Under the pieces are notes generated by a model. That model did no database searches and was not told the origin of the DNA. It saw nothing but the letters and a program-made list of their open reading frames with translations. From the NCBI GenBank assembly GCA_002690805.1, contig NZFW01000017.1, forward strand, positions 958 to 64,957: a stretch of DNA of 64,000 nt. Direction: 5' to 3'. Position 1 is the first letter of the stretch, and each line of letters begins with the position of its first letter. This DNA comes from Flavobacteriaceae bacterium. GTDB lineage: Bacteria > Bacteroidota > Bacteroidia > Flavobacteriales > Flavobacteriaceae. Positions 1 through 64,000 of this stretch are shown here, piece by piece. The position numbers were made by a program, and so were the translations under genes.

Positions 1-370
1 CTTCAAGTTTTACAGCATGAGCACCTGACTCTTTCATTATTTTGATAGCAGAACGTAATGCCTCTTTTGAATCAGCTTGATATGTACCAAAAGGTAGGTC
101 AACAACAACTAGAGCTCTTTTGGTTCCCCTAACTACTGATGCTGCGTGATATATCATGTGATCGAGTGTAATTGGGAGAGTAGTTTCGTGACCAGCCATC
201 ACATTAGAGGCCGAATCACCAACTAAAATAATGTCTATGCCAGCTCTATCAATTATGTTAGCAAGAGTATAGTCGTAAGCTGTAAGCATAGCAATTTTCT
301 CTCCATTTTGTTTCATTTCAGAGAGGCTATTTGTTGTTATGCGGGAGTATTCTTTTTTTGGAGTTGACAT
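1..370 (-). CDS. panB: 3-methyl-2-oxobutanoate hydroxymethyltransferase (PanB), N-terminal part; the gene continues past the window start
   Basis: Not in the ORF track because it is truncated by the window edge. Reverse translation from ATG at 370-368 gives [75 protein letters not shown]...[11 protein letters not shown], matching the PanB N-terminal half (MLTAYD, ILVGDS, DLPF motifs). Confidence 0.8.
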
Positions 371-530
371 AATAATTTTTGTATTAGCAAAAATAACATC
401 TTTTTTTAATGTATACATTATGATTATAAAACCTATACTCGTAAAAAGTATAAAAATGACAACATGTCACATAATTTATATTGGCATAAACCTTGGACAA
501 TCATATGTAAATTAATTAAAGAACTTAGAA

Positions 531-2444
531 ATGAGTAAAATTATAGGAATTGATTTGGGAACTACAAATTCATGTGTATCTGTTATGGAAGGAAATGAAC
601 CTGTTGTAATCCCAAATGCCGAAGGAAAAAGAACAACACCATCCGTAATAGCTTTTGTTGAAGGTGGTGAAATTAAAGTAGGAGATCCTGCAAAAAGACA
701 AGCAGTTACGAATCCCACAAAAACTATTTCCTCAATCAAACGTTTTATGGGAAATAAGTTTACCGACTCAAAGAATGATCTTAGTACAACTGCTTACAAA
801 GTTGTTAAAGGTGACAATGACACGCCCAGAGTAGACATTGATGGAAGACTGTATACTCCTCAAGAGCTTTCAGCCATGACTCTGCAAAAAATGAAAAAAA
901 CAGCTGAAGATTATCTTGGTCAGAATGTTTCAGAAGCTGTGATTACTGTCCCTGCCTATTTTAATGATGCGCAAAGACAAGCAACCAAAGAAGCTGGAGA
1001 AATTGCAGGTCTTAAAGTTCAAAGAATAATTAATGAGCCAACTGCTGCTGCTCTTGCATATGGATTGGATAAAGGAGGATCAGACAGAAAAATTGCAGTC
1101 TATGATTTGGGTGGTGGAACCTTTGATATATCAATACTTGAACTTGGAGATGGTGTTTTTGAGGTTTTATCTACAAACGGAGACACTCACTTAGGTGGAG
1201 ATGATTTTGATCAGGTAATTATTAATTTTTTAGCAGATGATTTTATGTCTTCTGAAAAAATTGATTTAAGAAAAGATCCAATGGCTCTTCAACGTTTAAA
1301 AGAGGCTGCGGAAAAAGCAAAGATAGAGCTATCGTCCTCTACCCAGACAGAAATTAATTTACCATATGTAACTGCAACAGACAGTGGACCAAAGCATTTA
1401 GTTACAAGCTTGACAAGGGCTAAGTTCCAGCAATTATCAGACAAATTAGTTAAGCGGTCTATGAGTCCTGTGAAGAAAGCGTTAGATGATGCTGGTTTAA
1501 GTAAATCTGATATTGATGAAGTTATCTTGGTTGGAGGTTCAACAAGGATACCAGTTATTCAAGAAGAGGTTGAAAAGTTTTTTGGAAAAAAACCATCAAA
1601 AGGAGTTAACCCAGATGAAGTTGTTGCCATTGGAGCTGCAATTCAAGGAGGTGTTCTTACGGGAGATGTGAAAGATGTATTATTGTTGGATGTTACACCT
1701 CTGTCCCTTGGTATAGAAACAATGGGAAGTGTAATGACTAAATTAATTGACTCAAATACTACAATTCCAAGTAAAAAATCTCAAGTTTTTTCAACTGCTG
1801 CAGATAATCAACCCTCTGTAGAAATTCATGTTTTACAGGGAGAGAGATCGATGGCTGCTGATAATAAGACTATTGGACGCTTTCACTTAGATGGTATTCC
1901 TCCTGCACCAAGAGGGACTCCTCAGATAGAGGTTACATTTGACATAGATGCCAATGGAATCATAAAAGTAAGTGCACAAGATAAAGCAACTGGAAAAAGT
2001 CAAGATATACGTATAGAAGCTTCTTCTGGATTAACAGAAGATGAAATAGAAAAAATGAAGCAAGAAGCAGAAGCTAATGCTGAATCTGATAAGAAGGCTA
2101 AAGAGCAAGTTGACAAGATGAATAGTGCTGATCAATTAATTTTTCAAACTGAAAAACAACTCTCAGAGTTTGGAGAAAAATTATCTGAAGACAAAAAAAA
2201 GTCAGTTGAAAGTGCACTGCAAGACCTAAAGAAAGCTTATGAAACTAAGGATCTTAAGCTTATAGAACCTGAACTTGATAAATTAAATGAAGCATGGAAA
2301 AATGCCTCAGAAGAAATGTATAAAGCACAAGCAGAGGCAGCTCAAAAAGATGGGGGAACATCTGCTGAATCAAGTCCTAAATCTGATTCTAACAAATCAG
2401 GTGGTGATGATGTCCAAGATGTAGATTTCGAAGAAGTTAAATAA
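531..2444 (+). CDS. dnaK: molecular chaperone DnaK (Hsp70)
   Basis: 637 aa, full-length Hsp70 with [17 protein letters not shown] and [10 protein letters not shown] signatures. Confidence 0.98.
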
Positions 2445-2470
2445 ATTATAAATTTTAATTCAATTATCTA

Positions 2471-2505
2471 AATAACCTTACATTTCGTAAGGTTATTTTA
2501 TTTTA
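2471..2505 (+). terminator. rho-independent terminator after dnaK
   Basis: Perfect 11-bp inverted repeat AATAACCTTAC / GTAAGGTTATT (2471-2481 / 2487-2497) with a 5-nt loop, followed by a T-rich tail. Confidence 0.75.
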
Positions 2506-2508
2506 TAT

Positions 2509-2922
2509 ATGGACAAAGAAAAAATTTTAAGTATCTGTAATGACAATACTAACACGTTAATGGAAACATTAGATATCGAGTTTACTGACATAGGAGATGA
2601 TTATGTGACAGCCAGAATGCCAGTGACTTCAAAAGTATATCAACCAAACGGTATTCTTCATGGTGGGGCAACTGTTGCCTTAGCCGAAACAGTTGGTAGT
2701 TCTGCTTCTTTTTTATTAAATAAAAATGGAAGCGTATCTGTTAGAGGAATTGAAATTTCTGCAAATCATTTGAAAAGTATTTCAGAAGGATTTATTTATG
2801 CAACAGCAAGACCAATTAAACAAGGAAAAACTATTCAATTGTGGGAAATTAAAGTAATAAATGAAAAAAATGAATTAATTACACTTTGTAAATTAACAAC
2901 TTACACGAAAAAAATTAATTAA
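2509..2922 (+). CDS. PaaI/YdiI-type hotdog-fold thioesterase
   Basis: 137 aa; the NGILHGGATVALAETVGS core is typical of PaaI-family thioesterases. Confidence 0.75.
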   Translation: MDKEKILSICNDNTNTLMETLDIEFTDIGDDYVTARMPVTSKVYQPNGILHGGATVALAETVGSSASFLLNKNGSVSVRGIEISANHLKSISEGFIYATARPIKQGKTIQLWEIKVINEKNELITLCKLTTYTKKIN

Positions 2923-3029
2923 TATTAAAAGTGTTATTATTGTGATATAGCAAGTGTTATTCAGATTCATAATAAAGTTTTTGAAAAACTTTGTTTTATT
3001 TAAGTATATTCGAAAATTAAACTCAAGAT

Positions 3030-3950
3030 ATGTTTTTAAAATATGAAGAAGGTAGAGTGTTTAGATTTGGATACTATTTATTAGGGTCTTTTATAATAAT
3101 CCTATTTAATATTATTGGTCAAATCCCTCTTTTAATAGTATTTATAAGTTCGCTAGCCACTAAGTCAGATGAAGTTGACACCTCTGCGTTAAATCCAATG
3201 GAACTGCTAAATATAATACCATCTAATACTCGCTTATTCCTAATGCTTTTTCCTTTTGCCTTTACCTTTATTGGTTTATGGCTAGTTGTAAAAAAAATTC
3301 ATGAAAAATCGATGAGAAGTATCGTCACTAGCCGAAATAAGCTAGACTTTGGTAGAATATTTTTTGCTTTTACTTTGTGGGCATCTATAACATTATGTAT
3401 GGTTTCTTATGATTATCTGACTTCTCCTGAGAATTATATATGGAATTTTAAACCCATTCCCTTTCTAATAATGTTTTTTATAGCTATAATTTTTGTACCA
3501 CTACAAACGAGTCTTGAGGAGTATGTTTTTAGAGGTTATTTAATGCAAGGTTTTGGAAACCTATTTAGAAATAGATGGGCACCGTTATTATTCACCTCTG
3601 TAATTTTTGGTAGTTTACATATAGCAAATCCTGAAGTCGGCAAATTAGGATATGGTATAATGGTATATTATATCGGAACGGGCTTATTTTTGGGTATTAT
3701 GACTTTGATGGATGAAGGTGTTGAGCTCGCGATCGGGTGGCATGCCGCAAATAACCTTGTCGGAGCACTTCTTGTCACAGCTGATTGGACAGCTTTTCAA
3801 ACAAATTCTGTTTTAAAAGATATTTCTGAGCCTAATTTATATCCAGAAATGTTAATTAGTATTTTGTTCTTCTACCCAATAATACTTTTTATTTTTTCAA
3901 AAAAATATAAATGGAAGAATTCAGTGGAACAATTAATAACCAAATTTTAA
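3030..3950 (+). CDS. CPBP (CAAX) family intramembrane glutamic endopeptidase
   Basis: Polytopic membrane protein with the family motifs EEYVFRGY, FGSLH and HAANN. Confidence 0.75.
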   Translation: MFLKYEEGRVFRFGYYLLGSFIIILFNIIGQIPLLIVFISSLATKSDEVDTSALNPMELLNIIPSNTRLFLMLFPFAFTFIGLWLVVKKIHEKSMRSIVTSRNKLDFGRIFFAFTLWASITLCMVSYDYLTSPENYIWNFKPIPFLIMFFIAIIFVPLQTSLEEYVFRGYLMQGFGNLFRNRWAPLLFTSVIFGSLHIANPEVGKLGYGIMVYYIGTGLFLGIMTLMDEGVELAIGWHAANNLVGALLVTADWTAFQTNSVLKDISEPNLYPEMLISILFFYPIILFIFSKKYKWKNSVEQLITKF

Positions 3951-3953
3951 TTT

Positions 3954-4133
3954 ATGAGTTTAAATAAAAATAAAATATTTGGGTATGCAGCTTTAATTCT
4001 TATGATATTAGGAAGTTCTTTAATTCTCCTTGGAGTTTTTCTATACAAGGAATATACAATTGGTTTTACTGTCATGGGTTTAGGTTTTAACGCTGTTGCC
4101 TGGGCATTTAATGCTCTTAGAGGTAGAATTTAA
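3954..4133 (+). CDS. small hydrophobic protein (59 aa, two predicted TM helices), hypothetical
   Basis: Below the ORF-track length cutoff. It starts at ATG 3954, 3 nt after the CPBP stop, and its TAA at 4131-4133 abuts the ettA ATG at 4134. Product MSLNKNKIFGYAALILMILGSSLILLGVFLYKEYTIGFTVMGLGFNAVAWAFNALRGRI. It exactly fills an otherwise empty gap. Confidence 0.3.
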   Translation: MSLNKNKIFGYAALILMILGSSLILLGVFLYKEYTIGFTVMGLGFNAVAWAFNALRGRI

Positions 4134-5828
4134 ATGTCCGAGGATAAAAAAATAATTTTTTCAATGTCGGGTGTCTCCAAGATATACCCCGGAGCTCAAA
4201 AGGAAGTTTTAAAAAACATTCACCTTAGTTTTTTTTACGGTGCCAAAATTGGGATTTTAGGTTTGAATGGTTCTGGTAAGTCTTCACTTTTGAAAATTAT
4301 AGCTGGAGTTGATAAAAACCATAGAGGTGATGTGAATTTTAACCAAGATTATACAATTGGGTATCTTGAGCAAGAACCAATAATTGATAATACTAAAACT
4401 GTAATTGATATAATAAAAGAAGGGGTTTCTGATACAGTTAATATTCTTGACGAGTTCAATTCAATTAATGACCAATATGCACTTCCAGAAGTATATGAAA
4501 ATGCTGAAAAAATGCAAAAATTAATGGATAAACAAGCTGCTTTGCAAGATGAAATTGATTCTAGAAATGCATGGGAACTTGATACTCAATTAGAAATTGC
4601 CATGGATGCATTAAGAACTCCAGATGGAAATGAAAGTATATCTGTCCTATCAGGTGGAGAGTTAAGAAGGGTTGCTTTGTGTAGATTACTCCTTCAAAAG
4701 CCAGATGTATTGTTGTTGGATGAGCCTACAAATCATCTAGATGCTGAATCTGTTCATTGGCTTGAACATCATTTAGCTCAATATAAGGGGACTGTTATTG
4801 CCGTAACTCATGACAGATATTTTCTAGATAATGTTGCTGGATGGATATTGGAATTAGACAGGGGTGAAGGAATTCCTTGGAAAGGTAATTATTCATCATG
4901 GCTTGATCAAAAATCAAGGCGCTTATCAAATGAGCAAAAAAATGCAAGTAAAAGACAAAAAACCTTAGAACGAGAACTTGAGTGGGTAAGAATGTCTCCA
5001 AAAGGAAGACAGACTAAACAAAAAGCTAGATTATCAAATTATGATAAATTGCTTAATCAAGACTATAAAATTATTGATGAAAAGTTAGAAATCTATATTC
5101 CTTCAGGTCCAAGACTTGGAAATGAAGTCATAGAAGCTAAAGGGGTTAGTAAATCTTTTGGTGATAAGCTTTTATATGAAGATCTCAGTTTTAGATTACC
5201 CCCGGCAGGTATTGTTGGAGTTATTGGTCCAAATGGAGCTGGAAAAACAACATTGTTTAAGCTAATAATGGGAGAGTTGTCCCCAGATAGTGGTTCTTTT
5301 AAATCAGGAGAAACTGTTAAAGTTGCATACGTTGATCAGGCACATAGTAATATCGATTCTGAAAAATCAATATGGGCAAATTTTTGTGATGAACAGGATA
5401 TAATTGTTATTGGAAATCAACAAGTAAATTCTAGAGCATATCTTAGTCGTTTTAATTTCAGTGGAAATGAGCAGAGTAAGAAAGTTTCAACTCTATCTGG
5501 AGGTGAAAGAAATAGACTTCACCTAGCTATGACTTTAAAAGAAGAAGGGAATGTTTTGTTATTAGATGAACCAACTAATGATTTAGATATCAATACTTTA
5601 AGGGCTTTAGAAGAAGGTCTTGAGAACTTTGCAGGTTGCGCAGTTGTAATTTCTCATGATAGATGGTTTTTAGACAGAATATGCACACATATTTTAGCGT
5701 TTGAGGGAAATTCCCAAGCTTATTTTTTTGAAGGCTCATACTCTGATTATGAGGAAAATAAAAAAAACAGATTAGGATCAGAACTTCTTCCAAAAAAAAT
5801 TCAATACAAAAAATTATCAAGGAATTAA
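4134..5828 (+). CDS. ettA: energy-dependent translational throttle protein EttA (ABC-F ATPase)
   Basis: 564 aa with two ABC cassettes (GLNGSGKSS / GPNGAGKTT Walker A, two LSGGE signatures), no TM domain, and an EttA-like N-terminus. Confidence 0.85.
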   Translation: MSEDKKIIFSMSGVSKIYPGAQKEVLKNIHLSFFYGAKIGILGLNGSGKSSLLKIIAGVDKNHRGDVNFNQDYTIGYLEQEPIIDNTKTVIDIIKEGVSDTVNILDEFNSINDQYALPEVYENAEKMQKLMDKQAALQDEIDSRNAWELDTQLEIAMDALRTPDGNESISVLSGGELRRVALCRLLLQKPDVLLLDEPTNHLDAESVHWLEHHLAQYKGTVIAVTHDRYFLDNVAGWILELDRGEGIPWKGNYSSWLDQKSRRLSNEQKNASKRQKTLERELEWVRMSPKGRQTKQKARLSNYDKLLNQDYKIIDEKLEIYIPSGPRLGNEVIEAKGVSKSFGDKLLYEDLSFRLPPAGIVGVIGPNGAGKTTLFKLIMGELSPDSGSFKSGETVKVAYVDQAHSNIDSEKSIWANFCDEQDIIVIGNQQVNSRAYLSRFNFSGNEQSKKVSTLSGGERNRLHLAMTLKEEGNVLLLDEPTNDLDINTLRALEEGLENFAGCAVVISHDRWFLDRICTHILAFEGNSQAYFFEGSYSDYEENKKNRLGSELLPKKIQYKKLSRN

Positions 5829-5839
5829 GTTTAATTAAC

Positions 5840-6304
5840 TCAAAATTTATATTCCATTTTTATATCTCCTCTTTTATATGGACTGCTTTTAAGTTCAGTT
5901 TTTTTAAAACCATATTTTTTATAAAGGTATATAGAGTTCTTTAATTTAGAACTTGTGTATAGGTATATTTCTTTCCAATTATTTTCTTGTCCAAATATAA
6001 TTGCAAATTCAAGCATTTTACTTCCATACCCCAGTCCTCTCTGATTTTTTTCTATTGCCATTTTTGATAGCTCATATGAATTATTATTATTTTTAATAAA
6101 AGCAAAAGTTCCAATTATAATATTATTTATCTCTCCAAAAAAAATGTGACCTCCATTATTAATGATTAATTTTTCGGAGTATTTTAAAATATCAAGATCA
6201 TAGGGTTCTACTTCAAAATATGACTCCAGCCATTCAATATTTAAATCATAAAAAAAATGATTAAATTTTTTATTGTATGGAATGATTTGAAAATTATTTT
6301 TCAT
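5840..6304 (-). CDS. GNAT family N-acetyltransferase
   Basis: 154 aa with the acetyl-CoA binding motif [11 protein letters not shown]. Its start overlaps the fumC stop by 11 nt. Confidence 0.7.
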
Positions 6305-7691
6305 TACCAGTCATTAACTCTGGCCTAACCCATTTGTCAAATTCACTTTCTGTTAAATAACCAAGCGATAGAGAGGCTTTTTTTAGACTTGTCCCATCTT
6401 TATGAGCTTTATTTGCTATTTCTGCTGCTTTGTAATATCCTATTTTAGTATTTAATGCAGTAACTAGCATTAAAGAGTTATTTAATAGCTCATCAATTCG
6501 TTTTTTATTTACTGTAATCCCTTCCACACAATTTTTGGCAAAACTTTCACAAGATTCACCTATTAGTGTTGCTGATTCAATTAAATTAGAGCCCATTAAA
6601 GGTTTGAATACATTTAACTCAAAATGTCCTTGAGTTCCAGCAATAGTAACCCCTACATCATTTCCCATTACTTTTGCACAAACCATTGTTAGTGCTTCTG
6701 ATTGTGTTGGATTAATTTTACCCGGCATTATTGAGCTTCCGGGTTCGTTCGCTGGCAATAAAATTTCCCCAATACCTGACCTTGGTCCTGATGATAACAT
6801 TCTAATATCATTAGCTATTTTATTTAAGGCAACTGCAAGTTGTTTTAAAGCTCCATGAGTTTCCACTACAGCATCATGAGCAGCTAATGATTCAAACTTG
6901 TTTTTAGCAGTAATGAATGGTTGTCCAGTAAATTTTGAAATGTACTTAGCAACTTTTTTAGCATAACCTTTGGGTGTATTTATTCCAGTTCCAACTGCTG
7001 TTCCACCTATTGCAAGTTCAGATAAGTGAGATAGAGTGTTTTTAATAGCTTTAATACTGTGATTAATCTGAGAACAATAACCTGAGAATTCTTGACCCAG
7101 GGTAAGTGGAGTTGCATCCATCAAATGGGTTCGTCCAATTTTCACTATAGATTTAAATTCATTTGCTTTTTTATTCAAGGCCTTTTCTAATTTTTCTACC
7201 CCAGGAATAGTTACTTCAATAATTTTTTTATAAGCTGCTATATGCATGGCTGTTGGAAATGTGTCATTAGAAGATTGTGATTTATTAACATCATCATTAG
7301 GGTTTAATAATTTTACTCCTTTACCTAATTCGTTACCAGCAATAACATGTGCTCTATTGGCAATAACCTCATTAATATTCATGTTAGACTGTGTTCCTGA
7401 TCCTGTTTGCCATATTACAAGTGGAAATTGAGAATCGTGAATACCTTCAATAATTTCATCGCATACATTAGATATTAAATCTCTTTTTTTAGCAGAAAGA
7501 ACCCCAAGGTCATGATTTGTATAAGCAGCAGATTTTTTCAGGTATGCAAATCCATAAATTATCTCTAATGGCATTGAGGAGGGAGCTCCAATCTTAAAAT
7601 TATTTCTTGAGCGTTCAGTTTGGGCACCCCAATAAACATTTATCGGAACTTTAACATCCCCTAACGTGTCTTTTTCTATTCTGTATTCCAT
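6294..7691 (-). CDS. fumC: class II fumarate hydratase
   Basis: 465 aa with the [17 protein letters not shown] fumarate lyase signature and a conserved N-terminus [11 protein letters not shown]. Confidence 0.95.
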
Positions 7692-7789
7692 ATTCGAAAA
7701 ATTATATTACAAAAATACATAAATCAAAACTTAGAAAATATTTCTAAAAATAGATAATTATTGTACTTTTGAAAAAACAAATCTAATTT

Positions 7790-7957
7790 ATGTTTGAATT
7801 TGATCAATATCTAGGTTTTTTGGCTTTTCTATCCGTTGTTACTATTGGCTTCTGGCTTATGATATTTTTAATAACTTTCGTAATACCATATTGGCTTTTT
7901 GGATCAGCACTCGAATCTTTTAATGAGTGGAGAGCATCTAAAAAAAGCAAAAGTTAG
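7790..7957 (+). CDS. small membrane protein (55 aa), hypothetical
   Basis: Below the ORF-track cutoff. ATG 7790, TAG 7955-7957. Product MFEFDQYLGFLAFLSVVTIGFWLMIFLITFVIPYWLFGSALESFNEWRASKKSKS. It is the only ORF in a 271-nt gap. Confidence 0.25.
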   Translation: MFEFDQYLGFLAFLSVVTIGFWLMIFLITFVIPYWLFGSALESFNEWRASKKSKS

Positions 7958-7962
7958 TTCAG

Positions 7963-10464
7963 TTAAAAATCAAATTCACTATTTCCTGATTGATTTATTT
8001 GATCTCTATTTCGCTGGTTTTTCTTTTGTTTAATTCTATATGTAAAAGTTAATATATATGTTGGTTGTCTCCATTGAAATTCACCATAACTAATAAAGGT
8101 AGGTGTGATGGTTTTAGAAATTCTTTTTGATGAATTAAAAATATCACTTGCTCTAAATGAAATTGTTCCTTTGTTATTCAAAATATCTTTATTTATAGCA
8201 CTACTCATTGAAAATATTCCTTTACTTTTACTTTGTGCAGTAACTCTAGGACCACTATAATAAAACCTTGTTTGCCAATCAATATCTAAAGGAAGCTTAA
8301 TATTTGAATTCATTCTAGCAAACCAACTTAAGTTTGTTGCATCAAAACTAGTACCATTGTATGATCCGATTATTTCTGAATTAAATAAATTAAAATTTCC
8401 ATTTATTCTTACTTTTTTTGAAGGTGTGTAGGCTAAGTTAAATTCAGTTCCTATTCTATTGTTTTCAGACAAATTAATTGGGCTCAATTTTAATACAGGA
8501 ACCTCTAAAATTTCACTTTCAGAATCGTTAATATCTCCAGATATAACAACCGTCATTCCAGTATCTTGTGTAATAAAAGTAAAGACGCTAGTTGATCTTT
8601 GAAAGTATAAGGAACTGTTAAAAGTTAATTTATCCCACCTTTTAAGATATCCTAAATCAAAGGTATTTGAATAACTTGGGTTTATATTAGGATTACCCTG
8701 AAAAATATTAGTAACACTACTTCTTGAAGGGAAGGGGTTTATATATCTAGATCTAGGTCTACGAATTCTCCTGCTGTATCCTAGGGTAAAGTTTTCTTTA
8801 TCATTAAATTCATAAGATATATTTACAGTTGGAAAACCATCTATGTATTTTTTTTGAGAATACTCTGATGTGGTTTGTTGATCAATTTGAATATTGGAGC
8901 TCTCAAGACGAAGTCCTATTAGATATGAGAATTTATTAATTTTTTTTCCAAACTGAGAATAAAATGCATTCACATATTCTTTATAAGTTAATGTGTTAGA
9001 TAGATTTGTGTCCAATATATAAGTTGGAGATAATGAACTAACAGTGGATTGGTTCATATAACCAACTTCATAATCTGTTGTTTGAGTATTGAATCTTCCT
9101 CGATAACCTATTTCAAATCGAGTATGTTCATCTATTGGCCATACATAGTCTGTTTGTAATAAAAACCTTTTTTGATCTTCTAAATTTGAAACTTTTTCAA
9201 ATAAAGAAGGTAGTAAAAAAGGTAATTTTGTCATTGATTCAATTTCCCCTAATTCATCTTCTGTACTTTCTTCATATTGAATTCTTGCAGTTATTTTTTT
9301 TCCATTATCATCAAATTCATTGTCATAATCTAAAGAATATTGAAATGAATTATCTTTTTCATTTTCATTTTCAATTCTTTGGATATAGCTATCAATATCA
9401 CCTGTTACATTTAATTCATTTAAGTTATTTATGGTATTGTTTGAATTATCACTTGTTCTATAAAAACCGCTTAAAATAAGAGAGCTTTTATCATTTATGT
9501 AATACTCCAACCCTAAACTATTGAAAATACTTTTACGATTACGATAACTATTTCTTTTCTCATTTAAATAAGTGCTACCTCTTTCAAGATCTAAATATTC
9601 ATTATTGTTCAAGTAATTACCTTTAGTTTGAGTATCTCCAATGGTAGTTGTATTAAAAATATTCAATTTTTTTGTTCTCCAGTTTAGTGATGTGGAACCC
9701 CTGTTACTTCTGGGTATACCAGCATTTAAAGAAAAATTACCATTAAGACCGATTAATTCTTGTTTTTTTAAAATAATATTTAAAATACCAGCTGTACCTT
9801 CAGCATCATATCTGGCTGAAGGAGAAGTTACAACTTCAACTTTTTCGATAGACTCAGCTGGAAGTTGTCTAAGACCTTGAGGCCCAGAAATACCAACTAA
9901 ACCAGATGGCTTTCCGTTAATGAGTATCCGCACATTACTATTGCCTCTTAATGCAACAGCACCATCAACATTAACAGAAACAGATGGAACATTATCAAGA
10001 ACATCAGCAACCGAACCACCTCTAACGGTTATATCCTTGCCAACATTATAAATACGTTTATCTAATTTAATTTCTACTTCTGTTCTTTCCCCTATCACTT
10101 CAACTTCATTAAGAGTATTGACCTCAATTTCAAGTTCAATCTCACCAATATCAATAGAACTTTTTATAATTAAATCTTGCTGAATATATTTTTTAAAGGA
10201 AATAAATTCAATTATAAGTAAATATACTCCTGGACTAACTTTAATATTAAACTTACCATCTACATCACTAATTCCTCCTTGAAAATTTTCTGGATTCTTG
10301 AGGTTAGTCAAAGAAATTGTAGCATATTCAAGTGGTTGCCTTGTCTCCTTATCTATTACTTTACCTACAAGATTAATTTTTTGTAAGTTTTTGTTAGGAT
10401 TTATTTGTGCACTTGAATAAAATATAGCACCAAATAAAAGAAGTAAACAAGTTAATTTACTCAT
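7963..10464 (-). CDS. TonB-dependent outer-membrane receptor with N-terminal carboxypeptidase-regulatory-like domain
   Basis: Signal peptide MSKLTCLLLLFGAIFYSSAQ, so I prefer the internal ATG at 10464 over the track start at 10494. It has a CarbopepD_reg-like beta sandwich, a plug region (DVLDNVPSVSV) and a long beta-barrel ending in an aromatic residue (..EFDF). Confidence 0.8.
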   Translation of the reverse strand: MSKLTCLLLLFGAIFYSSAQINPNKNLQKINLVGKVIDKETRQPLEYATISLTNLKNPENFQGGISDVDGKFNIKVSPGVYLLIIEFISFKKYIQQDLIIKSSIDIGEIELEIEVNTLNEVEVIGERTEVEIKLDKRIYNVGKDITVRGGSVADVLDNVPSVSVNVDGAVALRGNSNVRILINGKPSGLVGISGPQGLRQLPAESIEKVEVVTSPSARYDAEGTAGILNIILKKQELIGLNGNFSLNAGIPRSNRGSTSLNWRTKKLNIFNTTTIGDTQTKGNYLNNNEYLDLERGSTYLNEKRNSYRNRKSIFNSLGLEYYINDKSSLILSGFYRTSDNSNNTINNLNELNVTGDIDSYIQRIENENEKDNSFQYSLDYDNEFDDNGKKITARIQYEESTEDELGEIESMTKLPFLLPSLFEKVSNLEDQKRFLLQTDYVWPIDEHTRFEIGYRGRFNTQTTDYEVGYMNQSTVSSLSPTYILDTNLSNTLTYKEYVNAFYSQFGKKINKFSYLIGLRLESSNIQIDQQTTSEYSQKKYIDGFPTVNISYEFNDKENFTLGYSRRIRRPRSRYINPFPSRSSVTNIFQGNPNINPSYSNTFDLGYLKRWDKLTFNSSLYFQRSTSVFTFITQDTGMTVVISGDINDSESEILEVPVLKLSPINLSENNRIGTEFNLAYTPSKKVRINGNFNLFNSEIIGSYNGTSFDATNLSWFARMNSNIKLPLDIDWQTRFYYSGPRVTAQSKSKGIFSMSSAINKDILNNKGTISFRASDIFNSSKRISKTITPTFISYGEFQWRQPTYILTFTYRIKQKKNQRNRDQINQSGNSEFDF

Positions 10465-10511
10465 TGAATATGAAAATAATGAAGCACTAGACAATAGCTA
10501 AATGAAAAGGT

Positions 10512-10862
10512 TTAAGAGTCAATGATAAATTTTTTCAAGTTTTCAATTGGTCTACCTATCACACCTTTTTGATTTTTTGTTATAATTGGGCGTTCAATAA
10601 GCTTTGGATGTTTAACTAATATTTCTATTAGTTGATCATTAGTTAAATCTTCATTTTTAAATAACTCTTTCCATATTTTTTCCTGTCTTCTTATTAATTT
10701 ATCAGGGGAAGTTTTAAGTTGAGATAGTATTTCTATAATATCATTTTTTACAAGTTTATTTTTTAAATAATAAACAATTTCAAACTTAATATTTTGATCT
10801 TTTAATAGATCAAGTGCTTCTCTTGATTTTCTGCATCTGGGATTGTGATATATTTTGAACAT
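10512..10862 (-). CDS. ArsC/Spx/YffB family reductase-like protein
   Basis: 116 aa; the YHNPRCRKSREAL N-terminal motif and ERPII near the C-terminus are typical of the ArsC family. Confidence 0.75.
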   Translation of the reverse strand: MFKIYHNPRCRKSREALDLLKDQNIKFEIVYYLKNKLVKNDIIEILSQLKTSPDKLIRRQEKIWKELFKNEDLTNDQLIEILVKHPKLIERPIITKNQKGVIGRPIENLKKFIIDS

Positions 10863-10873
10863 GGATTTAAAAT

Positions 10874-10897
10874 AAAAAAAACTGCTATTAGCAGGTT
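10874..10897 (-). terminator. possible rho-independent terminator after rplT
   Basis: On the minus strand: CTGCT-AAT-AGCAG (5-bp stem) followed by T8. The stem is short, so this is weak. Confidence 0.4.
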
Positions 10898-10915
10898 TAA
10901 TTTATACTAAAAGCT

Positions 10916-11260
10916 TTATTTAATTTTTTTTACAATCGCATTAAAGGCATCAGGATTGTTCATAGCTAAGTCAGCTAAAACTTTTCTATTTAAATCAATT
11001 TTATTTGACTTAATTTTGTACATGAATTGACTGTAAGACATTCCATTTAATCTTGCTGCTGCGTTTATCCTTGAAATCCACAAACTTCTGAAATTTCTTT
11101 TGTTATTTTTCCTATCTCTGTAGGCGTAGGACATAGCCTTCTCAACTGCATTTTTTGCGATTGTCCAGACATTTTTTCTACGTCCAAAATATCCTTTTGC
11201 TTGTTTTAATATTTTTTTTCTTCTAGCTCTTGAAGCTACTGAGTTTACTGATCTAGGCAT
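10916..11260 (-). CDS. rplT: 50S ribosomal protein L20
   Basis: 114 aa starting [28 protein letters not shown], a canonical L20. Confidence 0.97.
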
Positions 11261-11346
11261 GATTATTTGTTTTTTGAATTAGGCGACTATTAAAAGTTCT
11301 TAAAGCCTATATTCAGGGTTATTAATTTTTGACCATTAACTTACAA

Positions 11347-11544
11347 TTATTTTAAGCGTAATTGTACTTTAATATTATCTTCATCACTTTTATGAACTAA
11401 TCCAGAATGAGTTAATGCAAGTTTTCTTTTTTTGGACTTTTTTGTCAGGATGTGACTTTTAAATGCATGCTTTCGTTTAATTTTACCTGATCCGGTAACT
11501 TTAAACCTCTTTTTTGCACTTGATTTTGTTTTCATTTTTGGCAT
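11347..11544 (-). CDS. rpmI: 50S ribosomal protein L35
   Basis: 65 aa starting [25 protein letters not shown], a canonical L35. Confidence 0.95.
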
Positions 11545-11563
11545 AACCTAAGTTTAAATTTGT

Positions 11564-12118
11564 TTATTTTTTCTTTGGTGTTATGAACATGATCATTCTT
11601 TTACCTTCCAATTCGGGCAATTGTTCAACTTTCCCCCATTCTTCTAGATCTTGAGCTAATCTAAGTAATAATATATGACCTTGTTCTTTAAATATTATTG
11701 ATCTTCCTTTAAAAAAAACAAAAGCTTTGAGCTTTGCACCATCTTTTAAAAATTTTTCAGCATGTTTCTTTTTAAACTCATAGTCATGGTCATCAGTATT
11801 GGGACCAAATCTTATTTCTTTAATTACTACTTTTGTAGCTTTCGATTTTAAGGATTTTTCTCTTTTTTTCTGTTCGTATAAAAACTTTTTGTATTCAAGA
11901 ATCTTACAAACAGGTGGGACGGCTTTTGGAGAAATTTCTACTAAATCTAGCCCTTGGTTTCTTGCAAGAATAAGTGCTTGAGGAAGCTTATAAACCCCAA
12001 CTTCAACATTGTTTCCAACCAACCTAATTTCATGAGCTGTAATTTTCTCATTGATTAAATGAGGATTTTCCTTGATAACTCTACCAGGACGATTTGTTCT
12101 TCTTCTTCGAATTGCTAT
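11564..12118 (-). CDS. infC: translation initiation factor IF-3 (non-AUG start inferred)
   Basis: The track ORF (from ATG 12022) lacks the conserved N-terminal region. The frame stays open upstream and reads (I)[36 protein letters not shown], which is the normal IF-3 N-terminus. ATA at 12118-12116 is the likely initiator. Confidence 0.85.
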
Positions 12119-12134
12119 GGCTTCTATTTTTAAA

Positions 12135-14081
12135 TTACAGTTTTAGATAGGACATACTATTGTCAATATCTTTTTTAATTATTTCAATCAACTCTTTCGT
12201 TGATTTAGTTCCCAAATCACCCTCTTTATGTTTTCTTACAGAAACAGACTGATTCTCATATTCTTTTTCTCCTAAAATAAGCATAAAAGGAATTTTATTC
12301 ATTTCTGCTTGTCGTATTTTTTTTCCTATTGTCTCATTTCGAGTATCCAACGAGGCGCGAATTTCGTTATTTTCTAAGTAATTTAAAACTTTTTTAGCGT
12401 ATTTTTCATGTTTTTGACTAACACACAAAATTATTACTTGATCTGGGGCTAACCATATAGGAAAGTTTCCTGCAGTATGCTCAAGTAAAATAGCAACAAA
12501 TCTTTCTAGACTTCCAAATGGAGCTCTATGGATCATGATAGGTCTATGAAACTCATTATTAGAGCCTTTATAGTTTAATTCAAATCTTTCCGGAAGATTG
12601 TAATCGACTTGAATTGTACCCAATTGCCATTTTCTTCCTAATGCATCTTTAACCATAAAATCAAGCTTTGGTCCATAAAATGCGGCTTCCCCATATTCAA
12701 TTACATATTTTAGATTTTTTTCTTTTGTGGCATTAATTATTGCATTTTCAGCTAATTCCCAATTTTTATCACTTCCAATATATTTTTCAGGATTACTTTT
12801 ATCCCTCAATGAAACTTGTACAATAAAATCATTAAAACCTAATGAATTAAATACATACAAAACAAGATCAATAACATTTTTAAATTCATCATTTAATTGA
12901 TTGGGCATGCAAAAAATATGAGCATCGTCTTGAGTAAAACTTCTTACTCTTGTTAAACCATGAAGTTCACCACTTTGTTCATATCTGTAGACAGTTCCAA
13001 ACTCAGCATATCTAACTGGGAGATCCTTATAGCTCCATTGTTTTGCTTTATAAATTTCGCAATGATGTGGACAATTCATAGGTTTTAGAAGAAAGCTTTC
13101 ACCATCTGCGGGAGTTTCAATTGGTTGAAAACTATCTGAACCATATTTTTGGAAATGACCAGATGTCATATAAAGCTCTTTATTACCTATATGAGGAGAG
13201 ATTACCTGTTCATATCCTGCTTTCTTTTGGGCTTTTTTTAAAAAGTTTTCTAATCTTTCTCTTAAAGCAGCTCCTTTTGGGAGCCAAAGTGGAAGTCCGA
13301 TACCAACTTTTTGAGAAAATGTAAATAATTCTAATTCTTTTCCTAGTTTTCGATGGTCTCTTTTTTTTGCTTCTTCAATTAACTCAAGATATTTTTTTAG
13401 TTCATTATTTTTAGGAAATGAAATTCCATAGATACGAGTAAGTTGATTTCTAGTTTCATCTCCTCTCCAATAAGCTCCTGCAACAGAAGTTAGTTTTACG
13501 GCCTTAATTAGTCCAGTATTTGGTATGTGACCACCTCTGCACAAATCAGTAAAATTTGAATGATCACAAAAAGTTATACTACCATCTTCTAGACCATTAA
13601 TTAATTCTATTTTATACTCATTATTAATATCTCTGTAATAACTTAGAGCATCTGATTTTGTAGATGATCTCATTTTAAAAACAGATTTTTTTCTAGCAAG
13701 CTCCATAAATTTTGTTTCAAGACCCATTAAGTCTTTTTCTGAAAAACTAATATCTCCAAAATCCGCATCGTAATAAAATCCATTTTCAATTGAGGGGCCA
13801 ATTGTTAGTTTTGCGTGTGGATATATATCCATTATTGCTTCAGCTAGAACATGAGCTGAGGAATGCCAAAAAGCAGATTTGCCCTCATCATCATTCCATG
13901 TATAAAAAGTTATGTCACCATCACTTTCTAATAAAGTTGAGGTTTCAACCGTTCTATTATTAAATTTTGCCGTAAGAACATTCCTAGATAACCCTTCACT
14001 AATACTTTTTGCAACCTCAATAACCGAAATACCGTTTTCGTAGTTTTTGTTTGCACCATCGGGAAAAGTAATATTGATCAT
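12135..14081 (-). CDS. thrS: threonine--tRNA ligase
   Basis: 648 aa with TGS, second-additional, class II core and anticodon-binding domains. It heads the classic thrS-infC-rpmI-rplT order. Confidence 0.97.
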
Positions 14082-14152
14082 ATTAAAATTGTAATCATTT
14101 GTAAAGATAAGCTGACTGTCAATTGTGGCAAAGGGTAGAGTTAATAATCTGT

Positions 14153-14377
14153 TTATTTTTTATCATCACTCAATAATGATTTTACTAAATTAGATATTCC
14201 CAAAAATCCTAAAATGATTGAAATAGCAGCTATTATAATACCTAAAGATAAGACATAAAGATAAAATTCGTGATTTTTATTTTGAAATGCTTGATGTATC
14301 AAATATGGTCCAACAAAGGCAAAACTGATTGCTAAAGCAATTTTTTTTATGCCATTTATAAAATTTTCTTTATTCAT
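14153..14377 (-). CDS. small membrane protein (about 74 aa), hypothetical
   Basis: Two hydrophobic helices. I prefer the ATG at 14377, which overlaps the murQ stop as ATGAATAA, over the track start at 14407. Confidence 0.35.
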
Positions 14378-15185
14378 TATCGTAAAAAGCAATAGCATTT
14401 CTGACACTTCTATGTTTTTTTAATAAATTTAGTGCATCCGAGTAATCAATATTTAAATTTTCTTGAATTATTCTGCATGCTCGATCTTTAAGTTTTTCAT
14501 TAGTAATTTGAATGTCAATCATTTTATTTCCTTTCACATGACCTAATTTGATCATTGTTGTCGTGGAAATCATATTGAGTATGAGCTTTTGAGCTGTGCC
14601 AGCTTTCATTCTTGAGCTTCCAGTTATGTATTCTGGCCCAACAATTACTTCAATTGGATAATCTGAGTATTGAGTTATTGGACTTTTTGGGTTTGAACAA
14701 ATACAGGCAGTTGGAATATTATTTTCTTGACACATCTTTAAGCTACCAACTACAAAAGGGGTCGATCCAGAAGCTGCAATTCCAATTACAAAATCATTAG
14801 AGTTTACAGAATTTAATTGCAATTGTTCCCAACCTGCCGAAAAATCATCTTCCGCATCTTCAACAGAATTTCTTAAAGCATTGTCACCTCCAGCAATCAA
14901 ACCTATGACGGAACTAGGGTCCGTTCCAAATGTTGGAGGGCATTCTGAGGCGTCCAACACTCCAAGTCTACCACTAGTTCCAGCACCAATATAAAAAAGA
15001 CGTCCTTTTTTTTCAAGTTGAATAACAATTTTCTTAATAATTTTTTCTATTTCAGGAATGACCTTTTTTACTGATTGTAGGGCTTTAAAATCCTCTTGAT
15101 TAATATCTGTGATTATTTCATGTATACTTTTACTCTCTATATTATTGTATATAGAATCTTGTTCAGTAACTTTTCTATATTTCAT
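14370..15185 (-). CDS. murQ: N-acetylmuramic acid 6-phosphate etherase
   Basis: 271 aa SIS-domain protein with LFYIGAGTSGRLGVLDASECPPTFG, characteristic of MurQ. Confidence 0.85.
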   Translation of the reverse strand: MKYRKVTEQDSIYNNIESKSIHEIITDINQEDFKALQSVKKVIPEIEKIIKKIVIQLEKKGRLFYIGAGTSGRLGVLDASECPPTFGTDPSSVIGLIAGGDNALRNSVEDAEDDFSAGWEQLQLNSVNSNDFVIGIAASGSTPFVVGSLKMCQENNIPTACICSNPKSPITQYSDYPIEVIVGPEYITGSSRMKAGTAQKLILNMISTTTMIKLGHVKGNKMIDIQITNEKLKDRACRIIQENLNIDYSDALNLLKKHRSVRNAIAFYDNE

Positions 15186-15196
15186 AATTTATGATC

Positions 15197-16423
15197 TTAT
15201 GAAAGTTTTTTGTCAAGATTAAGTTTAATTTCATTAAGAAATTTTTGTGTAGACATATAATCATTTTCGGTTAAATTCTCATTGTGTATTAATATGGCTA
15301 AGTCTTTTGTCATTTTACCACTTTCAACTGTATTTATACAGACATTTTCTAATAATTCGCAAAAATTTATTAAATCAAGATTATTATCTAATTTACCCCT
15401 GAAAGCTAAACCTCTTGTCCATGCAAAAATTGAAGCAATGGGATTGGTTGATGTTGACTCTCCTTTTAGATGTTTTCTGTAGTGCCTTGTAACAGTTCCA
15501 TGAGCAGCTTCTGCTTCCATTGTTTTACCATCTGGAGTAACTAGTGTAGAAGTCATTAAGCCAAGAGAACCAAACCCTTGTGCAACAGTATCAGATTGAA
15601 CATCCCCATCATAATTTTTACAAGCCCAAACAAATCCTCCTTTCCACTTCATTGCAGCTGCAACCATATCATCAATTAATCTGTGTTCATATGAGATGCC
15701 GGTAGAATTGAAAACATCTTCAAATTCATTTTCAAAAACTTCTTGAAATATATCTTTAAACCTTCCGTCGTAAGCTTTGAGAATTGTATTTTTTGTTGAT
15801 AGAAATAGCGGCCATTTTTTATCAAGAGCTCTATTCATACATGACCTGGCAAAACCATAAATTGAGGAATCAATATTATACATTCCCATAGCTACACCAT
15901 CTTCCTTAAAATCATATATTTCCCATGATTTAGGTTGATCACCATTTTTTGGAGTAAACGTCATCGTAAGTTTTCCTTTACCATGTGTTACAATATCAGT
16001 TGCCTTGTATTGGTCTCCAAAAGCATGTCTGCCAATACATATAGGTTTTGTCCAACCTTGAACATATCTGGGAACATTTTTCATAATTATTGGCTCCCTA
16101 AAAACAGTACCTCCAACAATATTTCTTATTGTTCCATTTGGAGATCTCCACATTTTTTTTAAAGTATATTCTTTTACTCTTTCTTCATCAGGAGTTATAG
16201 TCGCACACTTAATCCCAACATTATATTTATTAATTGCTTTAGCTGATTCAATGGTTACTTGATCATCAGTAAAATCTCTGTTTTTGATACTTAAATCAAA
16301 GTATTTTAAATCAACATCAATGTAAGGTAAAATCAGTTTTTGTTTTATAAAATCCCATATAATTCTCGTCATCTCATCTCCATCAATTTCAACTACAGGA
16401 TTTTTAACTTTTATTTTGGACAT
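15197..16423 (-). CDS. icd: NADP-dependent isocitrate dehydrogenase (type II, eukaryote-like homodimeric form)
   Basis: 408 aa starting [17 protein letters not shown], with the length expected of subfamily II IDH. Confidence 0.93.
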
Positions 16424-16480
16424 TTTAAAAGGTGTTTATGTTTTGGCAAATATACATAACATTGTATTTGATAAATTTAA

Positions 16481-16503
16481 AAAACCGCTTGAAAAGCGGT
16501 TTT
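16481..16503 (-). terminator. rho-independent terminator after rplS
   Basis: AAAACCGCTT / AAGCGGTTTT 10-bp inverted repeat with a 3-nt loop. On the minus strand it is followed by a T-rich run. Confidence 0.55.
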
Positions 16504-16509
16504 AATTTA

Positions 16510-16860
16510 TTATTTGATTACTTCTTTAATTCTTGCTTTTTTACCACGTAGATTTTTAAAATAATAAATTCGTGATCGTCTAACTTTACCTTGTTTGTTG
16601 ATTTCTATTTTTTCAATGGTAGGGAGGTTTATTGGAAAAATTCTTTCGACACCAATAGTACCAGACATTTTTCTGATAGTAAAAGTTTTTGACTCGCCTT
16701 TACCTTTTATTTGTATTACTACCCCTTTGAAAAATTGAGTTCTAACTTTTTCTCCTTCACGAATTTGGTAGTAAACAGTTATTGTATCTCCTGAAGAAAA
16801 TTTTGGAAAATCATTCTTTTTAATAAATTCCTTTTGGACATAGTCAATTAATGTTTCCAT
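16510..16860 (-). CDS. rplS: 50S ribosomal protein L19
   Basis: 116 aa with FSSGDTITVYYQIREGEKVRTQFFKGVVI, typical of L19. Confidence 0.97.
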   Translation of the reverse strand: METLIDYVQKEFIKKNDFPKFSSGDTITVYYQIREGEKVRTQFFKGVVIQIKGKGESKTFTIRKMSGTIGVERIFPINLPTIEKIEINKQGKVRRSRIYYFKNLRGKKARIKEVIK

Positions 16861-16925
16861 TATAAATTATTTCAAATTTTAAAAAAGTAACATTCACGTT
16901 TTTCGTCAGAGGTTAAATTTCAATG

Positions 16926-16933
16926 CAAAAATA
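16926..16933 (-). promoter_or_regulatory. Bacteroidota -7 box (TATTTTTG) upstream of rplS
   Basis: The minus strand reads TATTTTTG (TAnnTTTG consensus) about 65 nt upstream of the rplS ATG. No clear -33 TTTG was found. Confidence 0.3.
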
Positions 16934-16968
16934 CTTTATTTTTTTTTAAAAGAAAAATTCAATTAAAT

Positions 16969-17646
16969 TTAATCTTTGAAAAGATCTGGTCTAAGCTTTT
17001 TTGTTATTTCAATTGATTTATCTTCTCTCCAACTTTCAATTTTGGGTGTATTTCCTGATAAAAGTATTTCAGGCACCTTCAATCCTTCATAATCTGAAGG
17101 TCTGGTATATATTGGTGGAGCTAAAATATTATCTTGAAAGCTGTCATTTAATGCGGAGGATTCATCACCTAGAACACCTGGAATTAATCTAACTATTGAA
17201 TCACATAATACTGCTGCAGCTAATTCTCCTCCCGACAAGACAAAATCTCCAATTGATATTTCTTGTGTTATAAAATTATCTCTTATTCTTTGATCAACTC
17301 CTTTGTAATGACCACACAATAGAATTAGGTTTTTATAATTTGATAATTTATTAGCCATTTTTTGATTAAATGTTTTTCCATCTGGGGTAAGAAATATAAC
17401 CTCATTATAATTTCTTTTTGATTTTAGACTATTTATACATTTTGCAATTGGCTCAATCATTAGAACCATTCCTGGTCCACCGCCATATTGATAATCATCT
17501 ATTTGTTTAAATTTATTGGATGTAAAATCTCTAGGGTTGTGAAAAACAATTTTGACATGTTTAGATTCTTTGGCTCTTTTAACAATTGATGCATTGAAAG
17601 GACTTTCAAGTAGTTCAGGAAAAATAGTTATAATATCAATTCGCAT
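16969..17646 (-). CDS. trmD: tRNA (guanine37-N1)-methyltransferase
   Basis: 225 aa with MRIDIITIFPE, DDYQYGGGPGMV and SIGDFVLSGGE motifs. Confidence 0.95.
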   Translation of the reverse strand: MRIDIITIFPELLESPFNASIVKRAKESKHVKIVFHNPRDFTSNKFKQIDDYQYGGGPGMVLMIEPIAKCINSLKSKRNYNEVIFLTPDGKTFNQKMANKLSNYKNLILLCGHYKGVDQRIRDNFITQEISIGDFVLSGGELAAAVLCDSIVRLIPGVLGDESSALNDSFQDNILAPPIYTRPSDYEGLKVPEILLSGNTPKIESWREDKSIEITKKLRPDLFKD

Positions 17647-17711
17647 AATAAAAATTAGAACAATAATATAAAAAAGACTCGATTATTAAGCTTTTAAAAA
17701 CAATAAAAACC

Positions 17712-19070
17712 TTATTCAAAAATTATTCTTTCTTTTTCGCCTTTAGGACTCATAAATAAAATAGATTTTATTGATTCAATATTTATTCTTTCAATTTCAC
17801 CTATGTCATTAATTTCTTTGTCATTTATTTTTAAAAGTAAATAGTTTTGATCTATTCCTAAATTATATAATCTTGGGTTCTGAATTTTTGTAATTATAAC
17901 TCCTGAATTTGATTTATCAATAGACTTATTTTTTAATTCCATTCCTAAAAAATTTGTTCTAATAACTTTTTTTAGAATGACATTAGTTGTTAAAACTTTA
18001 CCATTTCTTATGTATTTGACTTTAACTTTATCTCCAGGGCGTTTCGTTGATAAATATCCTGACATATCAGAAAATTTATTAATTTTAATTTTATCAATTT
18101 CCGTAATAATATCATTTTTAGTAATCCCAGCTTCTTCTGCACCGAGACTGGGTTCAACTCCATTTACATAGAAGCCCTCAGTTTGGCTGATTTCAAGTTT
18201 TTCTGCTAAATTTTGATCCAATGCATTTCCTGTTACACCTAACAAGCCTTTTTGAACATTCCCATATTCTAAAAGATCTTCAAAAACTTTTCTAGCAAGA
18301 TTACTTGGAACAGCAAAAGAGTAACCGACAAAACCTCCAGTCATTGATGTAATTGCGGTATTAATTCCAATAAGTTCTCCTTTGGTGTTAATTAATGCTC
18401 CGCCACTATTTCCCTGATTTACGGCTGCATCTGTTTGAATAAATGATTGATTCTTCCTATCTAATTTATTTAAGTCTCTCGATTTTGCGCTAACAATTCC
18501 TGCAGTAACTGTTGAGTTTAAATTAAAAGGATTCCCAACAGCTAAAACCCATTCACCAATTTTAACAGACTCTGAATTTCCAAATGGAATATAATTTAAA
18601 GGTGTTTTGGGATCAATTTTTAGGACAGCTATGTCGGTGTATGGATCTGAACCAATTAAAATGGCTTTGTAGGCTTGATTATTATTAATTGTAACTTCTA
18701 TTTCAGCAGCACCATCAATAACATGATCATTAGTAATTATGTAACCATCAGGAGAAATAATAACTCCTGAGCCACTTCCAACTTTTTTTGGAGCTGATTC
18801 TCCATATAAATTATACAACCAGTTTCTAGAGTTTTCAATATAATTACTTGTATTTTTTATGTGTACTACTGCATTGATAGTTTTACTAGCGGCTAAAGTA
18901 AAGTCAGTTTCTTCAACATCGGTATTAAAGCTAACATAATTTGAAGGAAATATTTTTTCATAACTACTAATTTCAGGTTGAGTAATATCAGTTTTGAGTT
19001 TGTCATATATAAACAAAGAAAAAAGACTACTTAAAAAAGCAACAATTGTTAATTTTAAATATGATTTCAT
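17712..19070 (-). CDS. Do/HtrA-family periplasmic serine protease with PDZ domain(s)
   Basis: 452 aa with a signal peptide, the trypsin-like triad context (ITNDHVI, GNSGGALIN) and C-terminal PDZ-like region(s). Confidence 0.85.
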   Translation of the reverse strand: MKSYLKLTIVAFLSSLFSLFIYDKLKTDITQPEISSYEKIFPSNYVSFNTDVEETDFTLAASKTINAVVHIKNTSNYIENSRNWLYNLYGESAPKKVGSGSGVIISPDGYIITNDHVIDGAAEIEVTINNNQAYKAILIGSDPYTDIAVLKIDPKTPLNYIPFGNSESVKIGEWVLAVGNPFNLNSTVTAGIVSAKSRDLNKLDRKNQSFIQTDAAVNQGNSGGALINTKGELIGINTAITSMTGGFVGYSFAVPSNLARKVFEDLLEYGNVQKGLLGVTGNALDQNLAEKLEISQTEGFYVNGVEPSLGAEEAGITKNDIITEIDKIKINKFSDMSGYLSTKRPGDKVKVKYIRNGKVLTTNVILKKVIRTNFLGMELKNKSIDKSNSGVIITKIQNPRLYNLGIDQNYLLLKINDKEINDIGEIERINIESIKSILFMSPKGEKERIIFE

Positions 19071-19140
19071 TTTTGATTATTATTTTCATCAAAATTAATA
19101 AGATCATTTAATGTCAGTAAATCTTTAACTAGTTTTTAAC

Positions 19141-19148
19141 TATTTTTG
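19141..19148 (+). promoter_or_regulatory. Bacteroidota -7 box (TATTTTTG) 5 nt upstream of the dapF ATG
   Basis: Exact TAnnTTTG match; see the leaderless-transcript finding. Confidence 0.3.
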
Positions 19149-19153
19149 ATTAA

Positions 19154-19930
19154 ATGAAGATTAATTTTTTTAAATATCAAGGTACAGGAAATGATTTTGT
19201 AATTGTTGATAATAGATTAAATAATTTGAGTTTTTCATCCAATCAAATCAATGAAATTTGTGACAGAAAATATGGGGTAGGAGGTGATGGTTTTATTTTG
19301 CTGAATAATCATAATAAATTTGATTTTGAGATGAAATATTTTAATTCAAATGGAGAAATTAGCTCAATGTGTGGAAATGGAGCTAGATGTGTTGTTCACC
19401 TCGCTTATTCATTAAAAATAATTAAATCTAGTACAGAATTCTTAGCCGCTGATGGTCCTCACAAAGCAAAAATTAAAAATGAGTCATCAATAATTATAAG
19501 TATGAACGATATTCATCAAATATCAACAAATGAAAAATATTCATTAATTAATTCTGGATCCCCACACCATATTATAGAAAAAACTAATATTAAATCTATT
19601 AATGTGAATGAAGTTGGATCAAAAATAAGATATTCAAAAAAATATCACCCCAGTGGAGTTAATGTCAATTTTATAAAAAAAAATTCATCAAAAGAATTTG
19701 AAATTCGAACCTATGAAAGAGGTGTGGAAAAGGAAACTTTATCTTGTGGTACAGGAGCAGTTGCATCTGCGATTGCTATGCACTCACTAGGAAGAACATC
19801 AAATAATAAAATTAGAATCTTAACTGCTGGTGGCAGATTATACATTTCTTTTAAATTTGAAGGTCATTATTCTGAAATATTTTTAGAAGGACCGGTAAAG
19901 AAGGTATACATAGGACAAATCAATTTATGA
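19154..19930 (+). CDS. dapF: diaminopimelate epimerase
   Basis: 258 aa with the KYQGTGNDF N-terminus and both catalytic cysteine contexts (MCGNGARC, SCGTGAVA). Confidence 0.9.
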   Translation: MKINFFKYQGTGNDFVIVDNRLNNLSFSSNQINEICDRKYGVGGDGFILLNNHNKFDFEMKYFNSNGEISSMCGNGARCVVHLAYSLKIIKSSTEFLAADGPHKAKIKNESSIIISMNDIHQISTNEKYSLINSGSPHHIIEKTNIKSINVNEVGSKIRYSKKYHPSGVNVNFIKKNSSKEFEIRTYERGVEKETLSCGTGAVASAIAMHSLGRTSNNKIRILTAGGRLYISFKFEGHYSEIFLEGPVKKVYIGQINL

Positions 19931-20394
19931 TGAAGATTAAACTTAGAAATTTGAAAAGCTCTGACCTTGAAGTTTTACTAAAAACTGAGAATGATAAAAA
20001 CTTATGGATTCACTCAGTCCAAGATAAACCTTTCTCCAAATCAACAATAAAGAATTACATAAAAAATGCATCCATACAAAGTATTCTTGAAGCTAAACAA
20101 AAAAGATTTGTAATAACTTCAAATAAAGATCAGACGTTGGGTTTCATTGATTTATTCGAGTATCAATTTTATCTTAATAAAGCGTCTATTGGTATAGTTG
20201 TTTTGGATCAATATAGAAGGACCGGAATAGGCTATGAGTCAATTAAACTTTTAGAGTCGTATTGTTTAAATATTTTTGGTATAAAAAAGCTGTGTGCTTC
20301 AATAAATCCAAATAATAAAAAAAGTATTAAATTGTTTCAAAAGTGTGGTTTTGTCAAAACAAGCTTTAAGTTATATGAAAAAAATATTAAATGA
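19927..20394 (+). CDS. GNAT family N-acetyltransferase
   Basis: 155 aa with a RRTGIGYES acetyl-CoA motif. ATGA overlap with the dapF stop. Confidence 0.65.
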   Translation: MMKIKLRNLKSSDLEVLLKTENDKNLWIHSVQDKPFSKSTIKNYIKNASIQSILEAKQKRFVITSNKDQTLGFIDLFEYQFYLNKASIGIVVLDQYRRTGIGYESIKLLESYCLNIFGIKKLCASINPNNKKSIKLFQKCGFVKTSFKLYEKNIK

Positions 20395-21440
20395 ATAAAT
20401 TTTTTCAGAGACTGCTTTCAATTTTTATACCAATTGGTATTGTCCTAGTAATTTTCTTTTGTATTAATCTTTATAATGTTTTTTATGTAGTAAATACAAA
20501 TTTTGATTCTGAAAATATTAAGTTATACGTTAAACCTAACACAAATTTTGTTGAATTAAAAAAACAAATTACCCCATTTGTAAAATCTTCATATTATTTT
20601 AATATTGCTGCAGATCAAAAGGGGTATTCTTCTAGGGTTAAATCTGGACTATATATAATTCCAAAAAAAAGTAATAATAATGATATAATTAATATATTAA
20701 GAGGTAGAAGTCAGGCTGTTAAGGTAACCTTTAATAACCATGAAAGATTAGAAAATTTAGCTGGTAGAGTTTCTAAACAGATCTTTCTTGATAGTTTATC
20801 GTTAATTAATGCTTTTTATGATAAAACATTTATTCTTCAACATGGTTTTGACAGCCAAAATGCAATTTCTATGTATTTGCCTGATACTTATGAGTTTTTT
20901 TGGGATACTAGTGTTGTTGTTTTTAGACAAAAAATGTTAGAGTCTTATAATAGTTTTTGGAATAAAGATAGAATCCAAAAAGCAAAAAAAATCGGATTAT
21001 CTAAGAAAGATATTTCCATTCTTGCATCTATTGTTCAAAAAGAGTCTGTGATGAAAGATGAAAGACCAAGAATTGCTGGAGTTTATCTAAATAGATTAAA
21101 AAAACAAATGAGACTCCAAGCTGATCCCACAGTAATTTTTGCTTTAAAGGATCAAAATGATAATTTTGATAGAAAAATTAGAAGAGTCTTATACAAAGAT
21201 TTAAAAATCAAGTCTCCATATAATACATACAAATATAGAGGCTTACCCCCAGGCCCAATATGTATGCCTGATCTTGATGCGATTGATGCTGTTTTAAATG
21301 CAGAAAATCATAAGTTTTTATTTTTTGTAGCTGATCCTCAAAATAGAGGGTATCACCTTTTTGGAAGAAATTTAAAAGAACATAATTTTAATAAAAAAAA
21401 ATATATTCGTTGGATTAATAAAAAGAAAATATATCGTTGA
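20391..21440 (+). CDS. mltG: endolytic murein transglycosylase MltG (YceG family)
   Basis: 349 aa with an N-terminal TM anchor plus the YceG core (ASIVQKE, LQADPTV, YNTYKYRGLPPGPI). Confidence 0.85.
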   Translation: MNKFFQRLLSIFIPIGIVLVIFFCINLYNVFYVVNTNFDSENIKLYVKPNTNFVELKKQITPFVKSSYYFNIAADQKGYSSRVKSGLYIIPKKSNNNDIINILRGRSQAVKVTFNNHERLENLAGRVSKQIFLDSLSLINAFYDKTFILQHGFDSQNAISMYLPDTYEFFWDTSVVVFRQKMLESYNSFWNKDRIQKAKKIGLSKKDISILASIVQKESVMKDERPRIAGVYLNRLKKQMRLQADPTVIFALKDQNDNFDRKIRRVLYKDLKIKSPYNTYKYRGLPPGPICMPDLDAIDAVLNAENHKFLFFVADPQNRGYHLFGRNLKEHNFNKKKYIRWINKKKIYR

Positions 21441-21442
21441 GA

Positions 21443-22159
21443 CTAACCTTTGTCAATTATAAAAATCGTTGGGCGTTTGTTTATGTTAATGAGGTTTTTA
21501 TTTCTCCAATTTCCTACTGAATCAGAAACAATTTCTTCAGTATCTAGACTTAAGTCAGTTGCCAAGCAAAGTTTAGTTGTGCTCGATAAGGTTTTAATTA
21601 GATCTTTTACTAATGTATCATTTCTGTATGGAGTTTCGATAAATATTTGTGATTGATTTTCTTTAATTGCTTTTTTTTCAAAAAATTTAATTTTTTTTAT
21701 TTTTTGAGCTTTATCAATTGGGAGGTATCCATTAAATGCAAAATTTTGACCATTCATTCCTGAAGCCATAAGAGATAAAATTATAGATGATGGACCTACT
21801 AAAGGTCTGATTTTTATTTTTAGTTGATGTGCTTTTGCAACTATATTACTGCCTGGGTCAGCAATACTTGGACATCCAGCATCAGAAATTAATCCTGTAG
21901 ATTCGCCCTCAAGACATTTTTTTAGGAAAGTATCTGCATCAAATAATGATGTGTGTTTGTTTAAAGTAAAAAATACTAATTTTTCTTGATTCTTATTAGG
22001 AGAAACTAGCTTGATAAATTTTCTAGCAGCTTTTTGATTTTCAACAATAAAATAATCTAATTTTTCTATTATAAACTTAATATTATTTGGGATGTTATTA
22101 TCAATAATATCATTACCAATAGTGTTGGGAATTAGAAATAGCTCACCCTTATTAATCAT
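21443..22159 (-). CDS. SAM-dependent methyltransferase, tetrapyrrole-methylase (RsmI-like) fold
   Basis: 238 aa; ISDAGCPSIADPG and the overall layout resemble RsmI-type methylases. Confidence 0.7.
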   Translation of the reverse strand: MINKGELFLIPNTIGNDIIDNNIPNNIKFIIEKLDYFIVENQKAARKFIKLVSPNKNQEKLVFFTLNKHTSLFDADTFLKKCLEGESTGLISDAGCPSIADPGSNIVAKAHQLKIKIRPLVGPSSIILSLMASGMNGQNFAFNGYLPIDKAQKIKKIKFFEKKAIKENQSQIFIETPYRNDTLVKDLIKTLSSTTKLCLATDLSLDTEEIVSDSVGNWRNKNLININKRPTIFIIDKG

Positions 22160-22580
22160 TCTTTAAAAGTTTGTTAGCAATTTTAACACATGCTTTATCT
22201 ATTAAATCGTAGCAGTCTTTAAACTCTTTTATTCCGCCGTAGTAAGGATCAGGAACATCCTTATTTTTTATAAGAAGCTTGACTTTTGAGTAATTTTTAG
22301 GATTAGTTGATAATGATAATATGTCTTTTAAGTTTGTATTATCCATAACATAAATATGATCGAAGTTCTCAAAATCCTTAACATTAAATTGTCTAGATTT
22401 TTGACTACTAATATCAATTTTATTTTTTTTTGTTATATCAATGCTTCTTAAATCAGGTTTTTCTCCATGATGAAGTGAAGAGATACCAGCAGAGTCAACT
22501 TTAAATAGGGATTTTGGAAGATATTTTGTAAGTATGCCCTCCGCAATTGGAGATCGACATATATTACCTAAACAGACCAT
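22152..22580 (-). CDS. low-molecular-weight protein-tyrosine phosphatase
   Basis: The CLGNICRSP P-loop (CX5R) sits at residues 3-11, and DPYY provides the general-acid Asp. The start is uncertain; see the findings. Confidence 0.85.
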   Translation of the reverse strand: MVCLGNICRSPIAEGILTKYLPKSLFKVDSAGISSLHHGEKPDLRSIDITKKNKIDISSQKSRQFNVKDFENFDHIYVMDNTNLKDILSLSTNPKNYSKVKLLIKNKDVPDPYYGGIKEFKDCYDLIDKACVKIANKLLKND

Positions 22581-22609
22581 TAGGATTCGTATAGAATTTT
22601 TTGTTAGAT

Positions 22610-24037
22610 TTATATAGTTAATTTTTGATTTAAATCTTCAACATATTTTCTAAACTGCTTGTCAGTAAAGCTTAAATTATCAACAGTTTTACAGGCATGT
22701 AAAACTGTAGCGTGATCTCTTTTACCAATTTGAGAACCTATACTAGCAAGAGATGCTTTTGTGAACTTCTTTGCAAAATACATTGCTAATTGTCTTGCCT
22801 GAACAATGTGTCGCTTTCTTGTTTTTGACTGAAGGGTTGATACATCCATTTGAAAATATTCTGAAACTATTTTTTGGATGTAATCAATTGAAACTTCTCT
22901 CTTTGTATTTTTCACGAATTTATTTACAATTTCTTTAGCTAATTGAATTGTAATTTCTACCTTATTAAATGAAGATTGAGCTATTAGTGAAATAATTGCA
23001 CCTTCAAGTTCTCTTATGTTTGTTTTGATATTTTTAGCAACATACTCAATAATACTTTCTTCAATTGATACTCCATCTCTAAAAAGCTTATTTTTAATGA
23101 TGGAAACTCGGGTTTCATAATCTGGAGATTGAAGCTCAGCTGATAGTCCCCATTTAAACCTAGATAATAATCTTTGTTCTATATCCTGCATATCTACAGG
23201 TGCTTTGTCTGAAGTTAGAATCACTTGCTTTCCGTTTTGATGTAAATGATTAAAAATGTGAAAGAAAACATCTTGAGTTCCTGATTTTCCTGACAAGAAC
23301 TGAACATCATCAATAATTAAAATATCAATTACTTGGTAAAAATGTATGAAATCATTTCTAGAGTTTTTCTTGATGGATTCTATATATTGTTGTGTAAATT
23401 TTTCGGCTGAAATGTATAATACAGTTTTGTCTGGATACTTATCTTTAATGTCAACTCCTATTGCGTGTGCTAAATGTGTTTTACCTAGTCCAACTCCACC
23501 AAAAATTAATAATGGATTAAATGATGTCCCTCCAGGTTTACTAGCTACAGCAAGACCTGCAGATCTAGCTAGTCTGTTAGCATCGCCTTCTAAAAAGTTA
23601 TCAAAACTGTAGTTTGGGTTTAGTTGAGATTCAATTTCAAGATTTCTTATTCCTGGAATTACAAAAGGATTTTTTAATTTTTCACTTCTAGAATATATTG
23701 GAGCAGAAACTTCCTGGGGTTTTAAAGAGTCTCTATTATTACTTGGAATACTTTCAGTAAAGGGTTGTTTGTTTCCAAAGGTATTTTCCATTTTTATCAC
23801 ATATAATAAACGAGCATCTGGCCCCAATTGTTTAATCAAAGCTGATTTTAAAAGACCCACATAGTGTTCTTCTAACCATTCGTAAAAAAACTTACTAGGA
23901 ACTTGAATACTTATTACATTTTTGGAAAGTTTAATCACTTCGATAGGTTCAAACCAAGTTTTGAAAGCTTGTGGTGGAATATTATCTTTGATAAAAGATA
24001 GACAGTTGTTCCAGACCTCAGATTTTATAGAATTCAT
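22610..24037 (-). CDS. dnaA: chromosomal replication initiator protein DnaA
   Basis: 475 aa with AAA+ Walker A GGVGLGKTHL, the IDDVQFL box and the C-terminal DNA-binding domain (RQLAMYF, DHATVLHA). Confidence 0.97.
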   Translation of the reverse strand: MNSIKSEVWNNCLSFIKDNIPPQAFKTWFEPIEVIKLSKNVISIQVPSKFFYEWLEEHYVGLLKSALIKQLGPDARLLYVIKMENTFGNKQPFTESIPSNNRDSLKPQEVSAPIYSRSEKLKNPFVIPGIRNLEIESQLNPNYSFDNFLEGDANRLARSAGLAVASKPGGTSFNPLLIFGGVGLGKTHLAHAIGVDIKDKYPDKTVLYISAEKFTQQYIESIKKNSRNDFIHFYQVIDILIIDDVQFLSGKSGTQDVFFHIFNHLHQNGKQVILTSDKAPVDMQDIEQRLLSRFKWGLSAELQSPDYETRVSIIKNKLFRDGVSIEESIIEYVAKNIKTNIRELEGAIISLIAQSSFNKVEITIQLAKEIVNKFVKNTKREVSIDYIQKIVSEYFQMDVSTLQSKTRKRHIVQARQLAMYFAKKFTKASLASIGSQIGKRDHATVLHACKTVDNLSFTDKQFRKYVEDLNQKLTI

Positions 24038-24226
24038 CTATTTGGTTAATGTGAAATGTTTAAAAAAATGTTTTTTTACTAATTAATCAGTCATTGCAAA
24101 TATTAATTAAAAAAAAATAAAAAAAAAGACGATTTTCTATTGACTTTTACAAAATATTTTTTGACATTATAGACCTTGATTATTTAATAATTAAATCTAA
24201 CGCAATATATAATTTTTGTGATATAA

Positions 24227-24625
24227 ATGAAATATTTTTCTGAACCATTTAGAGTTAAATATTCAGATACAGATCAAATGGGTTATATGCATCATTCAAA
24301 TTATCTTCGTTTTTTTGAAAATGCAAGAATTTCATGGCTGAGAGATCTTGGTGTTTCGTATAAAAATATGGAAAAAGATGGCATCTTGATGCCTGTTGTT
24401 GCATCCTCTCTTAAACATATAAAACCTGCTTTTTTTGATGATCAATTATACATACAAATAATTCTTGAAAGATTACCAAAAGCATCTTTAGAGTTCTCCT
24501 ATGTAGTCCTAAATCAAAATGAAGATACTATTTGTAGAGGATACACTAAATTAGCGTTTTTAAAATCTAATTCACAAAAACCAATTAGGTGTCCAGATTT
24601 CATTTATAAATTGTTTGATAAATGA
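24227..24625 (+). CDS. YbgC/4HBT-family acyl-CoA thioesterase
   Basis: 132 aa with VKYSDTDQMGYMHHSNYLRFFE, the 4HBT catalytic Asp context. Confidence 0.75.
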   Translation: MKYFSEPFRVKYSDTDQMGYMHHSNYLRFFENARISWLRDLGVSYKNMEKDGILMPVVASSLKHIKPAFFDDQLYIQIILERLPKASLEFSYVVLNQNEDTICRGYTKLAFLKSNSQKPIRCPDFIYKLFDK

Positions 24626-25647
24626 TTTCTTGAAATATATAACTTATCCACATTTATTTTTTTTTCTATCCATGAAATACCTCTAATTGATGGAGATTTA
24701 ATACCATTTTCAATTTTCTTTTCTCCAACAAGTAATCTTGCCTCATCCCAAAAATTTGAATCTATAAATTTTTGAATTGTTATTCTTCCTCCCTCGATTA
24801 AGATGGAACTAATATTATCTTTATATAAATTAGACAAAAGTTCCTTTATACTATTATTAAAATCTATTTTAATACTTCGATGGTTGCTTTCAACGATTTT
24901 TTTATCAATAAAATGATAAATTTTTTTATGCCTTTTTAAAAGTTTTGAATTTAGGTTTAATTTATTTTTTGGATCAATTACCACTGGATATGGAGATTTG
25001 CCTGTCCAAAATCTATTAGTTAGTTCAGGGTCGTCATTATTAATAGTATTTATACCAACTGCAATCGTATCTTCTTCAGATCTCCATTTATGTGAAATAA
25101 TATTAGTTTGTTTAGATGTAATCCAAAATATCGAACCTTTAATTTGATTATGAGGAGAGATGTAACCGTCAGCAGATTCTGCCCATTTTAGAATTATATA
25201 TGGACGCTTTTTTAAATGATAACAAAAAAATCTTTTGTTTAGCTCCATACATTCTTTCTCTAAGACCCCTAACGTAATATTTATTTTATTTTTTTTTAAT
25301 TTTTCAATTCCTTTTCCTGAAACTTTTGAATTTGGATCAATTGATCCAATAACTACATTTGGTATATTTTCTTCAATTATTAAATCTGTGCAAGGTGGGG
25401 TTTTACCATAATGGTTACATGGCTCTAAATTTACATATAGAGTAGATTTTTTTAAAAGTTTCTTATCCTTTACATTCTTAATGGCTTCAACCTCAGCATG
25501 ACTATAACCAAAACCTTTATGATACCCCTCGCCAATAATTCTATTGTTAAATACAATAACACATCCTACCATTGGGTTTGGAGAAGTTTTACCTTTTCCT
25601 TTTTTTGCAAGAAGCAAACATCTACTCATTAATAACTTTTGATTCAT
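24604..25647 (-). CDS. ribD: bifunctional riboflavin biosynthesis deaminase/reductase RibD
   Basis: 347 aa with the deaminase zinc motifs HAEVEA and PCNHYGKTPPC, plus a C-terminal reductase domain. Confidence 0.92.
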   Translation of the reverse strand: MNQKLLMSRCLLLAKKGKGKTSPNPMVGCVIVFNNRIIGEGYHKGFGYSHAEVEAIKNVKDKKLLKKSTLYVNLEPCNHYGKTPPCTDLIIEENIPNVVIGSIDPNSKVSGKGIEKLKKNKINITLGVLEKECMELNKRFFCYHLKKRPYIILKWAESADGYISPHNQIKGSIFWITSKQTNIISHKWRSEEDTIAVGINTINNDDPELTNRFWTGKSPYPVVIDPKNKLNLNSKLLKRHKKIYHFIDKKIVESNHRSIKIDFNNSIKELLSNLYKDNISSILIEGGRITIQKFIDSNFWDEARLLVGEKKIENGIKSPSIRGISWIEKKINVDKLYISRNHLSNNL

Positions 25648-25708
25648 TAGTATTTAGATATTGTTTCAGTAATTTTATAGTTATAAAATTAAATTAAAAT
25701 TTGATTTA

Positions 25709-26184
25709 ATGAATATTAGAGAAATAAAACTTGAAGACAACATTCATATATCAACAGTTATAAGAAAAGTAATTGTTGAGTTAAAAGCACCTAAAACTGG
25801 AACTGCTTTCGCAGATCCTGAACTAGACCATTTAAGTATTGCTTATAAAGGAAACAGATCAATATACTTTATCATTGAAAATAATGATAAAATTTTAGGA
25901 GGTGCAGGAATAAATCCTTTAAGAAATTCTGATGAATTCATATGTGAGTTGCAAAAAATGTATTTTATTGAAACTGCTAGAGGAAAGGGTTGGGGAGAAA
26001 AAATGATTGATAAATGTTTGACTTATGCTATTGATAAAGGATATAAATTTTGTTACATAGAAACTATGGATTTTATGAAGGCAGCTCAAAAACTTTATTT
26101 AAAAAAGGGTTTTGATTTTATAAGCAAACCCATGGGTAATACGGGTCACACTAATTGTAATGTTTGGATGATAAAAAAACTAAA

Positions 26185-26188
<4 letters not shown>
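25709..26188 (+). CDS. GNAT family N-acetyltransferase
   Basis: 159 aa with the ARGKGWGEKMI acetyl-CoA motif. Confidence 0.7.
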
Positions 26189-29548
<3,360 letters not shown>

Positions 29549-29552
<4 letters not shown>

Positions 29553-29682
29553 ATTTAATTCACACGGTGTTGCCCTCATAACTCCATTTGATAAGACAGT
29601 CAAAATTTTTGTAAAAATTATTATGGATTACTACTTATGTCAGTTTTTAACATCACAATCAATAAAATTAAAAAAGAGTTAA
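29549..29682 (+). pseudogene. possible relic of the dapA (4-hydroxy-tetrahydrodipicolinate synthase) N-terminus
   Basis: ATG at 29549 reads MNLIHTVLPS-stop. One frame over, 29566-29595 encodes GVALITPFDK, the conserved DapA N-terminal motif, followed by a weakly DapA-like VKIIMDYYL and a stop at 29680-29682. Only about 130 nt remain. Confidence 0.3.
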
Positions 29683-29750
29683 TTTTTTTTAAATAGTTAA
29701 TCTAGTATTTTTATTTGCTATAATACATATAGATTTGTTATTTTTGCAAA

Positions 29751-30572
29751 ATGATCAATTTTCATAAATACTTCATAATTTTTTCTTTCACAATAATATT
29801 TTTTAGTTGTAGTGAATATCAAAAGCTTTTAAATAGTGAGGATGTATCTGTCAAATACAAAGCTGCTGAGAAGTTATATAATGAAGCTGAGTACAGAAAA
29901 GCAAACAGGTTATTTGAAATGATAGCACCAAAATATAGAGGAAAGCCCCAAGCAGAAAGAGTTATTTTTTTTTTAGCAGACACCTATATGAAAACGAAGA
30001 GTTATCTTTTGTCAGCTTATGAATTTGAAAAATTTACCAAATCCTATCCTAAAAGCCAAAAAGTTCAGGAGGCCCTATTTTTAGAAGCAAAATCCTATTA
30101 CTTTTTATCACCTGAGTTTAGTTTAGATCAGGATGACACTCAAACAGCACTCGATAAACTCCAAATATTCATTAATAAATTTCCAAAATCTAAATTTATT
30201 GAAGAGGCGAACATTCTTGTCATTGAAATGCAAACTAAATTAGAAAAAAAAGATTTTGAGATTTCAAAACAATATTACACCATAAGAGATTATAAATCTG
30301 CAATTAAAGCTTTAGATAATTTTATTGCTAATTATCCGGGAACACCATTTAGAGAAGGCGCCATGTATTACGAGTTTTTGGCTTCTTACGAAATTGCAAT
30401 TAATAGTATCTATGAAAAACAAGAGAAAAGACTTCAAGACCTTTTGCTTCTTTATGCGAATATCATGAGATATTATCCTGAAACAATATATTCTGAAGAT
30501 TTAAATAGTAAATACAAAAAAATAAATGACATTTTACAATCACTCCAAAATAAAAATTCAATAACAATTTAA
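29751..30572 (+). CDS. bamD: outer membrane protein assembly factor BamD (TPR lipoprotein)
   Basis: 273 aa with a lipoprotein signal (FFSC), a TPR-like helical repeat composition, and the conserved bamD-rpoZ-coaBC synteny. Confidence 0.75.
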   Translation: MINFHKYFIIFSFTIIFFSCSEYQKLLNSEDVSVKYKAAEKLYNEAEYRKANRLFEMIAPKYRGKPQAERVIFFLADTYMKTKSYLLSAYEFEKFTKSYPKSQKVQEALFLEAKSYYFLSPEFSLDQDDTQTALDKLQIFINKFPKSKFIEEANILVIEMQTKLEKKDFEISKQYYTIRDYKSAIKALDNFIANYPGTPFREGAMYYEFLASYEIAINSIYEKQEKRLQDLLLLYANIMRYYPETIYSEDLNSKYKKINDILQSLQNKNSITI

Positions 30573-30576
30573 AATT

Positions 30577-30906
30577 ATGAATAAGTATAGAAATTCCAAG
30601 GCAGCTGTCAGCTCAAAAACTTATGATAGAAACTCCATAGAGTCTCAAACCCATAATATTTATGAAGCATTATCGATAATTGCTAAAAGATCAAATCAGA
30701 TTAATGTAGACATAAAAAAAGAACTTCATGAAAAGCTTGAAGAATTTGCAACTCACAATGATAGTTTAGAAGAAATTTTTGAAAATAAAGAACAAATTGA
30801 GGTTTCTCGTTTTTATGAAAGATTACCAAAGCCACACGCAATTGCTGTTGAGGAGTGGTTAAATGAAAATATTTATCATCGCAAGTCAGACGATCCTAAA
30901 ATTTAA
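30577..30906 (+). CDS. rpoZ: DNA-directed RNA polymerase subunit omega (Bacteroidota long form)
   Basis: 109 aa; NIYEALSIIAKRSNQIN and EEIFENKEQIEVSRFYERLPKPHAIAVEEWL match the flavobacterial omega as I remember it. Confidence 0.65.
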   Translation: MNKYRNSKAAVSSKTYDRNSIESQTHNIYEALSIIAKRSNQINVDIKKELHEKLEEFATHNDSLEEIFENKEQIEVSRFYERLPKPHAIAVEEWLNENIYHRKSDDPKI

Positions 30907-30911
30907 TTTAG

Positions 30912-32123
30912 ATGTTATCGCTAGAATCTAAGAAAATACTTTTAGGGATTTCAGGAGGTATAGCGGCCTACAAAACACCAATTTTAGTCAGACTTTTAAA
31001 AAAGAGTGGTGCAAATGTTCGTGTAATAATGACTGAATCTGCAAAAGATTTTGTTTCACCTCTAACTCTTCAGGTACTTTCACAAAATCCTGTTTTATCC
31101 AGCTTTAAAAATGAAACATTTGATAACCCTCAATGGAACAATCATGTTGAACTTGCAAATTGGGCTGATCTATTTGTTATAGCTCCAGCTACATCAAACA
31201 CATTATCATCAATGGCAAATGCAAAATGTAATAATTTGCTTATAGCTTCATATTTATCAGCTGTTTGTCCAGTAATCGTTGCTCCCGCAATGGATCTAGA
31301 TATGTATTATCATCCAGCAAACAAAAAAAACATTCAAAAACTTATTACCTATGGAAATACGGTTCTTCCTGTTGCTGAAGGATTTTTAGCTAGTGGTTTA
31401 AACGGCAAGGGTAGAATGTTGGAACCTGAGCTCATAGTTAAAAAAATTACATCCTATTTTAAAGAATCTCTACCACTTAAAGGAAAAAAAATAATTGTAA
31501 CTGCAGGACCAACATACGAATCTATTGATCCAGTACGTTTTATTGGCAATTACTCTTCTGGTAAAATGGGATATGAAATTGCAAAACAAGCAATAAGACT
31601 TGGTGCTAAAGTTAAATTAATAATCGGACCAAATACTTTAAATTTTGATAATTTTGATGGAGAATTGACAAGAATTGTATCTGCACTTGATATGTACAAT
31701 GAATCTATTTCTGCTTTCAAAGAGTGTGATATTTTTATAGGAGCAGCAGCTGTATCTGATTTTTTACCTAAAAATATAATGCCATCAAAAATAAAAAAAG
31801 AAAATGATTTAAAATCAATTGATTTAATTCAAACCAAGGACATATTATTTGAACTTGGTCAAATAAAAAAAAAGAGTCAATTATTAATTGGCTTTGCACT
31901 TGAAACTGAAAATGAAATTATTAACGCACAAAAAAAAATTAAATCAAAAAATTTAAATGCAATTGTTTTAAATTCACTTAAAGATAAAAATGCAGGATTT
32001 ACTTTTGACACAAATAAAATTACATTTATAAATAACAATGGTAAGTCAAAATCTTTTGATTTAAAGAGTAAATCTGATGTTGCAATAGATATAATGAAGG
32101 AAATAATTAATATAAATGAATAA
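30912..32123 (+). CDS. coaBC: bifunctional phosphopantothenoylcysteine decarboxylase / phosphopantothenate-cysteine ligase
   Basis: 403 aa with an N-terminal flavoprotein domain (GISGGIAAYK) and a C-terminal CoaB domain (VTAGPTYESIDPVRFIGNYSSGKMG). Confidence 0.93.
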   Translation: MLSLESKKILLGISGGIAAYKTPILVRLLKKSGANVRVIMTESAKDFVSPLTLQVLSQNPVLSSFKNETFDNPQWNNHVELANWADLFVIAPATSNTLSSMANAKCNNLLIASYLSAVCPVIVAPAMDLDMYYHPANKKNIQKLITYGNTVLPVAEGFLASGLNGKGRMLEPELIVKKITSYFKESLPLKGKKIIVTAGPTYESIDPVRFIGNYSSGKMGYEIAKQAIRLGAKVKLIIGPNTLNFDNFDGELTRIVSALDMYNESISAFKECDIFIGAAAVSDFLPKNIMPSKIKKENDLKSIDLIQTKDILFELGQIKKKSQLLIGFALETENEIINAQKKIKSKNLNAIVLNSLKDKNAGFTFDTNKITFINNNGKSKSFDLKSKSDVAIDIMKEIININE

Positions 32124-32997
32124 GCTTTTATTTTTTATAATTTGTTCTTTTGCTTCTTATGCTCAAGAACTAAGGTGTGAAGTGATTATAAATTCAGATC
32201 TAGTTAATCAAACTAACCAGCAGATTTTTTCAACTCTGCAACAATCAATCCAAGAGTTTATGAATTCACAAGTTTGGACTTCACAAAATTGGAACTCTGA
32301 AGAAAAAATTAATTGTAGTTTAATTCTAAATTTAACAGATTACAATGATGATAAATTTAAAGGAACTTTACAGGTTCAATCTCAAAGGACTGTTTATGAT
32401 ACTAATTACAGCAGTCCAATTCTTAATTTTCAGGATCTTGACATAAGTTTTAATTACCAAGAGTTTCAACCCTTATTTTATAATTCTAATGTTTATGAAT
32501 CAAATTTAATTTCAATCCTCAGTTTTTATGCATATATTATCATTGGTCTAGATGCTGACACTTTTAAACTCAAAGGAGGTGAGTTGTTTTTTTCATTTGC
32601 CCAAAAAATATCAAATTTAGCTCAACAAAGCAATAATAGTGGCTGGCTTTCTTCTGGAAATAGAAAAAATAGATATTGGTTAGTTGACTCAATTCTTTCT
32701 AATGCATTTTTGGACTTTAGAATAACTTACTATAAATATCATAGAAATGGTCTTGATCTCATGACTAAAGATCAAATTAAAGCTAAAACTAATTTAGCAG
32801 GTAGTTTAATTCATTTAAGTGATTTAAACAATAGAAGACCGAATTCTTTTTTAATCCAAATGTTTTTTGATGCTAAATCTCAAGAGATTGTAAATGTTTT
32901 TTCGGAAGGTCCTACGGTTGACATTATATCAACAAGGAATATATTAAAAAATATTGCTCCTTTTTTTAATAATAAATGGAAGGAAATTAAGAGTTAA
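32116..32997 (+). CDS. DUF4835 family protein (PorD-like, T9SS-associated in some annotations)
   Basis: 293 aa with a signal peptide and an N-terminus ELRCEVIINSDLVNQTNQQIFSTLQQSIQEFMN typical of DUF4835. Conserved position between coaBC and recN. Confidence 0.65.
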   Translation: MNKLLFFIICSFASYAQELRCEVIINSDLVNQTNQQIFSTLQQSIQEFMNSQVWTSQNWNSEEKINCSLILNLTDYNDDKFKGTLQVQSQRTVYDTNYSSPILNFQDLDISFNYQEFQPLFYNSNVYESNLISILSFYAYIIIGLDADTFKLKGGELFFSFAQKISNLAQQSNNSGWLSSGNRKNRYWLVDSILSNAFLDFRITYYKYHRNGLDLMTKDQIKAKTNLAGSLIHLSDLNNRRPNSFLIQMFFDAKSQEIVNVFSEGPTVDIISTRNILKNIAPFFNNKWKEIKS

Positions 32998-33047
32998 ATT
33001 ATAAATTAATCTTTATCTAGATTATATTTGACATTTAAATATTTATT

Positions 33048-34700
33048 TTGTTAAAAAACTTATCAATATCAAATTTTGCTATAATTGATGTTTTAGAAGT
33101 CTCTTTTAATGAAGGCATGACATCAATTACAGGTGAAACAGGGACAGGTAAGTCAATACTTCTTGGTGCTTTGTCTCTTATAACAGGAAAAAGGGCAGAT
33201 TTAAAATTATTAAAAGACCCATTTAAGAAATGTGTTATTGAGGCTTCTTTTGATATTACTCGGTATGAATTAAAATATTTTTTTGACAAAGAAGATTTAG
33301 ACTATCATAAAACAACAATTCTCCGAAGAGAATTAATACCCTCTGGAAAATCTAGAGCATTTATAAATGATACACCTGTAAATCTCGATAAATTAAATAA
33401 GATTACTAATCTATTAATTGATATACATTCTCAAAACGATTCTTTTTCTCTCTTTTCAAATTCTTTTCTTTTTAAATTTTTGGATTCACTTTCAGGTAAT
33501 ACTCAAAAATCAATGGAATTTAAATTACAATTTGAAGAATACAAATCGTTAATTTCTTTACACAAAGATCTTAAAGAAACAAGTCTTATAAATTTAAAGG
33601 AGCTAGATTATAATAATTTTTTGTTATCAGAATTAAAATCTATTAATCTAGAACATGGCATTTTAACAAAATTAGAAGATGAAGTTTTGGAGCTCTCAAA
33701 CATTGATGAATTAAGAAATAAATTATCATTTTCAATTGATTTAATGAGTTCTGATGAGAATGGAGTTATAAATAAACTTACCGAAATAATAAATCAGATA
33801 AAATCAATTGAAAAGTTTTCAAAAAAATTTTTAAATCATAAAGACAGAATTGAATCTTCATTAATTGATTTAAAAGATGTTACAGATGATTTTGAGAACC
33901 ATTTAATGTCTTTAGAATTTAACAATGAATTATTTAATTCAAAAAATTCTGAGCTTGAAAATTTATATTCAATTTTAAAAAAACATAATGTTTCAAATAT
34001 TGAGGATCTACTTAAAATTAAAGAGAAATTGTCTAAAGATTTCTTTAATTCAAAATCTTTGAATGAAAAGATTAATAATATCGAAGACTCTATTGAAGTT
34101 AAGAATAAATTATTATCAAAATTATCATCTGAAATCCATGATAAAAGATTAAAAGCCATACCGGAAATTGAAAATAAACTTAAAAATATTGTTCATAAAT
34201 TGGGAATGAGGAATGCTACTTTTAAAATAAAATTAAAAGATATTGAAGGTTTTAATGAATTTGGAAATGAAAGATTAGAATTGTTATTTTCTTCCAATCT
34301 TGGGTCAACCCCTAAACCTATTAAAAATTCAATCTCTGGCGGAGAAATGTCAAGGATTATGCTTTCAATTAAATATCTAATATCGAAATTTTATAATTTA
34401 CCAACAATTATTTTTGATGAAATAGATGGGGGTGTTTCTGGAACTGTTGCAAATGAAATCGCTATTTTAATGCAAGAAATGTCTAATTCAACACAGGTTA
34501 TAACAATCACTCATATTCCTCAGGTTGCAGCGAAGGGAAAAAATCATATAAAAGTTTACAAAGAAATTAGTAAATCAAATACTTATACAAGATTAAAGGA
34601 GCTAAATATGTTTGAAAGAGAGAATGAAATAGCTTCAATGCTGTCAGGAAAAAAAATGACAATGACAGCAAAGAAACATGCAAGAGAGTTATTAGATTAA
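33048..34700 (+). CDS. recN: DNA repair protein RecN
   Basis: 550 aa with a TTG start, Walker A GETGTGKS, a long coiled-coil middle, and a C-terminal signature SGGEMSRIML plus Walker B IFDEID. Confidence 0.92.
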   Translation: MLKNLSISNFAIIDVLEVSFNEGMTSITGETGTGKSILLGALSLITGKRADLKLLKDPFKKCVIEASFDITRYELKYFFDKEDLDYHKTTILRRELIPSGKSRAFINDTPVNLDKLNKITNLLIDIHSQNDSFSLFSNSFLFKFLDSLSGNTQKSMEFKLQFEEYKSLISLHKDLKETSLINLKELDYNNFLLSELKSINLEHGILTKLEDEVLELSNIDELRNKLSFSIDLMSSDENGVINKLTEIINQIKSIEKFSKKFLNHKDRIESSLIDLKDVTDDFENHLMSLEFNNELFNSKNSELENLYSILKKHNVSNIEDLLKIKEKLSKDFFNSKSLNEKINNIEDSIEVKNKLLSKLSSEIHDKRLKAIPEIENKLKNIVHKLGMRNATFKIKLKDIEGFNEFGNERLELLFSSNLGSTPKPIKNSISGGEMSRIMLSIKYLISKFYNLPTIIFDEIDGGVSGTVANEIAILMQEMSNSTQVITITHIPQVAAKGKNHIKVYKEISKSNTYTRLKELNMFERENEIASMLSGKKMTMTAKKHARELLD

Positions 34701-34702
34701 TA

Positions 34703-34710
34703 TATCTTTG
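34703..34710 (+). promoter_or_regulatory. Bacteroidota -7 box (TATCTTTG) upstream of fabI
   Basis: Exact TAnnTTTG match 14 nt upstream of ATG 34725. Confidence 0.3.
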
Positions 34711-34724
34711 TATAAAATTTTAAT

Positions 34725-35534
34725 ATGAGTCATAAAATTTTAAATGGAAAAAAAGGAATCATTTTTGGGGCCTTAGATCATAATTCAATTGCTTGGAAAA
34801 CTGCTGAGGCTGTTGTAGAAGCAGGTGCTAAAATTGTTTTAACAAATGCACCTATTGCATTAAGGATGGGTTCCATAAATGAACTTGCAGAAAAAACTAA
34901 CTCACCACTAATTCCTGCAGATGCTACTTCTATTGAGGACCTTGAAAGTCTTATTATTAAATCAACGGAATATTTTGGTGGTAAGATAGATTTTGTTCTT
35001 CATTCAATTGGAATGTCAATAAATGTCAGAAAAGGTAAGCATTATACTGACCTAAACCATTCATGGATGACTAAGGGATGGGATATTTCTGCAGTATCTT
35101 TTCACAAGTTAATGCAAGTTCTGTTTAAAAATAATGCAATGAATGAATGGGGGAGTATAATCGCTTTAACATACATTGCAGCTCAGAGAACTTTTCCAAA
35201 TTACAATGATATGGCAGATAATAAAGCCTATTTAGAATCAATAGCTCGAAGTTTTGGGTATTTTTTTGGTAAGGAAAAAAATGTAAGAGTAAATACTATA
35301 TCTCAGTCTCCAACTTTAACAAAAGCTGGTGAGGGAGTAAAAGGGCTTCAAAGTTTTTTAAAATATGCTGAAAAAACATCCCCATTAGGCAATGCTACAG
35401 CTGAAGATTGTGCAAAATATACTGTTATGATGTTTTCTGATTATTCAAAAAAAGTAACATTACAAAATTTATTCCATGACGGTGGTTTTTCAAATGTCGG
35501 AGTTAGTCAAGAAATAATTGATTCTTTGGAATAA
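34725..35534 (+). CDS. fabI: enoyl-[acyl-carrier-protein] reductase (FabI-type SDR)
   Basis: 269 aa with a FabI-like glycine-rich N-terminus (GKKGIIFGALDHNSIAW) and overall SDR layout. Confidence 0.75.
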   Translation: MSHKILNGKKGIIFGALDHNSIAWKTAEAVVEAGAKIVLTNAPIALRMGSINELAEKTNSPLIPADATSIEDLESLIIKSTEYFGGKIDFVLHSIGMSINVRKGKHYTDLNHSWMTKGWDISAVSFHKLMQVLFKNNAMNEWGSIIALTYIAAQRTFPNYNDMADNKAYLESIARSFGYFFGKEKNVRVNTISQSPTLTKAGEGVKGLQSFLKYAEKTSPLGNATAEDCAKYTVMMFSDYSKKVTLQNLFHDGGFSNVGVSQEIIDSLE

Positions 35535-35540
35535 AATTGA

Positions 35541-36494
35541 ATGAATTCAAATATTAGTTCTTCGAACTTAGTAAAGAAAAAACAAAAAATTAAATTGTTT
35601 TTAATTTTTAATGTTGTTTCTTTTTTGTTTTGGGGAATAACTAAGTTTTCCAAGAACTATTCTGAATTAGTTTTTTTTGATGTACGTTTTGTTAATTCAC
35701 CAAATCTCATGAAAATTGAATCTGATTATAAAACTATTGATGGCTATATTAATGCATCAGGATTTCAAATACTATTTTATAGATTTTTTCCAAAAGAAAT
35801 ATTTGTAGATGCTTCAACTGCTGAGTTTAATAATAATAATAATGGAGTGATAGATTTACTCTCTCAAAGAAGATCTTTAGATGATCAGATAAAAGGAAAT
35901 TTTTTAAGTTTTGAAAATGACAAACTTTTTTTTAAATATTTTAAATTAAAATCAAAAAAAGTTAAGGTTAATATTAATACTGAATTTAAATTCCAATCTG
36001 GTTATAGTAGTATTAATGATTTTAAAATAGAACCTGATTCCGTAACTATTTCTGGACCTGAACATTTAATTAAAGACATTAATTATGTTAATACTGTTCT
36101 TGTGGAAATGGATAAAATTTCAAAAGACATAGAATTTTTTGCACAAATAATAAATAATGATCTGAATAATATAAATCTTCATCCAAAAAAAGTTTTATAT
36201 AAAGAATCAGTTAAAAGGTTTACAGAACAAGATTTTGAAATATTTATTAATGTTATCAATAAGCCTGATAGTATAAAAATTAAATTGTTTCCTGAAAAAG
36301 TGAAATTGACTTCTTCATATCCATTTGAACTTATTAATGAAATTAAAAATGGTGATTTTGAATTAGTTTTTGATTATTTAAAAACCGAAAATGCAAAATT
36401 TGAAAGTATTCCAATCGATATAATAAGATATCCCATATTTTCAAGAAATATTCGTTGGACACCAACAACAATATCTTACCTTATTAAAAAATGA
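35541..36494 (+). CDS. YbbR-like domain-containing membrane-anchored protein
   Basis: 317 aa with an N-terminal TM segment and repeated beta-rich modules. The position upstream of coaE is conserved in Flavobacteriia (from memory). Confidence 0.5.
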   Translation: MNSNISSSNLVKKKQKIKLFLIFNVVSFLFWGITKFSKNYSELVFFDVRFVNSPNLMKIESDYKTIDGYINASGFQILFYRFFPKEIFVDASTAEFNNNNNGVIDLLSQRRSLDDQIKGNFLSFENDKLFFKYFKLKSKKVKVNINTEFKFQSGYSSINDFKIEPDSVTISGPEHLIKDINYVNTVLVEMDKISKDIEFFAQIINNDLNNINLHPKKVLYKESVKRFTEQDFEIFINVINKPDSIKIKLFPEKVKLTSSYPFELINEIKNGDFELVFDYLKTENAKFESIPIDIIRYPIFSRNIRWTPTTISYLIKK

Positions 36495-37087
36495 TTATAG
36501 TTGGTTTAACAGGTGGAATTGGAAGTGGAAAATCTAAAATTTTAAATTTTCTCAAAAAAAAAGGATTTCCCTGCTACGATTCTGATAAAAGAGCAAAACA
36601 ATTAGTTAATTCTAATTTAGAGCTTAAAAATAAAATTAAAAAAGAATTTGGAAATGACATATATAAGTTAGAGGAAATTGATTCTAAAACCTTGTCAAAT
36701 ATAGTTTTTAATAAGCCTGATAAATTAAAACTTTTAAACTCAATTATTCATCCATATGTACGTAATGACTTTAATGAATTTAAACTAAAAACAAAAGCTT
36801 CATTAGTTTTCAAGGAATCAGCAATAATGTTTGAGTCAAAAACAAATTTACTGTGTGATTTTATTGTATTAATAAAGGCTCCTATCCAAGTTAGAATTAA
36901 TAGAATCACAAAAAGAGATTTGATTGACGAAAGTATAGTTAAGTCTATAATGTTAAATCAATGGTCAGATGAAAAAAAAGAAGTTTTATCAGATAAAATA
37001 ATTGAAAATATAGATTGGAAACAAACAATTTTATTGGTTGAAAAGTTGTTGGTTGAATTAAAAATTCAATTTAATATTACAGATTAA
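36491..37087 (+). CDS. coaE: dephospho-CoA kinase
   Basis: 198 aa with the P-loop GLTGGIGSGKS and IIHPYV motif. Confidence 0.88.
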   Translation: MIIVGLTGGIGSGKSKILNFLKKKGFPCYDSDKRAKQLVNSNLELKNKIKKEFGNDIYKLEEIDSKTLSNIVFNKPDKLKLLNSIIHPYVRNDFNEFKLKTKASLVFKESAIMFESKTNLLCDFIVLIKAPIQVRINRITKRDLIDESIVKSIMLNQWSDEKKEVLSDKIIENIDWKQTILLVEKLLVELKIQFNITD

Positions 37088-37150
37088 CAATACATTAGTA
37101 TTAATTTTCTAAAATTTTATTGATTTTTGTAAATAAATAATCTAATAAAT

Positions 37151-38731
37151 TTGAGTAAGAATTACTTCATTATTTTAGTTACATTAATGATTCTGTCCAT
37201 TATCGGTGTTTTAGGTGCACAAGCTTATTGGATTAAAACATCGTGGAATAATAAAGAAGAAGCATTTTCTTTGGCTATTAATCAAGTACTAGAATCAGTT
37301 GCAAATGAAGTTCAAAATAGAGAACTTAATGATTATATTTTAGCATATGAAAGACTTATTGATTCTGTTGGCAAACCGGATGATTCAAATATTACTGATG
37401 TCTTTTTGTTCCTTCCTGAGGAAAACACAACCAATCTGTCTACTTTTTTTGCATATGGGATTTTACAAGAAGATTATAATATTGATGGATCAAATTTAGA
37501 CCCCAGATTTAGTAACTTGACTGATATCTCTGATTATAAAAGTATAAATACAACAGCTATTATTAGTAATGATGTTTTTAATCGAGAAAATAATATGATT
37601 ACTTCCGTCTCTAAATTAAAATCTGTTGAAAAAAGAAATCCTTTTGAGGTTGCTAAGTATAGATCAATTTTTATGCAGTATATGGCCAATCTCCCTATAC
37701 ATAAAAGGGTAACCACTGAAGAAATATCATTTTTATTAGAGAATAGTTTGAGTTCAAAAAGTATTAGCACTCCATTTGAATTTGGAGTTTACAATAACAA
37801 TTTAGCTACTAGAATAAGGAAAAATAATTATTCAGAAAAACTAATTGGCCCAAGTTATTCTATTCCTATTTTAGTAGATGATACCGGTAATAGTCCATAT
37901 GAATTGGTTGTTTTCTTTCCAAAAAAAGAAAATTTTGTTTTGTCCTCTTTAATCGGAGTTACCGGTCTATCCATTATACTTACCATCTTTATAGTTTTGG
38001 TTTCATTCAGTGCCCTCTATCAGATTATTCAACAAAAAAAAGTAGCAGTTATGAAAACTGACTTTATTAATAATATGTCTCATGAATTCAAAACTCCAAT
38101 AGCAACAATCGGATTAGCAGTTGATGCAATTAATAATAAAAAAACAATTAAGGAGCCTCTTAAAATTAAGGAGTATATAAAAATGATTAAAGAAGAGAAT
38201 CAGAGAATGTTAAAACAAGTGGAAGATGTATTAAGGATTTCTCAATTAGAAAGAGGAACTCTTATGATAGAAAAGAAAGTAATTAAATTAAATGATGTTA
38301 TTAAATTAGCAATTAATCATGTCTCATTAATTGTTAAAAGTAGAAAAGGTAATATAAATCTTAATTTGAACGCTGAACCAGATATAATTAGAGGTAATGT
38401 AAATCATTTAACAAATGTTTTTATTAATATCTTAGACAATGCTATCAAGTATTCTGTGGATTCCCCTGAAATTATTGTAAATACTTTTATTGCCAATAAT
38501 AAAATTTTCACAACCATAGAAGATAAGGGGGTTGGTATGGATTTGAAATCACAAAAATTAATTTTTCAAAAGTTTTATAGAGCTCAAACAGGAAATATCC
38601 ATGATATCAAAGGTCATGGACTTGGTTTAACCTATGTTAAAAAAATTATTCAAAATCATAATGGTCAAATCAATTTAAAAAGTAAAAAAGGGATTGGAAC
38701 TAAATTTGAAATTTCCATTCCTATAAGTTAA
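37151..38731 (+). CDS. sensor histidine kinase (two TM segments, periplasmic loop of about 230 aa)
   Basis: H-box MSHEFKTPIATI, N-box NILDNAIKYS, and G-boxes DKGVGM and GHGLGL. TTG start per the track. Confidence 0.85.
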   Translation: MSKNYFIILVTLMILSIIGVLGAQAYWIKTSWNNKEEAFSLAINQVLESVANEVQNRELNDYILAYERLIDSVGKPDDSNITDVFLFLPEENTTNLSTFFAYGILQEDYNIDGSNLDPRFSNLTDISDYKSINTTAIISNDVFNRENNMITSVSKLKSVEKRNPFEVAKYRSIFMQYMANLPIHKRVTTEEISFLLENSLSSKSISTPFEFGVYNNNLATRIRKNNYSEKLIGPSYSIPILVDDTGNSPYELVVFFPKKENFVLSSLIGVTGLSIILTIFIVLVSFSALYQIIQQKKVAVMKTDFINNMSHEFKTPIATIGLAVDAINNKKTIKEPLKIKEYIKMIKEENQRMLKQVEDVLRISQLERGTLMIEKKVIKLNDVIKLAINHVSLIVKSRKGNINLNLNAEPDIIRGNVNHLTNVFINILDNAIKYSVDSPEIIVNTFIANNKIFTTIEDKGVGMDLKSQKLIFQKFYRAQTGNIHDIKGHGLGLTYVKKIIQNHNGQINLKSKKGIGTKFEISIPIS

Positions 38732-38745
38732 ATTATAAACTAATC

Positions 38746-39444
38746 ATGGATAATAAAAAAATTTTAATAGTAGAAGACGATCCAAATTTCGGGAGTATTT
38801 TAAGAGACTATCTTTCCTTAAATAACTACAAAATTACTCTTGCTAAAAATGGCATTGAAGGGTTTCAGAAATTTAAAAAAGATGACTTTGATCTATGTAT
38901 TCTTGACGTAATGATGCCCTATAAAGATGGTTTTACACTAGCTAAAGAGATCAGAGAAAAAAATAATCAGGTTCCTATAGTCTTTTTAACAGCTAAAAAT
39001 CTTAAAGAAGATGTTTTAAAGGGTTTTAAATTGGGTGGAGATGATTATATTTCAAAGCCTTTTGATTCTGATGTTCTTTTGGCCAAAATAAAGGCAATCT
39101 TAAATCGTCAAAATTTTGTTGAAATTCCAGATTCAGAGGAATTTGAGTTTACAATTAGTGAATTTAAATTCAATTCAAAACTTAGATTTTTGTCTCATAA
39201 AAATAAAGATAGTATAAAACTATCCCCAAAAGAAAATCAACTACTTAGGTTATTAGTAATCCATTTTAATGATCTTTTACCCAGAGAAATAGCTTTAAAT
39301 AAAATATGGAGAGATGATAACTATTTTACCTCCAGAAGTATGGATGTTTATATTGCTAAACTTAGAAAATATTTGAGTATTGATACTAATATTGAAATCG
39401 TAAATATTCATGGCGAGGGTTTCAGATTGCTAGTAAAAAGCTAA
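38746..39444 (+). CDS. OmpR/PhoB-type response regulator
   Basis: Receiver domain (ILIVEDD, DLCILDVMMP, conserved K in YISKPF) plus a winged-helix output domain. Confidence 0.9.
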   Translation: MDNKKILIVEDDPNFGSILRDYLSLNNYKITLAKNGIEGFQKFKKDDFDLCILDVMMPYKDGFTLAKEIREKNNQVPIVFLTAKNLKEDVLKGFKLGGDDYISKPFDSDVLLAKIKAILNRQNFVEIPDSEEFEFTISEFKFNSKLRFLSHKNKDSIKLSPKENQLLRLLVIHFNDLLPREIALNKIWRDDNYFTSRSMDVYIAKLRKYLSIDTNIEIVNIHGEGFRLLVKS

Positions 39445-40340
39445 CTTTTTCGAGGATGAAAATTCTTCATAACTGATTTTAAATATTTTGTATCCATATG
39501 TGTATAAATTTCTGTTGTAGTTATGCTTTCATGTCCCATCATAACTTGAATTGTTCTTAAGTCTGCTCCATTTTCTAATAGATGAGTTGCAAATGAATGT
39601 CTTAGGGTGTGAGGACTTACTTTCTTCAAAATTTTAGCTTCTAAGCTATATTTTTTTATGAGAGTGAAAATCATGGCTCTTGTAAGTCGTTTTCCATTTT
39701 GGTTTAAAAACAATACATCTTCATATGAAGGATGGATTTTATTTTTTGATCTAAAACAATCTACATAAATTTGAATTTGTTTTTTTGCATATTCACCCAT
39801 TGGAACTAATCTTTGTTTATTTCCCTTTCCAATAACTTTAATTATGTCTTCTTTAAAAAACAAGTTTGATAAATTCAAGTTAATTAACTCACTAACTCTT
39901 AGTCCCGACCCATAAAGAGTCTCTACTATGGCTTTATTTCTTTGACCCTGGGTGTGAGATAAATCTATTGCTAATAAAATCTTTTCAACTTCACTAATGG
40001 ACAATACCTCAGGTAGTTTTCTCCCTATTTTCGGCATCTCAATTAAATCTGTGGGATCATCACTTCTAATTTTTTCAAAGATTAAATAATTAAAAAAAGA
40101 TTTTAATCCAGAAATTCTTCTGGCCATCGAATGAGAGCTTTTATATTTTGCTTCCTCGTAAATAAATGATTGAATTTGATCACTGTCTATATCTTTAGTA
40201 TTCATTATTTCAATATCTATTTTATAATATTTGATAATGGAGTTTATATCAAATAAATAATTTGTAATTGAATTTTTTGACAAACCTCTTTCAATTTTGA
40301 GATAGTTTTCATATTTTTTTATCGCAGATTTCCAAATCAT
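39441..40340 (-). CDS. xerD: site-specific tyrosine recombinase XerD
   Basis: 299 aa with the catalytic motifs GLRVSEL, HTLRHSFATHLLENGADLRTIQVMMGH and YTH. It sits next to housekeeping aroQ, as in other Flavobacteriia. Confidence 0.88.
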   Translation of the reverse strand: MIWKSAIKKYENYLKIERGLSKNSITNYLFDINSIIKYYKIDIEIMNTKDIDSDQIQSFIYEEAKYKSSHSMARRISGLKSFFNYLIFEKIRSDDPTDLIEMPKIGRKLPEVLSISEVEKILLAIDLSHTQGQRNKAIVETLYGSGLRVSELINLNLSNLFFKEDIIKVIGKGNKQRLVPMGEYAKKQIQIYVDCFRSKNKIHPSYEDVLFLNQNGKRLTRAMIFTLIKKYSLEAKILKKVSPHTLRHSFATHLLENGADLRTIQVMMGHESITTTEIYTHMDTKYLKSVMKNFHPRKS

Positions 40341-40404
40341 TACTTAATTAAATGAATTTTTAAGTTAAAAACTTAAATGTAGTATTTTTGTAAAAAAGAA
40401 ATAA

Positions 40405-40827
40405 ATGAATGTTTCTATAATTAACGGTCCGAATTTAAATTTACTTGGAAAAAGAGAACCAAATATATATGGTTCGTTAACTTTTGAAGAATATTTAAAA
40501 TCTTTGAAAAAAGAATTTAAAAATATAACATTTGACTATTATCAATCAAATATTGAAGGTAAAATTATTGATCGAATTCAAGAAGTTGGGTTTTCTTCTG
40601 ATTATATTTTGTTAAATGCAGCTGCTTATACTCACACATCTATCGGAATCGGTGATGCTATAAAATCTGTTGATTCACCAGTTATCGAAATTCACATTTC
40701 AAATACCTTTTCCAGGGAAGACTTTAGACATAAATCATACATTACGCCTGTAGCTAAAGGATTAATTATTGGATTTGGGATAGATAGCTACAGATTAGGG
40801 GTATTAAGCCTATTAAAGAAAAATTAG
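40405..40827 (+). CDS. aroQ: type II 3-dehydroquinate dehydratase
   Basis: 140 aa with INGPNLNLLGKREPNIYG, NAAAYTHTS and EIHISN motifs. Confidence 0.93.
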   Translation: MNVSIINGPNLNLLGKREPNIYGSLTFEEYLKSLKKEFKNITFDYYQSNIEGKIIDRIQEVGFSSDYILLNAAAYTHTSIGIGDAIKSVDSPVIEIHISNTFSREDFRHKSYITPVAKGLIIGFGIDSYRLGVLSLLKKN

Positions 40828-40846
40828 TTGTATAATATTATTAATA

Positions 40847-42238
40847 TCAAAGATGTATTACCTCACCATAAGCTGCAGCTACTGATTCCATAACAGCTTC
40901 ACTCATAGTTGGATGTGGATGAACTGCTTTTAAAACTTCATGCCCTGTAGTTTCAAGTTTTCTTGCTAAAACTGCTTCAGCTATCATATCTGTTACACCA
41001 GCACCAATCATGTGACAACCAAGCCATTCCCCATATTTCGAATCAAAAATAACTTTTACGAAACCTTCAGATTTTCCACTTGCCTGAGCTTTACCTGATG
41101 CAGAAAAAGGAAATTTACCTATTTTAACTTCATAACCTTTTTCGATGGCTTGATCTTCTGTTAAACCAACTGAGGCAATCTCAGGAAAAGAATATGTGCA
41201 TCCAGGGATATTGCCATAGTCTAATGGCTCAACATTTTGTCCAGCTAATTTTTCGACACACAATATTCCTTCAGCAGATGCAACATGTGCAAGAGCCTGT
41301 CCTTTAGTTATATCGCCAATTGCAAAATAACCTGGAATATTAGTTTGGTAAAAGCTATCCACTAACACCTTATCATTATCAGTAACTATACCTACATCCT
41401 CCAGGCCAATATTTTCAATATTTGATTTAATTCCGACTGCAGATAGAATTACATCCGCTTCTAATTTTTCTACTTTGTTTTTAGATTTAATAGTTGCAGT
41501 AACAACTTTCCCTTTAACTACAGTATCCGTTAACTCTGAACTTGTTAATATTTTTATTCCATTTTTTTTAAAATTAATTTCTAAAGCTTTAGATATTTCT
41601 TTGTCTTCAACTGGAACAATTCTATCTAAATATTCCACTATGGTTACATTTGAACCCATGGCGTTAAAAAAATATGCAAATTCGATACCTATGGCACCTG
41701 ACCCAACAATAATTATATTTTTAGGTTGACTTTTCAAGGTCATTGCTTCTCTGTAGCCTATTATTTTTTTTCCATCTTGGGGTAGTGAGGGTAATGTCCT
41801 AGATTTAGCACCTGTTGCTATTATAATATATTTTGCTTCAAAATCAGTTATTTCTCCTTTTTCATTTTTAACTGAAATCTTTTTTCCTGGTTTTACTTTA
41901 CCAAATCCTTTAATTACATCAATCTTATTTTTTTTCATTAAAAAATTAACTCCTTTGCTCATTCCTGCAGCGACATTTCTACTTCTATTTACAACAGCGC
42001 TAAAATCTTTATCATAATCATTAATAGTTAAACCATAATCCTCCGCATGTTTTAAATAGTCAAAAACTTGAGCAGATTTAATTAAAGCTTTTGTAGGAAT
42101 ACATCCCCAATTTAAGCATACACCACCTAAACTTTCTTTTTCAATAATGGCAGTTTTGAAACCAAGTTGTGATGCTCGAATTGCTGTAACATATCCTCCT
42201 GGACCACTTCCGAGAACTATAACGTCGTATGAAATCAT
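40847..42238 (-). CDS. lpdA: dihydrolipoyl dehydrogenase
   Basis: 463 aa with the FAD motif GSGPGGY, the redox disulfide GGVCLNWGCIPTK and the C-terminal HPHPT interface motif. Confidence 0.93.
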   Translation of the reverse strand: MISYDVIVLGSGPGGYVTAIRASQLGFKTAIIEKESLGGVCLNWGCIPTKALIKSAQVFDYLKHAEDYGLTINDYDKDFSAVVNRSRNVAAGMSKGVNFLMKKNKIDVIKGFGKVKPGKKISVKNEKGEITDFEAKYIIIATGAKSRTLPSLPQDGKKIIGYREAMTLKSQPKNIIIVGSGAIGIEFAYFFNAMGSNVTIVEYLDRIVPVEDKEISKALEINFKKNGIKILTSSELTDTVVKGKVVTATIKSKNKVEKLEADVILSAVGIKSNIENIGLEDVGIVTDNDKVLVDSFYQTNIPGYFAIGDITKGQALAHVASAEGILCVEKLAGQNVEPLDYGNIPGCTYSFPEIASVGLTEDQAIEKGYEVKIGKFPFSASGKAQASGKSEGFVKVIFDSKYGEWLGCHMIGAGVTDMIAEAVLARKLETTGHEVLKAVHPHPTMSEAVMESVAAAYGEVIHL

Positions 42239-42279
42239 TTCTTAAATATTGGATTACAAATGTAATTAAAACTAATTAT

Positions 42280-42687
42280 TTATTTTAATTTGATTTTTGG
42301 TTTAAATTCAATACTAGCCGAATTAACACAATATCTTTTTTTGGATTTAGTTGAATCATCATTAAAAACATGACCTTGATGAGAACCACATTTCGAACAA
42401 AGAATTTCAGTCCTAATCATTCCGTGAGTTAAATCCTCTTCATAATCTAAAGAATTTGCTATCGAACTCTCGTAACTAGGCCAACCACATTCACTTTTAA
42501 ATTTAGTAGAGCTCTCATATAGTTCCTGTTTACAACTTTTACATACATAAACTCCATCATCAAAATGAAGGTTATATTTTCCACTGAAAGGCCTTTCAGT
42601 TCCTTTTTCTCTCATTATCCGAAATTCTTCAGGTGATAAAATTTTCTTCCATTCTTGGATTGATTTATGAATAGGATATTTTTTCAT
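42280..42687 (-). CDS. msrB: peptide-methionine (R)-S-oxide reductase MsrB (cytoplasmic copy)
   Basis: Zn-binding CxxC pairs (CKSC, CSKC), GHVF, and the catalytic Cys in RYCVNS. I prefer ATG 42687, which forms an ATGA overlap with the upstream msrB stop. Confidence 0.9.
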   Translation of the reverse strand: MKKYPIHKSIQEWKKILSPEEFRIMREKGTERPFSGKYNLHFDDGVYVCKSCKQELYESSTKFKSECGWPSYESSIANSLDYEEDLTHGMIRTEILCSKCGSHQGHVFNDDSTKSKKRYCVNSASIEFKPKIKLK

Positions 42688-43172
42688 TTCTTTGAAATAA
42701 AAATTAAAGCAGCAGAGTTTATACAATGTCTTTTTCCAGTTGTGCTTTTTGGTCCATCATTAAAAAGATGTCCTAAGTGCCCCCCACAAGAAGAGCATTT
42801 TAGCTCTGATCTAGCATACCCTAGCTTGTAGTCTACATCATACTCAATATTCTCAGTAATACCTCTATCAAAGCTAGGCCACCCAGATTTTGAATCGTAT
42901 TTGTAACTTGATTCATAAAGTGGAGATTGGCATGCTGCACACACATAAATACCTTCACTAAAATTCTTATCATACTTGCCTGTAAAAGCTCTTTCTGTTC
43001 CGGCTTGTCTTAAAACATAGTATTGAAGTGAGTTTAATTCATTTTTCCATTCTATATCAGATTTACTAATTTTATATTTACTTCGTTTTTGGTCAGTTTT
43101 TGAATTGCTATTGTTTTGAGAATTGCAGCCAATGCATATGAGTAAAATATAAATTAGATTGTATTTTTTCAT
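42684..43172 (-). CDS. msrB: peptide-methionine (R)-S-oxide reductase MsrB (exported lipoprotein copy)
   Basis: Starting at ATG 43172 gives MKKYNLIYILLICIGCNSQ (lipoprotein-type signal), then a complete MsrB domain (CAAC, CSSC, GHLF, RHCINS). Confidence 0.88.
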   Translation of the reverse strand: MKKYNLIYILLICIGCNSQNNSNSKTDQKRSKYKISKSDIEWKNELNSLQYYVLRQAGTERAFTGKYDKNFSEGIYVCAACQSPLYESSYKYDSKSGWPSFDRGITENIEYDVDYKLGYARSELKCSSCGGHLGHLFNDGPKSTTGKRHCINSAALIFISKK

Positions 43173-43305
43173 TTTTATTAAAAATAATTTCACTAAACTT
43201 GTTGTTGAATTACACATCAAATTTTTTTTCGAAACTAATAATAAATTAAATAGTTTTTCAATAATATTATTTAAATTTTTATTTTTTTAAAATACTAATA
43301 AAATT

Positions 43306-44625
43306 ATGTTTTCTAAAACAGTTCCGTTAGAAAAAGGAAGTAAGAAACTTATAAATGCTTGGGCTTCATATGATTGGGCCAATTCAGTATATTCACTTGT
43401 TATTTCATCTTCAATTTTCCCTATTTATTATGGTTCATTGTTTCAAGAAATTAAAACCATTAATTTTTTTGGTTCCCCAATTAAGTATACTGCAATGATA
43501 AGCTTTATTACTGCTTTTGCTTTCATAATTATTTCAATTATTACACCCATTTTATCAGGAATAGCAGATTATACAGGGAATAAGAAAAAATTCATGAAAT
43601 TTTTTGTTTATTTAGGTTCATTTTCATGTATAGGATTATACTGGTTTGATTTAAAAACAATTTATTTAGGTTTGACCTTTTATTTTTTTGCATTAATTGG
43701 ACTTTGGTCAAGTTTAACTTTTTATAATTCTTATTTACCTGATATTGCATATCCTGAACAACAGAATAGAGCAAGTGCCAGAGGTTATTCTATGGGTTAC
43801 ATTGGTAGTGTTATTTTATTACTTTTTAATTTGTCAATGGTTATGAACCCTGAACTATATGGAATTGATGGTTCCAAGGCTGATGCTTCAATGTTAGCAA
43901 TGAAATATTCATTTATTTCAGTAGGAATATGGTGGGCATTATTTAGTCAGATTTCATTTTTTTACTTACCTAAAGGCAATCTTATTAATAAAATCACTAA
44001 AGATGTGCTTTGGAATGGATTTAAAGAATTAAAAATAGTTTTGGATCAATTAATGGAAAATATCAGATTAAAAAGATTTTTAATAGCCTTTTTTTTATAC
44101 AGTATGTCTTTACAAACAGTTCTTTTAATTGCTACTTATTTTGGTGAGGCTGAGATTCAATGGTCAAATTCTTCAGAAAAAACTATCGGATTGATTGTTG
44201 CAATTTTACTTATACAAATTGTTGCAATTTTTGGGGCCATACTAACCGCCAGAGCTTCAGAACGTTTTGGAAATTTGACAGTTTTAATAGTTATAAATAT
44301 AATTTGGGCTTTTTTATGTATTAGAGCTTTTTACATACATACACCAACTGAATTTTATTTAATAGCTGGACTAGTTGGGATGGTAATGGGGGGGCTGCAA
44401 TCACTTTCTAGAGCTACTTATTCAAAATATCTTCCAACAACAAACGATACTGCATCATTTTTTAGTTTCTATTCAGTTACTGAAAAAATCGCAATAATTT
44501 TTGGAATGATTATGTTTGGAACAATTGATCAAATTACAGGAAGTATGAGAAATAGTATATTATTTTTTGCTGTTCTATTTATTGCAGGTGTTATATTACT
44601 TTTGAGAGTTCCCAGGCATAATTAA
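43306..44625 (+). CDS. MFS transporter (UMF1/Atg22-like family)
   Basis: 439 aa with about 12 hydrophobic helices. The N-terminal AWASYDWANS motif is typical of the UMF1 family. Confidence 0.65.
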   Translation: MFSKTVPLEKGSKKLINAWASYDWANSVYSLVISSSIFPIYYGSLFQEIKTINFFGSPIKYTAMISFITAFAFIIISIITPILSGIADYTGNKKKFMKFFVYLGSFSCIGLYWFDLKTIYLGLTFYFFALIGLWSSLTFYNSYLPDIAYPEQQNRASARGYSMGYIGSVILLLFNLSMVMNPELYGIDGSKADASMLAMKYSFISVGIWWALFSQISFFYLPKGNLINKITKDVLWNGFKELKIVLDQLMENIRLKRFLIAFFLYSMSLQTVLLIATYFGEAEIQWSNSSEKTIGLIVAILLIQIVAIFGAILTARASERFGNLTVLIVINIIWAFLCIRAFYIHTPTEFYLIAGLVGMVMGGLQSLSRATYSKYLPTTNDTASFFSFYSVTEKIAIIFGMIMFGTIDQITGSMRNSILFFAVLFIAGVILLLRVPRHN

Positions 44626-44770
44626 TTGAGAAAAACTTATAATTCTCTATTTTTTTAATTATTGGCACAACTATTGAAATTATTATTATAGATAACTGTT
44701 AATTATACGATGTGTATGTATTTTTTAATAAGAGACCATGGTATAAATGACAAAATGACATAAATCTAAA

Positions 44771-47233
44771 ATGGCAAAATCAATTTTTACTAGTTTTGAC
44801 AGTATTTCCCTTAGAGAAATTGAATCAGAGGCAGATTTAATACCACTTATGACTGCAGAGGATGAAGAGGCTTTAAATAAAGAGGCGCTTCCTGATTCAA
44901 TTCCAATACTACCTTTAAAAAATACTGTATTGTTTCCAGGAGTTGTTATTCCGATAACTGCGGGTAGAGATAAATCTATTGAATTAATAAATGATGCAAA
45001 TAAAGGAGACAAAGTTATAGGTGTTGTTGCTCAAAAAGATCAAACTGTAGAAAATCCAGAGTTAAAAGACATATATAGTTTGGGAACTGTGGCTCAAATT
45101 TTAAGGGTTTTAAAAATGCCAGATGGAAATACTACAGTAATAATTCAGGGAAAAAAAAGATTTCTAATCGAAGAAATATTATCTGACAAACCTTATTTCA
45201 AAGCTAAAATAAAATCTGTAAATGATACAGCAATTGATACTACCAATAAAGAGTTTACAGCTGTAGTTGATTCTATTAGAGATTTAGCCCTTCAAATTAT
45301 TCAAGAAAACCCTAATATCCCATCTGAAGCATCATTTGCTATCAAAAATATTAACAGCAATTCATTTTTAATAAATTTTGTTTCCTCTAATATGAATCTT
45401 TCAGTAAGTGATAAACAAAAAATTTTATCATTAACTAGTCTTAACGAAAGAGCCCTTCTGTGTTTAAAATTTATGAATACAGAATATCAAAAATTAGCAC
45501 TCAAAAATGATATTAGATCTAGAGTTAGGTTAGACATGGATCAGCAACAAAGAGAGTATTACTTAAATCAACAACTAAAAACTATACAAGAAGAGTTAGG
45601 TGGAATTTCTTACGAAGAAGAGGTAGACGAATTGAAAGAACTGTCTAAATCTAAAAAGTGGAGTGACGAAGTTAAAAATCACTTTGATAAAGAGTGGGGA
45701 AAATTACAGAGAATGAATCCTCAGGTTGCTGAATACTCAGTCCAGAGAAATTATTTAGAATTATTGTTAGATCTCCCATGGGATGAATATTCAATTGATA
45801 AATTTGATCTGCAAAAGGCTCAAAAAATATTAGACAGGGATCATTATGGTCTTGAAGAGGTAAAAAAAAGAATAATAGAATATTTAGCTGTTTTAAAATT
45901 AAGAAATGATATGAAATCGCCTATTCTTTGTCTTTATGGTCCTCCAGGTGTTGGAAAAACTTCATTAGGAAAATCTGTTGCTGAATCCCTAGGAAGATCT
46001 TACGTTAGAATATCATTAGGAGGAATGAGAGATGAGTCAGAAATAAGAGGACACAGAAAAACATATATCGGGGCTATGCCAGGAAGAATTATTCAGAGTT
46101 TAAAAAAAGCTAAAAAATCAAATCCTGTTTTCGTGTTAGACGAAATTGATAAGCTTACACAAGGTTCTCAGGGTGATCCTTCAGCAGCACTTCTTGAGGT
46201 CCTAGATCCCGAACAAAATAATTCATTTTATGATAACTTTCTAGAAATGGGATATGATTTATCAAAAGTTATGTTTATTGCTACTGCTAATAATATTAAT
46301 AATATTCCCTATGCTCTAAGAGATAGAATGGAAATTATTAATGTTAGTGGTTATACTGTTGAAGAAAAAACTGAAATTGCACATAAGCACCTTATACCAA
46401 AACAACTATCAGAACATGGTTTAAATAAAAAGTATTTAAATCTTAAAAAATCAATAATCATGAAGATAGTAGAAGGCTACACAAGAGAGTCTGGTGTTCG
46501 AGGTCTAGATAAGCAAATGGCAAAAATGACCAGATATATTGCTAAGTCAATTGCTTTGAAAGAAAGTTATAAAGTTTCCCCCGGTTTAGAAGATTTATCA
46601 GATATATTAGGTCCTGTAAAAATTAGTCGAGATATGGTTGAAAATAACTCTATCGCAGGAGTTGTTACTGGTCTTGCTTGGACATCTGTTGGTGGAGATA
46701 TTTTGTTTATAGAATCCTCAGTTTCAAAAGGGAAAGGGAATCTTAGCATTACAGGAAACCTTGGAAAGGTTATGAAGGAATCAGCAACAATTGCTCTAGA
46801 ATACTTGAAATCAAACTCTAAGAGATTAGGAATTGAAAATTTTAGATTTGATAAATATAATATTCATATCCATGTTCCAGAGGGTTCAACACCCAAAGAT
46901 GGCCCTAGTGCAGGAATTACAATGTTAACATCCCTAATGTCTTTATTTACTCAAAAAAGAGTTAAAAAGAGTCTAGCAATGACCGGTGAAATAACCTTAA
47001 GAGGTAAAGTTCTTCCTGTTGGTGGAATTAAAGAAAAAATTTTAGCAGCTAAACGATCTAAGATTAAAGAAATAATTTTATGTGATCAAAACAAAAAAGA
47101 TATTGAGGAGATTAAAAAGGAGTATTTAAAAGGTCTAAAATTCTATTATGTGAAAGAAATGAGTGAAGTTTTGTCTATTGCTATAACTGAGAAAAAAGTA
47201 GTTCATCAAAAAGAATTTACAGAAGTTTATTAA
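44771..47233 (+). CDS. lon: ATP-dependent endopeptidase La (Lon)
   Basis: 820 aa with a LON N-domain, AAA+ Walker A GPPGVGKTS and the protease Ser context PKDGPSAGITM. Confidence 0.97.
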   Translation: MAKSIFTSFDSISLREIESEADLIPLMTAEDEEALNKEALPDSIPILPLKNTVLFPGVVIPITAGRDKSIELINDANKGDKVIGVVAQKDQTVENPELKDIYSLGTVAQILRVLKMPDGNTTVIIQGKKRFLIEEILSDKPYFKAKIKSVNDTAIDTTNKEFTAVVDSIRDLALQIIQENPNIPSEASFAIKNINSNSFLINFVSSNMNLSVSDKQKILSLTSLNERALLCLKFMNTEYQKLALKNDIRSRVRLDMDQQQREYYLNQQLKTIQEELGGISYEEEVDELKELSKSKKWSDEVKNHFDKEWGKLQRMNPQVAEYSVQRNYLELLLDLPWDEYSIDKFDLQKAQKILDRDHYGLEEVKKRIIEYLAVLKLRNDMKSPILCLYGPPGVGKTSLGKSVAESLGRSYVRISLGGMRDESEIRGHRKTYIGAMPGRIIQSLKKAKKSNPVFVLDEIDKLTQGSQGDPSAALLEVLDPEQNNSFYDNFLEMGYDLSKVMFIATANNINNIPYALRDRMEIINVSGYTVEEKTEIAHKHLIPKQLSEHGLNKKYLNLKKSIIMKIVEGYTRESGVRGLDKQMAKMTRYIAKSIALKESYKVSPGLEDLSDILGPVKISRDMVENNSIAGVVTGLAWTSVGGDILFIESSVSKGKGNLSITGNLGKVMKESATIALEYLKSNSKRLGIENFRFDKYNIHIHVPEGSTPKDGPSAGITMLTSLMSLFTQKRVKKSLAMTGEITLRGKVLPVGGIKEKILAAKRSKIKEIILCDQNKKDIEEIKKEYLKGLKFYYVKEMSEVLSIAITEKKVVHQKEFTEVY

Positions 47234-47898
47234 TGAAAAAGATAATTGCAATTGACGGTCATGCTGCCTCTGGTAAAAGTACACAGGCAAAAAGGATTGC
47301 AAAAGTTCTTGACTATACTTATATTGATTCTGGTTCTATGTATAGAGCTTTGACATATTATTTTATTAAAAATAATATGTTAGTAGACCCAATAAATATT
47401 AAGTTAATTATTGAAAATCTTAAAAATGTTGTATTTGATTTTAAAACTACTGGAAATTCACAAGTTATACTATTAAACGGGGAGGATGTTGAACCATATA
47501 TCAGAAATATGGATGTTTCTGAACATGTTAGCAAAATCGCAGCAATTCCTGAAATAAGAACCTTTTTAATTAAGATTCAAAGAGAAGTTTCTGAAAATTT
47601 AAACATAGTTATGGATGGAAGAGATATTGGAACAGTTGTATTTCCCCACGCTAATAAAAAGTTTTTCTTGAAAGCTTCAGATTCAATTAGAGCGAGGCGA
47701 AGGTACGAGGAACTAAAAAAAGTTGACAAAGACATTAAATTTTCAAAAGTTCTTGAAAATATTATATCCAGAGATTTTGAAGACACCTCAAGATCAACTT
47801 CCCCTCTTAAGCCAGCAAATGATGCAATAATTATTGACACATCGAAATACAATGAGACTCAAGTTTTCAATAAACTAATTTCTATAATTAAAGGTTAA
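47233..47898 (+). CDS. cmk: (d)CMP kinase
   Basis: 221 aa with IAIDGHAASGKST, YIDSGSMYRA and DGRDIGTVVFP motifs. Confidence 0.93.
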   Translation: MKKIIAIDGHAASGKSTQAKRIAKVLDYTYIDSGSMYRALTYYFIKNNMLVDPINIKLIIENLKNVVFDFKTTGNSQVILLNGEDVEPYIRNMDVSEHVSKIAAIPEIRTFLIKIQREVSENLNIVMDGRDIGTVVFPHANKKFFLKASDSIRARRRYEELKKVDKDIKFSKVLENIISRDFEDTSRSTSPLKPANDAIIIDTSKYNETQVFNKLISIIKG

Positions 47899-47942
47899 TA
47901 TTTAAAAAAGAATTATTTTCGATCTCAAATAGTTCTTTGAAA

Positions 47943-48875
47943 ATGCTAACTAGGAGACACATTCGGGTAAAAGTAATGCAATCATTATATTCTATTTCTC
48001 ATGATGGGGAACAGAGTCTTGAAAAACAAGTATTTTTTTTTAAAGAAAGTGTTAAAAAGTCATATGATTTATATTATTTACTAATTTCATTATTTAAGAG
48101 TGTTTATTCTCATGCGCAGAGAAAAAAAATATTAGAGAAGAAGTTGCAATATGAATTGTCTAATTCTCCAACAGATAAAATTTTAAAAAACCCATATTTC
48201 AAATTTTTTGCTCAAAACAAAAATATTCATGATTACTTAAAAAAAAGTAAATTAAATAATTGGGAAACTGACTCAGAATATATAAATCAATTTTATTTGG
48301 ATTTGATAAATAATCAATTTCACAAAGATTATTTAATTGGTGTTAGTGATGAAATTGATAATAAATTTTGCCTAAATTTTTATAAAGAATGTATAGCTAG
48401 TTCTGATAGATTATACGACTATTTAGAAGACAATCAATTAACATGGATTGATGATCTTCCAGTTGTTAACACTCATATTTTAAAACAAATTAAATCTGTT
48501 AAAATTGAAAATATTAAAAGTTTGGATCTTCCTTCTTTTAATATTGATTCTGAGGAAACCAAATTTGGTATCGAACTTTTAGCTAATATTATTTCGAAAA
48601 CTGATTCACTTGAGACTGAAATCATTGGAAAAACACCAAACTGGGAATCTGATAGAATAGCAGATATAGATTTTATTTTATTAAAAATGGCTATTTCAGA
48701 GCTACTATTTTTTAATGAGATACCAGTTAGAGTAACGATAAATGAATATATAGAAATTGCAAAAGATTACTCTACCCCAAAAAGTAATATTTTTATTAAT
48801 GGTGTTCTTGATAATATTTCTAAAGATTTTAAAGTTAAAGGTAGATTAAACAAGGAAGGTAGGGGGCTATTGTAA
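47943..48875 (+). CDS. nusB: transcription antitermination factor NusB (long Bacteroidota form)
   Basis: N-terminus MLTRRHIRVKVMQSLY and C-terminal NusB fold motifs (INEYIEIAKDYS, FINGVLD). ATG 47943 preferred over the track's TTG 47937. Confidence 0.75.
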   Translation: MLTRRHIRVKVMQSLYSISHDGEQSLEKQVFFFKESVKKSYDLYYLLISLFKSVYSHAQRKKILEKKLQYELSNSPTDKILKNPYFKFFAQNKNIHDYLKKSKLNNWETDSEYINQFYLDLINNQFHKDYLIGVSDEIDNKFCLNFYKECIASSDRLYDYLEDNQLTWIDDLPVVNTHILKQIKSVKIENIKSLDLPSFNIDSEETKFGIELLANIISKTDSLETEIIGKTPNWESDRIADIDFILLKMAISELLFFNEIPVRVTINEYIEIAKDYSTPKSNIFINGVLDNISKDFKVKGRLNKEGRGLL

Positions 48876-48886
48876 GGAATTTTATT

Positions 48887-48894
48887 TACTTTTG
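48887..48894 (+). promoter_or_regulatory. Bacteroidota -7 box (TACTTTTG) upstream of the DUF1573 gene
   Basis: Exact TAnnTTTG match 25 nt upstream of ATG 48920. Confidence 0.3.
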
Positions 48895-48919
48895 ATTTTA
48901 GAAATATAATTAACAACTC

Positions 48920-49423
48920 ATGAAAAATATTTTTTATTCGATTCTATCTTTAGCTTTTATTACTGCTTCTTGTGGTGAAACCGCCGCAAAAAAAATTAAT
49001 CAAGATAACGTTGATGCTACTGAGGCTCAAGCACAGGCTACAACTTCAAACTCTCCGGTCATGACATTTAATAAAATGTCTCACGATTTTGGAAACATAA
49101 ATGAAGGAGATGTAGTTACAACAACTTTTTCTTTTAAAAATACTGGAAAAAGCGATCTAATAATCGTTGATGCCCGAGGAAGTTGCGGTTGTACTGTTCC
49201 TCAGTATCCTAAAAATGTTCCAATTGCTCCAGGTGCGACTGGTGAAATAATGGTTAGTTTTGATTCTAATAATAAACCCAGTCTTCAACAAAAAGCAGTC
49301 ACTATTTCTGCAAATACTGAAAGCGGTAGAGAAATGTTAAGAATTAAAGCTATGGTTGCTCCAGATCCTGTTAAAGAAAAACAAAGACAGGCTCAAGCTA
49401 AAGCACGCCAAGCTCAAAATTAG
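48920..49423 (+). CDS. DUF1573 domain-containing lipoprotein
   Basis: Lipoprotein signal (ITASC) and the core FDFGNINEGDVVTTTFSFKNTGKSDLII...SCGCTVP typical of DUF1573. Confidence 0.7.
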   Translation: MKNIFYSILSLAFITASCGETAAKKINQDNVDATEAQAQATTSNSPVMTFNKMSHDFGNINEGDVVTTTFSFKNTGKSDLIIVDARGSCGCTVPQYPKNVPIAPGATGEIMVSFDSNNKPSLQQKAVTISANTESGREMLRIKAMVAPDPVKEKQRQAQAKARQAQN

Positions 49424-49426
49424 GAC

Positions 49427-49720
49427 ATGCAGGGAGGATTTTCAGATCAAATACCCTTTTTGCTTTTAATGTTAGTAGTTTTTTTCTTTTTTATAATTCT
49501 TCCTCAAACGAGAAGACAAAAAAAAGAAAAAAATTTTATGAACAATCTAAAAAGGGGAGATCGTATCATAACTAAAAGTGGTATACATGCCAAAGTCGTT
49601 GATATTAATAATAAAGACAATACATGTACAATAGAAACACTTGCTGGAAAACTTAAAGTGGAACGTACAGCTATCTCTCTTGATATGAGTTCTAAGTTGA
49701 TGAAGTCTTCATCAAAATAG
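49427..49720 (+). CDS. yajC: preprotein translocase subunit YajC
   Basis: 97 aa with a single TM segment, then ILPQTRRQKKEKNF..L..GD.I.T.GI.. typical of YajC. Confidence 0.85.
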   Translation: MQGGFSDQIPFLLLMLVVFFFFIILPQTRRQKKEKNFMNNLKRGDRIITKSGIHAKVVDINNKDNTCTIETLAGKLKVERTAISLDMSSKLMKSSSK

Positions 49721-49725
49721 TTAAT

Positions 49726-49749
49726 AAACCCTTGATTTTTCAAGGGTTT
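49726..49749 (+). terminator. hairpin/terminator between yajC and pyrD
   Basis: AAACCCTTGA-TTTT-TCAAGGGTTT, a perfect 10-bp stem. The downstream T-run is weak. Confidence 0.5.
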
Positions 49750-49771
49750 CTAATTGAATATTAATTTTCAA

Positions 49772-50791
49772 ATGTATAAGACTTTTATTAAACCAATACT
49801 TTTTTTGTTTGATCCAGAAAATATTCATCACACAGTTTTCAAAACTATTAAACTTATTCATTTTATACCTGGAATAAACATCGTTATAAGATTTATTTAT
49901 AAATTTAGTCATCCAGGTTTAAAGCGAAATATTTTTGGTTTAAAATTTCAAAACCCAGTTGGACTTGCAGCAGGTTTTGATAAAGATGCTAAACTTTACA
50001 AAGAGCTAAATAATTTTGGATTTGGTTTTATAGAGATTGGCACAGTCACTCCAAAAAGTCAATTAGGAAACCCCAAAAAGAGATTGTTTAGATTGAAAAA
50101 AGATTCAGCTTTAATTAATAGGATGGGATTTAATAATGATGGTGTTTTAAAAGTTGTTGATAGATTAAGAAATAATAATAATAATGTAATAATCGGTGGT
50201 AATATTGGAAAAAATAAGTTTACACCAAATGACAAAGCTGTAGATGATTATAACTATTGTTTTGATATATTATTTGATTATGTAGATTATTTTGTTGTTA
50301 ATGTGAGCTCCCCAAATACTCCAAAACTGAGGGATCTTCAGGAAAAAAAACCTTTAACGTTGATTTTGGAAAGTTTACAAAACTTAAATTCACATAAGAA
50401 AGAAAGAAAACCCATTTTACTTAAGATTTCTCCTGATCTAAGTAAAAATGCACTATTGGATATAATTGATATTGTTAATTTAACAAAAATTGATGGAGTT
50501 ATTGCAACCAATACTACTCTTGACAGAAATGGTCTTATTTCAAAAAACAAAAATCAGAATGGTGGACTTAGTGGTAAACCACTTTGTGATAGGAGTACAG
50601 AGGTCATAAAGTTTCTATCTGAAAAAAGTAATAAAAAGTTTACTATAATTGGGGTTGGGGGTATTCACTCTGCAGAAGACGCCATAAAAAAAATTAATGC
50701 TGGAGCTGATCTGATACAATTATACACTGGTTTTATTTATGAAGGACCTAGTTTAGTAAAAGAAATTAATAAAGCAATAGCAAAAATTTAG
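49772..50791 (+). CDS. pyrD: quinone-dependent dihydroorotate dehydrogenase (class 2)
   Basis: ATG 49772 gives [20 protein letters not shown], the normal PyrD N-terminus. The track's TTG 49754 would overlap the hairpin. [16 protein letters not shown] and GVGGI motifs are present. Confidence 0.92.
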
Positions 50792-50818
50792 TTTTAATAA
50801 ATTTAATACGATTTAAAT

Positions 50819-52930
50819 ATGAAAAAAAGTCTCCTTACTACATTTCTAATTATTATTTTCTCTTGTCAAAATGAGAAGTCACTTATATATCCGAAAACAA
50901 AAAAAATAAACGTAATAAGCAATTATTTTGATTCCGAGATCATTGATCCATATAGATGGCTTGAGGATGATAGATCTGATGAAACAGAGCGGTGGGTAAA
51001 AAAACAAAATGAAGTTACTTTTAAATATTTAAACAAAATACCTTATAAAAATAAACTTAAAGAGAGGTTAGAAAAATTATGGAACTATGAGAAAGTTTCA
51101 GCTCCCTTTGAAGAAGGAGAATACACATACTTTTATAAAAACGATGGGTTACAGGACCAGTATGTTGTTTATAGAAAAGATTCTAACGATGTAATAGAGA
51201 CTTTTATTAACCCTAATCTTTTTTCGAAAGATAAAACTACTTCACTGGCTGGTTTAAGTTTTTCTAAAAGCGGGAAAATATGTGCTTATAGTGTTTCAGA
51301 GGGTGGAAGTGATTGGAGAAAAATTATAGTAATGGATGTTGCTAGTAAAAAAATAATTGAGGATACCCTTGTTGATATTAAGTTTAGTGGAATATCTTGG
51401 AAAAATGATGAAGGGTTTTTTTATTCATCCTATGATAAACCAAAAGGAAGCGAACTTTCTGACAAAACAGATCAACATAAATTATACTTTCATAAATTAA
51501 ATACATCTCAACAAGATGATGTCATATTTTATGGAGGTATAAAAGAGCAAAAAAATAGATATGTTGGAGGAAGTGTATCTGAAGATGGTCGTTTTTTATT
51601 TATTTCTGCAAGTAAATCAACGTCAGGAAATAAGCTTTTAGTAAAAGATCTATTAAATGATAAATCACCATTAAAAAGTATTATTGATAATTATGATTCT
51701 GATACGTATGTTTTAGAAACAATCAATGATGATTTTTTTCTTGTAACTAATATAAATGCCCCTAATAAAAAAGTAGTAAAAACTAACTTTAATAATTTAA
51801 GTCTAAATGAATGGGAAGAAATAATTCCTAATACTAAGAATGTTCTAAATGCCTCTTCTGGAGGAGGTTTTTTATTTGCAGAATATATGATTGATGCATT
51901 TTCTCAAGTATATCAATATGACTTTGAAGGTAATAAAATACGTAAAATTAATCTACCTGGAATTGGCTCGGTCGGCGGTTTTAGTGGTAAAATAAATAAA
52001 AAATCTCTTTACTTTTCATTTACAAATTATCATACACCTAGCTCAATATATGAATATGATATTAAGACAGGTAATTTTGATTTGTATTGGAGTCCAAAAA
52101 TTGATTTTAATTCTACAAATTACATTTCAAAACAAGTTTTTTATAATTCTAAAGATGGTACAAAAGTTCCAATGATAATTACTCATAAAAAAGGACTTGA
52201 GTTAGATGGCAAAAATCCAACTATTTTATATGGATACGGTGGATTTAATATTAGTTTAACTCCAGGGTTTAGTGTGACAAATATTTTATGGATGGAGTAT
52301 GGAGGAGTTTATGCAGTACCAAATATCAGAGGTGGAGGAGAATATGGAAAATCATGGCATATAGCTGGAACTCAATTAAATAAACAAAATGTTTTTGATG
52401 ATTTTATTTCAGCTGCAGAATTTTTAATTTCTGAAAAATATACTAGTTCAGATTATCTAGCAATTCGTGGTGGGTCTAATGGTGGACTTTTGGTTGGAGC
52501 TACAATGACGCAAAGACCTGATCTTATGAGAGTGGCTTTACCAGCTGTTGGTGTTTTAGATATGTTAAGATATCATACATTTACAGCTGGTGCTGGATGG
52601 GCTTATGACTATGGTACTTCAGAAGATTCTGAAAAGATGTTTAAATACCTTTTAGGGTATTCTCCTGTTCATAATGTAAAGAATGGAATTAAATACCCTG
52701 CTACACTAATTACAACAGGAGATCACGATGATAGAGTTGTTCCAGCGCATTCATTTAAATTTGCAGCAGAACTACAGGACAAACAAATAGGTGTTTCTCC
52801 AACACTCATAAGGATTGAAACAAATGCCGGACATGGAGCAGGAACCCCAATTTCTAAAACTATTGAGCAATATGCTGATATTTATGGATTTACCTTTTAT
52901 AATATGGGATATGAAAAATTACCTAATTAA
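50819..52930 (+). CDS. prolyl oligopeptidase (S9A family), lipoprotein signal
   Basis: 703 aa with DPYRWLED at the N-terminus, the catalytic Ser in GGSNGGLL, Asp in GDHDDRV and His in AGHG. Confidence 0.9.
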   Translation: MKKSLLTTFLIIIFSCQNEKSLIYPKTKKINVISNYFDSEIIDPYRWLEDDRSDETERWVKKQNEVTFKYLNKIPYKNKLKERLEKLWNYEKVSAPFEEGEYTYFYKNDGLQDQYVVYRKDSNDVIETFINPNLFSKDKTTSLAGLSFSKSGKICAYSVSEGGSDWRKIIVMDVASKKIIEDTLVDIKFSGISWKNDEGFFYSSYDKPKGSELSDKTDQHKLYFHKLNTSQQDDVIFYGGIKEQKNRYVGGSVSEDGRFLFISASKSTSGNKLLVKDLLNDKSPLKSIIDNYDSDTYVLETINDDFFLVTNINAPNKKVVKTNFNNLSLNEWEEIIPNTKNVLNASSGGGFLFAEYMIDAFSQVYQYDFEGNKIRKINLPGIGSVGGFSGKINKKSLYFSFTNYHTPSSIYEYDIKTGNFDLYWSPKIDFNSTNYISKQVFYNSKDGTKVPMIITHKKGLELDGKNPTILYGYGGFNISLTPGFSVTNILWMEYGGVYAVPNIRGGGEYGKSWHIAGTQLNKQNVFDDFISAAEFLISEKYTSSDYLAIRGGSNGGLLVGATMTQRPDLMRVALPAVGVLDMLRYHTFTAGAGWAYDYGTSEDSEKMFKYLLGYSPVHNVKNGIKYPATLITTGDHDDRVVPAHSFKFAAELQDKQIGVSPTLIRIETNAGHGAGTPISKTIEQYADIYGFTFYNMGYEKLPN

Positions 52931-54003
52931 AAATAGTTAAAACTTTCTCCAGGCTTAATTTTTTGGATACTCTCATAAATTAATCTAATTACATTTTCTA
53001 AATCTTCTTTCTGAATCATTTCAACTGTAGTATGCATGTACCTGAGTGGTAAAGAGATAAGAGCAGATGCAACTCCACCATTACTGTAGGCAAATGCATC
53101 TGTATCAGTTCCTGTGTAACGAGACGAAGCTAACCTTTGAAAAGGAATTTTATTCTTTTTGGCAACTGAAATTATTCTTTCTCTAAGTTTATTGTGTACA
53201 GCTGGTGCGTATGATATTACGGGGCCATCACCAATTTGTGTTTTACCTTGTTCTTTTTGATTTATCATTGGTGTAGAAGTATCATGACAGACATCTGTAA
53301 CAATAGCAACATTTGGTTTAATTGTTTGTGTAATCATTTCAGCACCGCGAAGTCCTACTTCCTCCTGAACGGAATTTGTTATATACAATCCAAAAGGTAA
53401 TTTTATATTATTTTCATTTAGTAATCTGGCAACCTCTGCTATCATAAATCCACCAGCTCTATTATCAATAGCTCTACAAACAAATTTATTTTTATTCAAA
53501 ATTTGAAAAGTATCTGGATATGTAATTACACACCCAACGTGAACTCCCATTCTTTCAACTTCTTTTTTGTCCTTAGCCCCAATATCAATACAAATATTAT
53601 CAAGCTTTGGTACTTCTTCCTTTCCTGGTTTTCGGGTATGAATTGCTGGCCATCCAAAAACTCCTTTTACTATCCCTTTTTCAGTATGAATATTTACCCA
53701 TTTAGATGGAGCAATTTGATGATCACTTCCACCATTTCTAATAACATAAATTAAACCATTATCTGTTATAAAATTAACATACCATGATATTTCATCAGAA
53801 TGCCCTTCAATTACTACCTTATATTCAGCCTTGGGGTTTATAACTCCGACTGCTGTTCCATAGACATCAGTAATGAATTCATCAACATATGGTTTTAAGT
53901 ATTCCATCCAAATTTTTTGACCATTAGCTTCATAGCCCGTAGGCGCTGAATTATTTAAATATTTTTCTAAAAAATCAATTGACTTCTGATTTAAAATTTT
54001 CAT
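52927..54003 (-). CDS. M42 family metallopeptidase (glutamyl aminopeptidase-like)
   Basis: 358 aa; the HSDEIS, DNRAG, QEEVGLRGA and HT motif layout is typical of M42. Confidence 0.85.
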   Translation of the reverse strand: MKILNQKSIDFLEKYLNNSAPTGYEANGQKIWMEYLKPYVDEFITDVYGTAVGVINPKAEYKVVIEGHSDEISWYVNFITDNGLIYVIRNGGSDHQIAPSKWVNIHTEKGIVKGVFGWPAIHTRKPGKEEVPKLDNICIDIGAKDKKEVERMGVHVGCVITYPDTFQILNKNKFVCRAIDNRAGGFMIAEVARLLNENNIKLPFGLYITNSVQEEVGLRGAEMITQTIKPNVAIVTDVCHDTSTPMINQKEQGKTQIGDGPVISYAPAVHNKLRERIISVAKKNKIPFQRLASSRYTGTDTDAFAYSNGGVASALISLPLRYMHTTVEMIQKEDLENVIRLIYESIQKIKPGESFNYF

Positions 54004-54056
54004 TTATTTTATTTTTTAAGAATTATTAAAAATAATAATTTATGATCATTAAACCG

Positions 54057-54084
54057 TTTGAAAATACAGGTTTTTATACCTTTG
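54057..54084 (+). promoter_or_regulatory. Bacteroidota sigma-A type promoter (-33 TTTG, -7 TACCTTTG)
   Basis: TTTG at 54057-54060 and TACCTTTG at 54077-54084 have consensus-like spacing. The ATG at 54091 is only 6 nt after the -7 box. Confidence 0.4.
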
Positions 54085-54090
54085 AATTGA

Positions 54091-54795
54091 ATGAGTAACA
54101 AGATATTATATTTAATAATTTTCCAATCAATTGTAAGTTGGTCTCAATCTACAGAAATTGAAAAATCATTATTTGTAGTCGGGGATGACTCAATCCCAAA
54201 TTCATCAATAAACCTAAAGGAAGTGGTTGTTTATCAACCACTTATATTTGAATCCTATGACTCTGCAAAAAGTTATGCAATACTAAGAAATAGAACCTAT
54301 AAAGTTTATCCGTACGCTAAGTTGGCAAGTGATCGCTTGCAGATATTAAACAGAAGACTTAAAAATATTGAGGGTAAAAGAAAAAAAAGAAAATATTTAA
54401 AACGTTTAGAAAAATTTATATACGAAGAATTTGAGCAAGATTTAAAAAAACTCTCACGCTCACAAGGTAAAATATTAATCAAGTTAGTTCATAGACAAAC
54501 AGGTGAGACAACCCATAGTTTAATTAAAGCTTTAAGAAATGGGTGGAGAGCAACGATATATCAAGCAACTGCTTCTTTTTTTAAACTTTCACTCAAGGAG
54601 ACTTATGATCCAAAAAATAATTATCAAGATTATTTAATCGAAGATATTTTATTAAGAGCATTTTCTTCAGAGAAATTAGTTGAACAAAAAACAGCCTTAG
54701 AATACGACTTAAATCAGCTTTATTATTTGTGGAAAGAAAAAATGAAAAAGCCTAAAAATGTGCCAGGGCAAGTGAAATATAGATTAATAAATTAA
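54091..54795 (+). CDS. DUF4294 domain-containing protein
   Basis: 234 aa with a signal peptide; the KVYPYAKLA...QGKILIKLVHRQTGETTHSLIKALRNGW core matches my memory of DUF4294. Confidence 0.55.
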   Translation: MSNKILYLIIFQSIVSWSQSTEIEKSLFVVGDDSIPNSSINLKEVVVYQPLIFESYDSAKSYAILRNRTYKVYPYAKLASDRLQILNRRLKNIEGKRKKRKYLKRLEKFIYEEFEQDLKKLSRSQGKILIKLVHRQTGETTHSLIKALRNGWRATIYQATASFFKLSLKETYDPKNNYQDYLIEDILLRAFSSEKLVEQKTALEYDLNQLYYLWKEKMKKPKNVPGQVKYRLIN

Positions 54796-54804
54796 ATTTT
54801 AAAA

Positions 54805-55545
54805 CTATCTCCTTGAATTTAGCTTTGATAGCAACCTTAGGATTTCTAGATAAAGCCAAATTAAAGTTACTAATAGTCCAAATGCACCATACCACTCCAT
54901 GTACTTTGGGGCTTTTTTCTCAGCAGCTTCCTCAATAAAGTCAAAATCTAATACTAGATTTAGCGACGCAACGACAACAATTACTATACTAAAACCAATA
55001 CTCATTAAAGATGCATTAGTCGGATCCATGACCCCCATGCTTAATCCAAAAAAACTCATTATGAAGTTAGCGACATAAATTAGTGCTATTCCACCTGTAG
55101 CAGCTACAACTCCTAACTTGAAGTTTTCTGTTGCCTTTACTAACCCAGATTTATAAGCCATTAGTAGTGATAATAATATTCCAACAGTCAGATAGATTGC
55201 ATTTGTAACGATCCCATCGTAAACACTATTATACATAAAAGATATTCCTCCTAATAAACCTCCTTCCAAAATAGAATATATGGGAACTGTGATTGGAGCC
55301 CATTCTTTTTTAAAAATTGTAATTAATGCAAAAACAAATCCCCCTAATCCACAGAAAATTAATATTGTGGGATTCACTACTGAAAAAGTAAAGTATCCAG
55401 TCCCAGCTAATAAGACTAGACTAATAGCTGTTTTATTTACAGTACCGTCTATAGTCATTGTTTCAGAAGTTAAACTTCTGGAGTTATTAAAGGAGTCTTT
55501 GTTTAACACTGGATTGCCTGATCTAAATGAAAGATGTCTACTCAT
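54805..55545 (-). CDS. Bax inhibitor-1/YccA family membrane protein
   Basis: 246 aa with about 7 TM helices, an N-terminal SGNPVL motif and a charged C-terminus typical of the BI-1 family. Confidence 0.7.
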   Translation of the reverse strand: MSRHLSFRSGNPVLNKDSFNNSRSLTSETMTIDGTVNKTAISLVLLAGTGYFTFSVVNPTILIFCGLGGFVFALITIFKKEWAPITVPIYSILEGGLLGGISFMYNSVYDGIVTNAIYLTVGILLSLLMAYKSGLVKATENFKLGVVAATGGIALIYVANFIMSFFGLSMGVMDPTNASLMSIGFSIVIVVVASLNLVLDFDFIEEAAEKKAPKYMEWYGAFGLLVTLIWLYLEILRLLSKLNSRR

Positions 55546-55560
55546 GATTTAAATTTAAAA

Positions 55561-55929
55561 TTAAGATTTGAAAGCATTTATTATAAATATTAACCAACCA
55601 ATAATTAAAAGTGATCCTCCAATTGGAGTTATTGGACCTAACCATTTTAAATTCAATTTGATTATTGATTGAATTGATAAAAGAAATATACTGAAGGAAA
55701 AAATAAGTGTTCCACTTACAAAAAGCCTGTAAACCCATTTTTTTCCTTCAATTGGAATTACTGAAAGAAATAATAATGCTAAGCCATGATACATTAGATA
55801 ACGAACTCCAACTTCAAAAGATTGCAGAGCTGAATCATTTAGGAGATTTTTTAATGAATGACTGGCAAAAGCACCAAGAATGACTGATAATAGAGCAAAA
55901 AGCCCACCAAAAATTCTAATTTTTTCCAT
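55561..55929 (-). CDS. DUF423 (YgdD/TMEM256) family membrane protein
   Basis: 122 aa with 4 TM helices and the LGAFASH motif. Confidence 0.7.
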   Translation of the reverse strand: MEKIRIFGGLFALLSVILGAFASHSLKNLLNDSALQSFEVGVRYLMYHGLALLFLSVIPIEGKKWVYRLFVSGTLIFSFSIFLLSIQSIIKLNLKWLGPITPIGGSLLIIGWLIFIINAFKS

Positions 55930-55949
55930 AATGATTAAATTAGAAGTAA

Positions 55950-56450
55950 TTACTCATTCATACCTAAATTATATGCTGTGGGGTCAAAGGCATTATACAT
56001 TTCGAAGACTTTATCATCTTTCCATCTAAACCATGCATAACCTTTTACAATCAGATCCTCCTGTGTTTTTATATTTCTTCCATGCCAAACATACCAATAG
56101 TTTGTATAAACTTCTCCATCATCATAATGCATGGTATATGTATCTGTATCCATATGGTGAATATTTTCATAGTACTTGAAACCTTCTGAAAACCCGGCCA
56201 CTAGCTCATCAAATGTTAGTACAGCATCATTAACCATAATTTTAGCATCTTCGGTAAAAAGATCTGATACACTTGCTAAATCATTTTGCATATATGCTTT
56301 TGAAAAACTTTGGGCTGCTAGTGATTTCGCATCTCCTTTTTCAATAGTACCAAAATGATTTTTGGATTTATTTAAAGTTTTTAGATCTTGTTTGTTTTCT
56401 CCACAACTTAGAGTAGAAAAAAGACAAAGAATTATAAATAATTTTTTCAT
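55950..56450 (-). CDS. lipoprotein, NTF2/SnoaL-like fold (tentative)
   Basis: 166 aa with the lipoprotein signal LFSTLSC. Size and aromatic-rich C-terminal half suggest an NTF2-like cone. No motif-level proof. Confidence 0.45.
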   Translation of the reverse strand: MKKLFIILCLFSTLSCGENKQDLKTLNKSKNHFGTIEKGDAKSLAAQSFSKAYMQNDLASVSDLFTEDAKIMVNDAVLTFDELVAGFSEGFKYYENIHHMDTDTYTMHYDDGEVYTNYWYVWHGRNIKTQEDLIVKGYAWFRWKDDKVFEMYNAFDPTAYNLGMNE

Positions 56451-56522
56451 GAATAATAATTTTTATTTGAAATCAAATTTATGACTTATAATTGTCTATT
56501 GAAATTTATAATTATAAAAATT

Positions 56523-57458
56523 ATGAAAAAAATAGGCTTAGTTATTTTATTTTTGATATTATTTCTAAAAATGCAAGGACAAAGTGTATCTTTTTATGAG
56601 AAAAATGATGAAAGTTTTGCAGATGTTAAAATCAGTGAAAATTTAATTTTTACTTGTAGAGTAGGGGGACTTAAAAACAATGGTGAGACTGTTGTTTTAC
56701 TTCATGGTTTCCCAGAAACCTCTCATATGTGGAAAGGTTTAATTAAATTACTGAGTCAAAATGGTTTTAAGGTTATAGCACCTGATCAAAGAGGCTACAG
56801 TAGCGGTGCTAGACCGAAAAGAATTGAAGATTATAAAATTGGAATGCTTTCCAAGGATGTAATCGATATTGTCAATGCATTTGGATCAGAGAAATTTCAT
56901 CTTGTTGGGCATGATTGGGGTGCCGCTGTAGGATGGGCACTAAGTGCATTTCATAGCGATAAAATAATCAGCTATACAGCACTTTCAGTTCCTCATTTAG
57001 ACTCCTTTGGTAACGCAATAAAAAATGATAAAGTGCAGAAGAAGAAAAGTTATTACATGGATCTTTTTAAAATCCAGTACTTACCTGAGTTTTATTTTAA
57101 AATATTTAATTATAGATATTTGAGAAAATTATGGACAAGTAGTAACCAAAATGAAATTGATAGTTATATTGAAGTTTTTAGTCAAGATAATGCATTAAAA
57201 AGTGCTTTAAACTGGTATAGGGCAACAAACTTAGAAGGTTCTAAACAAATTGGAGACATATTTGTTCCGACATTAATGATATATGGAACAAATGATATGG
57301 CAATTGGTATACAAGGAGTTGATGAAACTGAAAAGTACATGAAGTCTTTTTATAGTTTAAAAAAAATTAATGCCTCTCATTGGTTAATACAGGAATCATT
57401 TGATTTCGTTTCTAACGAAATCTTAAATCATTTGAAAAAATTTAAATTTATTAAATAG
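56523..57458 (+). CDS. alpha/beta hydrolase (epoxide hydrolase/haloalkane dehalogenase-like)
   Basis: HGFPETSHMW oxyanion motif and the GHDWGA nucleophile elbow (Asp nucleophile type). ATG 56523 gives a signal peptide MKKIGLVILFLILFLKMQG. Confidence 0.8.
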   Translation: MKKIGLVILFLILFLKMQGQSVSFYEKNDESFADVKISENLIFTCRVGGLKNNGETVVLLHGFPETSHMWKGLIKLLSQNGFKVIAPDQRGYSSGARPKRIEDYKIGMLSKDVIDIVNAFGSEKFHLVGHDWGAAVGWALSAFHSDKIISYTALSVPHLDSFGNAIKNDKVQKKKSYYMDLFKIQYLPEFYFKIFNYRYLRKLWTSSNQNEIDSYIEVFSQDNALKSALNWYRATNLEGSKQIGDIFVPTLMIYGTNDMAIGIQGVDETEKYMKSFYSLKKINASHWLIQESFDFVSNEILNHLKKFKFIK

Positions 57459-58010
57459 ATGTCTTTAACTCCATCAAGTATGCTCCCAATAGGAACAATT
57501 GCCCCTAATTTTACTCTGCCTTGCGTTACTACTAATTCTTATGTGTCATTAAATGATAATATAGGTAGATTTGGTACAGTTATTATGTTTATATGCAATC
57601 ATTGCCCATATGTCAAACATGTTAACTCAACTATTTCAAAAATTTCTAAAAAATATTCTCAGGAAATATCTTTTATAGCAATATCAAGTAACGATATTGT
57701 AAATTATCCAGATGATAGTCCAGAAAATTTAAAAAAACAAGCGATTGATAATCAATTCAATTTTCCTTATCTATATGATAAGACGCAGAATATAGCCAAA
57801 CAATATAATGCAGCGTGTACACCAGACATATATTTATTTGATTCCAAATTAAGTTTAGTTTATAGAGGTCAGCTAGACGATTCAAGACCAGGAAATAATA
57901 TCAAGTGTACTGGAAATGATCTAATATATGCCATTAATTGCATAATTAATGGCAAAATTAATGAGAGAAATCAAAAACCAAGTATTGGCTGTAATATTAA
58001 ATGGAAATAA
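57459..58010 (+). CDS. thioredoxin-fold protein (AhpC/TSA-like, CxxC)
   Basis: 183 aa with the FICNHCPYVKH redox motif and overall thioredoxin-family layout. Confidence 0.65.
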   Translation: MSLTPSSMLPIGTIAPNFTLPCVTTNSYVSLNDNIGRFGTVIMFICNHCPYVKHVNSTISKISKKYSQEISFIAISSNDIVNYPDDSPENLKKQAIDNQFNFPYLYDKTQNIAKQYNAACTPDIYLFDSKLSLVYRGQLDDSRPGNNIKCTGNDLIYAINCIINGKINERNQKPSIGCNIKWK

Positions 58011-58046
58011 GAATGTTCAATTACATATTTATATTAAATTTATTGT

Positions 58047-58286
58047 ATGAATCCCATCGAAAAGTATTTAAGATCTAATCCCAAAATAGCATCAATAATC
58101 TATTTTTCTACCCTAGGATTTATAGTCCTTACAATTTATTCTGATATTATTTCAACTGAACCAATCCTATATATTCCTGATGAGATTGACACTTTGGTAT
58201 TCTTTTTTTTTCTTTATATAACATATATAGCTATCATGATTCAAAAAGATAAAAAAGATAAAAATGATAAAAATGATAAAAAATAA
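58047..58286 (+). CDS. small two-TM protein with repetitive KDKKDKNDKNDKK tail, hypothetical
   Basis: 79 aa with two hydrophobic helices. It sits immediately upstream (22 nt) of the first array paralog. Confidence 0.45.
   Translation: MNPIEKYLRSNPKIASIIYFSTLGFIVLTIYSDIISTEPILYIPDEIDTLVFFFFLYITYIAIMIQKDKKDKNDKNDKK
58248..58283 (+). repeat. 4 x 9-nt in-frame tandem repeat (GATAAAAAW)
   Basis: gataaaaaa gataaaaat gataaaaat gataaaaaa, encoding DKK DKN DKN DKK at the 3' end of the small ORF. Confidence 0.8.
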
Positions 58287-58308
58287 TCAATAAGAATTAA
58301 AAAATTAA

Positions 58309-59355
58309 ATGGCTATTTTAAATAAAATAAATCAATCTTCTAGTCAAAAAAAAAAGAGATTTAATATTAGGTACATTCTCGCAGAAATTTTTTTAATTAC
58401 CGCTGGGATACTTATAGCTCTCGCAATAGATAATTGGAATACTGATAGAGCAGAGCAAAAGATGATAAAAAAGTATCTAATTGAAATGTACAAAGAGTAT
58501 AATAATGAAATTAAAAGACTTCAAGAAAGTAAAAATAATTTAAAGTTATCAACTGAAAGAAATGCAAGAGCCCTTAACATTATAAAAAATTCACAACATG
58601 ATTCAATATCAGTTTTAGAAGAATTATTAATCGGAATAGGAAACCCTGTAAATGTTGAAAATCAATTCCCAATAACAAAAGAGTTTTTAGACCAAAATCT
58701 TCTTTATAAGATTAAGAATGAAAAAATAAAGAATCAAATTAAAAATTTCTCTTTCTATCTTGGATTTAATAATAAAATAAATGAATTTGAAACAAATCAG
58801 TATATCAATACCATAGAGCCGTTTATAAAAGATAACATTAACTACAGTAAAATATGTTGTCCAAATTTAAAATCATTTATGATTCAAGGTGGATTAAAAA
58901 CAAACTTCAAATCATTAATGAAAAATATGGAATTTTGGAATATTTTAAGTTTTAAAAGAGAATGGTTACTTCTTAATTCAGGAGTTATTGATTATACAAT
59001 TTATTTTTTAGAGACTATAATTGAAGAGATTGATAATGAGTTGTTAGAAGAAATAAAATTAGCTGAAATGTCTGATACAGGAAGATTAGGTATTTCAGCA
59101 ATAAAAGAGGTAGAAGGATTTAAACTTACTATAATCGAATCTGGAGGACCGGCATTTAAAGCTGGTTTAAAAAAAGGTGATTTAATTATTATGGTTACTC
59201 AACCCGATGCAGATCCAGTCGATATTAGTGAAATGGACTTTTTTGATGCAATGAAGCTTATTGTTGGACCAATTGGAACAACTGTGGTTCTAACTGTTAA
59301 AAGAACTGATGGAACTATTGAAGATATATCTGTAGTAAGAGATGTTGTTAAATAA
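58309..59355 (+). CDS. DUF6090-like single-pass membrane protein (family A copy 1) with C-terminal PDZ domain
   Basis: 348 aa. The N-terminus MAILNKINQSSSQKKKRFNIRYILAEIFLITAGILIALAIDNWNTDR is shared with four downstream genes. Residues from about 245 onward (GFKLTIIESGGPAFKAGLKKGDLIIMV...GPIGTTVVLTVKRTDGTIEDISVVRDVV) are PDZ-like. Confidence 0.75.
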   Translation: MAILNKINQSSSQKKKRFNIRYILAEIFLITAGILIALAIDNWNTDRAEQKMIKKYLIEMYKEYNNEIKRLQESKNNLKLSTERNARALNIIKNSQHDSISVLEELLIGIGNPVNVENQFPITKEFLDQNLLYKIKNEKIKNQIKNFSFYLGFNNKINEFETNQYINTIEPFIKDNINYSKICCPNLKSFMIQGGLKTNFKSLMKNMEFWNILSFKREWLLLNSGVIDYTIYFLETIIEEIDNELLEEIKLAEMSDTGRLGISAIKEVEGFKLTIIESGGPAFKAGLKKGDLIIMVTQPDADPVDISEMDFFDAMKLIVGPIGTTVVLTVKRTDGTIEDISVVRDVVK

Positions 59356-59365
59356 TATATAAATT

Positions 59366-60058
59366 ATGAAAAAACTTGCTTTAAGATATTCTTTAGAATT
59401 CATAGTGATAGTTTTTGGAATTTCAATTTCTTTTTATTTGGAAAAACAAAATGCTTTATCTTATAAAGAAGATTTGAAAAACGAATCTCTTTCAAAGTTA
59501 AAAGATAATATTAATGCAGAAATTGATGGATTAATATTTGATATAAAAGTTCACAGTAATGCTTCCAAATATGGAGATATTATATATGATAGAGGTGAAG
59601 ATTTATATATGAAAAATAAGGACTCTCTGGGTTTTTATCTTTCATATGTAATTTATGCTACAACAATTTACGTTGATAATAATGAAGAGTATTCTTCGCT
59701 AAAAAATTCTGGATTAATTGAATTAATAGAAAATAGAAATTTAATTAGTTTACTTCAGAATAAATATTCACAACATAGTTATTATAAAGAAGCAGGTAAT
59801 ATGTTTACTGAACTTTATTTTGACAATAATTCTTTAAGAAAATATTTAGATTCTAAAAACAGAAAAAAGCATTGGGGTTTACCAGCATATTCAACTTCAT
59901 TTAAAAGTGATATGAAATATATAAATGATACTGAAATTAATATGATTTCAAGTAAATCAATTCTTCACAAGTTATATTCAAATCTCTTAAAAGAGGCTTT
60001 AAAAACGGATTCTTTGATTTTAAAAGAAATTTCCAAGGAGATATCAATAAATTTATAA
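59366..60058 (+). CDS. DUF6090-like single-pass membrane protein (family B copy 1)
   Basis: 230 aa with the N-terminal anchor LEFIVIVFGISISFYLEKQ. It shares NNEEYSSLKNSGLIELIEN..L..LQNKY with the 60367-61059 gene. Confidence 0.65.
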   Translation: MKKLALRYSLEFIVIVFGISISFYLEKQNALSYKEDLKNESLSKLKDNINAEIDGLIFDIKVHSNASKYGDIIYDRGEDLYMKNKDSLGFYLSYVIYATTIYVDNNEEYSSLKNSGLIELIENRNLISLLQNKYSQHSYYKEAGNMFTELYFDNNSLRKYLDSKNRKKHWGLPAYSTSFKSDMKYINDTEINMISSKSILHKLYSNLLKEALKTDSLILKEISKEISINL

Positions 60059-60310
60059 ATGAAAACAATTCTGTTTGTGATTTTGATAATTTGGGGTATT
60101 CCAAGTTCATATTTTAGAAGTAAGTTTAGAAAAATTATATATCAAACGGATGATTGGAAGATTAATATTAAACCTCTTTTTAAAAAAGAAATTGTAGGAC
60201 TATTGTCTAATATATACCCTAACAACAAGCAATATCTTAAGGCCAGGAAGTATTATGTGATATATTTATTGGTTTATTTTTTTTTATTTCTAGTATATTT
60301 AAAATATTAA
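60059..60310 (+). CDS. small membrane protein (83 aa, TM helices at both ends), hypothetical
   Basis: The ATG directly abuts the TAA of the upstream gene (TAAATG). Hydrophobic N- and C-termini. Confidence 0.45.
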   Translation: MKTILFVILIIWGIPSSYFRSKFRKIIYQTDDWKINIKPLFKKEIVGLLSNIYPNNKQYLKARKYYVIYLLVYFFLFLVYLKY

Positions 60311-60366
60311 ACTTAATTATTTAATTAATTTGAATGATATGTTGTCTTGATGATGAAATTTGTTTT

Positions 60367-61059
60367 TTAGTTGATTTCTTCTAAAATTTTAGATATTAAA
60401 ACCTCATCAGTTTTAGTCAAGTTATTAATTCGTTTTATGTAAAGTGAATGCCACCATCTCTTATCTCTAAGAGCTTGAATAATTCCTGTTGGAAAAGTAT
60501 AATTACCAACATATGATACATCAACTGGGTAGCCCCTAGAATTGGTATTATTGCTTTTCAAAAATATATTTTCATATCTAAATTCTTTTAAAAAAAAGAC
60601 ATACTTATCTATTTCGTCCTCGAGATGCTTCATATACTCATGATCAACATATTTATTTTGCAAACCAATTACAATATCTTCATTATCAATGAACTCTATT
60701 AATCCTGAATTTTGAAGACTTCTATATTCTTCCTGATTGTCATAAAAAGTAGTACTTATAAACATAGCATTTTGAATATAATACCCGATTGAATCTTTGG
60801 GGTAATTTTCAAGAGACTTGTAATTTAATGTTATCCAGTCAATAGCATTAATCGCATCTAAATGTGCATTAGTATTAAAGCTGTAATCTAAATTATCAAC
60901 TTCCAAATTTTTTAAAATTCTATTTAATGATTGAGTTTTTAAATTTTCTTTGTAACCAACCTCACGTTGGTATTCAATTAAAAATGACAATGATAAACCA
61001 AGGGTTATAATTATTAGTTCAATACCATAATAGATTATTTTATTTTTCTTCTTTTTCAT
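60367..61059 (-). CDS. DUF6090-like single-pass membrane protein (family B copy 2)
   Basis: 230 aa with the anchor IELIIITLGLSLSFLIEYQ. It shares YKENLK, DNQEEYRSLQNSGLIEFIDN and LQNKY with family B copy 1. Confidence 0.65.
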   Translation of the reverse strand: MKKKKNKIIYYGIELIIITLGLSLSFLIEYQREVGYKENLKTQSLNRILKNLEVDNLDYSFNTNAHLDAINAIDWITLNYKSLENYPKDSIGYYIQNAMFISTTFYDNQEEYRSLQNSGLIEFIDNEDIVIGLQNKYVDHEYMKHLEDEIDKYVFFLKEFRYENIFLKSNNTNSRGYPVDVSYVGNYTFPTGIIQALRDKRWWHSLYIKRINNLTKTDEVLISKILEEIN

Positions 61060-61226
61060 TTTATAAAGTTTTAAAAATAGATATCTAAAAATTATTAAAA
61101 TAAAATTATTAGAAACCAGTTTTTTTTAATAAAATACTTTTAAAGTTATCACTATTTATAATAATCTAAAGGTCGCATTTGTTTTTTAAAATTTTATATA
61201 TTGTTATTTATTAAAAATTATAAATT

Positions 61227-61547
61227 ATGAAAAAAGGATACTGGTCTGGTCAAGTTATGGAAGTGAAGAATGCCGAAAAATGGAATAAATATCTTGAGAA
61301 ATATACTGCTATTGCTCAAAATGAAGCTCAAAATAACACAGGTAATTATAAGCCCATTGGTATGGGTGTTCCAGCAAAAATTATTCAAGGAGAAAACCTC
61401 ATGTATGCAGCTCTTGTCGAATTTAACAGTCTACAAGATGCTTTAGATTGTTATAATAGCGAAAGTTATCAAGAGGCCCTAAAGGAACTTGGTGAGAATC
61501 CTGAAGACACTGTCATTAGAAATTTATCTATTGTTGAAGGGGTTTAA
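61227..61547 (+). CDS. DUF1330 domain-containing protein
   Basis: 106 aa, soluble. The KGYW N-terminus, the A.LVEF..L..A...Y.S..YQEA core and the size fit DUF1330 (dimeric alpha+beta barrel), from memory. Confidence 0.6.
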   Translation: MKKGYWSGQVMEVKNAEKWNKYLEKYTAIAQNEAQNNTGNYKPIGMGVPAKIIQGENLMYAALVEFNSLQDALDCYNSESYQEALKELGENPEDTVIRNLSIVEGV

Positions 61548-61595
61548 ATTGGATTTTCAATATAGTTAGTTAAACACATTTTTATATAATTTTCA

Positions 61596-62363
61596 ATGGC
61601 TATTTCGAATAAAATTAATGAAGCTTTAAGTCCCACTAATAAAAGATTTAACATAAAGTTTATTCTTGCTGAAGTTTTTTTAATTACAGCAGGGATACTT
61701 ATAGCTCTGGCTATTGATAACTGGAATACAGACAGAGCAGAACAGGAAATGATTGAAAAGTATCTTATTCAAATGCATAAAGAATTTTATAATGAGATAG
61801 ATAGAATTGAAGGTGAAAGAAAACAATTTTATAAATCTTCCTTAGATAAAAACCTAAGAGCATTAAAAATCATAAAAAATAATCAAATTGATTCAATATC
61901 AGTTTTAGAAAATTTGTTAGTTGGAATTAGTAATCCATTAAGTACTAGTGCAAATATTCCTATTACTAAAGAGTTTTTAAAACAAAACTTATTATATAAA
62001 ATCAAAAATGAAAATTTAAAAAATGAGCTTAAAATGTTTCCAACTTATTTAGAAGGGAATGATTATTTAATTGATTTTGAAACTAATCAATATATAAACA
62101 CTATTGAACCTTTTGTTACATCAAATATGAATTATACTCAACTTTTAACATCTTATAGAAAACCTTACATGGTTGATGGAGGACCTAAAACAGATTTTAA
62201 GAGATTGATGAAAGGATATGAGCTTTGGAATATAGTTAGTTATAAAAGGGAGTGGCTTTTGGCTTATTCTGGAGCTCTAGATGGTATTGGTTTTGTATTA
62301 AATAAATTAAAAAAAGAAATTGAAAATGAATTGGGAGATAAGCTTACTATAAAAAATCAATAA
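61596..62363 (+). CDS. DUF6090-like single-pass membrane protein (family A copy 2)
   Basis: 255 aa starting MAISNKINEALSPTNKRFNIKFILAEVFLITAGILIALAIDNWNTDRAEQ. It is the closest relative of copy 1, alignable over its whole length. Confidence 0.75.
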   Translation: MAISNKINEALSPTNKRFNIKFILAEVFLITAGILIALAIDNWNTDRAEQEMIEKYLIQMHKEFYNEIDRIEGERKQFYKSSLDKNLRALKIIKNNQIDSISVLENLLVGISNPLSTSANIPITKEFLKQNLLYKIKNENLKNELKMFPTYLEGNDYLIDFETNQYINTIEPFVTSNMNYTQLLTSYRKPYMVDGGPKTDFKRLMKGYELWNIVSYKREWLLAYSGALDGIGFVLNKLKKEIENELGDKLTIKNQ

Positions 62364-62378
62364 AAACTATATTATAAA

Positions 62379-63122
62379 ATGGCTATATCAAATAAAATAA
62401 ATCAATCTTTTGATGAAAAAAAAAGTAGATTTAGTATTAAATATATTCTTGCTGAAGTTTTTCTCATAACTGCAGGTATACTTATAGCTTTAGCAATTGA
62501 TAATTGGAATACTGACAGGTCAGATCAAAAAAAAATTCATACATATTTAATTGAAATAAAAAAAGAATTTGAACAAGAACAAAAATATTTATCAGAACAA
62601 TTCATACCAGCACAAAAAAAACGAATTGAATTAAATAAAAGAGCGTTGTCTATAATTCAAAATAAGCAAGTTGACTCTACAGATGTTCTTCAGGATTTAT
62701 TATATACTATGACTCATTTTTTTGTATATCTTCCAACCGGACCAATGTATGATGAGTTTATGGATCAAAATTTACTATATAAAATTAAAAATGAAGATTT
62801 AAAATTTTATTTAAAACAAGGAAATGAAGCTGGTAAAGATTTTGAAAGATGGTTTGAATTTTATAAAGTAGAATACGAAAATATTTATAAACCATTTATG
62901 GTTAAAAATCTCAATTACAGTGAAATTGTTTTGGATGAAGATGGTTATTTCAAAGGAGGTACCCCTACAAACTATAAAAAATTATTTAATAATTTAGAAT
63001 TTTGGAATATAGTCAATTTTAAGGGGGAAAGAATGAGAAAAATGTTGCAAAGGTGTGAGAGTATTTTACCAGCTTATAAATACGGAATTGATCTTCTTGA
63101 TAAAGAGTTAGGTTCAAAATAA
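62379..63122 (+). CDS. DUF6090-like single-pass membrane protein (family A copy 3)
   Basis: 247 aa with the same N-terminal module and shared QNLLYKIKNED and LEFWNIVNFKG motifs. 15-nt spacer from copy 2. Confidence 0.75.
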   Translation: MAISNKINQSFDEKKSRFSIKYILAEVFLITAGILIALAIDNWNTDRSDQKKIHTYLIEIKKEFEQEQKYLSEQFIPAQKKRIELNKRALSIIQNKQVDSTDVLQDLLYTMTHFFVYLPTGPMYDEFMDQNLLYKIKNEDLKFYLKQGNEAGKDFERWFEFYKVEYENIYKPFMVKNLNYSEIVLDEDGYFKGGTPTNYKKLFNNLEFWNIVNFKGERMRKMLQRCESILPAYKYGIDLLDKELGSK

Positions 63123-63133
63123 TATATATTAAA

Positions 63134-63877
63134 ATGGCTATTTCAAATAAAATAAATCATTACTCTAATTCGGGAAATAGAAGAAAATTTAATTTTAAAT
63201 ATGTTCTTGCTGAAATTTTCCTTATTACCGCAGGAATTTTAATAGCGTTAGGTATAGACAATTGGAACAATAATCGAATTGAGCAAAATGAGGTTGATAA
63301 ATATCTAATAGAAATAAAAAAGGAACTAGAAAATAATATCAAATGGAGTACTAAAAGAAAAATAAATTTTGAAAAAAAAATTAAAGAAAATAAAAGAGTT
63401 TTAAATATTTTAAACGAAAACAATAAAGATTCTATAGTTATATTAAAAAAATTATTAGATCATATAAATAGAGCATCTTCTCAGAAACCCAATGTTCCAA
63501 TTTTTGAAGAGTTTCTCAATCAAGATTTTTTACCTAAAATCAATGATGATGAATTGAGACAAAATCTAAAAGCATATAAAATAGGTCTTGAGATGGCTGA
63601 AATTTATGACGAATTTGATAGAGAAGAAGTAAGAGATGTTGTTAAACCCTTTATGTTAGAAAATATAAATTATGGTCAGATATATTATTCTACACTTAAG
63701 TTTGAGGAAGGTGGACCTGTCACAGATTTTAGCAATCTCTTTGATAATTTAAAATTTTATAACATAGTTAATTTTCGAGGTGCAAGGCTAAAGAGTCAGT
63801 TAGAGGCAATAAATTTCCAATCAATCTGGATGAAAAAGACTATTTCCCTTTTGGATAAAGAATTAAAAAATAAATAA
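63134..63877 (+). CDS. DUF6090-like single-pass membrane protein (family A copy 4)
   Basis: 247 aa with the same N-terminal module (GILIALGIDNWN) and a more divergent ectodomain. 11-nt spacer. Confidence 0.75.
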   Translation: MAISNKINHYSNSGNRRKFNFKYVLAEIFLITAGILIALGIDNWNNNRIEQNEVDKYLIEIKKELENNIKWSTKRKINFEKKIKENKRVLNILNENNKDSIVILKKLLDHINRASSQKPNVPIFEEFLNQDFLPKINDDELRQNLKAYKIGLEMAEIYDEFDREEVRDVVKPFMLENINYGQIYYSTLKFEEGGPVTDFSNLFDNLKFYNIVNFRGARLKSQLEAINFQSIWMKKTISLLDKELKNK

Positions 63878-63885
63878 AATATCTA

Positions 63886-64000
63886 ATGGCTATTTCAAAT
63901 AAAATAAATCAATCCTATAATTCAGGAAACAGGAAATTTAATTTAAAGTATATTCTTGCTGAAGTTTTCCTAATTACAGCAGGAATTCTTATTGCTCTTG
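63886..64000 (+). CDS. DUF6090-like single-pass membrane protein (family A copy 5), truncated by the window end
   Basis: ATG 63886, 8 nt after the copy 4 stop. It reads MAISNKINQSYNSGNRKFNLKYILAEVFLITAGILIAL... Confidence 0.7.
   Translation, partial: MAISNKINQSYNSGNRKFNLKYILAEVFLITAGILIAL

What the first reader, a model, noticed from the sequence alone, without database searches (positions are those of the whole stretch)
58309..64000. Tandem array of at least five DUF6090-like single-pass membrane paralogs, still running at the window edge
Five same-strand ORFs (58309-59355, 61596-62363, 62379-63122, 63134-63877, 63886 to beyond 64000) open with the same module: MAI(S/L)NKIN, 8-10 variable residues, then (R/K)F-x-(I/F/L)(K/R)(Y/F)(I/V)LAE(V/I)FLITAGILIAL(A/G)IDNWN. 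They share internal islands (YLIE.KKE, RAL.II.N, (E/D)EF(L/M).QNLLYKIKNE, NY at about residue 170, GG(L/P/T).T(N/D)(F/Y), EFWNI(V/L).FK) but are otherwise strongly diverged; by eye only copies 1 and 2 are close. The last four are separated by only 8-15 nt, with no hairpins between them, so they look like one transcription unit. The predicted topology is a short basic cytoplasmic tail, one TM helix and a roughly 200-aa helical-looking extracytoplasmic domain. From memory the GILIAL-I-NWN anchor is the hallmark of the Bacteroidota-specific family DUF6090, which has no assigned function. In a genome this compact (overlapping stops, 10-60 nt spacers), carrying seven homologs in 5.7 kb is conspicuous. 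It suggests a diversified periplasmic or envelope recognition module (sensor, scaffold, phage- or substrate-facing protein) rather than redundancy. This is the only clearly accessory-looking locus in the window.
Basis: partly seen in the sequence, partly recalled or inferred. Interest (0 to 1): 0.7.

Follow-up and report, generated by a model that had tools for sequence, protein, structure and literature searches.

The report
Tandem DUF6090-like membrane protein array
A marine flavobacterium carries seven old, diverged copies of an uncharacterised single-pass membrane protein (DUF6090 superfamily) side by side; such arrays recur in related bacteria, so this one is ordinary for the family, but one copy is fused to a peptide-binding PDZ domain and varies sharply between strains.

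Summary
Five same-strand paralogs (c1-c5, 39-62% identical) share a conserved tail-plus-membrane-helix module, and two more distant homologs (d1, d2) lie between c1 and c2.

Related metagenome contigs show that the array stops at c5 (246 aa). It does not run on.

The copies score below Pfam's DUF6090 threshold one by one. A profile built from them reaches over 6,000 protein clusters, and 65 of 74 sampled members hit DUF6090, so they are divergent members of that family.

The AlphaFold model is confident (pLDDT 93). It shows a membrane helix continuing into a long helical bundle that has no solved structural relative.

The duplications are ancient and every copy is under purifying selection. 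Conspecific strains keep the same order at 94-99.6% amino-acid identity, except at c1. There the interior is about 73% identical and other strains carry two PDZ copies.

Tandem DUF6090 arrays also occur in Winogradskyella (11 genes) and Aestuariibaculum (4 genes). No gene neighbour is conserved and no paper mentions the family.

The function remains inferred. I propose membrane-anchored periplasmic binding or adaptor modules. Interest is moderate.

The parts
58047..58286 (+). tm79: a small protein with two hydrophobic segments and a Lys/Asp-rich tail, 22 nt upstream of c1. It may be co-transcribed with c1. Whether it belongs to the system is uncertain.
   Evidence: It is an ORF with two hydrophobic segments. 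It lies directly upstream of the array in the same species and in a second species, at 61-64% aa identity. It hits no protein family.
58309..59355 (+). c1: a DUF6090-like bitopic membrane protein of 348 aa with a C-terminal PDZ domain.
   Evidence: It matches the A2 family HMM at E 1.3e-66. The AlphaFold model (pLDDT 86.6) shows a helical bundle followed by a PDZ fold. It is 59.5% identical to c2.
59080..59337 (+). PDZ domain of c1 (about aa 258-343), of the Prc/CtpA/HtrA type, with an RLGI carboxylate-binding loop.
   Evidence: Pfam PDZ_2 scores 26.3 bits against a gathering score of 27. The copy A allele in another strain passes, with 30.1 and 28.1 bits. NCBIfam finds matches to S41 peptidases over the PDZ only. 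The best PDB sequence hit is 6bxg at E 5.6e-5. Foldseek gives 6bxg_A at E 1.7e-5, TM 0.78 and rmsd 2.4 A.
58460..59269 (+). Strain-variable interior of c1. It is about 73% nt identical to either PDZ copy of a conspecific haplotype, while the first 150 nt and last 90 nt of the gene are 97-99% identical to copy B.
   Evidence: Mismatch density per 30 nt shows the boundaries. c1 is 68-69% aa identical to copies A and B with dS 0.66-0.82, against dS 0.02-0.16 for all neighbouring genes.
59366..60058 (+). d1: a distant DUF6090-superfamily paralog of 230 aa with a short N-terminal signal anchor.
   Evidence: It is 31% identical to d2. It matches the A3 HMM at E 4e-79. The A2 and A3 profiles match at hhalign probability 96.6%.
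60059..60310 (+). tm83: a small hydrophobic protein whose start codon directly follows the d1 stop. Role unknown.
   Evidence: It is an ORF with hydrophobic ends. It is present in the conspecific loci examined (genes called; not called in some) and absent in the L005 species. It hits no family.
60367..61059 (-). d2: the second distant paralog (230 aa), and the only family member on the reverse strand.
   Evidence: It matches the A3 HMM at E 1.3e-99. It has 23 homologs in marine metagenomes, often as single genes elsewhere. hhalign links its family to the c-type profile.
61227..61547 (+). A DUF1330 gene embedded in the array. It heads the same-strand block DUF1330-c2-c3-c4-c5 and is probably an unrelated passenger.
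   Evidence: Pfam DUF1330 scores 38.8 bits against a gathering score of 23. It is conserved in this position in the same species and absent from the L005 species array.
61596..62363 (+). c2: a DUF6090-like paralog of 255 aa.
   Evidence: It matches the A2 HMM at E 3.7e-68. It is 98.8-99.6% identical in conspecific strains.
62379..63122 (+). c3: a DUF6090-like paralog of 247 aa, and the copy that was modelled.
   Evidence: Pfam DUF6090 scores 18.7 bits, below threshold. The AlphaFold model has pLDDT 93.2 and pTM 0.83 and is all helical. Its ortholog in a second species is 87-88% aa identical with dN/dS 0.10.
63134..63877 (+). c4: a DUF6090-like paralog of 247 aa.
   Evidence: Pfam DUF6090 scores 16.0 bits, below threshold. 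It matches the A2 HMM at E 1.8e-70. It is 62% identical to c5.
63886..64000 (+). c5: the first 38 codons of the last paralog. The full gene is 246 aa in related contigs and the array ends with it.
   Evidence: It is 97-100% identical to the 246-aa gene at L008:10001-10741 and L001:5642-6382. No further family member lies within 10 kb downstream.

Best explanation
**What it is (shown)**
- This is a chromosomal, vertically inherited array in an uncultured marine Flavobacteriaceae (Tara Oceans MAG).
- It holds seven ancient paralogs of the DUF6090 superfamily: five c-type and two distant d-type.
- Each encodes a bitopic inner-membrane protein with these parts:
  - a short basic cytoplasmic tail;
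  - one membrane helix with an invariant Glu a few residues in from the cytoplasmic side;
  - an NWN motif at the periplasmic interface;
  - a helical periplasmic domain of about 200 aa, built from three long helices of 39-50 residues and shorter connecting helices.
- c1 also carries a Prc/CtpA-type PDZ domain at the end of the last helix.

**How it most likely works (inferred)**
- The conserved tail-plus-helix module, with its buried Glu, anchors every copy in the same way. It may dock them to a common membrane partner encoded elsewhere.
- The diverged helix surfaces would give each copy its own periplasmic binding specificity for envelope proteins or peptides.
- The PDZ copy would capture free C-termini of periplasmic or outer-membrane proteins.
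- The array would then be a set of sub-functionalised, membrane-tethered periplasmic adaptor or holdase modules. By analogy it resembles helical adaptors such as NlpI or LbcA working with PDZ proteases, or the membrane-anchored chaperone partner YfgM.

**Confidence**
- Identity, architecture and evolutionary description: about 0.9.
- The adaptor mechanism: about 0.3.
For: **Family membership**
- A profile of the window copies and their close relatives finds 6,231 cluster representatives at E<=1e-3, mostly as full-length matches of about 250 aa.
- Of 74 sampled members, 65 hit PF19578.
- NCBI names some of these relatives 'DUF6090 family protein'.
- The d-type profile links to the c-type profile by hhalign at 96.6% probability.

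**Genes are functional and old**
- Between species, dN/dS is 0.09-0.25.
- Synonymous sites between paralogs are saturated, including in the conserved N-module: dS 0.7-1.6 with dN 0.11-0.22, against dN 0.31-0.78 in the ectodomain.
- The N-module is therefore kept by selection on the protein, not by gene conversion.

**Topology**
- K/R residues are enriched before the helix in 63 of 74 proteins.
- The PDZ's closest structural relatives are PDZ domains of periplasmic proteases.

**Structure**
- pLDDT is 93.2 for c3 and 86.6 for c1.

**Conserved core**
- The membrane Glu is the only invariant column in 74 diverse members. It is also invariant in the d-type alignment.
- The PDZ loop G-[LI]-G-[IVF] is kept in 5 of 6 alleles.

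**Self-contained arrays**
- Among 84 neighbouring genes from 15 diverse loci, no Pfam family recurs in more than 2.
- Arrays recur in other genera.
Against: - No experiment, paper or characterised homolog bears on function.
- The helical domain has no significant structural match. The best Foldseek E-values are 0.19 in PDB and 0.16 in BFVD. The adaptor or holdase analogy therefore rests on architecture alone.
- No ligand and no membrane partner was identified.
- The PDZ fusion is confined to this lineage, so it may not reflect the function of the family as a whole.
The positions of conserved and variable residues in the fold are inferred from the order of secondary-structure elements only.
- The single-operon idea rests on gene spacing. 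The promoter scan found no more sites than in shuffled sequence, and no TAnnTTTG motif lies in the intergenic spacers.
Confidence: 0.45

Rival explanations
1. The array encodes immunity or exclusion proteins. Each membrane-anchored periplasmic paralog would neutralise a different periplasm-acting toxin from competitors, or block phage DNA entry at the inner membrane. The strain-variable c1 position would reflect an arms race.
For: - Tandem arrays of diverged paralogs with a periplasmic location fit this picture.
- c1 shows an old, sharply bounded allelic replacement, and PDZ copy number varies between conspecific haplotypes.
- Array composition differs between species at one chromosomal site.
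- The array has lower GC than the rest of the window, 25.0% against 29.0%.
Against: - No toxin, secretion-system effector, integrase or mobile-element gene lies next to any array examined.
- There are no PADLOC or PHROGs hits and no phage or plasmid homologs.
- Six of the seven copies are nearly fixed within the species. c3 and c5 are 86-88% conserved between species with dN/dS about 0.1.
- No region of c1 has dN/dS above 1; the maximum is 0.73.
- Motifs are strongly conserved across the whole family, which is unusual for immunity proteins.
Confidence: 0.12
2. The proteins are accessory subunits of a proton-motive-force motor or energy-transducing complex, working like ExbD, TolR or TonB. The membrane-embedded Glu would couple to an ExbB/TolQ/MotA-like channel. 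The long helical bundle, and the PDZ in c1, would reach across the periplasm to distinct outer-membrane targets.
For: - The only invariant residue across the c-type and d-type families is a Glu 4-5 residues into the single membrane helix from the cytoplasmic side. From my own knowledge, this recalls ExbD D25, TolR D23 and MotB D32.
- The first periplasmic helix is about 50 residues long, roughly 75 A.
- Many paralogs would suit a phylum with many TonB-dependent transporters. This point also rests on my own knowledge.
Against: - No copy and none of 74 relatives hits the Pfam ExbD/TolR, TonB or MotB families.
- No ExbB/TolQ/MotA-like gene lies beside any array, and no neighbour family recurs.
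- Foldseek found no similarity to solved stator or GldM/PorM structures.
Confidence: 0.08
3. The proteins are periplasmic ligand sensors or co-receptors. The helical bundle would bind small molecules or glycans, as a four-helix-bundle chemoreceptor domain does. The signal would pass through the membrane helix and conserved cytoplasmic tail to an unlinked kinase, anti-sigma factor or transporter.
For: - The cytoplasmic tail is unusually conserved: MAISNKIN in this lineage and MIKFFRKIRQ across the family.
- The ectodomain is a helical bundle.
- Weak, non-significant Foldseek hits include a soluble chemoreceptor, 3g67, at E 1.2.
Against: - The tail is only about 20 residues long and has no output domain.
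- No regulator recurs among the neighbours.
- No sensor-domain family is hit.
- The structural matches are not significant.
Confidence: 0.1
4. The ORFs are decaying duplicates or spurious ORFs in AT-rich DNA and have no function.
For: - GC content is low, at 25%.
- No copy reaches a Pfam gathering score on its own.
Against: - All copies are intact in more than 15 independent contigs from different ocean samples.
- dN/dS is 0.03-0.3.
- The fold prediction is confident.
- Thousands of homologs exist.
Confidence: 0.01

Closest known systems
Pfam PF19578 (DUF6090), annotated by NCBI as 'DUF6090 family protein'
   Same: - The architecture matches: about 250 aa, a basic tail, and a membrane helix with the (A/G)E(I/V)xL(I/V)xxGILIALxI(N/D)NWN motif.
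- The same internal islands are present (DS, P..EF, PF..N.NY, GGP.T(D/N)).
- The profile built from the window copies recovers DUF6090 proteins.
- The family also forms same-strand tandem arrays with a conserved N-module and diverged ectodomains, as in the 11-gene array of W. eximia.
   Different: - The window copies fall below the Pfam gathering score, or are not hit at all. Only the first 58-85 of 182 model positions align.
- The tail motif is MAISNKIN rather than MIKFFRKIRQ.
- The d-type copies are detectable only by profile-profile comparison.
- One or two copies per array carry a PDZ fusion. Among the 150 and 120 best-scoring relatives listed, it appears only in this lineage.
PDZ domains of C-terminal processing peptidases (MEROPS S41: Prc/Tsp, CtpA, CtpB) and HtrA proteases
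   Same: - The C-terminal domain of c1 has the same fold and similar sequence (6bxg_A: 30% identity, TM 0.78, rmsd 2.4 A).
- It has a G-hydrophobic-G-hydrophobic carboxylate-binding loop.
- The expected periplasmic location is the same.
   Different: - There is no protease domain; the protein ends right after the PDZ.
- NCBIfam scores are 22-34 bits against cut-offs of 218-825.
- The PDZ is mounted on a membrane-anchored helical bundle instead.
Type II secretion protein GspC, and membrane-anchored periplasmic helical partners such as YfgM (analogies by architecture, from my own knowledge)
   Same: Each is a bitopic inner-membrane protein with a short cytoplasmic tail, one membrane helix and a periplasmic domain. 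GspC ends in a PDZ domain. YfgM has a helical periplasmic domain of about 170 aa.
   Different: - No sequence or structural similarity was detected.
- No secretion or Sec-associated genes lie nearby.
- The periplasmic HR domain of GspC is a beta structure, not helical.
ExbD/TolR/MotB stator subunits (own knowledge)
   Same: Each has a single N-terminal membrane helix with a conserved acidic residue near the cytoplasmic face, and a periplasmic C-terminal domain.
   Different: - There is no homology.
- The periplasmic fold is different.
- No adjacent channel-subunit gene is present.

Membership tests
DUF6090 (PF19578) | The protein reaches the Pfam gathering score (23.5 bits) on its own | tested here: not met
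   c3 scores 18.7 and c4 scores 16.0. c1, c2, d1 and d2 are not hit. The full-length c5 ortholog scores 20.0.
DUF6090 (PF19578) | Homology to recognised members, shown by profile search | tested here: met
   The A1 profile finds 6,231 cluster representatives. Of 74 sampled, 65 hit PF19578, with a best E of 2.7e-12. Relatives are named 'DUF6090 family protein' by NCBI. The d-type family matches by hhalign at 96.6% probability and E 5e-10.
DUF6090 (PF19578) | Architecture: about 230-265 aa, a single N-terminal membrane helix with the GILIAL.I(N/D)NWN motif, and no other domain | tested here: met
   c2-c5 are 246-255 aa with one hydrophobic segment at residues 18-43. The motif is present. c1 departs from this by its PDZ fusion, and the d-type copies lack NWN.
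DUF6090 (PF19578) | Found in Bacteroidota | tested here: met
   A Flavobacteria L19 leader lies in the window. The proteins are identical to those of a Flavobacteriaceae MAG. A few family members also occur in MAGs labelled Gammaproteobacteria.
PDZ domain (c1 only) | Pfam PDZ model at gathering score | tested here: inconclusive
   Window c1 scores 26.3 bits on PDZ_2 against 27, and 21.2 on PDZ against 23.2. The homologous copy A allele passes with 30.1 and 28.1 bits.
PDZ domain (c1 only) | PDZ fold with a carboxylate-binding loop | tested here: met
   The AlphaFold model has beta strands and two helices at residues 262-343, with pLDDT 84-94. Foldseek gives 37 PDB matches at E<=1e-3; all those listed are PDZ-containing proteases or an isolated PDZ domain, the best with TM 0.78. 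The RLGI loop is present.
S41 C-terminal processing peptidase | Catalytic Ser/Lys peptidase domain | tested here: not met
   Only the PDZ segment aligns. The score is 33.6 bits against a cut-off of 218.6, and the protein ends at the PDZ.
ExbD/TolR/MotB-type stator subunit | Sequence homology to the family, and an adjacent ExbB/TolQ/MotA-like gene | tested here: not met
   No such Pfam hit appears at E<=1 for the window copies, or at E<=0.01 for 74 relatives. No such neighbour is present.
Known anti-phage defence systems or phage proteins | A match to PADLOC or PHROGs models, or to phage or plasmid records | tested here: not met
   There are no hits in any of these.

The most novel reading that the evidence does not exclude
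DUF6090 proteins would be a new class of bitopic inner-membrane proteins. Their buried, invariant Glu would plug them into an unlinked polytopic partner, for example a proton-driven 5:2 motor or a translocon. Their periplasmic helical bundles, with no solved structural relative, would act as interchangeable heads that reach and bind distinct envelope targets. The PDZ-tipped member would be kept as ancient, recombining alleles in the population because its target, or an attacker such as a phage or toxin that exploits it, varies between strains.
Probability: 0.1. Interest if true: 0.75.

Novelty: new variant of a known kind. Interest (0 to 1): 0.4.

Why it matters
- DUF6090 is a large family. 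At least 8,000 proteins were found in public data and more than 6,000 clusters at 50% identity.
- Its members are envelope proteins of marine and other Bacteroidota. The family has no assigned function, no mention in the searchable literature and no solved structural relative.
- This locus adds four usable handles:
  - a confident structural model;
  - an invariant membrane-embedded Glu to mutate;
  - a natural PDZ fusion that points to binding of protein C-termini in the periplasm;
  - a strain-variable position whose alleles can be followed in ocean metagenomes.
- On its own it does not overturn anything. It is a typical array of an uncharacterised family.

Tried and rejected
- **Direct family searches.** Pfam, NCBIfam, PADLOC and PHROGs scans of every copy gave only sub-threshold DUF6090 hits and the PDZ.
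- **Solved structures by sequence.** A profile search of PDB sequences found nothing below E 0.01.
- **Structure comparison.** Foldseek of the c3 model against PDB and viral structures found no match at E<=1e-3. The top hits were generic long-helix proteins.
- **Gene neighbourhood.** Among 84 neighbours from 15 diverse loci, no family occurs more than twice.
- **Promoters and terminators.** The sigma-70 and terminator scan found no more sites than in shuffled sequence. No TAnnTTTG motif lies in the intergenic spacers. The operon structure stays inferred from spacing.
- **Mobile elements.** There are no phage or plasmid homologs.
- **Literature.** Three searches (DUF6090, PF19578, descriptive terms) returned no papers.
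- **Gene conversion as the cause of the conserved N-module.** Rejected, because synonymous sites there are saturated.
- **Positive selection on c1.** No region has dN/dS above 1.
- **Genome collection scan.** It did not return the window's own species, so within-species comparisons rest on metagenome contigs.

Full report
**1. The observation**

Pairwise BLASTP identities are as follows.

| Pair | Identity |
|---|---|
| c1-c2 | 59.5% |
| c1-c3 | 50.4% |
| c1-c4 | 39.4% |
| c2-c3 | 42.5% |
| c2-c4 | 39.2% |
| c3-c4 | 42.3% |

E-values run from 1e-56 to 1e-105. The 38 available residues of c5 are 71-82% identical to the other N-termini. The spacers are 15, 11 and 8 nt, and no terminator-like hairpin lies between c2 and c5.

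Two more ORFs lie between c1 and c2: d1 (59366-60058, +) and d2 (60367-61059, -). They are 31% identical to each other (E 2e-37) and barely similar to the c copies by BLAST. A 19-sequence d-type alignment matches a 74-sequence c-type/DUF6090 alignment over its full length by profile-profile comparison (probability 96.6%, E 5e-10, 223 columns). The count of seven homologs in 5.7 kb is therefore correct.

**2.

- *c1 carries a PDZ domain.* c1 is 100 aa longer than the others because of it. Pfam PDZ_2 scores 26.3 bits against a gathering score of 27. NCBIfam finds PDZ-only matches to S41 peptidases. The best PDB sequence hit is the PDZ of a tail-specific protease, 6bxg, at E 5.6e-5. The AlphaFold model of c1 (pLDDT 86.6) has the last long helix running to residue 256, a short low-confidence linker, and then a beta-rich PDZ fold. 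Foldseek gives 37 PDB matches at E<=1e-3. All those listed are PDZ-containing proteases or an isolated PDZ domain (Ctp, Prc, CtpA, CtpB, DegQ, DegS, HtrA). The best is 6bxg_A, with TM 0.78 and rmsd 2.4 A over 92 columns.
- *The array ends at c5.* In seven longer contigs of the same species, c5 is a 246-aa gene. It is followed by an unrelated 126-aa gene and a reverse-strand Lactamase_B gene. HMM searches find no further member within 10 kb.
- *Source of the window.* The window's M42 peptidase is identical to NCBI MAH81997.1 from a Tara Oceans Flavobacteriaceae MAG. Its contig is only 65,361 nt, so c5 is also partial in the source record. An L19-Flavobacteria leader at 16888-16915 agrees with this taxon.

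**3. Family assignment**

Taken one at a time, the copies do not reach the DUF6090 gathering score of 23.5 bits. c3 scores 18.7, c4 scores 16.0, the c5 ortholog scores 20.0, and c1, c2, d1 and d2 score nothing. Only the first 58-85 of 182 model positions align.

A word-indexed search with c3 found only 17 close relatives, all from marine metagenomes. A profile of these, searched exhaustively, found 6,231 cluster representatives at E<=1e-3 (479 at 1e-10). Most are full-length matches to proteins of about 250 aa. Of 74 sampled, 65 hit PF19578 (best E 2.7e-12). A second search returned at least 7,998 proteins, some named 'DUF6090 family protein' by NCBI.

The window copies are therefore a divergent branch of the DUF6090 superfamily. 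Among the 150 and 120 best-scoring relatives listed, the PDZ fusion appears only in this lineage. A few members occur in MAGs labelled Gammaproteobacteria, so the family may not be strictly confined to Bacteroidota.

**4. Structure and topology**

The c3 model is confident (pLDDT 93.2, pTM 0.83). It has a helix from residue 20 to 94, which is the membrane segment continuing about 50 residues into the periplasm. Further helices lie at 98-111, 122-129, 139-177 and 206-245. c1 has the same pattern.

Each c copy has one hydrophobic segment at residues 18-43. Across 74 family members, the 15 residues before the helix hold 4.4 K/R on average and the 15 after it hold 2.7. In 63 of 74 proteins the count is higher before the helix. 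This gives N-in, C-out. The protease-type PDZ fits a periplasmic C-terminus.

Foldseek found no significant relative of the helical domain in PDB (best E 0.19) or in viral models (best E 0.16). A profile search of PDB sequences also found nothing.

The only invariant column across 74 diverse members is a Glu near the cytoplasmic end of the membrane helix (E26 in c3). The d-type alignment also keeps an invariant Glu there.

**5. Evolution**

- *The paralogs are old.* Synonymous sites are saturated between copies. This holds in the conserved N-module too: dS is 0.7-1.6 and dN 0.11-0.22 there, against dN 0.31-0.78 in the ectodomain. The module is therefore conserved by selection on the protein, not by recent gene conversion.
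- *Strains of the same species.* Three contigs are 98% identical to the window over 10 kb and fully collinear. Against the L013 haplotype, every flanking and array gene is 94-99.6% identical in amino acids, with dS 0.02-0.16. The exception is c1, which is 68-69% identical to either of two PDZ-bearing copies, with dS 0.66-0.82.
- *Haplotypes.* Eight contigs from different samples (L003 is a ninth, starting inside copy B) carry two PDZ copies: A (350 aa) and B (354 aa) upstream of d1. The window type has one.
- *Mosaic structure of c1.* Its first 150 nt and last 90 nt are 97-99% identical to copy B. The interior, 58460-59269, is about 73% identical to either copy. The region from the end of the AhpC-like gene through tm79 is also more diverged than other flanks.
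- *No positive selection detected.* No region of c1 has dN/dS above 1. The highest values, 0.5-0.73, are in the last helix and the PDZ.
- *A doubtful haplotype.* One contig (L001) has copy A joined to the 3' end of copy B. This is either a deletion or an assembly chimera.
- *A second species.* Its flanks are 79% nt identical. At the same chromosomal site, after the AhpC-like gene and tm79, the array reads c4-like, c5-like, PDZ copy, c3-like. It lacks d1, tm83, d2, DUF1330 and c2. Its orthologs compare as follows: c3 87% aa (dN/dS 0.10), c5 86% (0.09), c4 74%, c1 63% (0.25). The flanking genes are 76-91% identical. Further short contigs show other arrangements.

Most of the array is thus a fixed, constrained gene set within the species. 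Its content is reshuffled between species, and the PDZ position varies between strains.

**6. How unusual is the array?**

Loci recovered from the genome collection with this subfamily's motifs mostly hold a single member. However, Winogradskyella eximia has 11 same-strand members in 9 kb with the same design: a near-identical N-module and ectodomains 33-92% identical (median 48%). Aestuariibaculum sediminum has four in tandem. Tandem arrays are therefore a recurrent trait of the family and not a peculiarity of this window.

**7. Function**

- No paper mentions the family.
- No neighbour is conserved. Among 84 neighbouring genes from 15 diverse loci, no Pfam family recurs in more than two.
- There are no defence-system, phage or plasmid links.

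The evidence that bears on mechanism is therefore limited to:

- the bitopic periplasm-facing architecture;
- the strongly conserved tail and helix with a buried Glu;
- the diverged helical surfaces under purifying selection;
- the protease-type PDZ on one member.

I infer a set of membrane-tethered periplasmic binding or adaptor modules with different specificities. They may dock through the membrane helix to a partner encoded elsewhere, with the PDZ member catching protein C-termini. I hold the mechanism at about 0.3 and the descriptive account at about 0.9.

The rivals are an immunity or exclusion array, ExbD/TonB-like energy-coupling subunits, sensors or co-receptors, and non-functional ORFs. 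They are set out separately with their tests.

**8. Verdict**

- The locus is a divergent, PDZ-containing variant of a catalogued but uncharacterised family, organised in the way that family often is.
- Interest is moderate (0.4). The value lies in the handles it gives on a large unknown envelope family, not in any surprise about the locus itself.

Noticed in passing
window 16888-16915 (-): An L19-Flavobacteria ribosomal protein leader scores 41.7 bits against a gathering score of 31.5. It is the only Rfam match in the window. No tRNA genes were found.
   Followed up: no
window 52927-54003 (-), and the window as a whole: The M42 peptidase is identical to NCBI MAH81997.1 from a Tara Oceans 'Flavobacteriaceae bacterium' MAG (locus tags CMC21_*). 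Its contig is 65,361 nt long, so the source record itself ends inside c5. This species was not returned by the scan of GTDB representative genomes.
   Followed up: partly
window 58011-58308 (tm79 and its spacers): The small two-helix protein upstream of the array ends in a KDKKDKNDKNDKK tail whose length differs between strains (79, 76 or 73 aa). This stretch is only about 80% nt identical to a conspecific haplotype whose other flanking genes are 94-99% aa identical. The variable zone therefore starts upstream of c1.
   Followed up: partly
window 61227-61547 (+): A DUF1330 gene (38.8 bits) sits inside the array and heads the c2-c5 block. It is present in all conspecific contigs and absent from the array of the second species.
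   Followed up: no
window 58309-64000 compared with 1-58308: The array is the most AT-rich part of the window, with GC 25.0% against 29.0% elsewhere.
   Followed up: no
L005:11809-12564 compared with window 62379-63122: The c3 ortholog in the second species is 86.6% nt and 87-88% aa identical. That is above the 79% nt identity of the adjacent housekeeping block. Either c3 is under unusually strong constraint or it was exchanged between the species.
   Followed up: partly
L001:60-1112: The 350-aa gene is identical to copy A except for its last ~60 nt (and the downstream DNA), which match copy B. It runs straight into d1. This is either a natural deletion of copy B by recombination between the paralogs or a chimeric assembly. 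The contig starts 59 nt upstream of the gene.
   Followed up: partly
L073 and L074 (Winogradskyella eximia), 2951-11925: An 11-gene DUF6090 array lies between an aldehyde dehydrogenase gene and a GIY-YIG gene, with a bacterial alpha-2-macroglobulin gene just beyond the latter. In one of the two records a member is split into 110-aa and 138-aa ORFs.
   Followed up: partly
L054, L057, L058, L064 and L071: Family members occur in MAGs labelled Gammaproteobacteria or Woeseiaceae. L054 has three members within 13 kb. This points to horizontal transfer out of Bacteroidota or to contamination of the bins.
   Followed up: no
record of 104,430,999 nt in ERZ23491652 (no DNA returned): This record carries copy A next to FliE and sigma-54 activator genes that are foreign to the flavobacterial context. 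It is most likely a concatenated or chimeric record and was ignored.
   Followed up: no
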